Source: Ascidiella aspersa (lineage: Eukaryota). Taken from it: a DNA stretch of 64,000 nt. Where the stretch lies: NCBI GenBank assembly GCA_963924565.1, contig OZ004608.1, forward strand, positions 25,296,001 through 25,360,000, written 5' to 3'. The position numbers were made by a program, and so were the translations under genes. The notes beneath the pieces were generated by a model. That model searched no databases. It was given only the letters and a program-made list of their open reading frames with translations, and was not told the DNA's origin. Below, piece after piece: positions 1 through 64,000 of this stretch; the first letter of the stretch is position 1; each line of letters opens with the position of its first letter.

Positions 1-3000
1 AACTGGAAAAGCAGCAACGGCCCTTGCCTTACGGTCGTCCGCCGCTGGATCATACAATGATCAACCGCCTGCGGCACAACATGCGGTGGGCCGGAAGCGA
101 TAAGGTCACGTCCAGGAGGAATGTCGACGAAGCCTTTCACGTGTCGGACTTTTCCTCGCCCGATTTGCGGTATGACGGAAGCGTAGCCGGACTCGACATC
201 CGTAAAACTTTGTCCAGCTATGATATGAGTCAAATCAAGGACAACTCGACCTCGCTTGCTGGACGCCACCACGTCCGATTGCCGCCAATCAAAGCCAGAT
301 TTCAGCGACGTCAACGCAAAATGCTCGACATAAAGGAGAAGACAACTGCCGACAGAAAAGCGTCACTTATCAAGGGATCAAGAAAGAGCTTCAGCGAAGA
401 GCCTTCTATCCCAGAAGAGCGATACATCCCTGGGAGAAAGCAAAGCGCGGATGACCGCGATGAACGTCCCCTTAGGCCTCTCGACGGTAAGCTAGTTAAC
501 ACGTGGACATTGTTTATATTCTATAATTATTTTAACAGGTCAGTGATCACTGATGATGGCATTAGAAATTGCCGAAACGTTTGAAAATAAAGCATGTCGT
601 TATTTTCACCATTAAACTTATGAACATATCCGTATATAGTGTTCTATTTTATCAGGAAATTAGTATATAATTTAACAGGAAATTAGTCGTTCAAAGCATC
701 TAGCCTTTATGAAACATTTTTCCGTAATAATGACTTCCTTGGCGAAGGAATTCAATCTGTAATGCCCTTTTACCGCGAAACTGCACTCTTTTTTAAATCA
801 ATTTTTAAAATAAAGCAAAGTCCCGGACCCGTGAAGGTTCTTTGGGCCATTCGCCAAGCCGTTTAATAGCGTCCACCTCCTCCACGAGCGGAATAGCAGG
901 AGTGGCACCGCGCGCGAGAAGCAAGGAAGCTGACACTCCAACCGACTCCGAGGGAAGTTTCGGTAAATTTTTGACCAGTTTTGGCTATAGTACCTTACAA
1001 AAGGCGATTCCTCCAACGTGTTAACTTGTTCTGATGAATATTTGTTATAATTGAAATGCTGTGACTGGAAGTCATATGGAATAATGAAATATTTTGCCTG
1101 GGCAGTTCCGTATTCGTTTTCCTGCACTATATGTTCATTATATTTAAAAGTAGGACTTTGCTTCGAATGGCATATGTCGTACTCTATATAGTCTAGAGCA
1201 CAGCCAAAAAAGTATTACTTTGTTTCAAGTTATATTTTATGCTATAAGCATCCAATAGTGTATAAACGTTTTCTATTCTAATAACATTAAGGTAATACGA
1301 GATTTCGACGCTTGAAGAGATTAAAAACGCTAAAGAGCTTAGGAAAACAGGACGGAAAAGGAAATTCTCCTATCTACCGACACGTCAAACCTAAAAGATT
1401 GGTAAACTACTTTGTTATCCCTTTTTGTTTTGTTTTGCGGATGTACGTGGTACTTCTAGGTACATTTATGTTACATATACCTGTAAGTTGAACAATTAGT
1501 CTGCAAACAACACGCAAATGAAAACAAAAACAACACGCAATTCCATTGCTTCTATTTGCATAAATAAGATTCGCTAACTAAAAAACTGAGATAAAAATTA
1601 ACGAGAAAATACCGCGGGCCGAGTCCCGTGAAAACCAGCTAAAAAATAACAAAAGGCCTCTTTTTTGATAATGTTAATTCATAGCATATATATTTAAGGT
1701 TAGGATAACAAAACGTATTCCAACATGCGCCTATTTTAGGACGCTCTGATGTGGAAGTGGTATATCGCGATGCGCTTGGCCGTGTGGCTGTCGCGCCTCT
1801 GTAAGTGTCACCGGCTCATGGTGGATGACATTTTTAACATCCGGAGCGGCACCACGAATGAGGACGATGACGTCACAGCGGAGTCGGGAAAGCGAGAAGT
1901 GCTCTTCGACTTGACGGACTACAAGATGAAAAATCAGGTGCACTAAAGTAAAAAAAAAAACGAAAATCGAACGGCGATTGCAGAAAGTAGATGTTGATGA
2001 TTTTCGCGCTGTAAAGGCATCGCATTTATTTACTCATGGTGTTGCTGATTTGCAGAAAAATGCTACACCGTAGGAAAGTCTGTTGTCTGTGAAATACTAC
2101 GGCGTCACAAAAACAATACGTTATTACCTGAAATTCTCTTGATCTCAATAACTGTAAGTCAGATAAGAAAAGTTACATTGTTTTCGTTTCAACAGCTTCG
2201 TCTCTCCGATACGACGCGGCGCATATTAACAATGTCGCCAAGCATGCGCAGCGACAAGGAAATAAATTTGGTAAGCCTAATAAAGTAATATGTGTAGTAT
2301 TTTTTTAGCTTGTGAAACCACATTGGGTACGACGTTTGCTCAGCTCGCACTTGTATGAGTTAACCTACTTGAAGTGGCACGACGGATAATGGCAGCTTAT
2401 TTACATAAGACTCCATCATTTCGCCACTTTCAGTCGAAACACGCGGGCCCCGGCGGTCTCAAAATGTTTCCCGGCATCCCATTGTTTAGGGGCAGGCCCT
2501 GGTTAAGTAGCAACACTCGACGGCTGGACAAAATAAACTTACGCCGCTCCAAGCGATGGTTTACAGCGTATTTCAAGCACGCGACTGTGCAAATAGAAAG
2601 GCGAAGGTTTCATTCCGTCCTGGATCGAAGTGTTTTGAGGCCGGGGCGTGCTATGCCGGCGGAAAAGCGACTTGTCTTGTTTTCTTCGGCAGGTTCAAGC
2701 GTCGCTTCGCAACATCAAAGCCGTCTCCGATTACGCCACCGCCGTACAAAAGCAGATAGGAAGGCACGGTTATTTCGTCGGGTACGTGAAGCGCTTTACC
2801 CAGGATAAACTCTCTGGTCTTGGTTGGAAATACCTACGTCGACCATTTAACCTATGTCTGTGTCCCAAAACGGCTAAAATCACATCGGAACGTGCTGTGC
2901 TGTTTAGGTAGTTTAACAAAGGGATCCGCAGGTTTTATCCCGTCAAAACATGTAACGTCACTATGTATGAAGTTTTTCTAAGGCGTATAGATGTCATTTG

Positions 3001-6000
3001 TTGAGACACTTAAGATTACATTTTTTCTTAGCGTTACACTAACTTTAATATACGAATCTATTAAACCCAATGGATAAGTAAATAACCTGTCATTTCTAAT
3101 ATTAGCCAAAACGGGTAAGATTTGGTTTATTTTTCAAGTTCGTAGACGTGGGGCCAACCCTTTAAAACCAACTCGCGTTTCAAGCGAAAACAAACGTCCG
3201 ACCGCTGCCGTGTATCTTACGGACAGACCCGGGTACCTAAACAAACCCGGGTTGGCTTTATCCGCACAGTGTAGCTTTGTTTATACCGTTCAAGGTAAAG
3301 TTTGTAATGTTTGTTTTTGCAGGTTCGACGACAAGCGCATTGTGGTGCGCGAGGGACGGCGGCCCCTGAACTATTATATCCTGTTGGCGGGCTCGGCCGT
3401 GGTTATTAAGGAGGACGAATCCGGCAAGACCAATCCCGTGCAACTGATGCGACGCGGGGACGTGTTTGGGGTGCGTCGATCTTGTGCTTTGTGCGCTGGA
3501 ATTGTGACAGACGCCGAGTTATGGTTATAACATCTGTTGAAAGAGATTTTGCTTACACCGCCGATTTCTCTTCAACGGGAATTTGGCCTTTTGTTCTTTT
3601 GTAAATGTCAGATTCCTCGAAAATTGTTTGTGACGTGGGATGTAATGCAAACAAAAGAAACGTCCGACCCAATAGGTTAACTATTAAGTTAATCAAGCAA
3701 AAATATACCAATTAGATTAAAATGGTTTAAGCACAAGCTTAAACCATACTTGAATTTGTAACTAGAGACCACCCGGATTTGGCTAACAGATTGATAGCCA
3801 CTAATCACTATCGGCCTAAATTGGTAATTTTTGTTAAAATAAAATAAGCGAAGGTTTTATATTTGTCAACCCCCTATTGCGGGGAAATGAACTATATGAC
3901 AACCGTTTTGGAAGTTTGCTGAGTATCCACCTTATTTCAGTTTCACACATGGGTGAACAGCAGGTGTTAGAATCGAAACTGGCTCGGGACTTAGGACTTG
4001 GGACTCTGGATCCAGAATCAAGTTTGATGTTTGGCTGGAGTCGCACTTGGATTGTTTTTAACGGACTCGGTAGCCCTGGTTTGTGTGACCACTTGACCAG
4101 CAATTATTGTTGGTATAATTTCCCGTAAGATTTGTACACCGAAAACCATCGCAGACTGACTGAATCTGTCGATCAATGATGCAATCAGGATAAGATAGAA
4201 AAACAACTTGTCTGCAGTAAGGTTCGAACTCACAAACTCCGGTCGTACCGGGACCGTCGCTCTACCAATATAGGAGCGAGTCGAGAAACAATCATACGCC
4301 AATGCTTGCCACATTTTGCTGGTACAAGCAATTTCACATTGAAGGGGATCAACAGTATCGTATCAATATTCAATGAAACATGCTCACACATGTTAATAGA
4401 TTAGAGTTGTTAACAAATATATGTGTGAGCATGTTTCATTGAAGATGGATAGTACCAGTAATTATTACGTCTATAGTTTTAACGCCTGCTAATTAAGGTC
4501 AAACGACATCTAACCGTTCTCAACTTAGGAACACGAGATCTTGGAGGATATACCCTGGAGGTGGACAGTAGTGACCACCGGCCAGTGCGAGTTTCTTTTG
4601 CTGACCAGGGAGATGTACCGGAACATCTTTATCACCGGAGGAGGCGGTGGTTTGTTCGCAGATCCCGACCGGGGAAAGTTTTTGAGGTAATGCATGAAAT
4701 GGCGAAACGCTGCTTAGTGTTCTGTGACACTTGAAAAATGTAAACTGTGGTTGAATTACCTTAATGATGTCCTATGTAAAAGCGATAGCCGTTTTTTGTC
4801 ACACGAAACATCTAAACACAATTAAATTCACGTTAAAATAGTCATTCTTTTCTATATACGAAAACAATACTGTAAACACATAAACAAAGTATTTACCGCG
4901 TAAAATATCTTCTTATAGTATCAAGCTCTATTATTTAGTTCAGGTTAGTCTAATAATTTTGCAAGAAAAACTCGATTTTTTCTATTTTAATAACACGAAT
5001 GAGGCCTTAAAAGGTTTGTGAATTCAATTGGCGTTTTTGACAAATTTTGAAAGAGTCCGTTCGGAAAACTAAACGTTTTTCCAAATCTAAAAGGGAAAAA
5101 AGAAAAATGCAAAAAGGGGGATACGCTAACTTGTTGTAGACATGTAGTCTCCAGAGAGAGTTCTTTACATAGCTATATGTGCCTAATCTGGCAAAATCTG
5201 TCCAAAATAAGACTATTAGACGGTGTTTGCGTTGTTTAATTCTGATTCTGGAACGCGTTTTACTGTTTGTTTTAGCATAATTAACTCAGGTTTTCCTTCG
5301 CGGTCCCAATGAAACGGCTTTGATATTCTGCAGAATAGCTCGAATGTTTACATTACATACAGGCCCAGTTTTTAGATCATTTTTTTCTTTATTATGTTAA
5401 TAATCAAATACAACCTTTACTTCTTTCGCTTTTCAACTGCTTTCGCCACAAATTTGCGAAAAATTTACCAAATGTGTTTGCTGAACCGTTGCATACCTTT
5501 TTGTATACGTTGGTTTTTGCTAGACGTTGGTTTTTAAATTGCTTATAACATCTTTCGTACAAAGGTCGATTTCGTTGCTCCAGCATTGGCCAACCGAATT
5601 GCTGAACGAAAACCCGAATCGCTGCCTTTTCCGGTACTTTAAGCGCGGCGCACTACTGGTGCGGGATGATTCACAAACCGAGTGGATCTACGTCATTAAA
5701 TCGGTAAAGCTTCAGTTTATTAAACTCATTTTCTTTGTTTTAGACTTGCTGGTCTCAGAGTAAAAAATATTTGTTTTAATGACGGCAAAAAATAGAAAAG
5801 GAAAAAGCAAATCTAATCAAAATAATACAGGGAAGCTGTTCAGTGATGAAGATGCTGATGGTGGATCATTTGAGCAAAGGTCAGATTGTGAAGAGGTTGG
5901 CCGAAGAACAACGATTCAGTCCAGAAATAAAGCTTACGCCGCGACTCGTTCCTAAATCAGAAGCAACCGGTGAAGCAGGTTGGTTGTCGATTTAAAAAAC

Positions 6001-9000
6001 TAAATTCATTACAATATTAACAATCGACAAATATTAAACCCAGGAGAAACACCACATAAAAATGATGTAAGAATATCATCGACTTGCTTTGATGTAATAC
6101 ATGCATCACCATCTATACCTTGTATAAACTCTTAGAGATTAGTTACCAAAAGTATTTTATTGTTCAATCAATTAACATGAAATAGTGATGCTACTAGGTT
6201 GCTTCAAAAAACATTTGTTTTATTACAAGACCACTTGCAAGCATTAAAGCAGAAGGAAGAGGAGGAACAGAACAAAGCGAATGAAGCAAGCGTTTACCAA
6301 CAACTAGAAATGAGTAAGATTATGTTCATTCCTGCAATATTCTACAACTAATAAGTATATATTGACTTATTGATTTCACTCTAAAAGGTACTGTTCTGAA
6401 AGAACTCAATCCCGACGTGATCGGTTTATCTGCCTCGCCGAACGCCGACATAGACGAGTACGACCACAGAACCGAGTTCCCCATGTCTTCCTTTCAAACA
6501 GAGGATACAAAATGCAAAGCGAAGCCCAATCCGCCTTACGATATCTCGAACGATGAAGAAGCAAGCGTTAAACTGAGACAAGCGCACGACAACTTGACCA
6601 ACGGCTTCCGTCTGAGTCGCCACTCAGACCGCCGAAACCCGCGAACTCCCAGTCCCATGAAAGCGGCATACCTCAGGACTGGACCGACACCATTAGACAG
6701 CCGTCAATCGAATGGGGGCGCGGACGAGGCGACCCGGACACAATTGATATCCTTCGACGACGAGTTGGGGGCAGGGGTTGGCGTCGATGATAATTTGCCA
6801 ACCGAGGGGGTTATTACAAACGTCGAGCTTCACCCTCCGAATCAGACGAGTCATCAGCAACCGGTTGATGTGAGCAGTATCTTCCTTAGCACTATAGTGA
6901 GTCGGCTATACGGTTAAACAATAAAATCGTAACGTATAGAGTAGATAATTTATGCCTGTAACATGACATTGCTATTATTTTGAGGTAGCTGTGACTAACT
7001 GTCGGTATTTAAATATATTTTAGGACACCAACATTTTCAATGCACATTTCGTAGTGCAGACTTTTGGTGTTTACTGAATAAACGTCGACCAGCCTATGTG
7101 CGCTCCCAACAAATTAATTCATAATTCCGAAAGCGTCGTAACGAATTCCTGGTAAATTTTATTTATTATGCCTTCAGACCAATGAATTTTGTTGAACAGT
7201 ATAAAAGCAGAAAAAAAGTGTTTGCTTGAAGATTTTTTATCCTTCTTGGTAGAGTCCAGCAGCAACCGCCAAGTCTGGAACCAATGACAAACTTCATCCC
7301 ACACATATCAACGTGAGGAAGCTTACCGCTGGTGAGGTTTTTGGAATTGGAACGACCTTGTACGCGAATCAGCCAAGCTTGGCCCTTGTCAGCAACGGGG
7401 CAGAGTGTCTGATGCTAAACAAGAAATTCTACTTGGAAAACGCCAGCGAAGAATGCTTACGTAGCTTGCGGGAAGCGGTAGGTGCAATTTTGGGAGTCGG
7501 TCTATTTCTGTTTCGGACAGAGCTTCACACCAAACAATTATATGCAATTTTGTTGTCTTAAGCAACGACAATTATTCTAAATAAGATGGGCAAACGTCAG
7601 GGCCGGCAGTCTTTTTTGGATTTAGATACATTTACGATTGGTCAACTTAAGCTCTTAAATTGCAGCAATTAATATGACAAAAAAAGTCCAACAAAAAAAA
7701 TAAAAGAAACATAACTATACAATAATTTTATTATCGATTAACATTATTGATACGCGATAATTAATTCGTTCCACAACTAAGTTTCTTTATTGTCATCAAC
7801 ATTTGCTTCCTACTAATGAGCTTTGATACATTTATTCTAGGTCCTAGATTCTAGTCTAGAGCCTCCGCTCCAAAATAGCAAACATTTTTTGTCGAGTGTT
7901 TAACGATTCTAAGTGATTTGTGCCATCGAATCCTAAAATAACCCGTTTGTTTGAAGTGGCTCTATAATTTTTGAGATGTCGAAATTTTCAAATTTTTACT
8001 AGATCAAATTTGCTAACTTAAAAAACTATTAAAAACTTTAAACGGAAATATCAGTAGGCCAAACATGCATTTTTTAAATATTTTTGAACCAATATACATT
8101 CCATATTCGCAACCATTTATTCCAATACGTTTAATAGTACCGTACTTTTAGCATTCCATTTATTTAGTAAGGTATTTGAAACCAGGGCTGCAAAGTTGGA
8201 GTGGGACTCGGAACTCGGGACCCGGGACTCGAGGAGTCGGTTTGTTTTGCTAGAGTCGGACTCGGGACTTGGGTAAGACCATGTAGGACTACCCAAGTCC
8301 CGAGTCCTACTTGCGCAGTATCAAATTTTAAAACTGATATGGTTGCCAACTGGAAACTGCAAAGGTGGAATATTTTCCAACCATGTATTGTGAGTCAATG
8401 AATTATACGACACCCCTTTATTGGATTGCTGAATATCCACCTTACTTAGATGCGTAAACTGGCGGAAAACAGGCTGTAGAGTCAGGGCCGGATTTGGGAT
8501 TCGTACACTTGGCCGGAGTCGGACTCGGGGCTCGGGAGTCGGACACTGGTTTATTTTTTTTGGCTGGAGACGGACTCAGGTTATTTTTAACCGACTCCGC
8601 AGCCCTGTTTGAAACATTCGGTATTTAGTGCAAGCAGCATGTGTATGTTGTTGTACTGTATAGCCAAATTCTTTGCGAAAGATTTTATTTTCTTAGTTGT
8701 CGGTAAACTGTGCACCATCAGACAGTAAACCAGGAGATGCCATTGTAATAGTAAGTTTGTCATTCATATTAACCACAATTTCTTTGTATTGCTAAATATA
8801 TACAAACTGCAGTAGGCTACTCCGTATCATAGCTTTGACGCCACTTGTTTTGGCGAACAAAAATTTGTTGTTAACTGCTAATATTGCACAAATTTTTGAA
8901 TTTTTGCTTAATTTTCAAATAAAAAATATTATGTAAAGAAAATTAGAGCCCATTTGCAAAAACCAAGGTAATTTTTGGATTCAGTATCATAATAAAACCC

Positions 9001-9317
9001 AAAACCATTAACACTTTCAAAACTGTATTAAAAGGCGTCCCGTGTATGTTTTAAGTAGGCCTAACAGTAACATTTGCAGCTAATCAACGAGGCTTGTACA
9101 AATGGTGGCCAGCGTGTAAAAGGCGGCTTAAACCGAGATTCGTAAAATCGAACATCATATTTAGGAATTCCCATATCCTTCCGAAGAGGAGCTTATGCAG
9201 CAGCATTGGAGACTTGTGGCCTGGAAAGCTTACCAATCAAACCTGCTTGGTGAAGTGTTGGAACGTCAAAACGATATGAAGGTACATCGCAAAGAGACAA
9301 CAAGCAATCACTTTTGA
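1..9317 (+). CDS. CNBD2: Cyclic nucleotide-binding domain-containing protein 2-like (5' end outside the window)
   Basis: Phase-consistent GT-AG exons: <1-486, 816-962, 1292-1401, 1740-1937, 2196-2270, 2693-2781, 3323-3470, 4529-4686, 5565-5703, 5831-5978, 6230-6313, 6388-6869, 7253-7477, 9165-9317 (TGA). cNMP-binding-fold segments FDDKRIVVREG..YYILLAGSA..GDVFGE, FKRGALLVRD..WIYVIKSG and LTAGEVFGI..SLALVSNGAEC; C-terminal PYPSEEEL..W resembles CNBD2-like proteins. Confidence 0.8.
547..584 (+). ncRNA. Minimal type I hammerhead ribozyme motif (Penelope/retrozyme type) in a CNBD2 intron
   Basis: tca-CTGATGA-t-GGCA-ttagaaat-TGCC-GAAAC-GTT-tga followed by AATAAA: intact core, paired stems I and II, palindromic AACGTT at stem III. 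Confidence 0.65.
3860..4078 (+). mobile_element. Truncated copy of the 8183-8607 MITE family
   Basis: Shares internal sequence (gctga-tatccacctta, ggactc/ggagtc motifs) and the 3' end (agccctg) with the 8183-8607 element. Confidence 0.6.
4209..4279 (-). mobile_element. tRNA-derived SINE head or tRNA pseudogene
   Basis: Minus strand reads tcgctcctatatTGGTAGAGCgac...gtGAGTTCGAACC, with Pol III A-box-like and B-box motifs at tRNA spacing; no proper acceptor stem. Confidence 0.4.
4369..4443. repeat. Perfect 23-bp inverted repeat with a 29-nt spacer
   Basis: ttcaatgaaacatgctcacacat (4369-4391) pairs with atgtgtgagcatgtttcattgaa (4421-4443). Confidence 0.85.
8183..8607. mobile_element. hAT-type MITE (425 bp)
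   Basis: TIRs cagggctgc...gcagccctg, subterminal ggagtc/gactc repeats, exact 8-bp TSD tttgaaac (8175-8182 and 8608-8615). Confidence 0.85.
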
Positions 9318-9586
9318 ACTTTTTTTCCTACCCGTCTATTCCTATCTATATTTATATATTTTTGTTTACCAGTTAACTATCGCAAGACTTGAATTTACGC
9401 CGCAGCAAGATATTTTTAATAGCTGGTATCGACATTGTGTGAGTTATTGTCGATTGTTTTGTTTGTTTGTTTGTTTGTTATATTTATATATATTTATGAA
9501 AACTACCGGCACGTTAAAGCTCATGGCTATATACATTGTTATTATTTTTGCAAAATTTTATAATCAGATCGAACAAGGAACAGTGA

Positions 9587-9999
9587 TGTATTTTCTCTTG
9601 TAACGATTGTTTTACAAAATTACTACATAGGGTGAGCAAATAATATTCTTGTATTTTTCTCTTGTAACGATTAATTATTATTAAGACAGACACAGTTCAA
9701 TCAATTTAGGAGAAAACGGTCATAAAAAAGTAAGACCAACAGCAACAGGGAGAAAATACGGTTTATAAAAGTTAAAAATGAACTGATATATCACCTGTAG
9801 ACAAACAACAACACTGACATTTCATCAGAATAAAAATACAAACGCCCACAATGATAAAAGCAAGGAAAAACAGAGCGTAGCAAGTTATTTTTGTACCAAT
9901 GACAGCGCGTCATGTAAGCGTTAATAACAGCTTCATAAAAGAAGTAAGATTATATTCGATTCGACAAATATAATTGCCTACCATATGTTGGCAAATATT
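9587..9999 (+). repeat. Direct repeat, copy 1 (paralogous to ~16588-16932)
   Basis: Long shared blocks in the same order, e.g. acatttcatcagaata-aaatacaaacgcccacaatgataaaag-aaggaaaaacagagcgtagcaagttattt. Confidence 0.85.
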
Positions 10000-10519
10000 A
10001 TATTGCATTTAGGTGAAATAATTTAAATTTTGAGGTGTTAACACTAGAAAGATTGGACTTTCTATGCAACGGCTATAGGCTTTAATGGCAGTGGCTTTTT
10101 TCAAGAAATATGTCATCCGACAGTCTTAATGAAAAGAGGTTTACGACTACTTTCAGCTCAGTGATGTGTAGGCCTAAATGAATTTGGACAAGTTAAACTG
10201 TTTGGCTAGGATTACGTCACCTAGCTGTTTAGCGATGTTTTACTTGATGTTAACATCTTTGCATGTGCCTCCGGCACACTCTCTGTAGCTGCTACAGTGT
10301 AGCAGAACAGACTGTATAAAGATGTTTACGTGGGTATAAAGCTGTTTACGTACTGTTATTCAATAAATGATTAAGATTGCTTTTAAAACGTTCCAAGCAG
10401 TAAAAAAATTTAGGCCTATAATATAACAGCAGATTTGTAAGAAACAATAACAGCAAATGTTTGCAGAAGAGTTGCCATCAAGTTGTTAGTGTTAGGCTTT
10501 CTCAAAAATCAATTTTGAA

Positions 10520-13500
10520 ATGGATTTCAATTTTGGTTTTATCTTTTTGACCATTTTTGCGGCAACCTCTGTGATCAAGGGCCAAAGACAGTGCAACCTT
10601 TACTGCGATGAATCTGAAAGGCGATTTCCCAATCCTCCTAATCCTAGTTACCCACCTACCGAAAGTCGGGGTATGCCCGGCAAAAGGGGTCCAAAAGGAG
10701 AATCGATTCGGGGTGAAAAGGGTGAAACCGGGAGCTGTGAATGCAACATCGGCGAGAGACTGGAAGAAACTGTTGAAGAGCTACAACAGGAAGTTCGTAG
10801 CACCTATCGTAAGTTATTTTTTTGATTTGTGCTATAGGTGTTTCTACATTATACAAAAAACAAACCTTACATGAGTAGGCTATTAAACAACACATTTTAC
10901 AAGTATTAAATAAGCACACCCTAGAAGTATAAATAACTAAAGAAACATCTCCCAGGAGTATGAAATACCTTTCATTTATAGGCGAAATTTGTGTACCGTA
11001 AAACATTATACGCACCTAAAACCACGTTCAGGTTATTATTCAGCTTTACGGGAAACCAGCTTGTGCTGATAAACATGATTAGCAAAATCTTGATAAACCT
11101 AATAGAATGATCGCTTGATAACCCGAACCACTTTATGCATTGCTGAAATTAAGGAGTACGTACGTTAGTTTTAAACATCTCTCACGCGAGGGCCCCTTGT
11201 AAACCATAATGATGATCATTGCAAAATCTATGGTGAAGCGAATTAAGTTGTTGTTATTATAATATAGGCGACACAAAGGATTTCATTATAAGGTTTTGCG
11301 CAAAAAATTCAAAGTCACAAATAAGTTTTATTGATCCTATAACGTTGTAAATTATATTAATCATATAACGTTGTTTTTACAACAAGTTAATTGTCGATAA
11401 AGTCACAGGTATTTGAAAAATAATATTTTAGAACCAAAAGTATGCTATAAGACAGGGGCGTGCAACCTTTCATACAGCCGGGCCAAATATGTATTCGGAT
11501 TTGACCACGGGCCACTTGCATGTCTTGTCGTCTAACTGTTAGTAAAGCGGTCGGCAAACTTTTCGTTGCGGCCCAAAGTAGTCTTTTCAGAGCTACTTAA
11601 AGGCCCACTACATAAAACCACTACGAAACAGTGGCGGATTCAGGGGGATATTTGGTTTTAAGGGGAAACATTCTACGGCGCTTAATGGCCCAAACACTGC
11701 CATGCTATAATATAAAACATTATACCAAAAAAAGAAAATACGCGCAAAGCGCGAAAAAATTGCGTTTAAATAGAGTTAAATAAAGTTGGCAAAAAATATA
11801 GTTTTACAGACCACATTTGTGGGTCTCTCCAAGCTGAGCCAATTTAAAACATTATATGCCACACCAATTGTTAGAATAAAGTGCAATGAATGTACGGCTA
11901 TCATGCGGCTAACAACTACGGTACATGATAACACCAAGCTATTCAAAAATAACTCGCGGTCTACAGTTGACCTAACACTGTGTTAGTGACTACCACAAAA
12001 AAAATTGCTCACACAGATACGTTGAACCGAACAATGCCACCTTAAAAGCGACGAATTTTCTCAGCTGTGGAAACTTATTTAGATCGAGATGTTCGCGGTA
12101 AAAACTACTTTTCAGCTGCGCAGAGAGAAATTTGTTTCTTTTTTTTACAACACATGAACATTGAAATTGAATGTAAAACAATTACATTTCAAATGGGCGA
12201 AAAAGATCAAACGGACATTTTTAATATGCTCTATTTACATGATCATAAGTAGCTATTCGAAAGCATTTCAAGAACAAAAAAATTGCAGCGCTCAGTGCAA
12301 TTCATTTTCACACAAAGTTGTACACTTTCAGCAACAGCATCCAAAACACATTTTGTAGTTTTATTTTGTTAGCAGGCCACATTCTATTCTAATATGTTAG
12401 CAGGTCACATTCTATTCTAATTCTGATACACTAAAAATTCACATGCTATATAAGGCGACCTAGACTAAGGAACAGTCAGAAAGTTTCAATATTTTAACAG
12501 TTACGTTACCTGAATGTTTATAGTGGTGCGGGAAAAAATCAAAGCACACCGCGGGCCACATATTTTGGTTCCGCGAGCCGCATTTGGCCCGTGGGCCGCA
12601 AGTTGCACGCTCCTGCTATAAGACACAAAATTTGTTTCTTTTCAACAAGGCTAATGTTCTGAATGACTTTAATGGTCGACTGTGTAAATGAAAAGAGTGT
12701 TGTAGGGTTATTTGATGTCAGCTGGTCAATGCTTTCGCACTTATGTGATTACGTCTGTGTTGTTTGCAATGTACTGCGTTGTGACAGATTTATTTGTTAT
12801 ACGCATTCTGCGTCGAAGCAGTGCTAACTCACACCCTAGTGTTACATCTTAATTGGCATTTCGTTTTGGCTTTATAAGTCTTAGGGATTGGACCTAGATC
12901 CAGTTCCTTTTTAAGACTCACCAGAGTAACTTACTGGCTGACTATAGTGTATCTTAACTGGGCCCACACAACTTATTCTTAGCTATCGACTTGTGCTGAA
13001 TGGCATCTGGTATATGTTAACTTGTGTCGCCGATCTATAGTTCGAAACTGGTTGTTCGTTCATCAACTAATACAATTCTAATACCTGAACGCCTTGTGAA
13101 CGCCTTGTGGCGGCTCGGGAGTTAGATACGCACCTTGAAGTTGGAGTCAGAACGGAAGTGTCAATTAGAACGCTCTTCTGTTGAATAAACTATTATAAGT
13201 TTAACAACCTAAACTCGTGCTCCACAGTGTCATGTGTAAGATTACTCTTTACTTCGGTTTATTTTTACTTATGTTAATTACCAAACAACAACATAGATCA
13301 CGTCTAGGCAATCTATCACCCAAAAATAAAAATATCACATTGAAAATAATAAAATAAGCGTCAACTAGGAATTTATGTTGTATGCAGAAAAGAAGAACCA
13401 TCTTTTTGAAAGCTGCAAGGAGATTTTAGAACAAGGAAGCCATCAGGGCAGCGGCGTGTATTACATAAGAGATGCAAACGGAATTGAGTACCCGGTTTTC

Positions 13501-15220
13501 TGCGACATGAGCACCGGTGGAGGTGGCTGGACTCTGGTTGCTAGCGTTCACGAGAACAACCTCTCCAACAATGGAAGATGCACGTCTGGCGACCGATGGT
13601 CCAGCACACAAGGATCCACAGCTCGTCCGAGAGGAGATGGAAACTGGGAAAATCTCAGCACCTTCGGCCACCTATCCTCGATCACGAGTGACGATTACAA
13701 AAACCCCGGATATTTCGACATCGGCGCAAGCAACGTAATGATTTGGCAAGTGGCCAACGACACGCCACTCTTGAACTGTAACTCGTCGTCTTACCTTCAA
13801 TATCGCACAACCGACAACTTTCTACGAAACTACAGGGGCAACCTGTATCACTTGTTTAAGGACTTCTTTCCAATAAAGTCCGGAACGTACAACAGGGCGA
13901 CCGACAACGGACCTGCCCCGGCTGTACATTTTGACAAAGGAAGCGCAGCCGACGTTTTGCAACATCAAGCACCAAATGTAAAGCCTTATATAGATGCGGG
14001 ATTCATTCAGGTAACGTTTATCTGTGTTGCTTCTGCAAATCTTTACTCTGTTGGCCCTAAAAAATAAGTTAGTTGTTTGCGAAGCAAAATATAAGATCTC
14101 TTGACCCGGATGTTAGTTGAAACATAAATACCAAAACTTAAGGCGAGAAAAAATGAGTTTACAGGTTGACATATATTTTCGTAAATTGTTTTCAATTGGT
14201 TGGAAAACTGGCAAAAAGTACAAAAATTATTCTAATACAAAATGATAGGTAATTTTTCACTCTAAGGCCATGTTTTTAAATTTTGTAGTCTGCGTCACAC
14301 TACAAAAAGAGGAAAACGCATACCCTGTAGGTTCTAAAATCATTTCAGCGTTACACTTGAAAGGCTTTATGTAGATAAATTGTCCTTATTGTTAGTTCAA
14401 CAATATGAATTTGAAATCAAGTTTGTAGAGCTCTTCTGGCAAATGTAATTTTTTATTTCGACGTTTCGACGTCCTATACAGGTCGTCTTCATCAAGGTAA
14501 ATAACACTGAATGCGACTAGTACAGTGCACGATAAACAAAGGAAAACAGAAAAAAGAATGGAACGCAAGCATGTTACAGCGCAACGCAAACACCACGCGA
14601 TAGCGAATGATTGGGCCTCTAATCTTTAAGCAGGTGCTTGTAGCACGCTGACAGCAACACTGATGTACTACTAGTCGCATTCAGTGTTATTTACCCTGAT
14701 GAAGACGACCTGTATAGGACGTCGGAATAAAAAATTACATTTGCCAGAAGAGCTCTACAAACTTGACATTATGCCTGGCAGCAATAGCTTATATAATGAA
14801 TTTGGAATGTTTTGGTAGTAAAAAGTTAAATATTAAAACTGACGTGAAAAATTATACGAGGTTGGTAGTTTAGCACAGATATTTTTCTTGAATAATTTTT
14901 GTTCAAAGATGAAAAAAATACGAAACTATTTTAATAAGAAACCAAAGATACTATTAACCATTAGGCTTCAATCAAAGCCTGTTTTCGATTAGTTTCGCGT
15001 TTTAAACGGAGAGAAGAATGCATTTGCAATGTGCCCCGGTGTCAGGGCCAAAGCGTCGCATCACAACGCCGAGCATTCTTGCATTGGATCAACCGACACG
15101 GCTCACGTCAATTACTGTGGAGATCTCGCAGCTTTAGCTTGGGATGGCATTGGAACGCACACAGGATGGAGTGTAGATGCTGTGCTTGCCAATACCGCCT
15201 TCCTTATTTTCTATCGTTAG
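10520..15220 (+). CDS. Secreted intelectin-family lectin with N-terminal collagen-like stalk and coiled-coil neck (~379 aa)
   Basis: Exons 10520-10808, 13388-14010, 14993-15220 join in frame. Signal peptide MDFNFGFIFLTIFAATSVIKG; Gly-X-Y run GMPGKRGPKGES-IR-GEKGETGS; neck ERLEETVEELQQEV; intelectin motifs SCKEI, FCDMSTGGGGWTLVASVHENN, CTSGDRWSS, GDGNWEN, SDDYKNPGYFDI, GFIQFRV, NAEHSCIG and terminal LIFYR. Confidence 0.9.
11453..12615 (-). mobile_element. Non-autonomous hAT (Charlie/SPIN-like) DNA transposon with transposase remnant, in lectin intron 1
   Basis: TIRs caggggcgtgcaac...gttgcacgctcctg; exact 8-bp TSD ctataaga (11445-11452, 12616-12623); minus-strand peptide KFPQLRKF..LFGSTYLCEQFF (11990-12181) matches the hAT C-terminal dimerisation motif. 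Confidence 0.85.
12698..13293 (+). mobile_element. Possible solo LTR
   Basis: Termini tgttgt...acaaca, internal AATAAA near 13184; flanks aagag and tagat match only partly, so the TSD is weak. Confidence 0.3.
14417..14766. mobile_element. Foldback of two inverted Penelope-like terminal fragments, each with a hammerhead remnant, in lectin intron 2
   Basis: Near-perfect ~100-bp arms (~14417-14523 and ~14668-14766); arm consensus ccCTGATGAa-GACGACCTGTATAGGACGTC-GAAACGTC-gg-AATAAA. Confidence 0.7.
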
Positions 15221-16587
15221 GCTTATTTTTTTGTGAAAGTTTTATATTATCACAATGTTTAAAAACATCGAAATTTTAAGTAGATCACCAATGTACAGGC
15301 CCTTTTCGTTAACTGTGACATTTATTGAGCTTTGAGTCAATAATATTTAATTTGCCTAAACAATTACTAAGAACAGCCGGTAAAGCATATCATTCCTCGC
15401 TGTGCACTTTGCCTTACGACTAATTAAGCAACATGTAAAATTCTAAACCCGTCATGGCTTGAATATAATTTGCTTTAGAGTAGGAAGGCTGGCAACTATT
15501 GGATAGACATTAAACAAGAAGGGCGAAATTGTGCCGAACTAATTTTATGTGATGGTAATACGTCAATGAGTAAAATTACTTCCAACACTGATGTTTGTTG
15601 CATATTTTGTCATTTAATTTGAAGATTGACCAGCTGCAATGTGTATATACATATTGTATTGAGGGCTGCAGAGAGTGATTTAATCAGCCCAGAATTTGAC
15701 AAAGTCGAGTGTTGAAACAGCACATGATGTGCCGTCGCGACAATTGTCAGCATTTGAGAATTTCTAGCCGTTTACAACTTTTTTTATTTCTATGTAGTTA
15801 TCCCAAACACACAAGCTCTATAAAATTTACTTTCTGCATAGTATATTTAAAGCTATTGTCATGGCCTTCGCAAACATTAATGGACCACGTGGCTGTGGAC
15901 ATACTATTCAGCTGATGCCATATCTTATCCTCAAATGTTTTACCATTCATCACCTCAATACGACAGGCCCTACCAGGCAACAAGTTTGGATTACAAATTA
16001 TGCATCACTATGGACTTTGTGGTATTAAATTTTAAAGTAAAAAAACAACAACAACAAAGAGATCAAATTAATTGTTCTACATATGCGACTGATGAAGTTG
16101 CTCGAAACCCCGTTGGGCCTAGCGACGAACAACATCATTTCAAATAATAGTTCAAGTGTAAATTACAACGAGTTGTTTTACGGAAGGACCTTAAACAATG
16201 TTGTAATTAAGGTTACATGACAGTGTTGAGAGCATGATGTCAAGGATTTAGGACTATTTTGAACGATATCCGGACCAAACTGTCCTTACGTCGCCGGTAT
16301 GCATGATCTACATACATACTCCGCAACTCACGTTTGCTTTCCCTTTAAAAAAACTAATTAGGTTTGTTATTATTTATACTTATCTGTGTATATTAGTGGA
16401 AAAAAGAGGGCGGGCAAAGCGACAACAAGCGCGTTTTATACTCGTTCGATATGGGTCGAAGACAGCAAAATAAAAACAACTATAGGACTCGATTTTGACC
16501 GCTGGTGTGTCATGCATCGAGCAGCTCGTGGCTACACCGTTTGTACTTTTACAAAATTTACTACTTAGTGTGAGCAAAGAATATTCA

Positions 16588-16932
16588 TGTATTTTTCTCT
16601 CGTTACGATTGTTATAAAGACAGACACAGTTTAATGAATGATTAGCAGAAAGCGGGCATAACGAAGTAAGAGCAAGATGGAGAAAATACAGTTTGTAAAA
16701 GGTAAAAACGAACTGTGCATTTCGTGAGTAGACAAGCAACAACACTTAACATTTCATCAGAATACAAATACAAACGCCCACAATGATAAAAGAAAGGAAA
16801 AACAGAGCGTAGCAAGTTATTTGTGTACCAATTAGTGACAGCGCGTTAGGCAAGCGTTAATAACAGCTTCATAAGACATGTAAGATTATAGTCGAATCGA
16901 CAAATAATTGGCCGCCATATGACGGCAAATAA
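16588..16932 (+). repeat. Direct repeat, copy 2 (paralogous to ~9587-9999)
   Basis: Same shared blocks as copy 1; the two copies flank the lectin gene. Confidence 0.85.
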
Positions 16933-17875
16933 TATTTAGGTCATTTGGGTTAAATAATTCCAATATGCAGTTCGTTTGATTGCAATGCTATGTTCAATTT
17001 GCCATAAATTGAGATCCTTGTTAAAAGCACTCATTTGTTATAAAACTAGTTAAATCCAAAGCTTTGGGTTGAGTGTAAAGCTACTACTTTAATATCAAAT
17101 TAACAAAAAATCCTGAGAAAATGTTTGAAAGAGCATGGCATCGGCAAACTTTCGACATCATGATAACAAGTATATATAAAATATTTAACAACGTTTTAAG
17201 GGAGCTAGCAAAACTTTTCTGTCAACAATAAGTGTTTTACGTGTTAAAATTATTAACAACCGTTCGTTAGACAGTGATAGACAAAACATTTTTCAATGTC
17301 TTCTGCACACATTGGAAGCAAATTACAACTCAGTTGAGAAGTTAGAGTTTAAAAAGCACATGTCATACAGATCTGCATCGAAATTTGTAAGTCACAAAGT
17401 CAAAATCGTTTTTACAAATTCCCTTACGTGTCGTCTTGTGCATTTCGAGTCTTGGCGTTACTGCAATAAAGCCCATCAAGAATGAGACATAGGCAGCTAA
17501 CAGTGCTGTGTTCATCGTTTCCAAATAGCTTTAAAATTATTTATGTACACTTGTACAGCTGTTTACTTATTTGCAAATATCTTTATGGAATGACAAGCTC
17601 GAAATGTCTTCAGGTTGGAACGAAACTCGGCAAGCGTGACTTGTGGCGTCGGCAAGAAAAATATAAGTGATTTTTAACATTGTTTTTTCAAAAAAAAAAT
17701 TCTAAAAGCTATTTTTGTCACATTGCCCCTAATGAAAAACGTCAATTTGATGAGTTGTCCATTGAGGGTCCTTTGCCATGCAAACGTTTGAGTAAAGCTG
17801 ACCCAGATACTGCAAGCGTCTATATCGAGCACATCAAAACAAGAGAAAGAAAAAGCCGAGCGAGATATTATTGGG

Positions 17876-20800
17876 CTATTCGTGTGGGGACCTGGCCATA
17901 GAGTGGTACTCAGGGTTGGCGTTCACTTTCAGAAACGAAGCGATTTTGTTGATGAGGGTGGTCAGGGCGACGGAGGTCACCATATCCCAGGCGTCCTCCC
18001 TGTCCAGTCCATGTGCAGTCAGTTCGTCCAGCTGGCGGTCCGAAACAGGTAAGTCGCTGGCGATTTCGAGCGCGAAATCGACGATGGCTCGCTGGCGCGG
18101 AGTAAGGTCTGCGGTGCCCGGATTGACTGCTACCTGAAATGGAACAGCGGCGATACATCAGACCTGGATATATTTTTGCAATAACTGTCAGTTGCCAATC
18201 GATTCCCACAACATTGTGAAGTTAATTAGAAAATTTCGTTCATTACATACAATTCAAACAGAATTTCAGAAAGGGAACATCATACACATAACACACACAA
18301 ACAATATTTGTAAAAAAATAACAACAAAAATGAGAGCCTGTCATATGCAGACAGAAACAATACCAAAATCTGCTGTACTGAATCGTATCGAAAGAAACAC
18401 TGTAATTAAACAAAATTAACCAACGCGTGGCCCTTATCGCAACGCAGGAAGCGGCAAACAGGAAAAGCATCACTTTTTGCTGAAACAAGTAAATACCTGA
18501 TCGGCCAGGTAGGGATTTCCGGACGAAAGGCGATGTAGTGCGCTATGTGTGACAACACAATAACTGCATTTGTTGCGGGCGCTAACAACGACTCCGATCA
18601 GCTCACGGTCTTCCTTCTTTAGGTTCGAGTCTTCTGTTGAATGCGGAAGGATGTTAATGGCAAAAGGTAGAGCAGGGCGGTTGAAAATTGTTCTTTATAA
18701 AGGTGCATTACACTAGAAAGATTGGACTTTCTATGCAACACCTATAAAGAACTTTATAATCTATACTTAACCGACATTCTTAATTATAATATTTCAGTCG
18801 AGTCTTATTTTTTTTCTGCTAATATACATATCCGATACCCAATGACAAGTGGTAATATCAGTACTCATCCGATTCTAGGATGGTATCGGTGCCGATCCGA
18901 TACTAAATTTTTACAGGGTTTTCGGCATGATTTGTGATCCAGCGTAAGTAATGTTTTTTACCTTGAAAGGCAACTATTTAAAAAAAATATTTAGTTAACA
19001 TCTGAAGATCCCCAAACTTATTGACACTGAAGGAAATTTTGACCTCGCAATTAGGAAAAATATATCTATAAACGTATAAAATTAATATTTTTTGCTCGTT
19101 TTCGTTTAAGCGTATCAAATTCATTTGGTATCCAATCGGGTTGCGATACTTTTTTGTCAAAATATCGGGTATCAGTATCAGAATCAAACGTCAATTATCG
19201 GATATCCCATGACTGTTAATAACAAGTGCTTACAAGTACTTTCAACTCAGTGATGGGTAGTTCCGCCTAACGCCGAACCCACGCAATAAACAGAATAATG
19301 AATAGATGATAATATCGATAACTCTATGGTTTATAATTATGCCACTGTTATTGGTGTTACGTAAAGGGTAAAATATATATTTAACGACAATAAAAGTGCG
19401 TTTCGGCAAAAAACGTTAGCAAATCACATAGAGTGCTTTATCGGTTCTCGAAGAGTTTGCGACAAAAGCAATCTGACGTGCTTACATACTTCGGTTTGTG
19501 TTGGCGTCGTAATACTCCAAGTAACACTTGAACTCGTCTGGACGATGCGCAAGCGCGTGAAAGAGGTTAGGAATGAAGCCGACCTTGTCGTCCAACTTGT
19601 ACATACGCTCCTGCACGTGCAGCGGAAGCTCTTTTACCTGGACGTAATAGGGGATTAAAAATGTGTTTAGTCTTATTTGAACATAGGATATTATTCCTAA
19701 GAAATAAGATAAAATTGAACAAATAAAGGGATGTTTTTCCGGGTTCTAAATAAAAATTAGCTTAAGCTAAATTACTGACGTATCTTTTTTGAGAAATTCT
19801 CGAAGAAAAGAATCATTGAGAATGTTCGCGCACATAATAAGGATTTATAATGTGTTTGGTCTTATTTGAACATAGGATAATATTCCTGTGTTCAAATAAT
19901 AAAAAAGACAAAATTAAAACAAATAAAGGGATGGTTTTCCAGGTTATAAAGCAAAATTAGCTTAAGCTAAATCACGGACATCTCTCTTGTTGAGAAATTC
20001 ACTTATTAAGAAAAGAATCATTGAGATTGTTCGCGTACATAGGGATTTATAATGTGTTCGGTGCTGGTTATAAATACCACCGAAACATGTGTGATACTTC
20101 GCATTTATTCCGATACTGATTGACAAATAAGCGTACGGCCTGATCCTATACCGAAATAAATTCCTATGATCAAATAAGCAATAAACTAAAATTCAAATAA
20201 AGGTATTGTTTTCCAGGTTATAAAGCAAAAATTGGGTTAAGCTTTAGGGACGTCAATTATGTCAAGAGTGGCATGTTAACTTTTTTGAGGATTTTGGTCT
20301 TATTTTCATATAGGAGAATATCCCTGTGTTCAAATAAGAAATAAGATAAAATTGAACAAATAAAGGGATGTTTTTCCAGGTTATAAAGAAAAATTAGCTT
20401 AAGCCTAATTACAGACGTCTATTTTGTATGAGAAATTTACCTTTTTCGGATAAGAATCATAATTGAGACTGATCGCGCACATACACATAATTGCCTTATC
20501 GTATGACTTACGGGAAAGGACTGTTTTTTTTACTAATACACCAGTTACAAAAAACGATCGAACCCTTAGAATGAACTAAAACATTTTTAGTGCTATATAT
20601 TGGTTATAGGCTTATAGCTTTTTAGGAACCAAAACGCTAATCGAGTAGCACATAAACTAAGTTTGAGTTACAACCAACGGACGTTTCGGCGTTAGATTTT
20701 TTAATGACTGAGAACACCCCCAGTTATATGCTAAATACAGGGCCAACGGGAATAATAAGAAACGTGCCCATTAGCAGTATACAAGCGGGGCAATCGGGTG

Positions 20801-21548
20801 CACTTACATTATTAATAGGATAGCGAGATGTGACCCTCGATTGTTCCGGACTGTGGCTTTTGGCGCAGGTTTTCTGAAAGCAGATCGGCGATTGGTGATG
20901 ACCAGCCGCTCCATACCCGCTGTTTACTTTAGCCGCGGGTTCGATGATCTGCAATACAAAAAAATTTTAACTTGCTTTAAAGCATGCCGACATGTTCAAT
21001 TACAGTTGGTCTACAACAGGGGTGGCGTACGGCTCGCCAAATGATTATTCTCCGGCCCGCCACCTTCTTTATGAAATAAGTAAATATATTTTTTGGCTAT
21101 TTCAACTAAGCAAATGTGAGCAGTGCCTACCCTGGAATGCAATTATGAACAATGCAAGTTTCGCCAACAAACTGCAGCAGAATAATTGTCAGTTAAAACT
21201 TATTCGTAGGTAGGTTTAAACTCGCGACTAGCAAAATGTTGCCCAATGCCCACCTATGGTTACAAAAACGATCATAAACATTATAGATGTCATTGGAAGT
21301 GTAAACAAATAGTAACAATAATTTATTCTTTGTCTATTGATTTTTTTATTTAAAAACATTATTTTCAAAGTTACAAGCAAACTGTATGAGTTGGTAGAAA
21401 TTCCAAAGTCTTGTAACATACTTTAAGGTAAAGTCATACGTTCTAATAAGTTCCGTAGTGCACAGGAAAGAATTTCCACTTCATAAAACGAAAAATAGCT
21501 TACCTGAAGAAGCGGTTGAAAGGTGAACCTGGCCAATGTGCGCTTCAT
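17876..21548 (-). CDS. AhpD-like peroxidase-related enzyme (CMD/AhpD fold) with putative mitochondrial presequence, 242 aa
   Basis: Exons 21548-21504, 20948-20808, 19637-19490, 18633-18497, 18133-17876 (729 nt, all GT-AG, in frame). Protein: MKRTLARFTFQPLLQIIEP...SRYPINNVKELPLHVQERMYKLDDKVGFIPNLFHALAHRPDEFKCYLEYYDANTNRKDSNLKKEDRELIGVVVSARNKCSYCVVTHSALHRLSSGNPYLADQVAVNPGTADLTPRQRAIVDFALEIA...EDAWDM...NANPEYHSMARSPHE. Carries the AhpD signature E-x11-C-x2-C-x3-H. Confidence 0.9.
18770..19210. mobile_element. MITE-like element rich in ccgata/tatcgg motifs (same family as ~60620-61011)
   Basis: Shared blocks ggtatcggtgcc..cgatac, atgatttgtgatc, gcgatacttttt..tcaaaa and similar 3' ends; ends approximate. 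Confidence 0.55.
19650..20480. repeat. Degenerate tandem array of a ~190-bp unit (about 4 copies) in the AhpD-like gene intron 2
   Basis: Recurring gtcttatttgaacatagga..aaataaagggatg.ttttcc.ggtt..aaattagcttaagc..gagaaatt..aagaatcat near 19670, 19860, 20190 (partial) and 20298. Confidence 0.85.
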
Positions 21549-22528
21549 ATTAGCTAGCAAGCAACACCTAAACTACTAAAACTCTAAAATCCTGGAACAC
21601 AACAAGAAAAGAATTGGCAAAAAGGGCACTTTACGAACGAACTTATGTTACGCGGAACACAAAATAATCCTTAGTTTAGTGGAACTTTTGAATAGCAAGT
21701 TATTGATTTTAAAATTAATTTAACGTCCAGAATGCGGTATTCGTTAAACAAGTTTGAAACCTAATTAAAGTAAGGACATTACCATATTTTGAAACAAAAA
21801 ATGTCAAAAGAGTAACACGTATAGGCTACACAGTAAAGGTTTCAATAAAAAACAGCATGGCTTTAAATTAAACAACAAAGGCACGCCTAATAGAAAGTCA
21901 TGGTGGAGATCACAAAACAAAACAGGACAGGAAAAAGATGATAACAAATAATTTAAAAATTGTTATAATAATCAACGTTTGATAATTTAAATGACTAATG
22001 CTAACGTATCAAAATAATTTGAAACTATAAACAGAGATGAGTCCTCTAGATATTCGGGCGGTGAAATTCGGAGATATTCCGTACATGATTACCACTCATA
22101 AAAAGACACGTATACCACACAGTATAACATATTTTGATTCCGACCCAACGTTCTGGCTGGAAACTGGTACAAATACAGACAAATATATGTAAAGTTGTTT
22201 GTGTAAGAGAAATAACACAAGCAAATGGTTGGATTGGAAAAATCCACGTCCTATGTAATCATATATATTATAATATATATTTATTGTCGGTAATACCAAA
22301 TCTAATGATAGAAGCTCATGCAAGAAGATGTTGAATTCATCAAAAACACTTTTACAAATTTCTAAAAATCCCCTTATTCCAATAGGGTAGACACTTAAAT
22401 AGAGTAAAACTCGCTAGGTTTCACGCAACCAATATATTTTTAATTTCGAAGCATTTTTAGGTTTTTGGAATCTCCTTGTAGCCAACGGTCGGTGGTGTCA
22501 CACCCCTGTGACGTAGCAAGGAGTTGGG

Positions 22529-26699
<4,171 letters not shown>

Positions 26700-28172
26700 T
26701 TCCCCCAAAAAAACAGATTTTATCTGTAAAATGAAAAAAAAGAGTTAAAGACAATAAAGTCTAAGTAAAGTATAATCCTGGTGAAAAATTGTTATTATCT
26801 AATAACAGAAGTTAATTATTAACCATCTTCTTATTAAATGAAGAAATGGGATTCAACCCTCAAATTATATAGGCATACCAAAATGGTCATTTTGAGGAGG
26901 ATGTAGCAACTTGTCCAAAAAGGTAAGATTTTGATGTAAAATGACATAATTAGACACAAATTAAAAAATGGGTAAAAACACAAGTAATAAATATCACTCA
27001 AATCGGTTGTATAAAACATTAAATAAATATCAAACAAAGAAATTTGTATTGAATATAAAATAAAGAAAAAAACAGTAGCTTTCTGTCTATATTATTTTAA
27101 CGAATCATATAATAACACAAATGTCAAGGTTACTCTTAATGGCAAAGATATGACTGGTTGGTCGATGTCGCAATCCTTGCAAGTCCAATTAAATTAGACA
27201 TACATGAAGACCAAGTACTTGCAAATGGCTTAGATGACACATTCTACTATTTAGCAAAATACAAGAGAACCTGTGTGGAAAAAAAATGGTAAACAAGGTA
27301 AAATAACATCGGAAATTGCAAAAATAAAAACCACAAATGAAAAGTTACACATTTTTATTTTTATTTTGGACATAAATATTTTTGAAGCGCTACTGTAAGG
27401 GTACTGGACACAAACACCAAATTAATGTAGGGTAAAGAGTAAAAAAATATTAATTTTTATCATAAAATATTGTTTTTATTATAAAATATAGAAGCAGAAC
27501 CCAACGAAATGGATGCAAAGCTAAAATCCTATGCAGAAAACATATTATAAGGAAAATATTTTACAAAAAGATGCAACACCAAAGTGATATTACAACATGC
27601 TCTTTCAAACCAAATAAAAAAAGTTTGTAGATTTCAGGGAAACAATAAACATATCAACACTTACGCATAAAAATTTCGTAAATTTAAATAAAATATGAGG
27701 TAAATCTTAATAAAAAAACAGCAAAATATTATCTACAAATTAATTAAGTATGAATCTTTGTTAATGAAAAACAGCTTGGTAGGGCACAAATTTGCAAACA
27801 GTGTGCCTGCATTTTTGGCGAGATGATTGGACACTCTACCAACAGGGGAGTGCATATTTTAATTCAAGGCCAACGCTGTAGTGGCACTATATTATGCTTC
27901 AGCATCAATGGCTACAAGGCACTGTGGGGAAATACACTTAGTACTTTGTTAATAATGGATAGGTATGCTTTATCCTCAAACATCTTTTTTTTTTGTATAA
28001 GCGTTGTCAGACTTTGAATTGCATGAGAGAGATGTGGCAAGGATTTGTTACAAACAAATTTTTTCCTTTATTCATAAAATGTCATGACCCAATTGATAAA
28101 CCTTTGCCTGAGGTTAAATCGAAACTTTAACTAGCCCTTAAATTTCTGAATTGCCTGCAGTTGTAAGGCATT

Positions 28173-29450
28173 TTAATCAAAACCTTGCCAATCACTTGCT
28201 TCTGAATCATAATCAGAACAGCGTTCAATACATTTCACTCCTAATTTCAATGACGGAGTTCCTTGGTTTTTGCCTGAAAATGTTAAAGGAATAATTAAGA
28301 GTTAAGTCATAAATAATTATGTAAAATAATAAAAGCAGCAAACACATTACCTAGAATTTCCATGTTCAATACAATGGTAAGTCTGCAGTTAGGGTTAGAC
28401 TCTAGGTACAGTTTCTCTTTTATTACACCTTCTTTATGTTCAGGTAGATATTCTATAAACATTACAATCCCAGATTCTGTAAATAACAACAATGTAATAC
28501 ATATGTGCCTTTTATTTTAAACAGATTATTAAAAAGCTGTCAACCTTGAAACAAAATTTTCTTTACTTCAATCCCAAGGCCTGGTGCTGAACATGTTACA
28601 TTTTCAGACAGTTGGAGTACATTAGGCAAGGTAAACTGGATGGCATACCTAATATACAGCTTGATTAAGTTATAAACAAAACAAAGCAAAACTAGCATAT
28701 ATATTACTTTGGAACAGTGGTTCTTAACTGGGGGAGCCAACCAATGGGAGTACAAGGCTTACTTACCCTTTTTATTGCAATTTTATTGTTTCATTACACG
28801 AATTACACATATGTAGGTAAGTAACTGAAGAAAAGGTTCACGATTTCGAGATTTGCGAGCTTTTGGGCAACTTTAATATATTTTCTAGTGTTTATGATTA
28901 ATTTAAGCTATGTTTAGTCAGAACTAAGGATGTTCAAAGTAGAATATTGAATCCTTGGATTTGAATCCAGATGGGATTATTTGGGTTATGATTTGACAAC
29001 TTGTTTGGTTACTGTAAAAAAAGTGTGGTAGGATTTTAGACCAGCGCTGAATAAATATAATAGTAATACTTGACCCATCGAAACTCGTACCCCAAGTCCC
29101 CAACCCAAATAAAGTTGGCAATATAAACTCCGGAACAAAAATGTGGTAGCATTGTAGATCAGCGCAAAAGAATGGATAAAAATGTGTTACGGCCGCTACA
29201 GGCTTTGCCACTCCCTCTTGCATACAATTTGGTGCAACCATACGACTTTTAACTAATATTCATTAAGATAATTAAACTTTAATTTTGTCTTTTTTGTATG
29301 AAAATGATTTTTTTACCTGTTCAGAACTTTAAGAAAACCAACGTGAACATCAATTTGAGATTTGCTACTTTGTACCACAGATATCGGGCTATGGTCCGAA
29401 TCGTTCTCTACTTGAAACGACACGCCGACTTTTCCACGAGTTTTAGACAT
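28173..29450 (-). CDS. ADISSP: Adipose-secreted signaling protein homologue (C20orf27/UPF0687), ~154 aa
   Basis: Exons 29450-29317, 28648-28545, 28476-28351, 28273-28173. Motifs VHVGFLKVLNRYAIQFTLP, HKEGVIKE, GTPSLKLGVKC and C-terminal DYDSEASDWQGFD match C20orf27. Confidence 0.92.
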
Positions 29451-29668
29451 ATCAGTTAACGTTAAAAAACTTCCCTTTGCAGTAAAATGTTAAAACGTAG
29501 AATAGGCAGAAACATTAACACGTGAATTTTAATTTTGATTCAAGTTTTTTTTAATTTAATTTATATGTTATTGTGTAACCAATTGGAATATAATGAGATA
29601 ATATAAGTTTCAATGGCAGTTAAAGTGGACGCCATTTTATATCAACCTTAGTAATGTGTAGGATAGAG

Positions 29669-30058
29669 CAGTGGTTCTCAACCTTTTTGCTTACGAACCG
29701 GTAAAATTTTAAAACAAATTTTGCGGACCGGTGGACCTTTAAAATCAAAATCAACCCAAAGATTAATAACGCAACATTGTGGAACTAAAACACTTCTTAG
29801 CTTTCACATACAACTGGTCTTAAAGTTTAAGACTTAAACGAGTTGCAGCCTACTTTTAAACAGTTGGCCAAAACACTTTCAGCATTGTGACGTACAATGA
29901 AGTCAAAAGTAGACCATAAACTCTATGTTACGTCACAATGCTGAATTACGGGGCTGGCGAAGTTCCACATTTGATGGATCAGCCTTCAACATCTTGAATT
30001 TTGCAATTGTGATATGAAATTGTAATATATTTGGCGGACCGGCGGTTGAGAACCACTA
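29669..30058. mobile_element. hAT-type MITE (390 bp) about 220 bp upstream of the ADISSP start codon
   Basis: TIRs cagtggttctcaacc...ggttgagaaccacta; exact 8-bp TSD ggatagag (29661-29668, 30059-30066). Confidence 0.85.
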
Positions 30059-30855
30059 GGATAGAGAGTGAATATTTACCATTACCCCCGAAATTATAAA
30101 GTTGTAGTCTATATTCAAGTAAAAATATAACGACCCTAGTATGACCAAATACTGTAAGAAATTAGTAGGCTTGAGCTGGACACCAATTGTTATGATTCGC
30201 TGTCAAACGTTCCATCACATATTATTTTCAAAGTTACTCTCTTCCCGCCGCCACCCTTATCGAAAAGTGTGTTTGGCATAAGAAAATCCAATATACTTCT
30301 ACTTATTACTTTAAATGTAGAAGAGCCTGCATTATACAGGCGGTGTTTTCATATTAACAGTTCTAAACGAGTGTTTCTCAACCTTTTATGGCTAGCGGCA
30401 CCGCTGAGAAATAACAAATAGATTGCCGCACTCCTAAAGGATTTTTCCGTAGGTAGGGTATATACCAAGATGTGGGTGATCAAACGCATGCGTCATTCAT
30501 AGAACTCCTTTTTCATTCGGAAATAGCTATAGGCTACTGTGGTGAATATCCCGTTATCGCAATAAACCACCAACCGCTTTACTACAGTGGCTATCTAAAG
30601 GCTTCTCGGCTGTATTTTTTTGCTGTTAACACCTAAATAGGCCCACATATTTAATCTGAATTAGCAATGGAAGAAGGCTAATATAATTGAATTAATCTCC
30701 AATTCAATTTTGGCAACAAACACATTACCTAAAGAGACGACGTAGGCTAGCCTACAGCGACTTAACGGAATACAAAGAGGCCTAACGGAATACAAAAGCA
30801 TAGTAGAAAAATCAATTCCATACGGATTCAAATACCAACAACGTTATTGTGTTAA

Positions 30856-31521
30856 AGTGAATTTTCTTGATGTGAAATCAAATCTATAAAAAGAAATTCA
30901 ACACACATAGATCTATTGATGAATTTAATGCATTTGAAACGGAAGAAACGGACTCCTTAAAGTTAAAATCATAAAACTAAAAAAAATTTGACGAATTTAC
31001 ATTCAAGTTGGTTAAATCTATCAGAAGCCGAAACGTCTATCAGAACACCGAATGTGTTTTCGGGAACTTTTTTGAATGTTACTCGCACCTTTCGTTTGAT
31101 GAAAAAAAAATCTGTTGCAATTAGTCCGAGGTTTAGGCCTTTTGCAAACTAGATTTAATGGTCTCCATGCTAACTTGCTCCGCCGAGTTGAATTTTGTTG
31201 TTCATTGTCAACAAAACAAGTTAAGTAAAGTTAATAAATAACAAACTAAGGCGAGCTCCCCGACTACACTTAACAAAATTTTGTCCCTTGACAGGTTGGT
31301 GTTACGTATTGATGATGAACGGGTGAAACACAAGTGTACCGTAAACCGACCAGCACAGATAAGTCGTTCACTATTATTTTACGTCGCATCACTCACTGAG
31401 CCACAAACGTGCAGTCGTATATGCCTTAACGCAGTGAATTTTCTTGATGTGAAATCAAATCTATAAAAAGAAATTCAACACACATAGATCTATTGATGAA
31501 TTTAATGCATTTGAAACGGAA
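30856..31521 (+). repeat. 481-bp duplicated segment (30952-31432) flanked by an 89-bp direct repeat (30856-30944 and 31433-31521)
   Basis: The flanking repeats read identical by eye; the enclosed segment is nearly identical to 32806-33285. Confidence 0.9.
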
Positions 31522-32805
31522 ATCGTTCCATAGTTTGAATGTAATCACATGCGACAACAAATAATAAATAATTAAAAAATATTTCCTTGATTTTCTTGGC
31601 TTTTATTACATTTTATTACAATATACAGAGTAGGACGCTTTTGCACGGTGATTTTCATACAGCTTTTTACTTCGTTGTTCGTTTTGAATAGGGTGAACCA
31701 TGACAAAAAAGGTTGAAGACCACTGGAATAGCTTTTAGCATCTTTAGAACATTAAAAGTGTATATTATAACAGTGTTACGCATTGTATGAAGTGAGTTGC
31801 ATTGTTTGGTATGAAATATTTGTTACCCGAAAAATTTTGAATTTCTATACCAATAGTTCCTCCCATCTCGTATACAAGGTCAGTAAACTATTTAAAATAT
31901 TAACAATTTTAACAGAAGGTTTTTTTGGCGCATTCGTGGTATTTGCTGTATTAGGCCAGTAAACAAGGCAAAGAATTAAACAAATTGCAACAGTCGAAGG
32001 TTTTTTGTTGATTCGCGACAAAAAGAGTGCGAAAAACTACCAAAACTTGTCCCCAGAAAATATCCTATTTAACACTACGTCACAATGACGCCATCCATTT
32101 TTCTTATGCGCTAAAAATTCAAAATGGCTATAGGAATTCGAAATTGGTCTTATATTAAAAAAATACACAAAGGGTAAAAATAAAATCAATTGGACCAAGT
32201 AGATAAGTTCGAGTTATGAGGCCATAAATGCGTCACCAACAAAAACTTGCCATAAATGACTTTAACTTCCACTTGCCGTTGGAAGGTAGGTATGGCTAAA
32301 TATGTTTGCTCTACTCTTCAAGCACTGAACAATAAATAATTTGCAAATTGATGATACATAAGCGAACGTCTGACTTACATCAACACTTGCTACAGCCACG
32401 CTTGCATTAACCACATGAAATGGTGCAACTGTATACTTCCAGCAATGCTATCTGCAGGTACATTTTACAAGATAGCAGCATGAAATCCGTCATAACAAGC
32501 TTAATTAAGTCTCAAGCAATTATTATTGCGCATTGAATGAAATTTACGATCTTTTCGGTATTGTGTTTTTCCTCACAGACTTTCCCCAAAAAACGTTTCA
32601 CGAAACATTTCTTGGTGTCCCAATGATTCTGTGAAAATATTTCAATTTAACGCGTGTTCAATGAACATTCAGTGCTTCGAAGTTATGGCCCGCATCACCC
32701 GCGACCTCTTAAAAACAACTGTATAGCGAACATCTACAACGTAATAAAGTTCATTTTTCTTGAATCCTACTGTATAATTTAAAATCCTCAATTCCTAAAA
32801 TTTGA

Positions 32806-33285
32806 ACTCCTTAAAGTTAAAATCATGAAACTAAGAAAAATTTGACGAATTTACATTCAAGTTGGTTAAATCTATCAGAAACCGAAACGTCTATCAGAAC
32901 ATCGAATGTGTTTTCGGGAACTTTTTTTGATGTTATTCGCACCTTTCGTTTGATGAAAAAAAAATCTGTTGCAATTAGTCCGAGGTTTAGGCCTTTTGCA
33001 AACTAGATTTAATGGTCTCCGTGCTAACTTGCTCCACCGAGTTGAATTTTGTTGTTCATTGTCAACAAAACAAGTTAAGTAAAGTTAATAAATAACAAAC
33101 TAAGGCGAGCTCCCCGACAACACTTAACAAAATTTTGTCCCTTGACAGGTTGGTGTTACGTATTGATGATGAACGGGTGAAACACAAGTGTACCGTAAAC
33201 CGACCAGCACAGATAAGTCGTTGACTATTATTTACGTCGCATCACTCACTGAGCCACAAACGTGCAGTCGTATATGCCTTAACGC
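32806..33285 (+). repeat. Second copy of the 480-bp segment
   Basis: actccttaaagttaaaatc...cgtatatgccttaacgc, with only scattered substitutions against 30952-31432. Confidence 0.9.
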
Positions 33286-34923
33286 CCTTAACGAACCTAA
33301 CTAGACGCTCCATAAGCAATCCGGCAGACCTTGTCGACGAAATGACGCGAGTGTACACAGCCCTATAGGCCTACACCGAAATGAGAAGTCAAAATTGATG
33401 ATTCAAGAATCCCGGCATTAAACTTCTACTCGACGAAATGACAGCTCCCACGCCAATACAATCGGAAAACTTAAAATGATATATTTACAATGATATTTTA
33501 TGAGTTTGGTGCTTATACTTAATCTCCCTTTCGACTTTGGTGTAATGTTAAAAAGCATTGTTATATGTTTGTAGTTCCTGGTAATCAAGTCAGTCAAAAA
33601 AACTATTTATACCCGGCAAAAAAGGCTTAAAAAAAGTTTTAAATATTGTAGAAAGTTCATAGAATTTTTCTTAACCTGGATTATTAGATAAAGTCAAAAT
33701 ATCTGCCTTGATGAGATAGACGTTTTTTGCATTAATTAGACAGAAGGATGCTTCAAAACGCAAGTAAAACACCTCTGGGAACATGGGCACACCCAATGGT
33801 CTTGCGGCACACCACCTGTTTATAACCATGTAACTTAAATGTATATTTGCAATGGTACCTAGTGTAGTGCTATCGTGGTTTTCTTGTATGTATTGGCCTA
33901 CTGTTTTTTCAATTAAACCGTCAGACACAGTCGTTAAATTAGGACAATTTATTGTTTTTGGTTCAAATTTTAGGCCTTCTGGCAATCCTGGTTGACTGAA
34001 GCTAGGCTTGATTCATTAATTGAAAAGTGTAATGGTGACGTCATAAACGCGACAGGTTCACTGCAGCAAAAACCGCACAAAGACAAATGTTAGACCGGCG
34101 GTTCTTTTGCTCCTTCTATACTGCTGAACTGTTAGTTCATATTGCCTAATTCTTATGATTATTTCCTTGATGAAATTGTACATGGCGACCCCCCCCCCCA
34201 GACAGCCCTTTGCGACACCCTTGGGGGTCGCGACCCCCAGGTTGAGAACCACTGCCTTTAGGAGTCCGTTTTGCCCCGCCTTCTCCTACATGTTGCGAGA
34301 AGGCCTCATTGTCAGTTTCGTAAAACCATTAACATAGATGCCAAAAGAAATGTGTGTCGTAGAAACTCTTATTTTAACAAAAAAAAAATAAAATTATATA
34401 TGTTTTTAATTAATATTACCAAGGCGGCTTAAAAATGGTTAAACCTGATATAATTTAAACACCAGCTGTCTCGTCAAAAGTATAGCAACTTCAATCAGTT
34501 ACTAATTTTCCAGGCTAAACGTGAAAACGAAGAATTTACCCGGTTCCCCGAAAGTGTTTTTGTAACATTAGCCTATTTGATTGTTACAGGCAAATAAATT
34601 ATTTCGGCAAGCTATACCTAAAATCTACAAAATAAAGTAGTAATAAAAAAATTGATCAAATTTGAAGCCCACGCCACACAAAAACGGCATTTTTGTTATT
34701 GGCATACCGATCTTGCTTTATATTGCTCAAAGTTTTAAATTTATTTTGCGTTCGTATGGGTATTAAAATAAGTATAGTCTAATTTTTTTGACAATAGTTC
34801 GACCTGCTATTTATATATATAGTTCGATCTGCTGTATAGTTGATTGCAAAATCCAAGTTTGGACTAATTTTGAATAAATGTAAAGTGACATTTTAAATAA
34901 ATGTCAACTGATAAATGTAAATT

Positions 34924-37900
34924 TCATTCAACATGTTCTTCAACACGTTGATTCTTGAAATGCATCATTGTCCCGTTTAGCATTGTTTTGTGGCGAAAGA
35001 ACTTCTTGCTGGTTTCGAGGTACTTCTGAATTTCTATCACTGATTTGCTTAGGGTTTCCGGTACAAAAAACGCTATGTAGAAAATCTGCAAAATATGAAA
35101 TGAAAAAACAATGATGAAAAGATATATCAAATAAAAAACCTGGAGGTAAAACAGTTTATCTAATTCTAATCTATGTTTAGTTTTGGATGCTTGCTATAAG
35201 AAACGTTGTTCGAAACGAGAGAATCGACTGATTTTAATGATTCAATAAATAAAAGTTTTTATTACTATGGCGTTACTTGAATTTTTTCTTATTACTATGG
35301 TGTTAACTGGACTTGGCTTGTTATAATAAGACATAGACTGGGTTTTAAAATGGGTAACTCACAATTTTAACTAAGAATAATTGGCGTCTTTAAAAAATAT
35401 TGCATTATTGGAATAAATGATACCACATTTATTCTTTGACTTATATTTTTTATACCGTTTTGTGTATAATAATGTTGCGCGACACTTATATTTGTGATCG
35501 CTTGATTCAACCGACATTTAGATAAATCATTAGGTAATCTCAACTAAATATAGGGAGGGCATAACATTATCGACATCAGATTTGGATCAATTGTAATTTG
35601 TAATTGATATAATTAATTACGGTTTTTAAAGTAATTGTAATGTAATTGATGCATTTTTATTCTGTAAAATTCCAACTGTAAATGTAATTTGCTAACATTT
35701 TGGCTAAATTCATTGATACTGAAACAAACTTAATTTGAAGTTTCCATAATGTTTCACGTTGTTTATTTTCTTTTGGGAAGCGATGAGCCATAAACTGTTT
35801 TCCGCAGCAATAGAAAACTTAGAAAACGTTAATTGCAATTTTCTAATTGTAATTGATGTAATTGATGTAATTAACTACCGTTTTTAATGTAATTGAAACA
35901 TTTAATTTTCGACAACTGTGATTTTTTTAAAATTATCAGTCTTCGTGTGCCCTGACAATGCAGCATTTACCTCAGCGACGACTAGAAGCAGAAAAGGCAG
36001 ATATGCCAGTCCTCCCCAAGCTTCCGGAGTGAAGGGGATCACAAAAGTGACGCCTGCGCCGGAAAAACAGAACACAATGCCGGACATCCTCAAGGCATTG
36101 GGGGGACCAATCGAGACCCCGACGATAACCATTAACATTGAGGCGACAGCCAAGTATTTCATGCCTGAGATTCGATCGCTGGTAGATGTGGAGACGATAA
36201 GAAGCCAAAACCCGATCGAGCAGATTACCAAACCTGGCAAAAGCATCTTGCGAGATTCGACTCTAGTTAGCAAGGTGGTCAAGAGAGCTGTGGTCATCGA
36301 CATAGGCACGAATATACTTAATTAAAATATGATTTTCTGTGTTTAGTTGTCGTTACTTTTGATTAATTAGTATCTAATGTGTCGACAAGCAAATCAGCTT
36401 GAACTATTTATCATTGTTTTAGCAATTTAAATATAAAGTAAATTACAGCTAATTTTTATATAGGGATATTTTGAACGTTCTGTCATTTAGAATAGCTATA
36501 GAGTCGCTTTAAACCAACTCTGTGCAAATTGCCCGATTTGTTCACATATCGTTATTGCGAGTTGCCAAGCACTAAAATCCACTCTTGGTGCCAAAGCCCA
36601 GAAGTGTCGAACTTTGACTCACAAAATGTCAATGCGCTTATATCTCGTAGATCGTAAGAGAGACTATCATGTGGGCGCAACGCGAATACGTACATAGATT
36701 ATTTGGTACATGAACTATAATTAAGACAATTTGTTTTTCTAAAGATGGCTGCAGATTTTGGCATTTTCAATAACCTATGTTGTTAAAAGTAGAATTCTTC
36801 TGGTCAATTCCAGCTGCTTCAAATAGTGTGTATACTGAAATACAGCCTGTACTCCCGCGGCCTGAGGTGCAAACTGCAGGAGCACAACGGCGATAAGCTG
36901 ACGCCTATTTTTTTTTTTGGGCCAGTTGTCAATTTTTGACGCACCGAGGCTCGTTCCATATGCTCGTCGGCCTCCATCTCAGCCTTCCGGGCCTCGTGCT
37001 CTCTCAACACTTCTTCATCAGATCCGACCCCCATCCGACGAAGTAGTTTTAGCGACGGCGGATTTTCCTTCGCCGCTTTCACTCCTGCAATCTCGGCGCT
37101 CCGTTCCTGCTTCAATTTCCATGTGACCGTGTGTGGTATCCAGGGAAGACAAACAAGATAAAATAGCGAAAACAACCCTGGAATGGCTAGTAGTATCGGC
37201 CATGTTGTCGCGCTACCTAGAACAGCCGGGTGGCGTAAACCGTTCACCACTCCAGCGCTTATCTGCATTAACCAGCCAGGCAAAGTTTGGTAGAAGGCAG
37301 AGGTTTTTCGTTAAGCCAGCTCTGCTACGAAAAATGGTGCAACCCTGAAAGACGTTCCTCGCGCGATGCCGTTGAGTAAGCGACCGATTATGAGTGTCTC
37401 GTAGGAGTTGACCAGATAATTAAGCCACTGGTGACATGATTTGCGTTGAAAGTACAAAAGCTACGTGAATGATCGTCATGACTCCTCGTCGACTGAAACG
37501 TATAGGCAAAATAAAATGTCAAATAACGACAGAAAAATGCAATGTAATGCAATATTAAATGTGTTGTTTAGCTAAAGTGAAATAATAGAGAATGGCGGTA
37601 GGTGTAAATAAAATATTGACCCGTGAAAGAAACATCACTAAAAATTTTCACTTATATCGGTGGCAATACCAAGCGGAAGTTTCAGTACTAGTCCGATCAT
37701 ACAGCACTGATATCAAATCGCTATAGTAATTTGTACTATGATTTTGCGTTCAGATTTGCGATTAACAAATATAAATAACATTTAAAAAAAATCGAAAATA
37801 TCGTTAAAGATGTACCAATAATTGAAATATATATAACAGATGGACCACTAGTTAAATGTATATTTTTTCATTCGCATAAATAGCCTATTTTTGGTATATT

Positions 37901-39335
37901 AAAACTCTTCAATTGAAAGGATTTCAATACATAACTTTTCCTAATATGTGTTTTTTAATTAGAATTTTGTTTAAAAATAGTGCTAAATATTATTTTGTTA
38001 GAAGCTGGTGTTCAATTGAAATGAAGACCTAATACGTCGAAACAATAGATTTAAAATATATTTTACTTTTTTCATGTGGATACGCCATTGCCTTTACAGA
38101 ACGCATGAAGTGTAATATATCTCGTTTATCCCGCTAACTTTGAAGAAAGCCTTAGAACCAGTAATCAACAAAACCAAACCTTCAAGTTATCCAGCTTACA
38201 GAAAAGGTATCAAAACACTAGGACGCAAAGTATACTTGGGCATATAGCAATAGTTCTAATTCATGCAATGTATCTCAAAAGTAGCAGTAACTTTCCTACT
38301 GTATATAACACGGATATGAGTATCCTCGCAAATTTGTAATGCCTGTTAATATATAACAAAGAAGTTTCCACAAATCAAACCTTAAAGTTTGAACCCAAAA
38401 CCTGCTGGTGGTGGCACCTAAAGCTGATCGGACGATAAGCATCGATTGGTTTAACGTTATAATTCAATCCATTAAGTTCTTGGACGCTGGAATACCAAAA
38501 CGTATCTCTAAGAATATACATGTTTTTATTCAGGAGACAATACATTGTTGTGGACGGTGAATGGATTTTATTTTTAGCAGCTCTGGGACTTAGCTTATAT
38601 TTATGATGAGTAGCCTATGCGACATAACGTTCAGCACATATTGCGTTAGTTAAAATAATGTACTTTCTTTTCTTGTTTTAATATTGGCCTTTAGATTAGA
38701 ATATCGGTGTATATTTATCGATAGTTTCCTTTTCGACATTATGTTTGATTGTATATCATGTCATTTAAAGAGATAACGTTGATAATTACTGCCAAGAGAT
38801 ATTTTCTTAAGTTTCCTTCTTGCACACTATTTCAACAGATACATGCATAAAAAAAAATATATATATATATTCTTTTTGTCGCTGTTTAAAATGGCAGTGT
38901 TAAGTTGTATCCAATTTAAAAAAGTCGTGGAAGCACTGGCATAGGCAGGTTACAGCAACAATAATATATTTGGATTTTTAAAATGGTGGTTTAATTTAAT
39001 ATTGTTTTAAAATGGTGGTTTAAATAATATTTATTTATTTTACAAAATTATAGATTTGCTTTATCAGCTTTTTTTGCGATTGAAACGAGTGTAATCAACC
39101 ACTTAAAATCTGCGATGCGTAGAAGTAACACTTGTAACTTCCATTAAAAACCAATCAATTAAAGAAAAAATAAAATAAAGCAGTATTTTTAATGATATCA
39201 TTACTCTAGTTTGTCGTGGCAAATCGGAGTAATAGGATTGATTGCTTTTAAATTAAATCCCATGTTTACCCACACCGACATTTGAGTAAGAATAATGATT
39301 AAAATACATGAGCCAGAGTTGATTCTCTCCATCAT
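34924..39335 (-). pseudogene. SLC2A/GLUT-like transporter pseudogene (tandem duplicate of 43994-47698)
   Basis: Same 5-exon layout as the intact copy. In-frame TGA at 38464-38466, 4-nt insertion giving TAA at 37420-37422, TAA at 37311-37313, poly-A frameshift near 36910, and a 13-codon deletion in exon 4 (GP..RPNAL becomes GPPNAL). Confidence 0.9.
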
Positions 39336-42300
39336 GATTAAATTTTTATAACTGAAACAACAGCAAGTCGATCTTGATGTTTAAACAAACCAACGAATTT
39401 AATCCCCCTTTTATAGTAGAAAACAATTTTTAGATATGTATTTTAGGCAGACAACATCGCGAAAACATTTTCAGGATTGTTTTTATGATTTGTCTCAAAG
39501 TGTGACTTGAATTTCGCAAGTTCTCAACCAACTTCCGTTTGGAGAACAATTTGCGACCTCGTCTGCTGTTTTTCGTTCGCCAAGTTTTTTGTAAATTAAA
39601 GGATAACACATTTTAAACTAGTTCGTTCCATTACAAACGGTTACGCTAAAACAAAAGCATAATTAGATCACAAAACATTTTTTATTTTAAGTTGTAACCC
39701 AGAAGCATCTACAGTTCTGTTGTATTGGATTATCCCGCTCTGACTGTCTCTCTTCACAAATTCTTAGCGATACACAAATCGGTTGCTAAACAAACCGTAT
39801 AGCGTTATAAATAGGTTTGCAACTGTGCGATGCTCTTTGTTTAATTCTATACCTCTAAGTCACGGATGGAAGGATGCACATGAGTTAACATCTTTCCCTA
39901 ATTGCAATTTACACACTGTAGCATGACCGGCTATTTTTCAAAACAGCCATTTTCGCCCTGAAGGAAACACATTATCCATTTTTTGATAGACTCGCTTTTT
40001 AGTAGTTCTTATAATTCGGCGTTATTAAACTGTGAAATAACCTACAAATTATCATAGAATTACATTATGTCTATTTAATTAACAATGGATTTTTTACGTA
40101 AACAGTGCCTATATTTGTCTTGTTAAAGGTTAATACATTTAATTTTAATGTCACAAATACACCCATACCAGCGGCGGATCCCGGGACTTGGCACCAAGCA
40201 ACTTTACAAAATGATTGTTTTGTCAACTTTAATTAAATGAACGTTAAAAAATCCTCGCGCTAACCCTGTTTTTCTATTTGTTAGATATAACTCTCCATGA
40301 AAATCCTTTAGCCAAAAGCGTATTGTGCATTATTAAATGCCTAAAACGAACTAATTATTCCTTAATCTATATTTTATAACAATCTATATTAGTATTAATA
40401 GGCTAATCTCACAATCGTATTTTTTTTATTTAAATTTCTCTATTATGCAAGAAAGGAAAAACGACAAAAATGGAGGACATTTAGACATATACAGTTTACT
40501 ATGTTAATTAAAACATGTAGCAGGCCTTATTGTAGTTTCTTAAGCCCGATTTGGGAGAGACTGTTTAGCACAAAAGCGCCGTGAGCAGTCCATGCCAACT
40601 TACCATTACATAGCTGGCAGCGTTTTGTTCGTCAAACACATCCTGGTGTTAACTTAAGTGTATAGTGGCTCGCACTAGACTAGACATATGCCAAAATAAT
40701 CATCCCCTGTATAATCCTGTATAACACTATACTCTTAGTAAAGTTTGTTTATAAATGACTATAGTGACAATGCTTTAAATTTTTAAAAAGAAGGTCTTGC
40801 AGTTCGCGTATTAAAAAACATATTTTTTGGCGTAGGCAAGGCTGGTGCTAACTTTATGTTACGGGATGTAGCAATTACATGTATGAACAGAATTCAGCAG
40901 GCGACTGTGATTTGTTAATTCGGTATAGCGACGTTCCCGTTTTGGTCGAGGTCATGAATTCGACTTTCACCGGAAGCTATTTTTCTACCAGGCTGATATT
41001 ACAATTCTGATTTCGACAGAATAACCTTTGTGAAGCCACCCGGTAACTAATGTTTACTTCTGTTTGTTGAATTTTACACAATCTGAAAAAATACTCGTTA
41101 TGTTGAAGTACCCCACTTATTTTAGATATCAACCGCTATATTGTACAGGATGTATAAGGGGTTTGCTTAGAGGGGCCATGAAAAAAACAATCCAGAGATG
41201 ATGTCACAAAGTTTCGCCATAAGGTGCCGTCACAATTTACGTAAATCGTGACGTCAAAATATAAAATGTGACAATTTTAAACCAACACATGCTTTCATTT
41301 TTTGTTACACATTAAACAAGAATTGTGTTATTTCCAAAACTAAAGCCACGTTATTAAGATGTTATTGATTCTTGAAAGATGCTAAAATTTTATTTTAATG
41401 GGTCCGATGAGACTTACGACGCCTTTGAGCTAAAAGACATACGAGAATCATGAGCAAGAATGTTATGTCAGAACGTTGTGCTAGTTAAAATTGGCAACAC
41501 ATAACCTGGTTTGTAACAATACAAAGTTAATTATTTTCTAAATGTCTACCAACAAGCGCCACTCGGGACATCTATTTTGTGGCATCATTTATAGCAGAAG
41601 CCCTTTGCTGTGTTTACAGAAAACTAATTCATCTTGTTTTACTGTAAAACTGTATAGGCTAATTTATAAACTACTCTATAGGCTACTTATTATAGTTTGA
41701 CTTGAATTTGTAAACTACCTTGATTATTACAATCCAAATGGCTTGACTTTCAATTGACTTGCTAAGGTTAACAATTTAACTGGGTCTTCATTTATTAAAC
41801 ATACTTTAAAGGGTTACTTGCCTTTTAAATAAACCGTAAATAAAACATGTTTACTTAGCCATTGTCCAAGGTAAAACTTTAAAATATGAACGGTTTTATG
41901 AACTTTCTGAATTTTTAATTCTTTGGAGTTGGTATCGACAACCATGTGCAAGGGTCAAGGCAATTTCCAACATGATATATTCAGTTAAACAAGTTTAATT
42001 GGTAATCTAGTTTTGAAGGAATTTGAATAGGAATAAGCCCTAAATATCGTAATTATGTTCATATTTTAAACACGCAAAAACCAGTTTGCAGCACCATAAA
42101 ATGCATTCAAATATACCGTACTAAGTTGGCGATGAACGGCGCCCTTAAGCTGAAACGATTTTCTCAAACGCAAATATATGAAATATGTAAATAGGTTTCG
42201 CGTGGAGTGTTTTATATTCACATACGTAGTTAAAACACACAAAAAACACAGGAACCGGCTTACTGCCCAGTTTGCAAAAGAGCTGACGAGCTGGAGGATT

Positions 42301-43993
42301 TACATTACCGGGCCGTAAGCTGCCCACCCCTGATCTAATAAACTAAGATTCTAGATTATATAATCAATAAGCCGACCACACAATTAAATTAACAACTTGG
42401 TCAGTTAAATATTGATAAATGACAAAACTAAGTCCGATTCGCGGTAGTATTTTTATTACACATTTTATCAAAGGACGGCGTATTTATGTCAACCTATTCT
42501 AGTCCAGTGGTTCTAAACCAGGGGAGGGTAAGCTAACACAAATCATCCGGCCCGCGGCCTATTTTGCACTCCTCGCAGTTTTGGGGCTATAACCACCTAA
42601 AAGCAAAATTTGTCAAATCTTGTTCCTCTATCGAGTGTAACATGAGCTTAGCTCAGTGGTTCTCAACCCTTTATGCTTCGTGGCCCCTTTCAAAGGAAAC
42701 GCCTTTATAACGAAACTCACGACACCGTTGGGCTAAAGTGATTTTTTACTCCGCTAAGACATACTAGAAACATAAGTCATGCTATTCTGTCGAAAAGGGT
42801 TGCTTTTACGTGGTTAAAATAGGCAAAAGGTATAGTTTAAGGTTGGAATGGCTATGTGCCCTTAAACCCTTGATACTGTAATACATCACTTCGGGGTCAT
42901 TGCATAGGTAAGGGTACGTCGTAATTTTGCCTGACATGTCAGTTAATTTAGTGATTAAATCTGCGCCAGGGAGAAACGCAATAATGTTCTTAACAGACCG
43001 GGAGTTTTAATATAGGCAATGATTTCACATATATTTACCCGATATTAGCAAATCTTCAGTAAAAAGTTGTTAAATTTCTAATTATTATGTATTTTTCAAA
43101 AGTCGCTACTTGTGGTTGTTGCATTTTCATAAAACAATTTGAATCAAGATAAATGCGATGTATAATTTTTAGAGTTTGAGCAAAAGTGTTTTAATTCGAA
43201 AACTTGTTTTTGTGCAGCCAAACACCTCTGGAGTTAATAACAGTCACAACTCGCTCTTCTGAACAATGAATCTTTCCAACTTAAAGTTGCACCACCTCTC
43301 AACTGATTTCGCGCTAATTGATTTTATATTAAAAATTCCAAAATAGATTTATGAATAAAATTAGTGAATTGACTTGCTTATGTAAGATATCACAAGCTAA
43401 GTTTTGAGCATAATTTTAGCAAAAAAATTTTGCTGCAACTCTGCTTATATAGGCCTACGCCAAAAATATCTAACAAGAAATTACTTTCCAGATGTTAAAG
43501 AGAATTGATGGAGAGGTTATTCAGTTCTGCTAAAAGTTAAAGTAATAAAAGTGTTTGCGTTTATTAGTAAAAAATCAAGATAAAAAGACCAATATGTACG
43601 AAGCGGGGTCGTCCAAGTGCAATTAGCATGTCAAACGCACCTTTCTATCAAATGGCAAGCCGTTTCAAATAGCGTTATTAAAACAACACATGGCAACACT
43701 CAATTCGATAAAAGTTGCCCGATATGCTGCTGTGTCAATTGCAGAACAACGTTATTTCACGCCTATATTGGCCGATAAATGCAAATATATCATTCCACGT
43801 ATATAAACTGTTGCTACCAGACATAGTAATATAAAAAAATAGCTCCTTTGGTAATTGTATTTTTTTACCAACGTTTCGGGAACCTATGCAAATCGCCTTC
43901 GTCAGGGTGAATGACACCAAACGTTCGTACAATACATGGAAAACACACAAACGAAAAAAAATTAGCAGAGGAGCTGTTTTTTTGATATATATA

Positions 43994-46900
43994 TTATTCC
44001 ACGTGTTCTTCCGCGTGTTGATTGCTGAAATGCATCTTGCTCCCGTTTCGCGCGCTCTTGCGGCGAATCGATTTCTTGCTAGTTTCAAAGTATTTCTGAA
44101 TTTCCGACACTGATTTGTTGCGGGTTTCCGGTACGAAAAACATTATGTAGAAAATCTGCAAAATTAAAACACATGTACTGAATGATATCGGGATCAATTT
44201 ATTTTACCGTCGTCTACAGCAATGCTCGCGACCCATTGTTGGGTCGTCGGACTGTTTATTTTTCTTTTGGAGTCCGACTCAGTTGGGTTTAACCGATCTT
44301 GCAGCAATGGTTTGGTTTAATAACAATAACTTGATCTGAACCTGGCTTTCTATAATATACAGTTCAAACTATTCTGTTATAGATAACTATTATGCTTAAC
44401 ATACTGTAAAGGTAATTTGTAAATATTACCGTATGAATTAAACGATTAATATTTACGAATGTTAGGTTTCGAAAATCGTTAATACAGTAGATAAAATAAT
44501 TACAATTAGATAAAATAACTTCCTGAGCAAGAGGTGGGAAACACTTATTTTCTATTTACCTCAGCGACGACTAAAAACAGAAATGGCAGATATGCCAGTC
44601 CTCCCCAGGCTTCCAGAGTGAAGGGGATCACAAAAGCAATGATGGCGGCGGTAAACCAGAACAAAATGCCGGAGATCCAAAGGGCATTAGGTCTGGTGAC
44701 CTGGGTTGTGACAAGAGTGGGCAAAAGCAGGGCGGTGAGAATAGGACCGAGCGAGATTCCGACAATGAGGAGTAACATGGCGGCGACTGCTACGTATTTC
44801 ATGCTCGGGACTCGGTCGCTGATAGATGTGGAGGCAATAAGAAGCAATAACCCGATCGAGCAGGTTGACAAACCTGCCAAAAGCATCTTGCGAGACCCGA
44901 CTCTGGTTAGCACGGCCGTGGAGAAAGCGGTAGTCATCGACATAGCCACGAATATACCTATAGTTGTAAAATGATTGTTATTTTTTGTTTGTTTTTTGTT
45001 ACTTTTGATTAATCAGTTTTTATTTTTTGTCGGGTGCAAATCAGTTGTAGATATTTAACTTACGTACTTTACTGACGTATTGGCGTTCACAGGGTAATTA
45101 TTTAAGAAAACATGTGGGCAATGTTTATTAGTTGAAAAAAGAGGCAATGTTAATAACTGAGAGGTACAGCAACGCGAAGCTGACGCAGTCGATTTATTTT
45201 CGGATGAATAAATATTCTTTGAAAACCTAAATTTTAATTAAATTACGGGTAATTTTAGTATCACGATATTTTAAACGTTCCGCCATTGAGACTAACCATT
45301 TTCGTTTTAGCCAACCCTGTCCATAATTTTTTCCTATTTACATATCGTTATTCTAGTTGTCAAGCACTAAAATCCACTCAAAATACAAATGCCCTGAAGG
45401 CGCGGACGTTGACTAACAAAAATGTCAATGCGCTTATATCTCGTATCCGTAAGAAAGATTAACATATGGGCGTAATTTGCGTGCACTATAATAAGAACAA
45501 AAGTCTACCTTGTTGAGAACCCTAATACAAGAGAGGCATTTTCAATAACAAACCTATGGTGTAGAAAGTAGAATTCTCCTGTTCAATTCCAGCTGCTTCA
45601 AATAATGTGTTAGTATACTGAAATAGAGCCTGAATTCCCGTCGCCTGAAGTGCAAACTGCAGCAGAATGGCGGCGATGAGCTGGCGTCTGTATTTTCCAG
45701 TTGTTAGAATTTGGCGCACCGAGGCTCGTTCCATATGCTCGTCGGCCTCCATCTCAGCCTTCCAGGCTTCGTGCTCTCTCAATACTTCTTCATCAGATCC
45801 GACCCGCATCCGACGAAGCAGTTTTAACGACGGAGGATTTTCCTTCGCCGCTTTCACTCCTGCAATCTCGGCGCTCCGCTCCTGCTTCAGTTTCCATGTG
45901 ACCGTGTGTGGTATCCAGGGAAGACAGACGAGATAAAGCAGCGAAAATAGCCCTGGAATGGCTAAAAATATCGGCCAATTGGTCGCACCACCTAGAACAG
46001 CCGGGAGGCCTAAACCGTTGGCCACTCCGGCGCTTATCTGCATCAACCAGCCAGGCGGAGTTTGGTAGAAGGCAAAAGTCTTTCGTGAAGCCAGCTCTGC
46101 TACGAACAATGGAGCAACGCTGAAAGAAGTTCCTCGCGCGATGCCGTTAAGGAAGCGCCCGATTATGAGCGCTTCGTAAGAGTTGGCCAAATAGGCCACT
46201 GGTGACATGAGTACCGTTGAAAGAAACAGGGCTACATGAATAATCGTCATGACTCCCCTGCGGCTGTGCAAAAAAGCATATCGTGTTGTCAAATAACAAA
46301 AAGTATAATGGGAAAAGTAAAATATCGCTTGCGTTATCCAGCTTACAAAAAATGCATCAAACCACCAGGACGCAAAGTATACTTGGGCATTTAGCAATAG
46401 TTTCTCATGCAATGTATATCAAAAGTAACCCTGTAAATTCGTAGACTGCGTGTCATAAGAATGCCCTACTGTATGTTTTGTTGCAACCTACTTACAAAGC
46501 AAAGAATTTGAAAATAGATAAGTAACCTAAAAGTAACTTTCCTACTGTATATAACACGGATGAGTATCAAATTTGTAATGTTAATATATAAAAAAGAACT
46601 TTCCACAAATCAAACCTTAAAGTTTGAACCCAGAACCTGCTGGTTGTCGCACCTAAAGCTGATCCAACGATGAGCATTGATTGACTTAACGTTATGATCA
46701 AACCACTTGAATCGTTGGTCGCTGGAATACCAAAACGTTTCTGTAGGTAAAATTATTATTTCTTAAGTTAACAGTAAGCTTCTTATCAGGTCAGTGATTT
46801 AATTTCATAAGGGCATAACGATTTTGCTATAGCAAATTTGCCTAACCTCTATGTAGTGATACATGATAGGTATTTAATTCGGAAAGCCGATTAGCGATAT

Positions 46901-47698
46901 ATTGGACAAAAGCGCTGCGGTCGGATTCCAAACCGATGACATCATAGGACAGAATATGTGGATCTGAAACATGAACAAGCTAGTATAGGCCTACACTATG
47001 GGCTGTTAGTTGATGTTTTTTATTGGTTTGAATTGCCTTTAATTTATACGACAATAATATGATATGCATAAACTCTAAAGGATGTTTAAAAATTAAACGG
47101 TATACCTCAGAACCTATGTTAAATATCCAAAAACAAGTAATGAAAATAAACACAGGAGAAAAAAATAATTTTTAAGTAGCCTAAATTTATTACGAACCCA
47201 TTTGCAATCAACGCGGAAGCAGATTTTTATGCGACTGAGAAATTGTTTTTCAAACGATAATTTTGTTACAAAATCTCTTAAAAACGAATAAAAAGCTTTA
47301 TCCTACAGCGCTAGGATTCTACCATATTAAAAAAGTAAAGCTGTGACCCCACTTCCCATAAATCCACCCGAGATTGACATTTCTTAGTTTCTTTTTTAAA
47401 CTTGTTATCTAGTTTTAACTTGAATACCTATTACAAAAAAATGTTCTCTGTTAAATTCTTGTTTTGAAGTCCGAAAGTTTAACACATCCTTCTTATTATT
47501 ATAATGCCATATAACTTGTCGTCCAGTCCTGATAATATATAAAATATCTCCTACCATATGCGAGATGTTGACGAACTGACGAATAACTGGAGTAATAGGA
47601 TTGATTGCTGTCAGATTGTAACCCATGGTCATCCAAACTGACACTTGGGTTAGCATAACAATAAAAATACAGCTACCGGAGTTGATCCTTTCCACCAT
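43994..47698 (-). CDS. SLC2A/GLUT-like facilitated transporter (MFS sugar-porter family), ~512 aa
   Basis: Exons 47698-47555, 46740-46616, 46263-45554, 44957-44560, 44155-43994 are in frame. Motifs GYNLTAINP, SRRG, IIGRFLNG, PLFVAELA, WPIFL, YRRQLI and FFVPETRNKS. Confidence 0.88.
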
Positions 47699-48601
47699 CA
47701 CTGTGTTTTTTACCACTTTAAACAAAGGCAACAGGGTTTTGCTGAATAATATGGATACAAGTTATGAGCCTATTATCGAGAACCTGATTTTAAACATATC
47801 CGATTTTATGGCATAAAAATCAGTAAACAATTATTCGTATTGCTGGCACTCTGTTATTTTGTTTGCTGTTTGTTACACTAGGTTACTTCACTGTCCAACT
47901 AGCACTGTTCGGTCACCTACTCGTTTGGCCATAATTTCAAGGTATGCATTGCACCTATTTAAACGATTCCTATACCCAGTGACCATGCAGGGTTTCCGTC
48001 CAGTGACCATGAAGGCGTGCAACATCACCTGTCCACAAACCGTAACGTTTCTTGCATTCTTCAGGTCATATCTCAAACAGTGAGCCTATTTAACTGCTGA
48101 TACCGACTGTCTTGCAAACATCTGTCTTGTCAGGTTTTAGCACCACTCCTAAAACTTGAAGTTAAATAGCCTGCGCGTTGAGTTGCATGATACAAGGTTG
48201 CTTGCGGCGCTAAAATAACGAAATGACTTATTTCGGAGTACGTATTGATAACGGTGATGTTATAAAAGAATAAAACCTTTCGCCACTTGCGAAAATGAAC
48301 GGTGAAAACTACGATTATCATGATAATATTCGTCAAAAGATCTGCCAACAGCTAAAAAAACTTACGTTGATGCTTTTCGTTTTGTAGTCATATTAATATT
48401 CTATGGTAATTCAGTTGGTAGAAATAGATTCGCGTGCAAATTACTAAATGTAGGTTGTACTGATATGCGAGGCATTCATCAATAAGCAATTCTTCTAATA
48501 TTCATGCAGGAGCTAAATAATGCTTCAACTATAGAAACTCAGACTGATAACAATTTCGTCCCACCTTTTATAAGTGATGCTTGTTTTGCTTCTCAGTAAC
48601 A

Positions 48602-48641
48602 TTAACTGAAGATGATACAAGCTCGTTTCGAAACGTCTTAA
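48602..48641 (+). ncRNA. Minimal hammerhead-like motif (second family)
   Basis: ttaa-CTGAAGA-t-GATAC-aagctc-GTTTC-GAAAC-GTC-ttaa; a more decayed sibling lies at 58331-58370. Confidence 0.5.
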
Positions 48642-50815
48642 TCATGATTTCGATCTACTTGACCTTTTTGGCTTCGCAATGCATTATCAAGCTACATTGC
48701 AGATCCCTGCATAGTGTATCCATTTATGCATGGCATTTTGTAGAAAGTCATTTCCGCAATAAAATACCACATTTTTAATTAAACGAAATTGTGTGGTGTT
48801 AAATTTTCCGAACGAAAATCATTATCTTGTCTACCAGATAGGAGTTGGGTGATTTTAAATAGAAATATATAAATAGCTGACGTTTTAACTATGCCATAGC
48901 CCACTTATGTATTGCGATTTTATTTTACAATATTGTATTTCTTAAGGTAGAACAAATTCGACACAATCTCGTGCGTGATTTTCGTTTATTGTCGTAATAC
49001 ACTGGGACGCTTCAAAAGTAACAACACAAATTGACGACAACGAAAATTCAAACGATACAATCCGCTAAACGCCAAAGGCCCATTCCCCTAACTAAAGCTT
49101 GATGACGACTATTTTACCATTTAGGCGCGACGAACGAGATCTTTGCGCAGTCGGCGTGTATAGCGTTACATTATGTATGGTCACAGGGCGGCAACACTAA
49201 GTACTCTTACAGGTTACGAATTAGTCAGCCTACATTAAAATGGCTTAAATGATAAAATAAAAGAGTAACTGTTTAACGAAGTTAACCAAAATAAAGAGCA
49301 AGCTAAAGAAGAAGCCAGAGCGTCTGGAAATCGACATGAGCCAGCGCGAATAACTTACAGATTCGGTTTAAGAATTTCAGACGAACTTTTAGGTGATAAA
49401 TAAATACGAGCCAAGATTTTATTCAAATTAAACCCTAAAAGGATAAAGACACGCACCTCTGCTCATAAACAAAATAATAAATATGAACGATCCCTAAGAA
49501 CGTTATTAAATTGTTTTTTCAGCGACTAATAAATGCAAAATAGTTTCCAGATCCATTGAATATTGCTTTTTTGTAATGCGATATTTTGTAAAAATAAAAT
49601 AATAGAAAACGCGAAAGCATGAATTAGAAGTGGTGCGATTATTTTTTGAAGACAGTGTAAACAAAAAATACAAAAGTAGAATGGAAGACAAGTTAACGAA
49701 CCGCTTGAAAATAGGCTTACAGTAAACACCAAGCCATTCAAACTCATCCAACTCTATTCTGCAAGCCTTGTCATGTGTCCAGGTCAAAACGCAAATAGCG
49801 TACTAACTAAGTTTAACTGTTGTTACCACCAAGCCAACAAGGAAAGGTGACATTGTCAGCTGACATGATGAACCAACCTACCGGTTGTGAAAATTGTAGA
49901 ATAATTTGTTTTAACGAAATAACACTTGAAAATCACAATATTATTCGCGATAAAACGTTATAAGGTTTAAAGGTATGAATAGCTTTTGAAATGAATGCCT
50001 ATATTTGTTATCATCTACTAAAGATTAATTAATGAGTAAATTCTCTATGCTGATTCGTCCTCTACGGTGGCCAGCCTATGACGACATAAATAGTTTGTGA
50101 CGTCGCAATGACGCCAAGTCGATGACGTGTTAATAAGCGCTAGGTGCGTTTGACGCAAAGCGCAGGGTTTGCGTATCGCGCAACAACGAACGGCGTGGAC
50201 TCGAACAAAATATGGAGAAGCTTCAGGTCACTTGAAGAAGACCCCGTTTGGTCGGACCCGCCGAAAACAAACGGAAAACGCAAAGCGCAACTTGATCAAA
50301 GCGAAAAAGCACAACTTTATCAAAGCGAAGGAGAATAATACTTGTTTGGCAGATTTAAAATTATCCAGTTTGCATTGTTATTAACGTATCTCTTTTAGAC
50401 GTTGAAGTCTTATATACGTGACATATATTTTACGAATCTGAAAATGATTTTTTTTTAAATTGCGTAGACTTCGAATCCCCTTTAAAAATTTTTGCCTTAG
50501 ACGTTCTTGGACATGTCAGACAAACAATATTCGGTGACCTTCGCAAACGCAAAATGCAACAAAAACTAACAAGAAATAATAAATTTCATAAAATGAACAT
50601 CAATAATGATATAATAATTAATAGGTAACCACAACAGATCGCCAGTAACTTAAGAAAATACTAAAAGAAAAAGACAATAAAACGACGGTCTTTGCCGCCA
50701 ACGGAAGGAAAGTGGTTAGCATCGATGCGGTGCACATTTGCTCCTTTTCGCTATACCAGGGAAAATCTAGTCCGTTTTGGCGCCACCAAACGCTTAGTCA
50801 CCTAACGATCGGCAT

Positions 50816-53800
50816 TCACGCGGTGGCGTAGTGATCGAATGAGCCTAGGTATTCGAGGGCGGCTCTGTAGCAGAATTGATACTGGTCCTCGGTCTGTACC
50901 ATAGCCGGTCGCTGCGTGCGTAGCATTTTCACCGTCTACAAAAGCAAAAACAAACATATCAGAGACGTTTCGTTAAAAAGAATTATGCAAGGCCTCAAAA
51001 TCGAACACCAATTACCCCAAAAACATTTGACACTGCACGGTAAAAAACGTGAATCATTGAAATTCGGTTAATTTGTAGCCTTCTGAATTTATCAAATGAA
51101 AACAATTTTTTATAGGACACATTCTTGTAAAATAAAGATACCTTCTAAGTTTTTAACGTTCTATAGTTGTTTTATAACAGATAAAAAAAACCTGCTACTA
51201 AAATACATGACTTAAACATTCCCAGTCATATCGCATCAATCCGTACCTCGCCAAACGTTTTTAAACCTCAATAACGTGGCTCAGATTACCATTACCATTA
51301 CCATTTCTATTCTATCCATCGAGTTTACGATCGTCGCCTAGAATCAAAGATCTTCTTACCCTAAACCATAAAAGCGATCGCTCACCTGAAACATATCGAC
51401 CAGGTTCTCGAAGCGCATTCGCTCCAGGGCGATGCTGAGTGTGATGAAGACTCCGGTGCGGCCAACGCCAGCGCTACAGTGGATGGTTATGGGTCCCTCC
51501 TGACCGAACTGCTCCTTGGTCTTGTGCACCTGGCCGATGAAGTCGATAAACTCCTCGCCCGACTTGGGCACGGCCTGTTCAGGCCAGTCGGTGAACTGGA
51601 ACTGGCGCACGGTGCGCGATTGGCCGTCCCGGGCGTCCGTAACCTGCCAAATGAGATGTAATTACAAATTTGATGTATAAGGCGCGATGTATAAGGCACA
51701 CGCAAGCCTTGGGAGGAAAATTACAAGGTTTTACTGAGAATATAATAATAGTAAAGCGCCGTGGCTTGTACTGTTTCGGTGACCACTGATTTGTTTGTAT
51801 AGGTCTTTTAAGTTTTGTGCTTAGAAACGAAGACGATAATATATCTACGGACATTAAACTTTGCTTTTAGTTAATACAAACATCCGTTAATCACTGCTCA
51901 TACAATTTGCCTTTTTTTTCAAATTGAGTTGCAAATCAAATTTATGAGAGATTGTTCGATGTCGCTAGCATTATTGTTTGCACACAACCACCATCATTGG
52001 TTAGCAAACAGATCTGATGATTGCAAGCTGTTGTGATCTGGTGCCAAACAACGAGCTTTTCGCACATGATTGGATATTTAATTACATTTGCAAATATGGA
52101 TTTCGCGCATGTGTAACAGACTTCCATGCAAATTCACTTTCCGCTATTATCTTTTATCATGCCTTTTTTGCCACCATCAAAATATTTTTGTTGCTTTTTG
52201 GGAAGATTAATTGAAGGCAAGGCTCAATATTGTGAAGCTAATTTAATTAAAAGTCAACTTGGTTGGTGTCCTAGAAATTTAAGACCTGTTAAGTGGTTAA
52301 CAAACTAGAATCTCATCATCGCAGAATTGCAGTCATTGTGAACAGAAACCGAAGAAATGTGGTTACTATATACTGCTCGTGCAAGGCAGTGGTTCATATT
52401 ATCTCAGATTGTGAGTAGGATTTACGCGTAGAGGAAAGGTAATTGCTACCTTTAAGGCGTTTTACGCAACAATTATATCTGTATATGTGCTTATCCTCAA
52501 GCTGTTTACAGCTTATTCTTGACGGATTTCGGAGTGATGTAATCAGCCCAATTCCACTGCATGACGCAAGGCTTAAATCGGCGAGGATTTTACTGAAGTA
52601 TTTTGCTTTGCAGATCGCTTTGCAAATACGTTCGAAGGCACTTATATGTGTATTTAAACTATACGTTTGTTGATTTAGGAACTAAGATGGCTTATCGCAT
52701 ACCTACACTACTTTTGCAGTCAGATGGGTGGCCCATAATACGATGTCAAGTACATGGACTTACAAAGCGTTAAGGAGATTCAACATTGTAACTAATCGAA
52801 CCTGTCCAACATCGAGGGCAGACTATCGAATTAATTTGGCAGCGCTACGACGCTATTTGAAACTCGTGCGAGTCGAGTGGACAATAAAGCACGTTTGAAT
52901 GAAACAGCACGTAACGAACCCTCACCTTAAACTCGCGCAGGATGTAGTGCGGCATGCTGTACTCGGCCATCGGATCGACGACGAAGTATTGATAGCGCGC
53001 CGAGCGCTCGGCCGGCCAGTACTGGTGGCACTTGTCGCGCCCATTCTCGCGCAGCTTGGTCAGCATGACCACGATGGTGGAGTTGTGCTCCCACAACATT
53101 CGCCAGAAGTCGTCGGTGGTCTCGGGCAATGGGCCCTGGGTGGCCACGTACGCGCGCTTTTGCCTGCAAGCAAAACAAGGTTGTTTATTTTTTGTTTAAC
53201 GAACGGGGCGGGGCGATTAGAAAAAAGGTAAAGTATCCTCCAGTAAACGGCGCAAATTTTGATTACTTTTAGCGAAACCAGTAAAAAGTAATGCCCAAGT
53301 CAAGTCATTATTAGAGCAAGTCAACTCCAAGACAAATTACTAATATAAAAAAATAAAATTGGCAAATAAACCATTAAAATTTGGCTAAGTCATTGACTTA
53401 ATTCATTACAACACTTAGCGAAACTGAGGTGACAAAACATTTATTAATACATGAAACAAGAATTGGTTTTATAAATTTCTTACCGCATGAATATCACTAT
53501 GAGACTGTTCTGATTGTATAGAGCTGAAATAACTAATGAACAACCAACAAATGGCGCACATCGCTAAGGTTAAATGTTTAAGAAGTATTTTTACTAAAAA
53601 AATAAAACCAACCTGTAACCGTCGATAAAGCTGGCATTGATGTAGTCGGATCCTTCCACGCCCCTGATCGGCTGCAGACACACCCGGGTGCCCTCCAGTG
53701 GTAGGATGTTGACAAGTCTGTTCTTGAACTTGTTGCAGGGAAGGTTGGCGCTCACGAAACGGGCGGCCGATGCTTTTTGGCTTGCCAAGCGCTGATTTGT

Positions 53801-56800
53801 TGGAGCAAAACAGAAAACTGGGTTTAAAGTAATAGAATGACAATATCCGGAGTAAATTTCTGTTATAATCCATCTTGTGATTTGCAGTTAAAATGAATCA
53901 GGTTGAGTATACAAAATAGTATTATCGGAATAAAGTCTCCGCGGTTTGGTCAGCACTTTAGTGCATTGTGTTTTGCTACAGTGTAAATGCAAATCCAATT
54001 CCATTTTTCTCGAAGTCTGCTATTTTATTTAGTACCTCATACGATAGTTGTTGTTGTATGTACAATACATAAGAATAAACGAAGCACAAAAAAGTACAAG
54101 GCAACCTTCATTGCACATTTTTTTACTTAACTATGTAAGAGGTTAAGTATCAAACTACAAAATTTAAAAAATACCAAAAAATGTTTGCAACTGAAAAGGA
54201 TGCGGGGTGGAAGCAGATGCACTCTTCGCATTTTGTTTATGCAAGCAGTTTGTACGCAATGGTACTTACCTTAAACTCGATTTCCATGCCGGTGACCGGC
54301 GAGTCAGGCGAGGGCGTGGTGAGCTTGTGAAGGTGGTTGTAAAGGTCGCCAGCCGGCAACTCGGTGTTGCCACAGCTGATCGCTTCCAACAGGGCGTCGT
54401 GCACGAATATGTACTGGTCTTCTGTTTGTACCTGGCCAATCGAACGAGGGGCGTTTAGTAGCCGTTTTCACGCTCGCTTGTTTACATATTGGGTTAAACC
54501 GGTGGTTCTCAACCGGGGTGCCGCGGCACTCCAGGGTGCCATTTTTTAACGCTCTCAAGAGTGCCGACAGATCTTTTAAATTCTTAAGGCTTTTTAGTTA
54601 CAACGTTGTAAGGATAGCGTTACTTCAAGTTTTACACACACAGAATTTTTATTTTGGTTCTTAACGTATATGTTTGTCTAAGATGCTTCGGCGTGGGTTA
54701 CGTTACAAAGAAAGAAGTACGATTTTTGTTGGGGTCGAACTTGAATTGTTTTGGAAATCTGACAGCAAGTCCAAGAGACCTCCAGCGTGAACATTCTGTT
54801 TAAACAATACTAACCATAATAGTACTCACCATGTAGTTTCGCTCGGCTCGCATGCAAGTCACTTGTCCGTAGACGTCTACCGTGTCCTCGAACTGGATCC
54901 TGTCAAGCATTGCGTCGATACAGATGAAGCAGCCTGCCCGTCCAACGCCGGCGCTGTGACGCAATGGGTTACGTGTTACATCATTGCAATAAGAGCCAGG
55001 AACGTTTGTTTAGCGCTAGTTCCAGAGTGCAATGCGGACAAATGTAAACGTGGATATTTTAAGAAAATATGATTGGAAATAACCGGAAATTCTAGTAAAG
55101 AAAAAAGTCATGCGCATAAAGTTTATCGTTTATATTTTTGAACAATGGGTAGGGTTGAACTCTCTAGATAAAATTAGGGGCTCAATATTGTCAGCTTGGA
55201 ATTTAAGTAAAGGATTGATAAAAACAATAAAAACCCATTATGAAAATGCCAACCTCATCTCACCATTAGGTGACATAACTCGATTAAATCGAGCTGTGCT
55301 TACCTGCAATGCACAATGATCGGTCCGATCTCCGGTTGATATTGGGCTTTCACGCGTCGCATAAAGTTGAGCACTGGTGTGGGATGTTCCGGCACTCCGT
55401 GGTCAGGCCAGGCCGTGTATTGAAAGTGTTTCACCTCGCGACGGTCGTTCAAGCCGTTCTGCGTCGACAAAAAAAGTGTTAAGAATTAAAGCTAATTCGA
55501 TTGCGTGGGGAATTTAAATTAAAACGAGGCGAGGTACCACCCGTTCACATTAAATTATATTAATAGTCAACAAAGTAGAAAGTGGGAATATAGCTAAAAC
55601 TTTATAATTTTTCTTTAAAATAAATCCAGAAAAGAATAAACATCTCAAATAAAAAATATTATTCAAGGCGAAGCTATAATGACCAAAAAGATTATGAATT
55701 GTAAAAACTGTAGTCTATAATATTTCAAATATTAGTACCTTTTGCAAAATAAGGGTCCGCACACAGTAAGTCGCCAGTTCCATTTCGTCAACCAGTGTAA
55801 CATTCATCAGGCCGTACTGTTCACTACTCTGACTGGGCCAGTATTGCTCACACTTAACCTGCACATTGGAGTAATAAAATAAGCCCTTAATAATTAATTT
55901 ACCAAAGTAATGATATATAGAACAAATGTATATAAATTCACCAGATTAAAAAACAAAGACGTCAAGCAAACTATGTTTTATTTATTTATTTGTCGTTCGG
56001 CAAAGCAAGTGTTTTAGCGCCACTACTTGATTACTTATGCTGGTCATAAAAGGTTTTACGACTATCGTAGGTCATAAAACAACTAGATTTTTGTTGCATA
56101 CAAAGACGCGTTTGACAAACCTTGCATCTCTCTTCGCACTTTGTCATCATTACAACAATGGCTGATCTTTGTTCCCAAACCATTCGCCAGAAATCTTGCA
56201 ATGTGTCCCGGGTAGGTCCTTGGGTGGCGATGTAAGCATTCTGTTTCCTAAGAAATGAAAAAACAAATCAGTCCAGTTAAAAATATTTTTCCACATACTG
56301 TTATAAAGCTTGAAACTCGTATGCAGATATGTAGATTATTATTTTGAATATCTACTTCGTCGCAGGTAGCTTTTTTAGCGGCCAATGCCTTGCTTGCAAT
56401 AAAATTCATTCTAGCTAATTGAATTTGTTACGGATGTTAATTTAGAATTCCGGAGACTTATTTGTTAATGCCTTTTTTCCATAAATTTTCCCTATTTTTT
56501 TCGCCCTGGGTCGTCAAGCAAATTCGTTCAAGTAAAGGCTAAAATTGACCGTTTTTAGTGTTACCTGTAGCCGCTGATGTAGTTTGCGTTGATGTAGTCG
56601 GAGCCCGGCACGCCGTCTATCGGCGAGAGTGTGAGCCTGGAGTGGTCGTAGGCGATGACGTTGGCATAGCGATTCTTAGACTTGTTCACTTCCAACGTGG
56701 AGTGCTCCCACATGAATTGCTGACCAGGGTCGATCGACTGTGGGAAAAAATAACGATAGCAACAAGCTGAAAAAACAAGGCGGACCATAGTTCTTCGAAA

Positions 56801-59800
56801 TGTTTTTGTAGTCTGAAACATTTCTTTGAGAAATGAAGCAGCTTAATCCGTCGTTATTGCAAAAAGGGAATTTAAAAGTATGTTTTACCCATATTTACTT
56901 ACATTTAAAATCGGCAACTAACAATCAGATTTGCGGGAGAACATATATGTGCTATTGTATTGTATCAAAAAAACAAAAAAAAAAAAAAATACTATTGTAT
57001 TCTAACAGAAAATTTTTGTCACCTCGTACTCCTGCGAAAACTTGAGATTTTCATTTGCCCGCAATCTGTCGACATGTGAACGAAAATCGGCTACAGCAAT
57101 TGGAGGATGGCTCATCATAGCTTAATAAAGTTAAACAAAAAACGCGTAAGAATACGCATCTAGCACTATTATATAGTGAAAAGGTTTTTTTGTTTATTAT
57201 TGCATTGCTGCATTTATCGAAGCTTAGGCTCAAGGGTTAATGGAATAAAAAAACACAAGCAGAGTTTGTTAACTGTTTTTAGCCGTTATTGAAGACAAGA
57301 ATAAATCCTAAACCACGATAGCAAAAATAGACGCTGGCGTCGCACGGATTTGTTGTTTTACATAAAGAAACTTTTATTTAACCGCAATACAAGTTTTTAG
57401 AAGTCACCTGGGGTAAGGCAGTTCTGTCTGCGGAGCTCGACGGGATCGTGCTCAATCTGCTTGCACGAAGACTTGTGCTTGGCGAGCGGCGCGCTGTACT
57501 TCACCTCCTTGTCGCCCTTCATTCGTTTCCTGGCAAACGTAAAAAGGCATCGTTAAAACAAACTTATCGCCGCCGAATTTGCTTGTTCAGTACATTGTGT
57601 ACAGTTTTGCTTAATTGCGCGCAGGAGCTTAACGTTTAAATACCCCACAAAAAACTTAGAACATTTTTAGGCGATGTACAGTGCGCCGCTTTTTTCGAAA
57701 CGCCTAGGTTAATCGGCATGCCGCTACACCTCGAAAAATTTTCTTATTAGAAGGACATCTGACAATTATATGCAACCGGACCCATGTTTTCATGTAGGAA
57801 AGCAATTTTCGTTAAATGAAGCATAGTATAGTTAAAATACTCACCGTTTCGGGCTAAATCCGAGCAGCATTAACAACACAGAACAAGTGTTACGCTCACA
57901 GTAAAAATTGTAAAAAAGAAGGACGTTTAGACAGCGCTGTGCACTTTATATATTAACTGTAATTACACAACACACGGTTTGCATATTCTATGTTCATTTT
58001 TTAATCGCAGCTATTTTTTTCGGGGTGATTTCTTTTTTCGGCCAATATAGATTTCGCGTTATGAAAACTCACCGTTTCAGGCACACCACGACGAGAATAA
58101 GAAGAATGATGACCGCCCCGGCCACGATGGGTCCCACGATCCAGGTGGAGCCAGTCGCGGCGTCCACTATCCCCTCACTGCTGGTGGAAGGGGAGCTGGG
58201 GTCAATCACGCTGAAGGCACCGGAGTAGGGACCGGACGAGAATTTGAGGCCGGTCGGTTTCTGCGACACGAAAAGCGAACCAATAAAAATTTAATAAAAT
58301 TGGGTATTTTGTAAGGTACACTGCACTATATTAACTGACGCTGATACAAGCATGTATCAAAACGTCTTAATCAATATGATATCGACTCACTCGACGTTTG
58401 TTGGGTATTTTTTTCTTCTCTGGCTATATTTTATCATCACTAACCAGTTACGGCCTTTATAGAGTGCTAAACATTTGTTTATTTTAAAAGTAAATTTCAG
58501 AATATCTGTGTAAAAAATGTAATTTTATTCTGAAACTTAGTACCAGCTCTTCGTTATGATTGCCCTGTTAGATATATTAACAGGTAGTTGAAAGTGTGTA
58601 TATGCGAACATTCTCATAAATTTATGTACTTTTTTTTGTCATATGCACTATAAGACGCACGCCTCTGAACAAATAGAAGCGAGTTAAGTAATCTGTAACG
58701 AAGCTTCAGGCCTATCACGAAAAACAGCTTGCGGTCATTAGTGCGAGGATTTGTTTTCACTCATGCGACATTTTAATATGTACGCATGTTTTTGTGAATC
58801 GCAAATTACTTAACACTCACGTCGTTGTGGAGGATTGCCCGTACGAAGACGCGATACTGCGGTCCAGCATCCAGCCGCTTGTTGAGGAAGCCGCCGTAAA
58901 TGCGTCCGTCGCTCACGTTGAACGACTTGCGATCCGACATCGAGGTAAACTCCGCCGCGATAAAAGCCTCCGACTGCATCGCCTTTGGAAAATATCAATA
59001 GGTTAGGTTACTATATATCGGGTTTGGGGCCGAGCTTGTATCGGAATTCGACATTGGAAAACCCGGAGAACTGTAAGTGTATTAGCCATAGAATTAGGTG
59101 TCATTTGTAGCTAAGTTGAAAATGAATAAAGAGTTATTGGAAACGTTCAAAATGATACCTACTTCTGTATGGGCTTTGATATTTTTATCACGTCTTACTA
59201 CAAACTCCAGCCCTTATGCTCCATAAGCTATAGAATTTTGTTCATAAAATATAGCGGAAATACGTTTTCAGATACTGAACAGTCAAGAAAACTGACAAAA
59301 AAGGACACACCCTTTGGCAATAATATCTTTGCAGTTTAATTACGACCAAAAAGATGCTTACCTGTCGTCTCCTTCTTCGTCGTCTTCCTAAACCCTCGGA
59401 ATTGCGCTCCAGACGGTCGTGGCTGATTTGATCCGGGCTGAGGCCGCGTGTGTGCTTGTTCAGGGGAACCACAACAACCGCGTATCTGTGGAAGAAGCAG
59501 GTGTCGGCCCGGGATTAACACAATGAAAAGCGAACCAAGAAATGTCTCTATATATTTAGTGAAAAATTTCCACGTTAGGATATCTGATAGCAGAATTAAA
59601 TCACCATCGGTTTGAGGGCCTGCTTACTTTGGCACGCCGAAAGAGGTCACAGCACCGAACAGTTCAACTTGGACCCGACCGTTTGTGAAGCGCTGTCTCA
59701 CGTTTGGCGAATCGGCGATCAGTTTGCGAGCGGTGCGGGCCAGCGTCCAAGTTATTCCCAGAGGTCTAACGGTGCCTGAAGAAAAATGCAAACAAGTTTT

Positions 59801-62800
59801 ATTGATCACTTAGTCTGTGACTCGTCAGATGTTTACCGGCATAAAACAAGGGTATTTTCATCTTTTATGTTGAACGAACAAGCCTTAAACTGGGATTTTA
59901 TCTCCGGTTGTTTGACAGACTGATCCCTGTCGCCAACAAACAAGCTTTTAACTCACCTCTGTGCATTCCCGTAACTTGTATGGTGAAGTTGTAGGCAGTG
60001 CTCGACATCAAGCCATCGATGTACATACGACTGATTGAGGTTTCCTGCCTCATGGGAGTCACGTCACTGGAAGTGCTAGGGAAGCGAAAAAAAAAACGCG
60101 TTAAAGGTTTCGTAAAAGGTTTAAAAGTGGCTGGAAATTTTAAGTAGTTTTTATTGCCTTTTTCTTTGTTGTACTAAGGAGTCGCTTAGTGTAAGAAAAG
60201 GCTAAAGGTGGATTCAAAACCTTTTTAAATTTTTATGGTCTTTAGCAAAAAAAGTTAAACATTTATGTTTCTTACCGATAGGTGACCATGAAGCTTGGGT
60301 TCTCCACGTCGACCGGCGCCCGCCAATTCAGCCACACTGCGGAGGTAGAGATCTCGATAACGGAAAAGTCGATCACGGTGACGTTGGAAAACGCGTCGGG
60401 GACTTCCCCGTCGTCCACATCAACGATCAACGACGGGCTGCGCGGTCCCTCACCGGCCTCGTTTAAAGCAGCCACTTGAAAGTCGTACCTAAAATCAGCG
60501 ACAATGGTGAAAACTTGTTTTAGGGAACGCAACATGCATAGAAAAAAAAACGTTAAAATCAAATACGTCGGAAAACGTGGTCGCATGACAAAGCAGAGCG
60601 CCGAGAGACCTTTAAAATGAATGTCCGATAATATCGGAGAGAAGCCGATACCTGATGTCCAGTGGCGGTATCCGTACTCGTCCGATATTCCGATATTAGG
60701 GTAGTAACTGGTATCGGTGCCCATTCGATACCAATTTAATATAGGGATTTCGACAATGATTTGTGATCAAATGCAGTGATTTCAAATTATAAATGTAAAA
60801 TAAAAAAAAAATGGTAACTGGAGGTAACTAAACTTTTTCACTTTAAGCAAATCTTTGGCCTGAAATAATTTTTTTTGTTCATAACCTTTTCAATTTCATC
60901 TGTTTGGCATGTTTAACCACAGTAATGACGTCATTGGTATCGGATCAAATGGCGATACTTTTTTTCAAAAATATCTTGTATCGGAATAATGCCAAGTAAC
61001 GGACATCCCTAACCTTTACCAACGACCCGTAAAAACACACCCATTGTCTTTAATCGCATTTTTCGCCAAACTTCGCGATAGGCAGCGGCGCAAACCAACG
61101 AACGAAACTCACTGCTGCTTGGGCAGGACGCCGCTGAACCAGTAGGATGTGGTGGACGACTCGACGCGCTCGTATCTGTCAGTTTCCACAGACGGCTCGA
61201 TGTAGTAGAGCGCGTAGCCGGTCACCGGACCATTGCTCTTGCTCAGCGGAACCTCGGACCAAGTCAGATGCAGAGCATAGGGGGTGATTGACGAGCTGGG
61301 CCCGCTACGACTGGACTCGAGGACCGTACGAGCAGCTAGGTCGCGCGGGGCGAAGCTGGGAATGATCGAAGGCAGGAAAATATCGCGCACCGTCTCAGGA
61401 CCTGGGCCTGCGAAATGGAAAGACGTTAAGAGTGGGTTTAGCCCACATAGAGTCAGGCAAATAATCAATGGAGCGCCTTTAATCGTTGGTTTGGCAATCC
61501 CGACATCCCCGTTGATTCTAAACTTTTGTTTTGTATTCCTAAGAAAAGTAATATTATAAGTTTCACTATTAACTAAACGCCGGGCACTAAAGGAATAGGC
61601 TTGCGTATATAATTTATCAGCTTGAAAACTTGACATTCCTGAATGCGGTTAATAAAATATTGACTGATATTCTAACGCCCTTTACAGACAAAACAACAGA
61701 AATCTGTAATCCACGATAATTCGGCAATTATTTTAAGAAATTTCAAAAAACGTTTCATGCGAAATATTTCCTATACTTGACGAACATGAAGATATGTTGG
61801 GCATGAAAATACATTTTTTATTCAATAAAAACTCAGTCAGGCCGAGCTATATACCTTCTTCGTTAAAGGCTGCTAGAGCGAATTGATAAGTCCAGCCCGG
61901 ATAAACGTCATCGGGAATGAAGCGCAGTTGCTTGCGATCGAACTTGCGGCTTATCCAAGGGTAGCTTTCGGTGCCGAGGAGCAGCGGGTTGTCTGTGCAC
62001 CTAAAAGGTATTGCGGTCAATTTTAAGTGCGCTGTTGTTTTAATTCTACAAAAGTTACACTATTGGTGTTGTAAAGATTTTTTTCGTGGTCGAATATGCA
62101 ACTAATGTTTTCGAACAGGATACAAAAGGAAAAGGATTCAATGACAATTCGACATTTTGAACAAGTCGACAATCCTACATAGAAAATTAGGCTTTTTTCA
62201 GCCTATACATAAATAAGAATATTTGATTTTCTGGGGCACGTGATGGTGCAAACCTGTATCGCAGTTCGAAGCTCATGAGTTCTCCTGCGATCTTGGTCGG
62301 TTCTTCCCAAGTAACGACCACTCGGCCGTTAGATAAACCGAGGATGAGAGTGGGTGGTCCAGGTACTTTAAAACCAAAACAAGGTCTGTGTTTAAAAATC
62401 GAATGGAAACTATTTAACAGCTGTTAAAAAATTGGAAATTGAATTATTTCGTTAGTTACGTTAAAAGCAACTTTTCAAACGTTAAAACATTCGTGACATC
62501 AACACTTACTCTCTCCTCTTGTTGACTCCGATACGACGGCACTGAAGGGGCCTGAACTTTTACTCGTAAATCCTGCTACTCGCACGGAGTACTCGGTCTT
62601 TGGTCGTAGACCGGTAAGAGTATAATCCTGGAAAAAAATAATTTACAAGTGTAAAAAATAAAGTACACATCGCTTAGTATATAATACACAAAAAAAGTAT
62701 ATATCTATTTTTTTTTTCAAAAATTAATGGTTATACCAGTTCTTGATAAATTTAATTGAAACAATGTAAATGCGATTCATTTAATTTCATATCTTAAACA

Positions 62801-64000
62801 TGAATTTGCCACAAAACAATGCAATTTTTCGTAGCACAGAATGCTGCAGTGTGAAGGGAAAACCAATTAGTCGGAAACAAAATTGCACCATCATCAATAT
62901 AGCAAGGGGTCAGTAAAGGGAAGGGGTTAAGGTCATATAAGGGTAAACAGAAACCGGTGGATTCAATGACGGTCCACAGCAGAACGATTACACCAAAAAA
63001 TCATGCTGTTAATTAAGGAAATATCAGCGAAAAAACAATACTCGACAGCCGATGCCGGCGTCGGCAACATGGACGATTAGGTTAAAGCTTGATCACATTA
63101 GTTTTGTATCATGGCCAGTAGTGTAATGCATATTGCTGCCTGCAACTGGGATGCGTCTCACCATTCGCTCAATGCAGAGCTCGTAGCGCTTTCGCGATTG
63201 TCTATTGCCCCGGCACTGAAGACACAAAGTGCACTTAAGAAAAATCGCTGCAATACGCTATACCTTGCTATTGTCACTGTCCGTATTATTGTCACAATAC
63301 GTTTTTCTTATATAAAAATCAATAATCAAATTAGGGGCAGCAGAATACTCTAGCAAAGCTGCTAGCAATTCAGGCCAGACACTATTCAAAGATCTTAAAA
63401 GATATTTATACGCCAGCAAAGGCATTGTCAGAAAATCTTATTAAAATTGAGTTATTTCAACAAGATATACTGACAATGCCTTTGCTGGCGAAAGAAATCT
63501 TTTAAGAACTTTTGATAGTTTTTGACCTAAATTGCTAGCTTTGCATTCTGCTGTTATTGATCAGGAATTAAGATCGACATTTAACCTGTACGGGGAAAGG
63601 TGATTTCCATTATCAAATATTTAGTGCAACATTAATACTATATTTCTCCAGAAAAACGGTATACGCGTTCCTTGGTTTATTTATGAAACGCTAATGGACT
63701 CTTGCAGCAAACGTCGAACAAAATACAAAACAAATACAAAGTAGCTTAACTTTCACAGAAAAAAACTTAATAAGCCAAAAGTGAGCAACATCGCCCAGAC
63801 AAGAGGTAAATCACCCACCAGTCCGCGATTTGGATCCTGGCCAACGAAGTCCTCCATGTAGGTGTTGACGATGCGAGATCTGCTATGCGGTGAGGCCGCG
63901 TACGAGATCTGGTATCCCCGTATCTGGCCGTTGGCCGCCTCAGGCGACACCGCCAGCCAGCGGATACGAATCGCCGAACTGTTTACCGCTTGGAGGTTGA
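50816..64000 (-). CDS. LAR-family (type IIa, PTPRF/PTPRD/PTPRS-like) receptor tyrosine phosphatase, 5' part outside the window
   Basis: About 23 exons: FN3 repeats (64000 to ~59600), polybasic furin-type site GRRRRRRQ (~59362-59390), [24 protein letters not shown] (58073-58260), HDPVELRR, wedge KFSQEYE, D1 with KNRYANV, WPDHGVP and [12 protein letters not shown]2 with KNRLVNI, WPEQ and [10 protein letters not shown], and C-terminus [12 protein letters not shown] with stop at 50816-50818. Confidence 0.95.
57845..57853 (-). other. Candidate 9-nt microexon of the LAR-like gene
   Basis: Minus strand ttgttaaTGCTGCtcggatttAG|CCCGAAACG|GTGAGT; phase 2-2, so it preserves frame between the TM exon and the 57529-57408 exon. 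Confidence 0.6.
60620..61011. mobile_element. MITE-like element of the ccgata/tatcgg family in a PTP intron
   Basis: Similar to 18770-19210; ends in ggacatcccta. Confidence 0.55.
63338..63553. repeat. ~215-bp imperfect palindrome in a PTP intron
   Basis: Perfect 21-bp core cgccagcaaaggcattgtcag (63411-63431) and ctgacaatgcctttgctggcg (63470-63490); pairing extends out to cagcagaat and attctgctg. Confidence 0.85.

What the first reader, a model, noticed from the sequence alone, without database searches (positions are those of the whole stretch)
10520..15220. Collagen-stalk intelectin with a MASP-binding-like motif
Seen: signal peptide, Cys-containing N-segment (CNLYC), about 7 Gly-X-Y triplets with one interruption, CEC, coiled-coil neck, then a full intelectin domain; the stalk sits in its own exon joined by a phase-1 intron. 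Established: vertebrate intelectins lack a collagen stalk, and MBL and ficolins bind MASPs via Hyp-Gly-Lys-X-Gly-Pro. PGKRGP fits that motif except that X is usually aliphatic. Inference: an exon-shuffled, collectin-like pattern-recognition molecule linking intelectin glycan sensing to lectin-pathway complement. Collagen-bearing intelectins have been reported in amphioxus, so the MASP link is the newer part.
Basis: partly seen in the sequence, partly recalled or inferred. Interest (0 to 1): 0.7.

Follow-up and report, generated by a model that had tools for sequence, protein, structure and literature searches.

The report
Sea-squirt intelectin on a ficolin-type stalk
This is a real, transcribed sea-squirt gene whose exons are predicted to join an intelectin (a type of sugar-binding immune protein) to the short collagen stalk that this animal's ficolin-like and collectin-like genes also use; the stalk keeps a lysine that possibly docks a complement-activating protease, which is untested, and the same design occurs in other sea squirts.

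Summary
Three exons (10520-10808, 13388-14010, 14993-15220) give an unbroken 379-aa frame: signal peptide, CNLYC, 4+3 Gly-X-Y triplets with PGKRGP, CEC, coiled neck, full intelectin. All three exons are transcribed, but the 10808/13388 junction read was not seen. A Clavelina protein joins the same two parts in one chain.

The gene is not unique. Collagen-stalk intelectins occur in Styela, Clavelina, two Ciona species and amphioxus. Five more lie in this genome. The stalk exon belongs to a genome-wide cassette, usually ending in phase 1, that also precedes fibrinogen, C-type-lectin and F5/8 heads.

The motif lysine is kept in 8 of 9 named tunicate collagen-intelectins and 0 of 3 amphioxus ones. 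It is rare in this genome's long collagens (4.2% of X positions). Ficolin-like genes here carry the same PGKRGP. A MASP with the matching CUB1 acidic residues and C3-like genes are present.

Against: the largest cassette family has Arg there (1 of 30 has Lys). The one ascidian lectin shown to bind MASP lacks collagen. An intelectin-MASP link is already reported in lamprey.

Verdict: a new variant of a known kind. MASP docking is about even odds and untested.

The parts
10520..10808 (+). Exon 1 coding part: the whole stalk cassette (signal peptide, Cys segment, collagen, CEC, neck), ending in phase 1
   Evidence: RNA depth 13.7 and 6.3 in its two bins; 39% identity over 89 aa to the N-terminus of Clavelina P0001, pairwise E 3e-15
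10520..10582 (+). Predicted signal peptide M1-G21 (cleavage site inferred)
   Evidence: hydropathy; alignment to P0001
10583..10669 (+). N-segment with Cys25 and Cys29 (CNLYC) and a Pro-rich spacer; candidate inter-trimer disulphide hub (inferred)
   Evidence: sequence; QRxCNLYCDE shared with P0001
10670..10738 (+). Short collagen, G51-C73: 4 triplets, a two-residue break (IR), 3 triplets; uninterrupted (8 triplets) in P0001
   Evidence: residues 49-75 form the confident interface of the homotrimer model
10676..10693 (+). PGKRGP, MASP-binding-like motif; Lys55 codon at 10682-10684
   Evidence: sequence; conservation and background
10736..10808 (+). CEC and coiled-coil neck (2-3 heptads)
10809..13387 (+). 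Intron 1 (GT..AG, phase 1), containing a high-copy element at 11453-12615
13388..14010 (+). Exon 2: fibrinogen-like lobe and most of the intelectin domain
   Evidence: PF00147 E 3e-6 on its first 52 aa; XEEL and intelectin-1 E 2e-57; RNA depth about 10
14011..14992 (+). Intron 2 (GT..AG, phase 0), containing a foldback repeat at 14417-14766
14993..15220 (+). Exon 3 coding part: C-terminal intelectin segment with the glycan and calcium site, and the stop codon
   Evidence: RNA depth about 11
15221..15628 (+). 3' untranslated region (end approximate, by bin)
   Evidence: RNA depth 14.3 and 7.1, then 0

Best explanation
The gene is a transcribed ascidian intelectin whose first exon encodes a short collagen stalk of the kind used by this genome's ficolin-like and collectin-like genes; the exons are predicted to splice into one secreted chain that likely trimerises through the stalk, likely binds microbial glycans through its head, and possibly docks the host MASP through Lys55 to deposit C3. 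Step by step: (1) exons, frame and transcription are shown, and splicing of exon 1 to exon 2 is strongly inferred; (2) a homotrimer through collagen, CEC and neck is predicted; (3) bundles of trimers through Cys25/Cys29 are inferred from MBL and ficolins; (4) calcium-dependent glycan binding is inferred from 7 of 9 kept site residues; (5) Lys55 entering the calcium-bound acidic pocket of MASP CUB domains, followed by C3 cleavage and opsonisation, is inferred from conservation alone.
For: Frame and exons; stranded RNA on all exons. Clavelina P0001 holds stalk and head in one chain and is the nearest row in the tree (58% identity, support 94/69, not strong). Homotrimer model: score 0.40 against best control 0.02, runs agree in at least 83% of contacts, pLDDT at least 63. 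That mark was reached by 21 of 30 solved self-pairs and 0 of 23 single chains (animals 7 of 16), and a collagen pass may be from memory. Lys at X within the first four triplets in 8 of 9 named tunicate collagen-intelectins, which fall in four separate tree groups, and in 4 of 5 divergent paralogs here. Background Lys at X is 4.2% of 1635 triplets. Ficolin-like genes here carry PGKRGP, PGKKGP, PGKSGP or PGKLGP at the same place. Ciona proteins and one paralog have the textbook PGKAGP. A CUB-EGF-CUB-CCP-protease gene lies at G000:C4:5.82-5.84 Mb. Its CUB1 exons hit MASP-1/3 and MASP-2 first and keep the LE, YDY and SDYSNE stretches. Thioester genes of C3 type are present. In rat MBL only the Lys is essential; Ser at Xaa is tolerated and Glu is not (PMC2856262 passages).
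Against: No binding datum of any kind. Arg at Xaa is outside the published consensus and was not among the substitutions in the passages I read. The largest cassette family, with C-type-lectin-like heads, has Arg in place of the Lys: of 30 loci read, 26 Arg, 2 Gln, 1 Glu, 1 Lys. The site may therefore need only a basic residue, or serve another purpose. The motif also sits on F5/8, TSP1 and unclassified heads and in long structural collagens. Halocynthia GBL binds MASP without a collagen region (PMC8605247 passages), and lamprey LSSL associates with MASP-1 in a paper with no mention of collagen, so a stalk is not required in these animals. Amphioxus collagen-intelectins (3 of 3) and two others lack the Lys. 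The stalk is very short and broken two triplets after the Lys. Single MBL trimers bind MASP about 1000-fold more weakly (PMC2592599 passages), and higher oligomers were not tested. Shared descent of the cassette makes the conserved examples non-independent. The junction read was not seen.
Confidence: 0.45

Rival explanations
1. The stalk is only a trimerisation and avidity device. The protein works as an agglutinin or opsonin like other intelectins, and the basic residues are inherited with the cassette or help the short helix fold.
For: Stalks without the Lys exist in amphioxus, in C. savignyi P0165 and in paralog L206. The biggest cassette family uses Arg. MASP association in ascidian GBL needs no collagen. 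Seven close paralogs here show no collagen exon within about 15-17 kb upstream, so the stalk looks dispensable for an intelectin.
Against: Lys at X is uncommon in this genome's collagens (4.2%), yet it stands in the first four triplets across stalks that otherwise share little beyond Gly. A purely structural stalk would be expected to favour Pro there.
Confidence: 0.38
2. Lys55 is a real docking site, but for another partner, such as a different CUB protein (tolloid-type protease, CUB receptor) or a phagocyte receptor for defence collagens, rather than MASP.
For: The genome gives at least 149 CUB matches. C1q and MBL are reported to interact with BMP-1/tolloid-like proteinases (PMC5717261, search listing only). 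The motif rides on many head types.
Against: A true MASP with the matching CUB1 acidic residues is present, and most heads that carry the motif are lectin-pathway types.
Confidence: 0.13
3. Exon 1 does not belong to the intelectin, and the fusion is a mis-join.
For: The junction read was not seen.
Against: Matching phase and open frame; equal stranded depth on the three exons and none between them; P0001 has both parts with similar spacing; P0021 carries such a 370-aa chain on a 1267-base contig.
Confidence: 0.03

Closest known systems
Clavelina lepadiformis CAK8694746.1 (P0001; cluster also named intelectin-1b-like)
   Same: Signal, QRxCNLYCDE, short collagen with PGKRG, CxC, coil, intelectin; 58% identity in the head
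   Different: Collagen uninterrupted (8 triplets) and motif PGKRGG; a predicted protein with no functional study seen
Styela clava and Ciona collagen-intelectins (P0007, P0036, P0116, P0126, P0146; Ciona intestinalis LOC100175333 = P0193; C. savignyi H2ZPX6 = P0212)
   Same: Collagen stalk with G-K-x-G-P before an intelectin-type head
   Different: Separate tree groups; 6-17 triplets; some are about 600 aa with extra sequence
Amphioxus collagen-bearing intelectins (P0039 = M1RBI1, P0025, P0125)
   Same: 8 triplets, then CxC, coil and intelectin
   Different: No Lys at X and no N-terminal signal peptide in these records. That they were described in print as collagen-bearing is my recall (Yan et al.; not read)
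Lamprey LSSL (PDB 7e1e; PMC9682848, passages and section 24 read)
   Same: Intelectin reported to associate with MASP-1 and promote C3 deposition; most site residues shared
   Different: No collagen mentioned; icosahedral assembly; association seen only after target binding
Ficolins (vertebrate; Halocynthia ficolins seen as reference titles only)
   Same: N-terminal Cys, collagen with P-G-K-x-G-P, fibrinogen-type head
   Different: The head here is an intelectin: PF00147 covers only positions 4-48 of 221; the stalk is much shorter and has a coiled neck; Xaa is Arg
MBL and collectins
   Same: Cys segment, collagen, coiled neck, trimeric lectin head (PMC2592599 passages)
   Different: No C-type lectin domain
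Human intelectin-1 and Xenopus XEEL (PDB 4wmq, 6usc, 4wmo)
   Same: Whole head aligns end to end
   Different: No collagen in any vertebrate-named entry among the 120 homologues listed; here one site Asn is Gly and the loop that carries a site Glu is three residues shorter

Membership tests
Intelectins (X-type lectins) | N-terminal fibrinogen-like lobe | tested here: met
   PF00147 27.5 bits, over the cut-off of 22
Intelectins (X-type lectins) | Intelectin-specific domain through to the C-terminal FYR | tested here: met
   E 2e-57 (exon 2) and 1e-11 to 1e-13 (exon 3) to XEEL, LSSL and intelectin-1
Intelectins (X-type lectins) | Ligand and calcium site residues | tested here: inconclusive
   Against the LSSL residues named in PMC9682848 section 24, read off the alignment with an offset of one: E262, residue 279, E281, H282, D301, W307 and W316 are kept (7 of 9); N261 is Gly and E293 has no counterpart. 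H101, G112 and D150 were not checked against LSSL.
Intelectins (X-type lectins) | Calcium-dependent binding of microbial glycans | not testable with these tools
   needs a glycan array
Ficolins | N-terminal Cys segment plus collagen region | tested here: met
   C25, C29 and 7 triplets; Pfam Collagen is below its cut-off
Ficolins | Full-length fibrinogen C-terminal recognition domain | tested here: not met
   only profile positions 4-48 of 221 match; ficolin-3 aligns over 44 residues only
Collectins (MBL type) | C-type lectin domain | tested here: not met
   no Lectin_C match on any exon at E up to 1
Collectins (MBL type) | Collagen plus coiled neck forming a homotrimer | tested here: inconclusive
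   model supports it (0.40 against control 0.02; may be from memory); not shown
MASP-docking defence collagens | Lys at X in P-G-K-x-G-P | tested here: met
   Lys55; conserved in relatives
MASP-docking defence collagens | Aliphatic residue after the Lys | tested here: not met
   Arg56; consensus from PMC2856262, PMC3179595 and PMC2592599; shared with ficolin-like genes of this genome
MASP-docking defence collagens | Host MASP with CUB acidic site, and C3 | tested here: met
   MASP; C3-type; Pfam did not call ANATO or NTR on single exons
MASP-docking defence collagens | Oligomers of trimers (bouquet) | not tested
   only a single trimer of the stalk was modelled
MASP-docking defence collagens | Calcium-dependent MASP binding and complement activation | not testable with these tools
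   bench work; the host CUB1 is split over exons and no whole MASP protein was retrieved

The most novel reading that the evidence does not exclude
Tunicates use a mobile, single-exon 'MASP socket' (signal, Cys hub, short collagen with P-G-K/R, neck, phase-1 end) that has been plugged onto intelectin, fibrinogen, C-type-lectin, F5/8, TSP1 and other heads, with over a hundred search matches in this genome. Collagen-stalk intelectins would then be a third class of collagenous lectin-pathway initiators beside MBL/collectins and ficolins, kept in tunicates and absent in vertebrates.
Probability: 0.35. Interest if true: 0.72.

Novelty: new variant of a known kind. Interest (0 to 1): 0.45.

Why it matters
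If Lys55 docks MASP, tunicates wire intelectin glycan sensing directly into complement through the same collagen site as MBL and ficolins. A cassette that can be attached to any head would explain how an animal without antibodies widens what its lectin pathway can see. It gives a direct test of an open point: whether collagen-bearing ascidian lectins use the vertebrate-type MASP site at all, since the one ascidian lectin shown to bind MASP lacks collagen. If not, the gene is an ordinary member of a tunicate intelectin subfamily.

Tried and rejected
Junction evidence: the joints table listed only repeat-derived joints from the two contig runs, so the junction is left open. Exon 1 as a query for longer proteins found nothing at E up to 10, and the MASP CUB1 half-exon found nothing; both are weak blanks. 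The raw count of the G-x-x-G-K-x-G-P-x-G DNA pattern (70) is not above its reversed control (60), so only translated hits were used. A collagen ORF 11 kb upstream of paralog L018 is a (GAK)n repeat, not a stalk. The collagen exon 17 kb upstream of paralog L009 belongs to a separate C-type-lectin-like gene. CUB-protease loci at C2:14.77 Mb and C5:23.46 Mb are not MASP by domain order. The NTR search did not land on the thioester loci. The Atlas gave only sub-0.9 leads to ficolin-like clusters. Own-genome Sushi and Collagen family lists were capped at 150 and missed short exons. The tree backbone is unresolved (11 of 42 branches open), so single against repeated gain of the stalk cannot be told. 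Ten paper searches found no paper on a tunicate collagen-intelectin or its MASP motif. Hayashibe 2017 (seen as a reference), Yan 2013 (reference), the amphioxus ficolin paper and Wesener 2015 were not read (searches found three of these not held), and they may already describe part of this. No supplements were read. Earlier scan notes held nothing on this gene.
Full report
Observation. Exon 1 holds a hydrophobic leader, CNLYC, a Pro-rich spacer, four Gly-X-Y triplets, a two-residue break, three more triplets, CEC and a short heptad neck. Exons 2 and 3 align end to end with XEEL, lamprey LSSL and human intelectin-1. One RNA run, of which about 6 in 100 reads were read, covers all three exons on one strand at 6-14x and the unique intron bins at 0. 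The junction itself was not among the joints shown, so splicing is inferred. It is backed by Clavelina P0001, which carries the same N-terminus (39% over 89 aa) and head (58%) in one predicted chain. The best named hits are ascidian, so I read the genome as an ascidian.

The design is shared. Of 120 homologues listed (618 found), 7 have a collagen stalk, none of them vertebrate-named. Of 150 cluster representatives listed, 9 do. Together these are 15 distinct proteins: 9 named tunicate (Clavelina, Styela, Ciona intestinalis, C. savignyi), 3 amphioxus and 3 unnamed. Lys stands at X within the first four triplets in 8 of 9, 0 of 3 and 2 of 3 of these. The Lys-bearing ones fall in four separate groups on a tree with an unresolved backbone. 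In this genome the head gave 37 matches. Seven close paralogous loci showed no collagen exon within about 15-17 kb upstream. Five divergent, many-exon paralogs do have collagen exons, four with PGK (PGKAGP, PGKRGS twice, PGKQGP) and one without.

The stalk is a genome-wide cassette. A pattern for G-x-x-G-K-x-G-P-x-G gave 70 hits against 60 for the reversed control. On translation, 35 of them were stalk cassettes of this kind (signal, Cys segment, short collagen, neck), 4 more lie in the same tandem cluster as three that were read, and the rest were long collagens, chance hits or not read. Downstream exons are fibrinogen-type (Pfam-confirmed at 10 of 10 such exons scanned), F5/8, C-type-lectin-like (Pfam weak at 1 of 8; the rest judged by likeness), TSP1-like, or a Cys-rich unclassified head. 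By a crude donor score without RNA, 20 of 23 example cassettes end in phase 1. A search with a Lys-less cassette returned 116 matches of 129 scored, not all of them cassettes. Of the top 30 read, 26 have Arg, 2 Gln, 1 Glu and 1 Lys at the motif position. So exon shuffling is well supported, and the site is basic in most cassettes but Lys in only some families.

Is the motif more than chance? In 1635 triplets from 12 stretches of long-collagen genes here, Lys takes 4.2% and Arg 5.6% of X positions, and G-x-P-G-K-x-G-P occurs at 4 of 1305 positions. One 7-triplet stalk would carry it about 1.5% of the time. Four independent groups would have Lys in their first four triplets with probability about 0.0006, but shared descent makes this a sign of conservation, not of four separate origins. 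Ficolin-like genes here carry PGKRGP, PGKKGP, PGKRGA, PGKSGP or PGKLGP, so Arg after Lys is a common ascidian form. In rat MBL only the Lys is essential, Ser at Xaa is tolerated and Glu is not (PMC2856262 and PMC3179595, passages). Arg was not covered in what I read.

Partners. Crossing CUB and trypsin hits led to a CUB-EGF-CUB-CCP-protease gene at G000:C4:5.82-5.84 Mb. Its CUB1 exons hit MASP-1/3 and MASP-2 first and keep the acidic stretches seen in those chains; that these stretches bind calcium and the collagen Lys is my recall of the MASP structures. Five thioester loci were found. Those at C4:9.85 Mb and C3:35.8 Mb have a multibasic processing site, a Cys-rich anaphylatoxin-like exon and, at C3:35.8 Mb, the PVIH stretch. 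One exon of the first hits C3/C5-family chains ahead of alpha-2-macroglobulin. Pfam did not call ANATO or NTR on the single exons.

Structure. Three copies of the mature exon-1 product fold together at score 0.40 against a best control of 0.02. Runs agree in at least 83% of contacts, pLDDT is at least 63, and the interface runs over the collagen and the heptad positions. The mark was reached by 21 of 30 solved self-pairs and 0 of 23 single chains (animals 7 of 16); the calibration was for two copies, and a collagen may pass from memory. In the head, 7 of 9 site residues named for LSSL are kept; one Asn is Gly and the loop with Glu293 is three residues shorter, so specificity may differ.

Against the MASP reading. 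Nothing here shows binding. Halocynthia GBL binds MASP and activates C3 without collagen (PMC8605247, passages). Lamprey LSSL, an intelectin, is reported to associate with MASP-1 and promote C3 deposition, and the word collagen does not occur in that paper's main text (PMC9682848). The motif also occurs in structural collagens and on heads not known as complement initiators. Single MBL trimers bind about 1000-fold more weakly than oligomers (PMC2592599, passages), and oligomers of this protein were not tested.

Comparison and verdict. It is an intelectin by head, is neither a ficolin nor a collectin by their defining domains, and is built like them in the stalk. Collagen-bearing intelectins are in public databases for amphioxus and several tunicates. 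Ten searches of the open library found no paper on the tunicate forms or their motif, but key subscription papers were not held (other papers consulted: PMC6321704, PMC9316650, PMC11312191, PMC5465252, PMC3269628 and PMC10433773, passages only). I rate it a new variant of a known kind. MASP docking is at 0.45, a purely structural stalk at 0.38, and interest at 0.45. The broader lead, a mobile basic-site collagen cassette on many recognition heads, is more interesting than this one gene.

Noticed in passing
G000:C3:33.38-34.18 Mb and C3:1.96-2.36 Mb (L138-L166, L186): A very large tandem expansion (dozens of matches) of collectin-like genes with a PPGRRGPRG stalk and a divergent C-type-lectin-like head that Pfam barely recognises.
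   Followed up: partly
G000:C3:1.16-1.79 Mb, C2:9.62-9.64 Mb, C8:6.24-6.32 Mb, C6:26.69-26.70 Mb: Clusters of ficolin-like genes with PGKLGP/AGKLGP, PGKRGA (13 matches; one read) and PGKSGP stalks; the C3 set lies among long Sushi-repeat arrays.
   Followed up: partly
L128, L129 (G000:C3:21.13-21.14 Mb): Two genes with a PGKLGP/PGKVGP stalk, a Cys-rich exon and a head with no Pfam hit; by recall it resembles the fibrinogen-like region of contactin-associated proteins.
   Followed up: partly
L131 (G000:C7:349.5-359.4 kb): Two genes with a long single-exon collagen that starts with PGKMGP and is followed by a TSP1-like exon.
   Followed up: partly
L110 (C7:23.87 Mb) and L047 (C5:17.99 Mb): Stalk cassettes joined to F5/8 (discoidin) heads, one with PGKMGP and one without the Lys.
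   Followed up: partly
L061-L062 (G000:C4:5.82-5.84 Mb): MASP gene; its CUB1 has a five-residue insertion relative to human MASP-1/3.
   Followed up: partly
G000:C4:9.84-9.86 Mb, C3:35.80-35.83 Mb, C3:16.52 Mb: Three C3-like thioester genes; the last two look like close duplicates.
   Followed up: partly
window 11453-12615: High-copy element in intron 1 with 14-bp terminal inverted repeats and an 8-bp target duplication (CTATAAGA), hAT-like by recall.
   Followed up: partly
window 14417-14766: High-copy foldback element in intron 2, arms 97-98% complementary.
   Followed up: partly
window 1-7560 (+): Exons of a cyclic-nucleotide-binding-domain gene (PF00027).
   Followed up: no
window 35900-37310 and 44550-46420 (-): Two tandem sugar-transporter (PF00083) copies; the 36-37 kb copy matches far more weakly and may be partial.
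   Followed up: no
window 51360-61650 (-): Receptor-type tyrosine phosphatase exons with FN3 domains.
   Followed up: no
G000:C2:28.6-29.2 Mb (L021, L025, L026, L028-L030): A tandem array of more than ten divergent intelectin-like genes; no collagen exon was seen upstream of the three checked.
   Followed up: partly
L187:1134 (G000:C3:6.799 Mb): A perfect (GAK)n open frame of over 50 repeats that scores as collagen; probably a simple repeat.
   Followed up: no

Follow-up and report, generated by a model that had tools for sequence, protein, structure and literature searches.

A spliced AhpD-like gene in Ascidiella aspersa: member of an apparently unstudied and likely old animal redox family

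Structure and transcription of the gene

The window, a 64,000-nucleotide stretch of Ascidiella aspersa DNA, contains on its minus strand a gene of five GT..AG-bounded exons that splice into a single open frame of 242 amino acid residues. The coding part of exon 1 (21504..21548) provides codons 1-15, the start of a putative mitochondrial presequence. Exon 2 (20808..20948, codons 16-62), assigned from splicing and frame, carries the remainder of the N-terminal extension and the beginning of the conserved core. Exon 3 (19490..19637, codons 63-111 and 1 nt) and exon 4 (18497..18633, codons 112-157) are placed by profile matches and RNA, the latter encoding the AhpD core helix-turn-helix with the catalytic motif Glu122 ... 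Cys134-Ser-Tyr136-Cys137 ... His141 (18545..18604). Exon 5 (17876..18133) contains codons 158-242, the stop codon and an animal-type one-residue deletion. The four introns measure 555, 1170, 856 and 363 nt. Intron 4 (18134..18496, phase 0) follows Ala-Asp-Gln, and its position appears to be common to vertebrate orthologues, as judged from mis-spliced database models.

Raw RNA reads from run X4, of which about 6% were examined, span all four exon joints, with 4, 2, 2 and 7 reads; each joint with 2 reads is represented by reads from one start only. The joint 20948/21504, which defines exon 1, has 4 of these reads, and a single 4182-nt contig of run X3 spans all four joints. The RNA coverage extends over the exons and is missing from the introns save at a repeat, and the exonic reads all come from one strand. 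A spliced five-exon GT-AG gene had been the original prediction, with junction reads as its check, and every joint is present in the RNA. At least five differences fall within the coding exons; of the five listed, the four that lie in the core leave the protein unchanged. The organism's own genome was searched with three protein queries, which returned one locus and no paralogues, so that the gene is single-copy. A Pfam family search of that genome gave no hit at all, this gene included, and is given no weight.

Transcription continues on both sides of the coding exons on the minus strand. The upstream stretch (21549..22300) has gapless same-strand coverage and is probably the 3' UTR of an upstream TMEM19-like gene and/or a 5' leader. 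AG acceptor-like sites lie immediately 5' of the ATG. The 3' region (17300..17875) is covered by RNA and runs past the examined stretch.

Family membership and catalytic residues

The protein is a member of the uncharacterised peroxidase-related family TIGR01926. Exons 3, 4 and 5 match this profile collinearly at positions 10-52, 59-102 and 103-178, with scores of 23, 44.7 and 44.7 bits; the rough sum of 112, which is taken over separate exons and not over the joined protein, compares with a cut-off of 81.8, and the orthologues reach 148-202 bits. With a profile made from bacterial rows only, the joined protein scored 210.7 bits over positions 5-194 of 195, and the best of 500 shuffles gave 6.9 bits. 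Exon 4 was also matched by TIGR00778 (37.2 bits, cut-off 27.8) and PF02627 (26 bits, cut-off 23). The HMM matches confirm the bacterial family that had been named originally, and the motifs given with it (GFxPN, LAHRPDEF, ADQVAVN and TPRQRA) are found in the spliced protein.

The translation reads E122-x11-C134-S-Y136-C137-x3-H141, in agreement with the AhpD-type spacing Glu-x11-Cys-x2-Cys-x3-His proposed at the outset. In a 70-row alignment, the protein retains 29 of the 35 columns that are conserved to at least 90%, all five catalytic positions included, and 4 of the 6 deviating columns are C-terminal. The first Cys, the Glu and the His are nearly invariant in the family. The window gene shares its CxxC with 120/120 rows of one homologue set, 12/13 named invertebrates and 118/118 parsed bacterial rows. 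The second Cys has been lost several times, being a Ser in the camel and vole models and absent in two nearest relatives (CNYG) and one Biomphalaria paralogue; the dithiol cycle is therefore not universal in the family.

The closest solved relative is 2PRR of Ralstonia eutropha (YP_296737.1, TIGR01926), which matched the family profile with an E value of 5e-77. Its all-helical fold is matched by the AlphaFold model of the Lingula orthologue, taken as a stand-in for the window protein (TM 0.97, rmsd 0.9 Å, 60% identity), and its residues Glu74, Cys86, Tyr88, Cys89 and His93 are the equivalents of Glu122, Cys134, Tyr136, Cys137 and His141. Unlike the window protein, 2PRR is bacterial, has no presequence and is one residue longer past the catalytic helix; it is itself uncharacterised, and our literature search found no activity or electron donor reported for any 2PRR-type protein. 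The Deinococcus protein DR1765 (6K40; E 8e-37 against the family profile) gives Cys-dependent protection from H2O2 (review PMC8945050).

The two domains of human Sestrin2 match 2PRR individually and together superimpose on its dimer (PMC4674687). The window protein has one domain, both cysteines and a putative presequence, whereas sestrins have two fused AhpD-like domains with a single Cys and a C-terminal leucine/GATOR2-binding half. The sestrin profile PA26 (PF04636) scored 17 bits, under its cut-off of 29.4, and the difference from sestrins that had been anticipated holds. The AhpDs of Mycobacterium tuberculosis and Corynebacterium glutamicum have the same Glu-x11-Cys-x2-Cys-x3-His spacing and a helical hairpin, but their His132 is a Tyr in the window protein, their catalytic motif lies elsewhere in the chain, in a C-terminal hairpin, and the topology is different. 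They are 11-12% identical to the Lingula model (Foldseek E about 0.2), and their profile TIGR00777 gave 17.7 bits on the motif exon, far under the cut-off of 192.

Orthologues and ancestry

Orthologues were found in fish (si:ch211-175m2.5), a frog, a snake, birds, molluscs, a brachiopod and echinoderms. They are known as database entries only, and no paper on the animal si:ch211-175m2.5 family was found in our literature search. The zebrafish-type gene and its animal orthologues have the domain, the catalytic set, the indel, the intron-4 position and the N-terminal extension in common with the window gene, and the Coilia protein is 47% identical over 195 columns. The window copy differs from them in being fast-evolving, with the 6 of 35 deviating columns, and in having no counterpart of the vertebrate intron that appears, from exon-skipped models, to precede the GFxPN motif.

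The window gene was placed within an animal clade in a 60-row tree (support 100/96) and in a 76-row tree (SH-aLRT 99). In the free 60-row tree, it stands among the molluscs on a long branch, apart from the vertebrates; a chordate clade was not rejected (p 0.41). Protist-like rows, so labelled from their sequence, are scattered among the bacteria of this tree, and eukaryote monophyly of the family is neither supported nor rejected (p 0.55). The spacing from the first Cys to a Trp is 72 in the window gene, in 119/120 rows of one homologue set and in 27/27 invertebrate-type rows, and 73 in 117/119 bacterial-type rows; the window gene thus has the animal-only one-residue deletion. At the position of intron 4, which is deduced from protein models and not from vertebrate DNA, 13/24 animal-type database models break.

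A separate, lineage-specific acquisition from a bacterium, with introns gained later, is very improbable. Placing the window gene among the bacteria lowered the log-likelihood by 13.9 and was not rejected in the AU test (p 0.31), the best bacterial alignment score of the protein (454) is near the best animal score (487), and an intron-bearing TIGR01926 gene of the protist Halocafeteria has been reported as a lateral acquisition (PMC5447177). However, the same deletion and the same intron position would have to be gained independently, and both trees put the gene into the animal clade with high support. The original prediction had offered such an acquisition next to a patchily retained ancient gene; the former finds no support, given the orthologues in deuterostomes and protostomes and the common indel and intron, and the latter fits better for the same reasons. 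Recent transfer or contamination was ruled out by the neighbouring genes, which are animal genes, by the spliced transcript and by the shared animal synapomorphies. The gene occurs in fish, birds, molluscs and further animals too and so is probably ancient in the animal line, not a recent import from bacteria. It is highly probable that the vertebrate, mollusc, brachiopod and echinoderm genes are its orthologues, and the gene would therefore have been present in the bilaterian ancestor. An ancient transfer into stem animals may have been the route of first acquisition.

Localisation and candidate mechanism

The N-terminal extension of about 50 residues is modestly basic, with a net charge of +3 over the first 30 residues, and contains no cleavage-type motif R-x-[YFLI]-[SAC]-[ST]. 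AlphaFold models about 60 N-terminal residues of the Lingula orthologue as unstructured. The window protein barely passed a crude presequence rule, home-made for this analysis, which was also passed by 108/121 vertebrate and 11/13 named invertebrate rows, against 2/116 bacterial rows. A basic, acid-poor extension is present in most animal members and missing in the bacterial ones, so that mitochondrial import of the animal family is likely, with a modest signal in the window copy. The Arg/Lys-bearing N-terminal extension noted originally exists, with a modestly basic character, and the mitochondrial targeting suggested there as a possibility is probable from the family-wide pattern. That the protein is cytosolic or dually located in Ascidiella aspersa, whatever its orthologues do, is improbable: the low charge and the missing motif would fit this, but the family-wide pattern speaks against it, as does an extension in which no hydrophobic signal or transmembrane stretch was seen, nor a C-terminal peroxisomal signal in the protein.

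We tentatively propose, at somewhat less than an even chance for the reading as a whole, that the gene encodes a vertically inherited, ancient animal AhpD-like dithiol relay of mitochondria that is re-reduced by lipoyl groups. Splicing, frame, catalytic residues and family membership are established, and the descent from a gene of the bilaterian ancestor is strongly inferred. The basic extension would probably serve as a matrix presequence. By analogy with the chemistry of the family, it is quite likely that a Glu-His-Tyr relay activates the CxxC, which would cycle between dithiol and disulphide on a hydrophobic hydroperoxide or on an oxidised partner, e.g. a peroxiredoxin. The disulphide may then be re-reduced by the dihydrolipoyl arms of a 2-oxoacid dehydrogenase E2 or of the glycine-cleavage H protein, and these carriers recharged by DLD and NADH; this last step is conceivable, though somewhat less than even, by analogy only.

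The idea of a lipoyl donor is borrowed from the actinobacterial AhpDs, which are about 11% identical to the protein and topologically different. The AhpD of M. tuberculosis and C. glutamicum receives electrons from lipoyl E2/Lpd and reduces AhpC as well as other peroxidases, and the C. glutamicum AhpDs use Lpd/SucB/NADH, the preferred donor of characterised AhpDs (PMC10460364). Since most of the AhpD-like proteins known so far have only weak peroxidase activity of their own and serve as reductases of partner peroxidases (e.g. PMC10460364), the label peroxidase may overstate the direct activity of the window protein. A possible working parallel is the fungal mitochondrial Ohr, a bacterial-type dithiol peroxidase with a presequence that is reduced by dihydrolipoamide (PMC5384416). 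Its fold is unrelated, it is reportedly absent from animals and its lipoyl peroxidase activity is proven by assay.

The gene context was analysed in 23 bacterial neighbourhoods, comprising 6 plasmid regions, 2 of 4 genome loci and 15 loci of ±1.5 kb (102/139 candidate frames scanned in the latter, with one duplicate locus left out). No lipoyl E2, Lpd or AhpC gene and no conserved neighbour of the TIGR01926 relatives was found in them. One hydrolase neighbour gave 66 bits with an acetoin-dehydrogenase E2 model, far short of the cut-off of 307, and was left out of the count. Rhodanese-type genes (2 loci) and an acrylyl-CoA reductase gene (1 locus) were too sporadic to assign a function.

The missing genomic link to lipoyl genes would suit an old mitochondrial enzyme that works, like a sestrin, through its first Cys only, or that is regenerated by thioredoxin-2 or glutathione; it would then be no lipoyl-linked system. 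The near invariance of the first Cys, Glu and His, with repeated loss of the second Cys, points in the same direction, as does human Sestrin2, which reduces cumene hydroperoxide with one Cys in its 2PRR-matching domains (PMC4674687). We regard this as rather unlikely; the CxxC is kept in nearly all of the rows counted above, and characterised AhpDs prefer Lpd/SucB/NADH. It is unlikely, though conceivable, that the protein is a detoxifier of small molecules and no peroxide enzyme, with hypohalites or with halogenated or electrophilic metabolites being reduced, as by the marine debrominase Bmp8 or by RclX of P. aeruginosa. The Bmp8 fold matches the Lingula model (Foldseek E 5e-6; profile E 1e-4), RclX is AhpD-like and defends against HOCl and HOSCN (PMC7950407), the scattered bacterial neighbours include genes for an acrylyl-CoA reductase and for rhodanese-type proteins, and retention in aquatic animals with decay in placental mammals would suit such a role. 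Bmp8 is, however, only 21% identical, compared to 60% for 2PRR, terrestrial birds and a snake have an intact CxxC copy, and the neighbours are not conserved from locus to locus.

Textbooks assign the control of peroxides and disulphides in animal mitochondria to thioredoxin-2 and glutathione, with NADPH as the source of reducing power. The window gene encodes a probably ancient animal redox enzyme that seems not to have been studied, a single-domain counterpart of the sestrin fold, and is less surprising than first claimed. It is doubtful, yet conceivable, that the lipoyl-linked relay constitutes a third mitochondrial antioxidant arm, present in animals at least since the bilaterian ancestor, fed by lipoyl groups and NADH and independent of thioredoxin, glutathione and NADPH. 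The enzyme would then be the unduplicated, fully catalytic counterpart of sestrins and the equivalent in animals of fungal Ohr; tunicates, fish, birds and molluscs would have it intact, and placental mammals in a one-Cys or decaying form. If lipoyl-fed, it would directly couple peroxide and disulphide control to the 2-oxoacid dehydrogenases and NADH, much as happens in actinobacteria and in the mitochondria of fungi; with a zebrafish orthologue available, this idea can be tested immediately. The loss of the second Cys in placental mammals, if true, would be an unnoticed redox difference between mammals and other vertebrates. Even without a lipoyl-linked activity, the protein would still be an orphan enzyme, conserved and awaiting the assignment of a substrate. 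Its family provides an extant relative, with one domain and two cysteines, of the presumed ancestral fold of sestrins.

Structure, transcription and setting of the gene

The original prediction placed a five-exon gene for an AhpD-like protein at 17876-21548. All five exons were confirmed at these positions of the minus strand. They are separated by GT..AG introns of 555, 1170, 856 and 363 nt and make up a single frame of 242 amino acids that holds E122-x11-C134-S-Y-C137-x3-H141. The splicing was followed in two RNA runs, X4 through raw reads and X3 through contigs. All four introns were spliced out in X4, where about 6% of the run gave 4, 2, 2 and 7 spanning reads for introns 1 to 4. One X3 contig was spliced at all four joints, and X3 coverage was confined to the exons, the library kind of this run not being recorded. 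Intron 2 holds a degenerate unit of about 200 nt in three to four copies (19655-20483), with inverted repeats inside the unit; these are likely decayed non-autonomous transposon copies. A short dispersed repeat in intron 3 (18860-18915) draws many reads and contigs of other loci on both strands.

One copy of the gene was found in its own genome. Its neighbours are animal genes, encoding a fibrinogen-domain protein, a DUF92/TMEM19-like protein, an MFS transporter and a tyrosine phosphatase with fn3 domains. The mitochondrial COX1 of the same genome has AGA/AGG at conserved glycine positions, as in the ascidian mitochondrial code, and this identifies the host as a tunicate. In the region 21549-26720, the DUF92/TMEM19-like gene lies on the minus strand, like the window gene, and its end at 22529 is 980 nt upstream of the window-gene ATG. 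RNA coverage was gapless over 21549-22300, AG acceptor-like sites lie just ahead of the ATG, and the spliced X3 contig extended 1201 nt further upstream, about the size of the mRNA of this gene, although a contig over two genes is not proof of one transcript. The two genes possibly form an ascidian operon resolved by trans-splicing. At 21592-21748, 14 X4 reads showed a backward jump of 157 nt and the depth was raised; this is likely a tandem-duplication allele of the sequenced individual, or possibly a circular RNA, since one end is an acceptor AG.

Distribution and origin of the family

Membership in TIGR01926, the peroxidase-related enzyme family, was borne out by a profile search, in which exons 3-5 matched in consecutive order. 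The spliced protein scored 210.7 bits against a bacteria-only profile, the best of 500 shuffles reaching 6.9. Among the best 120 of 7,996 matches to a fish query, the named ones were all from bony fish (si:ch211-175m2.5) except one from a snake. Other named animal members were from Spea, Haliotis, Biomphalaria, Lingula, Mactra, Elysia, Saccostrea, Mytilus, Potamilus, Diadema, Patiria, emu, kiwi, tinamou, kittiwake, camels and a vole. Cnidarians, sponges, arthropods and nematodes did not appear by name among the matches listed, from searches not directed at those groups. Close bacterial relatives (E 1e-40 or better) were patchy, with 15 of 301 sampled genomes in the phylum of the Mesorhizobium genome.

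The AhpD-like TIGR01926 family is widespread in animals, and its orthologues stand in databases as uncharacterised proteins. A literature search over the main text of open-access papers found no publication on the zebrafish gene name and no paper on the animal family; the gene may be listed in supplementary omics tables for fish or molluscs. The AhpD-like relatives discussed in the accessible text of a 2024 sestrin review are bacterial only (PMC11429811).

The prediction had also considered a bacterial acquisition. In a tree of 60 rows, from which 16 of 76 rows were dropped as long or redundant, the window gene fell within a clade of 23 animal-type rows (support 100/96), and a quick tree of all 76 rows gave this clade an SH-aLRT of 99. 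The gene is long-branched and stood among the molluscs in the free tree. Topology tests allowed a chordate clade (p 0.41), a placement outside the remaining animal rows (p 0.52) and, in the AU test, a grouping with bacteria at p 0.31, the log-likelihood being 13.9 lower. The spacing between the first Cys and a conserved Trp was 72 in the window gene, in 119 of 120 fish-query rows and in all 27 invertebrate-type rows. Of the 119 bacterial-type rows, 117 had a spacing of 73; the other rows did not parse, and many bacterial labels are our own reading of metagenome proteins. The two relatives nearest to the window gene had 74 and 76. Precisely at the intron-4 position, 13 of 24 animal-type protein models, judged by eye, break or skip; of the 14 bacterial-type rows picked out by the script used, none does. 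The intron evidence is indirect, being drawn from protein models. Spacing and intron position favour orthology with the animal genes, and with the animal clade they leave a recent, lineage-specific acquisition not borne out. From these comparisons we conclude that the gene was very probably already nuclear and intron-bearing in the chordate ancestor and, given its presence in lophotrochozoans, in the bilaterian ancestor too. The window gene is a real gene of an old animal family and very unlikely to be a recent transfer. The first animal source may have been an ancient transfer or inheritance from earlier eukaryotes. Protist-like members exist, and their grouping with animals was allowed (p 0.55), yet they were scattered in the free tree. 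In Halocafeteria, a TIGR01926 gene is reported as a lateral gain, in a tree with other eukaryotic homologues (PMC5447177).

Location and proposed chemistry

The N-terminal extension was scored by our own rule, not a trained predictor (at least 15 residues, net charge of at least +3, at most 2 acids in the first 30). The window protein scored positive, as did 108 of 121 vertebrate rows and 11 of 13 named invertebrates; among bacterial rows, only 2 of 116 did. The sequence check found no signal peptide or membrane stretch, and a peroxisomal-type C-terminal end was rare (2 of 132 animal rows). In the Lingula orthologue model, the first ~60 residues are unstructured. The basic extension is likely a matrix import signal, borderline in the window copy itself.

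The core of the Lingula model superposes on 2PRR, the closest solved relative (Ralstonia eutropha), with an rmsd of 0.9 A and 60% identity. Glu74/Cys86/Tyr88/Cys89/His93 of 2PRR are described as counterparts of the AhpD proton relay and dithiol (PMC4674687). This arrangement in PA0269 is reported to give weak thiol-dependent H2O2 reduction (PMC3141380), and Deinococcus DR1765, according to a review, protects from H2O2 via its CxxC (PMC8945050). For actinobacterial AhpDs, the chief role reported is to reduce partner peroxidases with electrons from Lpd/SucB/NADH (PMC10460364). Fungal Ohr is evidence that a lipoyl-fed dithiol system can operate in mitochondria, and it is reported absent from animals (PMC5384416).

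The electron donor is the weak step of this mechanism. M. tuberculosis AhpD is only distantly related (E 0.19, 11% identity to the Lingula model), and E2, Lpd and AhpC genes were found in 0 of 23 bacterial neighbourhoods examined. Same-strand neighbours of the family gene encode the acrylyl-CoA reductase AcuI in Mesorhizobium (L005:4607-5626), a rhodanese domain in Paracoccus (L011:7558-7950) and a TIGR01244-like sulfur transferase in a gammaproteobacterium (L006:3313-3993). They hint at sulfur or electrophile handling and were not conserved across 15 further bacterial loci.

The second Cys is replaced in several members, so that a one-cysteine cycle as in sestrins may also apply. Camel and vole models (P0282 and P0417, Camelus; P0210, Alexandromys) read CxYS, in incomplete or truncated frames; one placental model carries the label of a DCAF10 isoform, suggesting that the locus adjoins DCAF10. 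The models nearest to the window gene (P0170, P0187, P0296; 100/97), possibly from other tunicates, read CNYG, with the second Cys replaced in the two nearest relatives and insertions after the catalytic helix, and appear as a diverged branch. A Biomphalaria paralogue (P0149/P0295), with a BED-type domain fusion in some models, lacks the second Cys, and the partial first copy of a snake model (P0022) lacks the first; both point to a duplication in which one Cys was lost. A real competing reading is halogen chemistry: the marine debrominase Bmp8 is a fold match, and RclX is reported to protect from HOCl (PMC7950407).

Because of the 2PRR-AhpD correspondence, PA0269, DR1765 and the actinobacterial AhpDs, the animal protein would likely act as a dithiol relay in the mitochondrial matrix. 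This relay would be fed by lipoyl groups, a mitochondrial link that is plausible by analogy.
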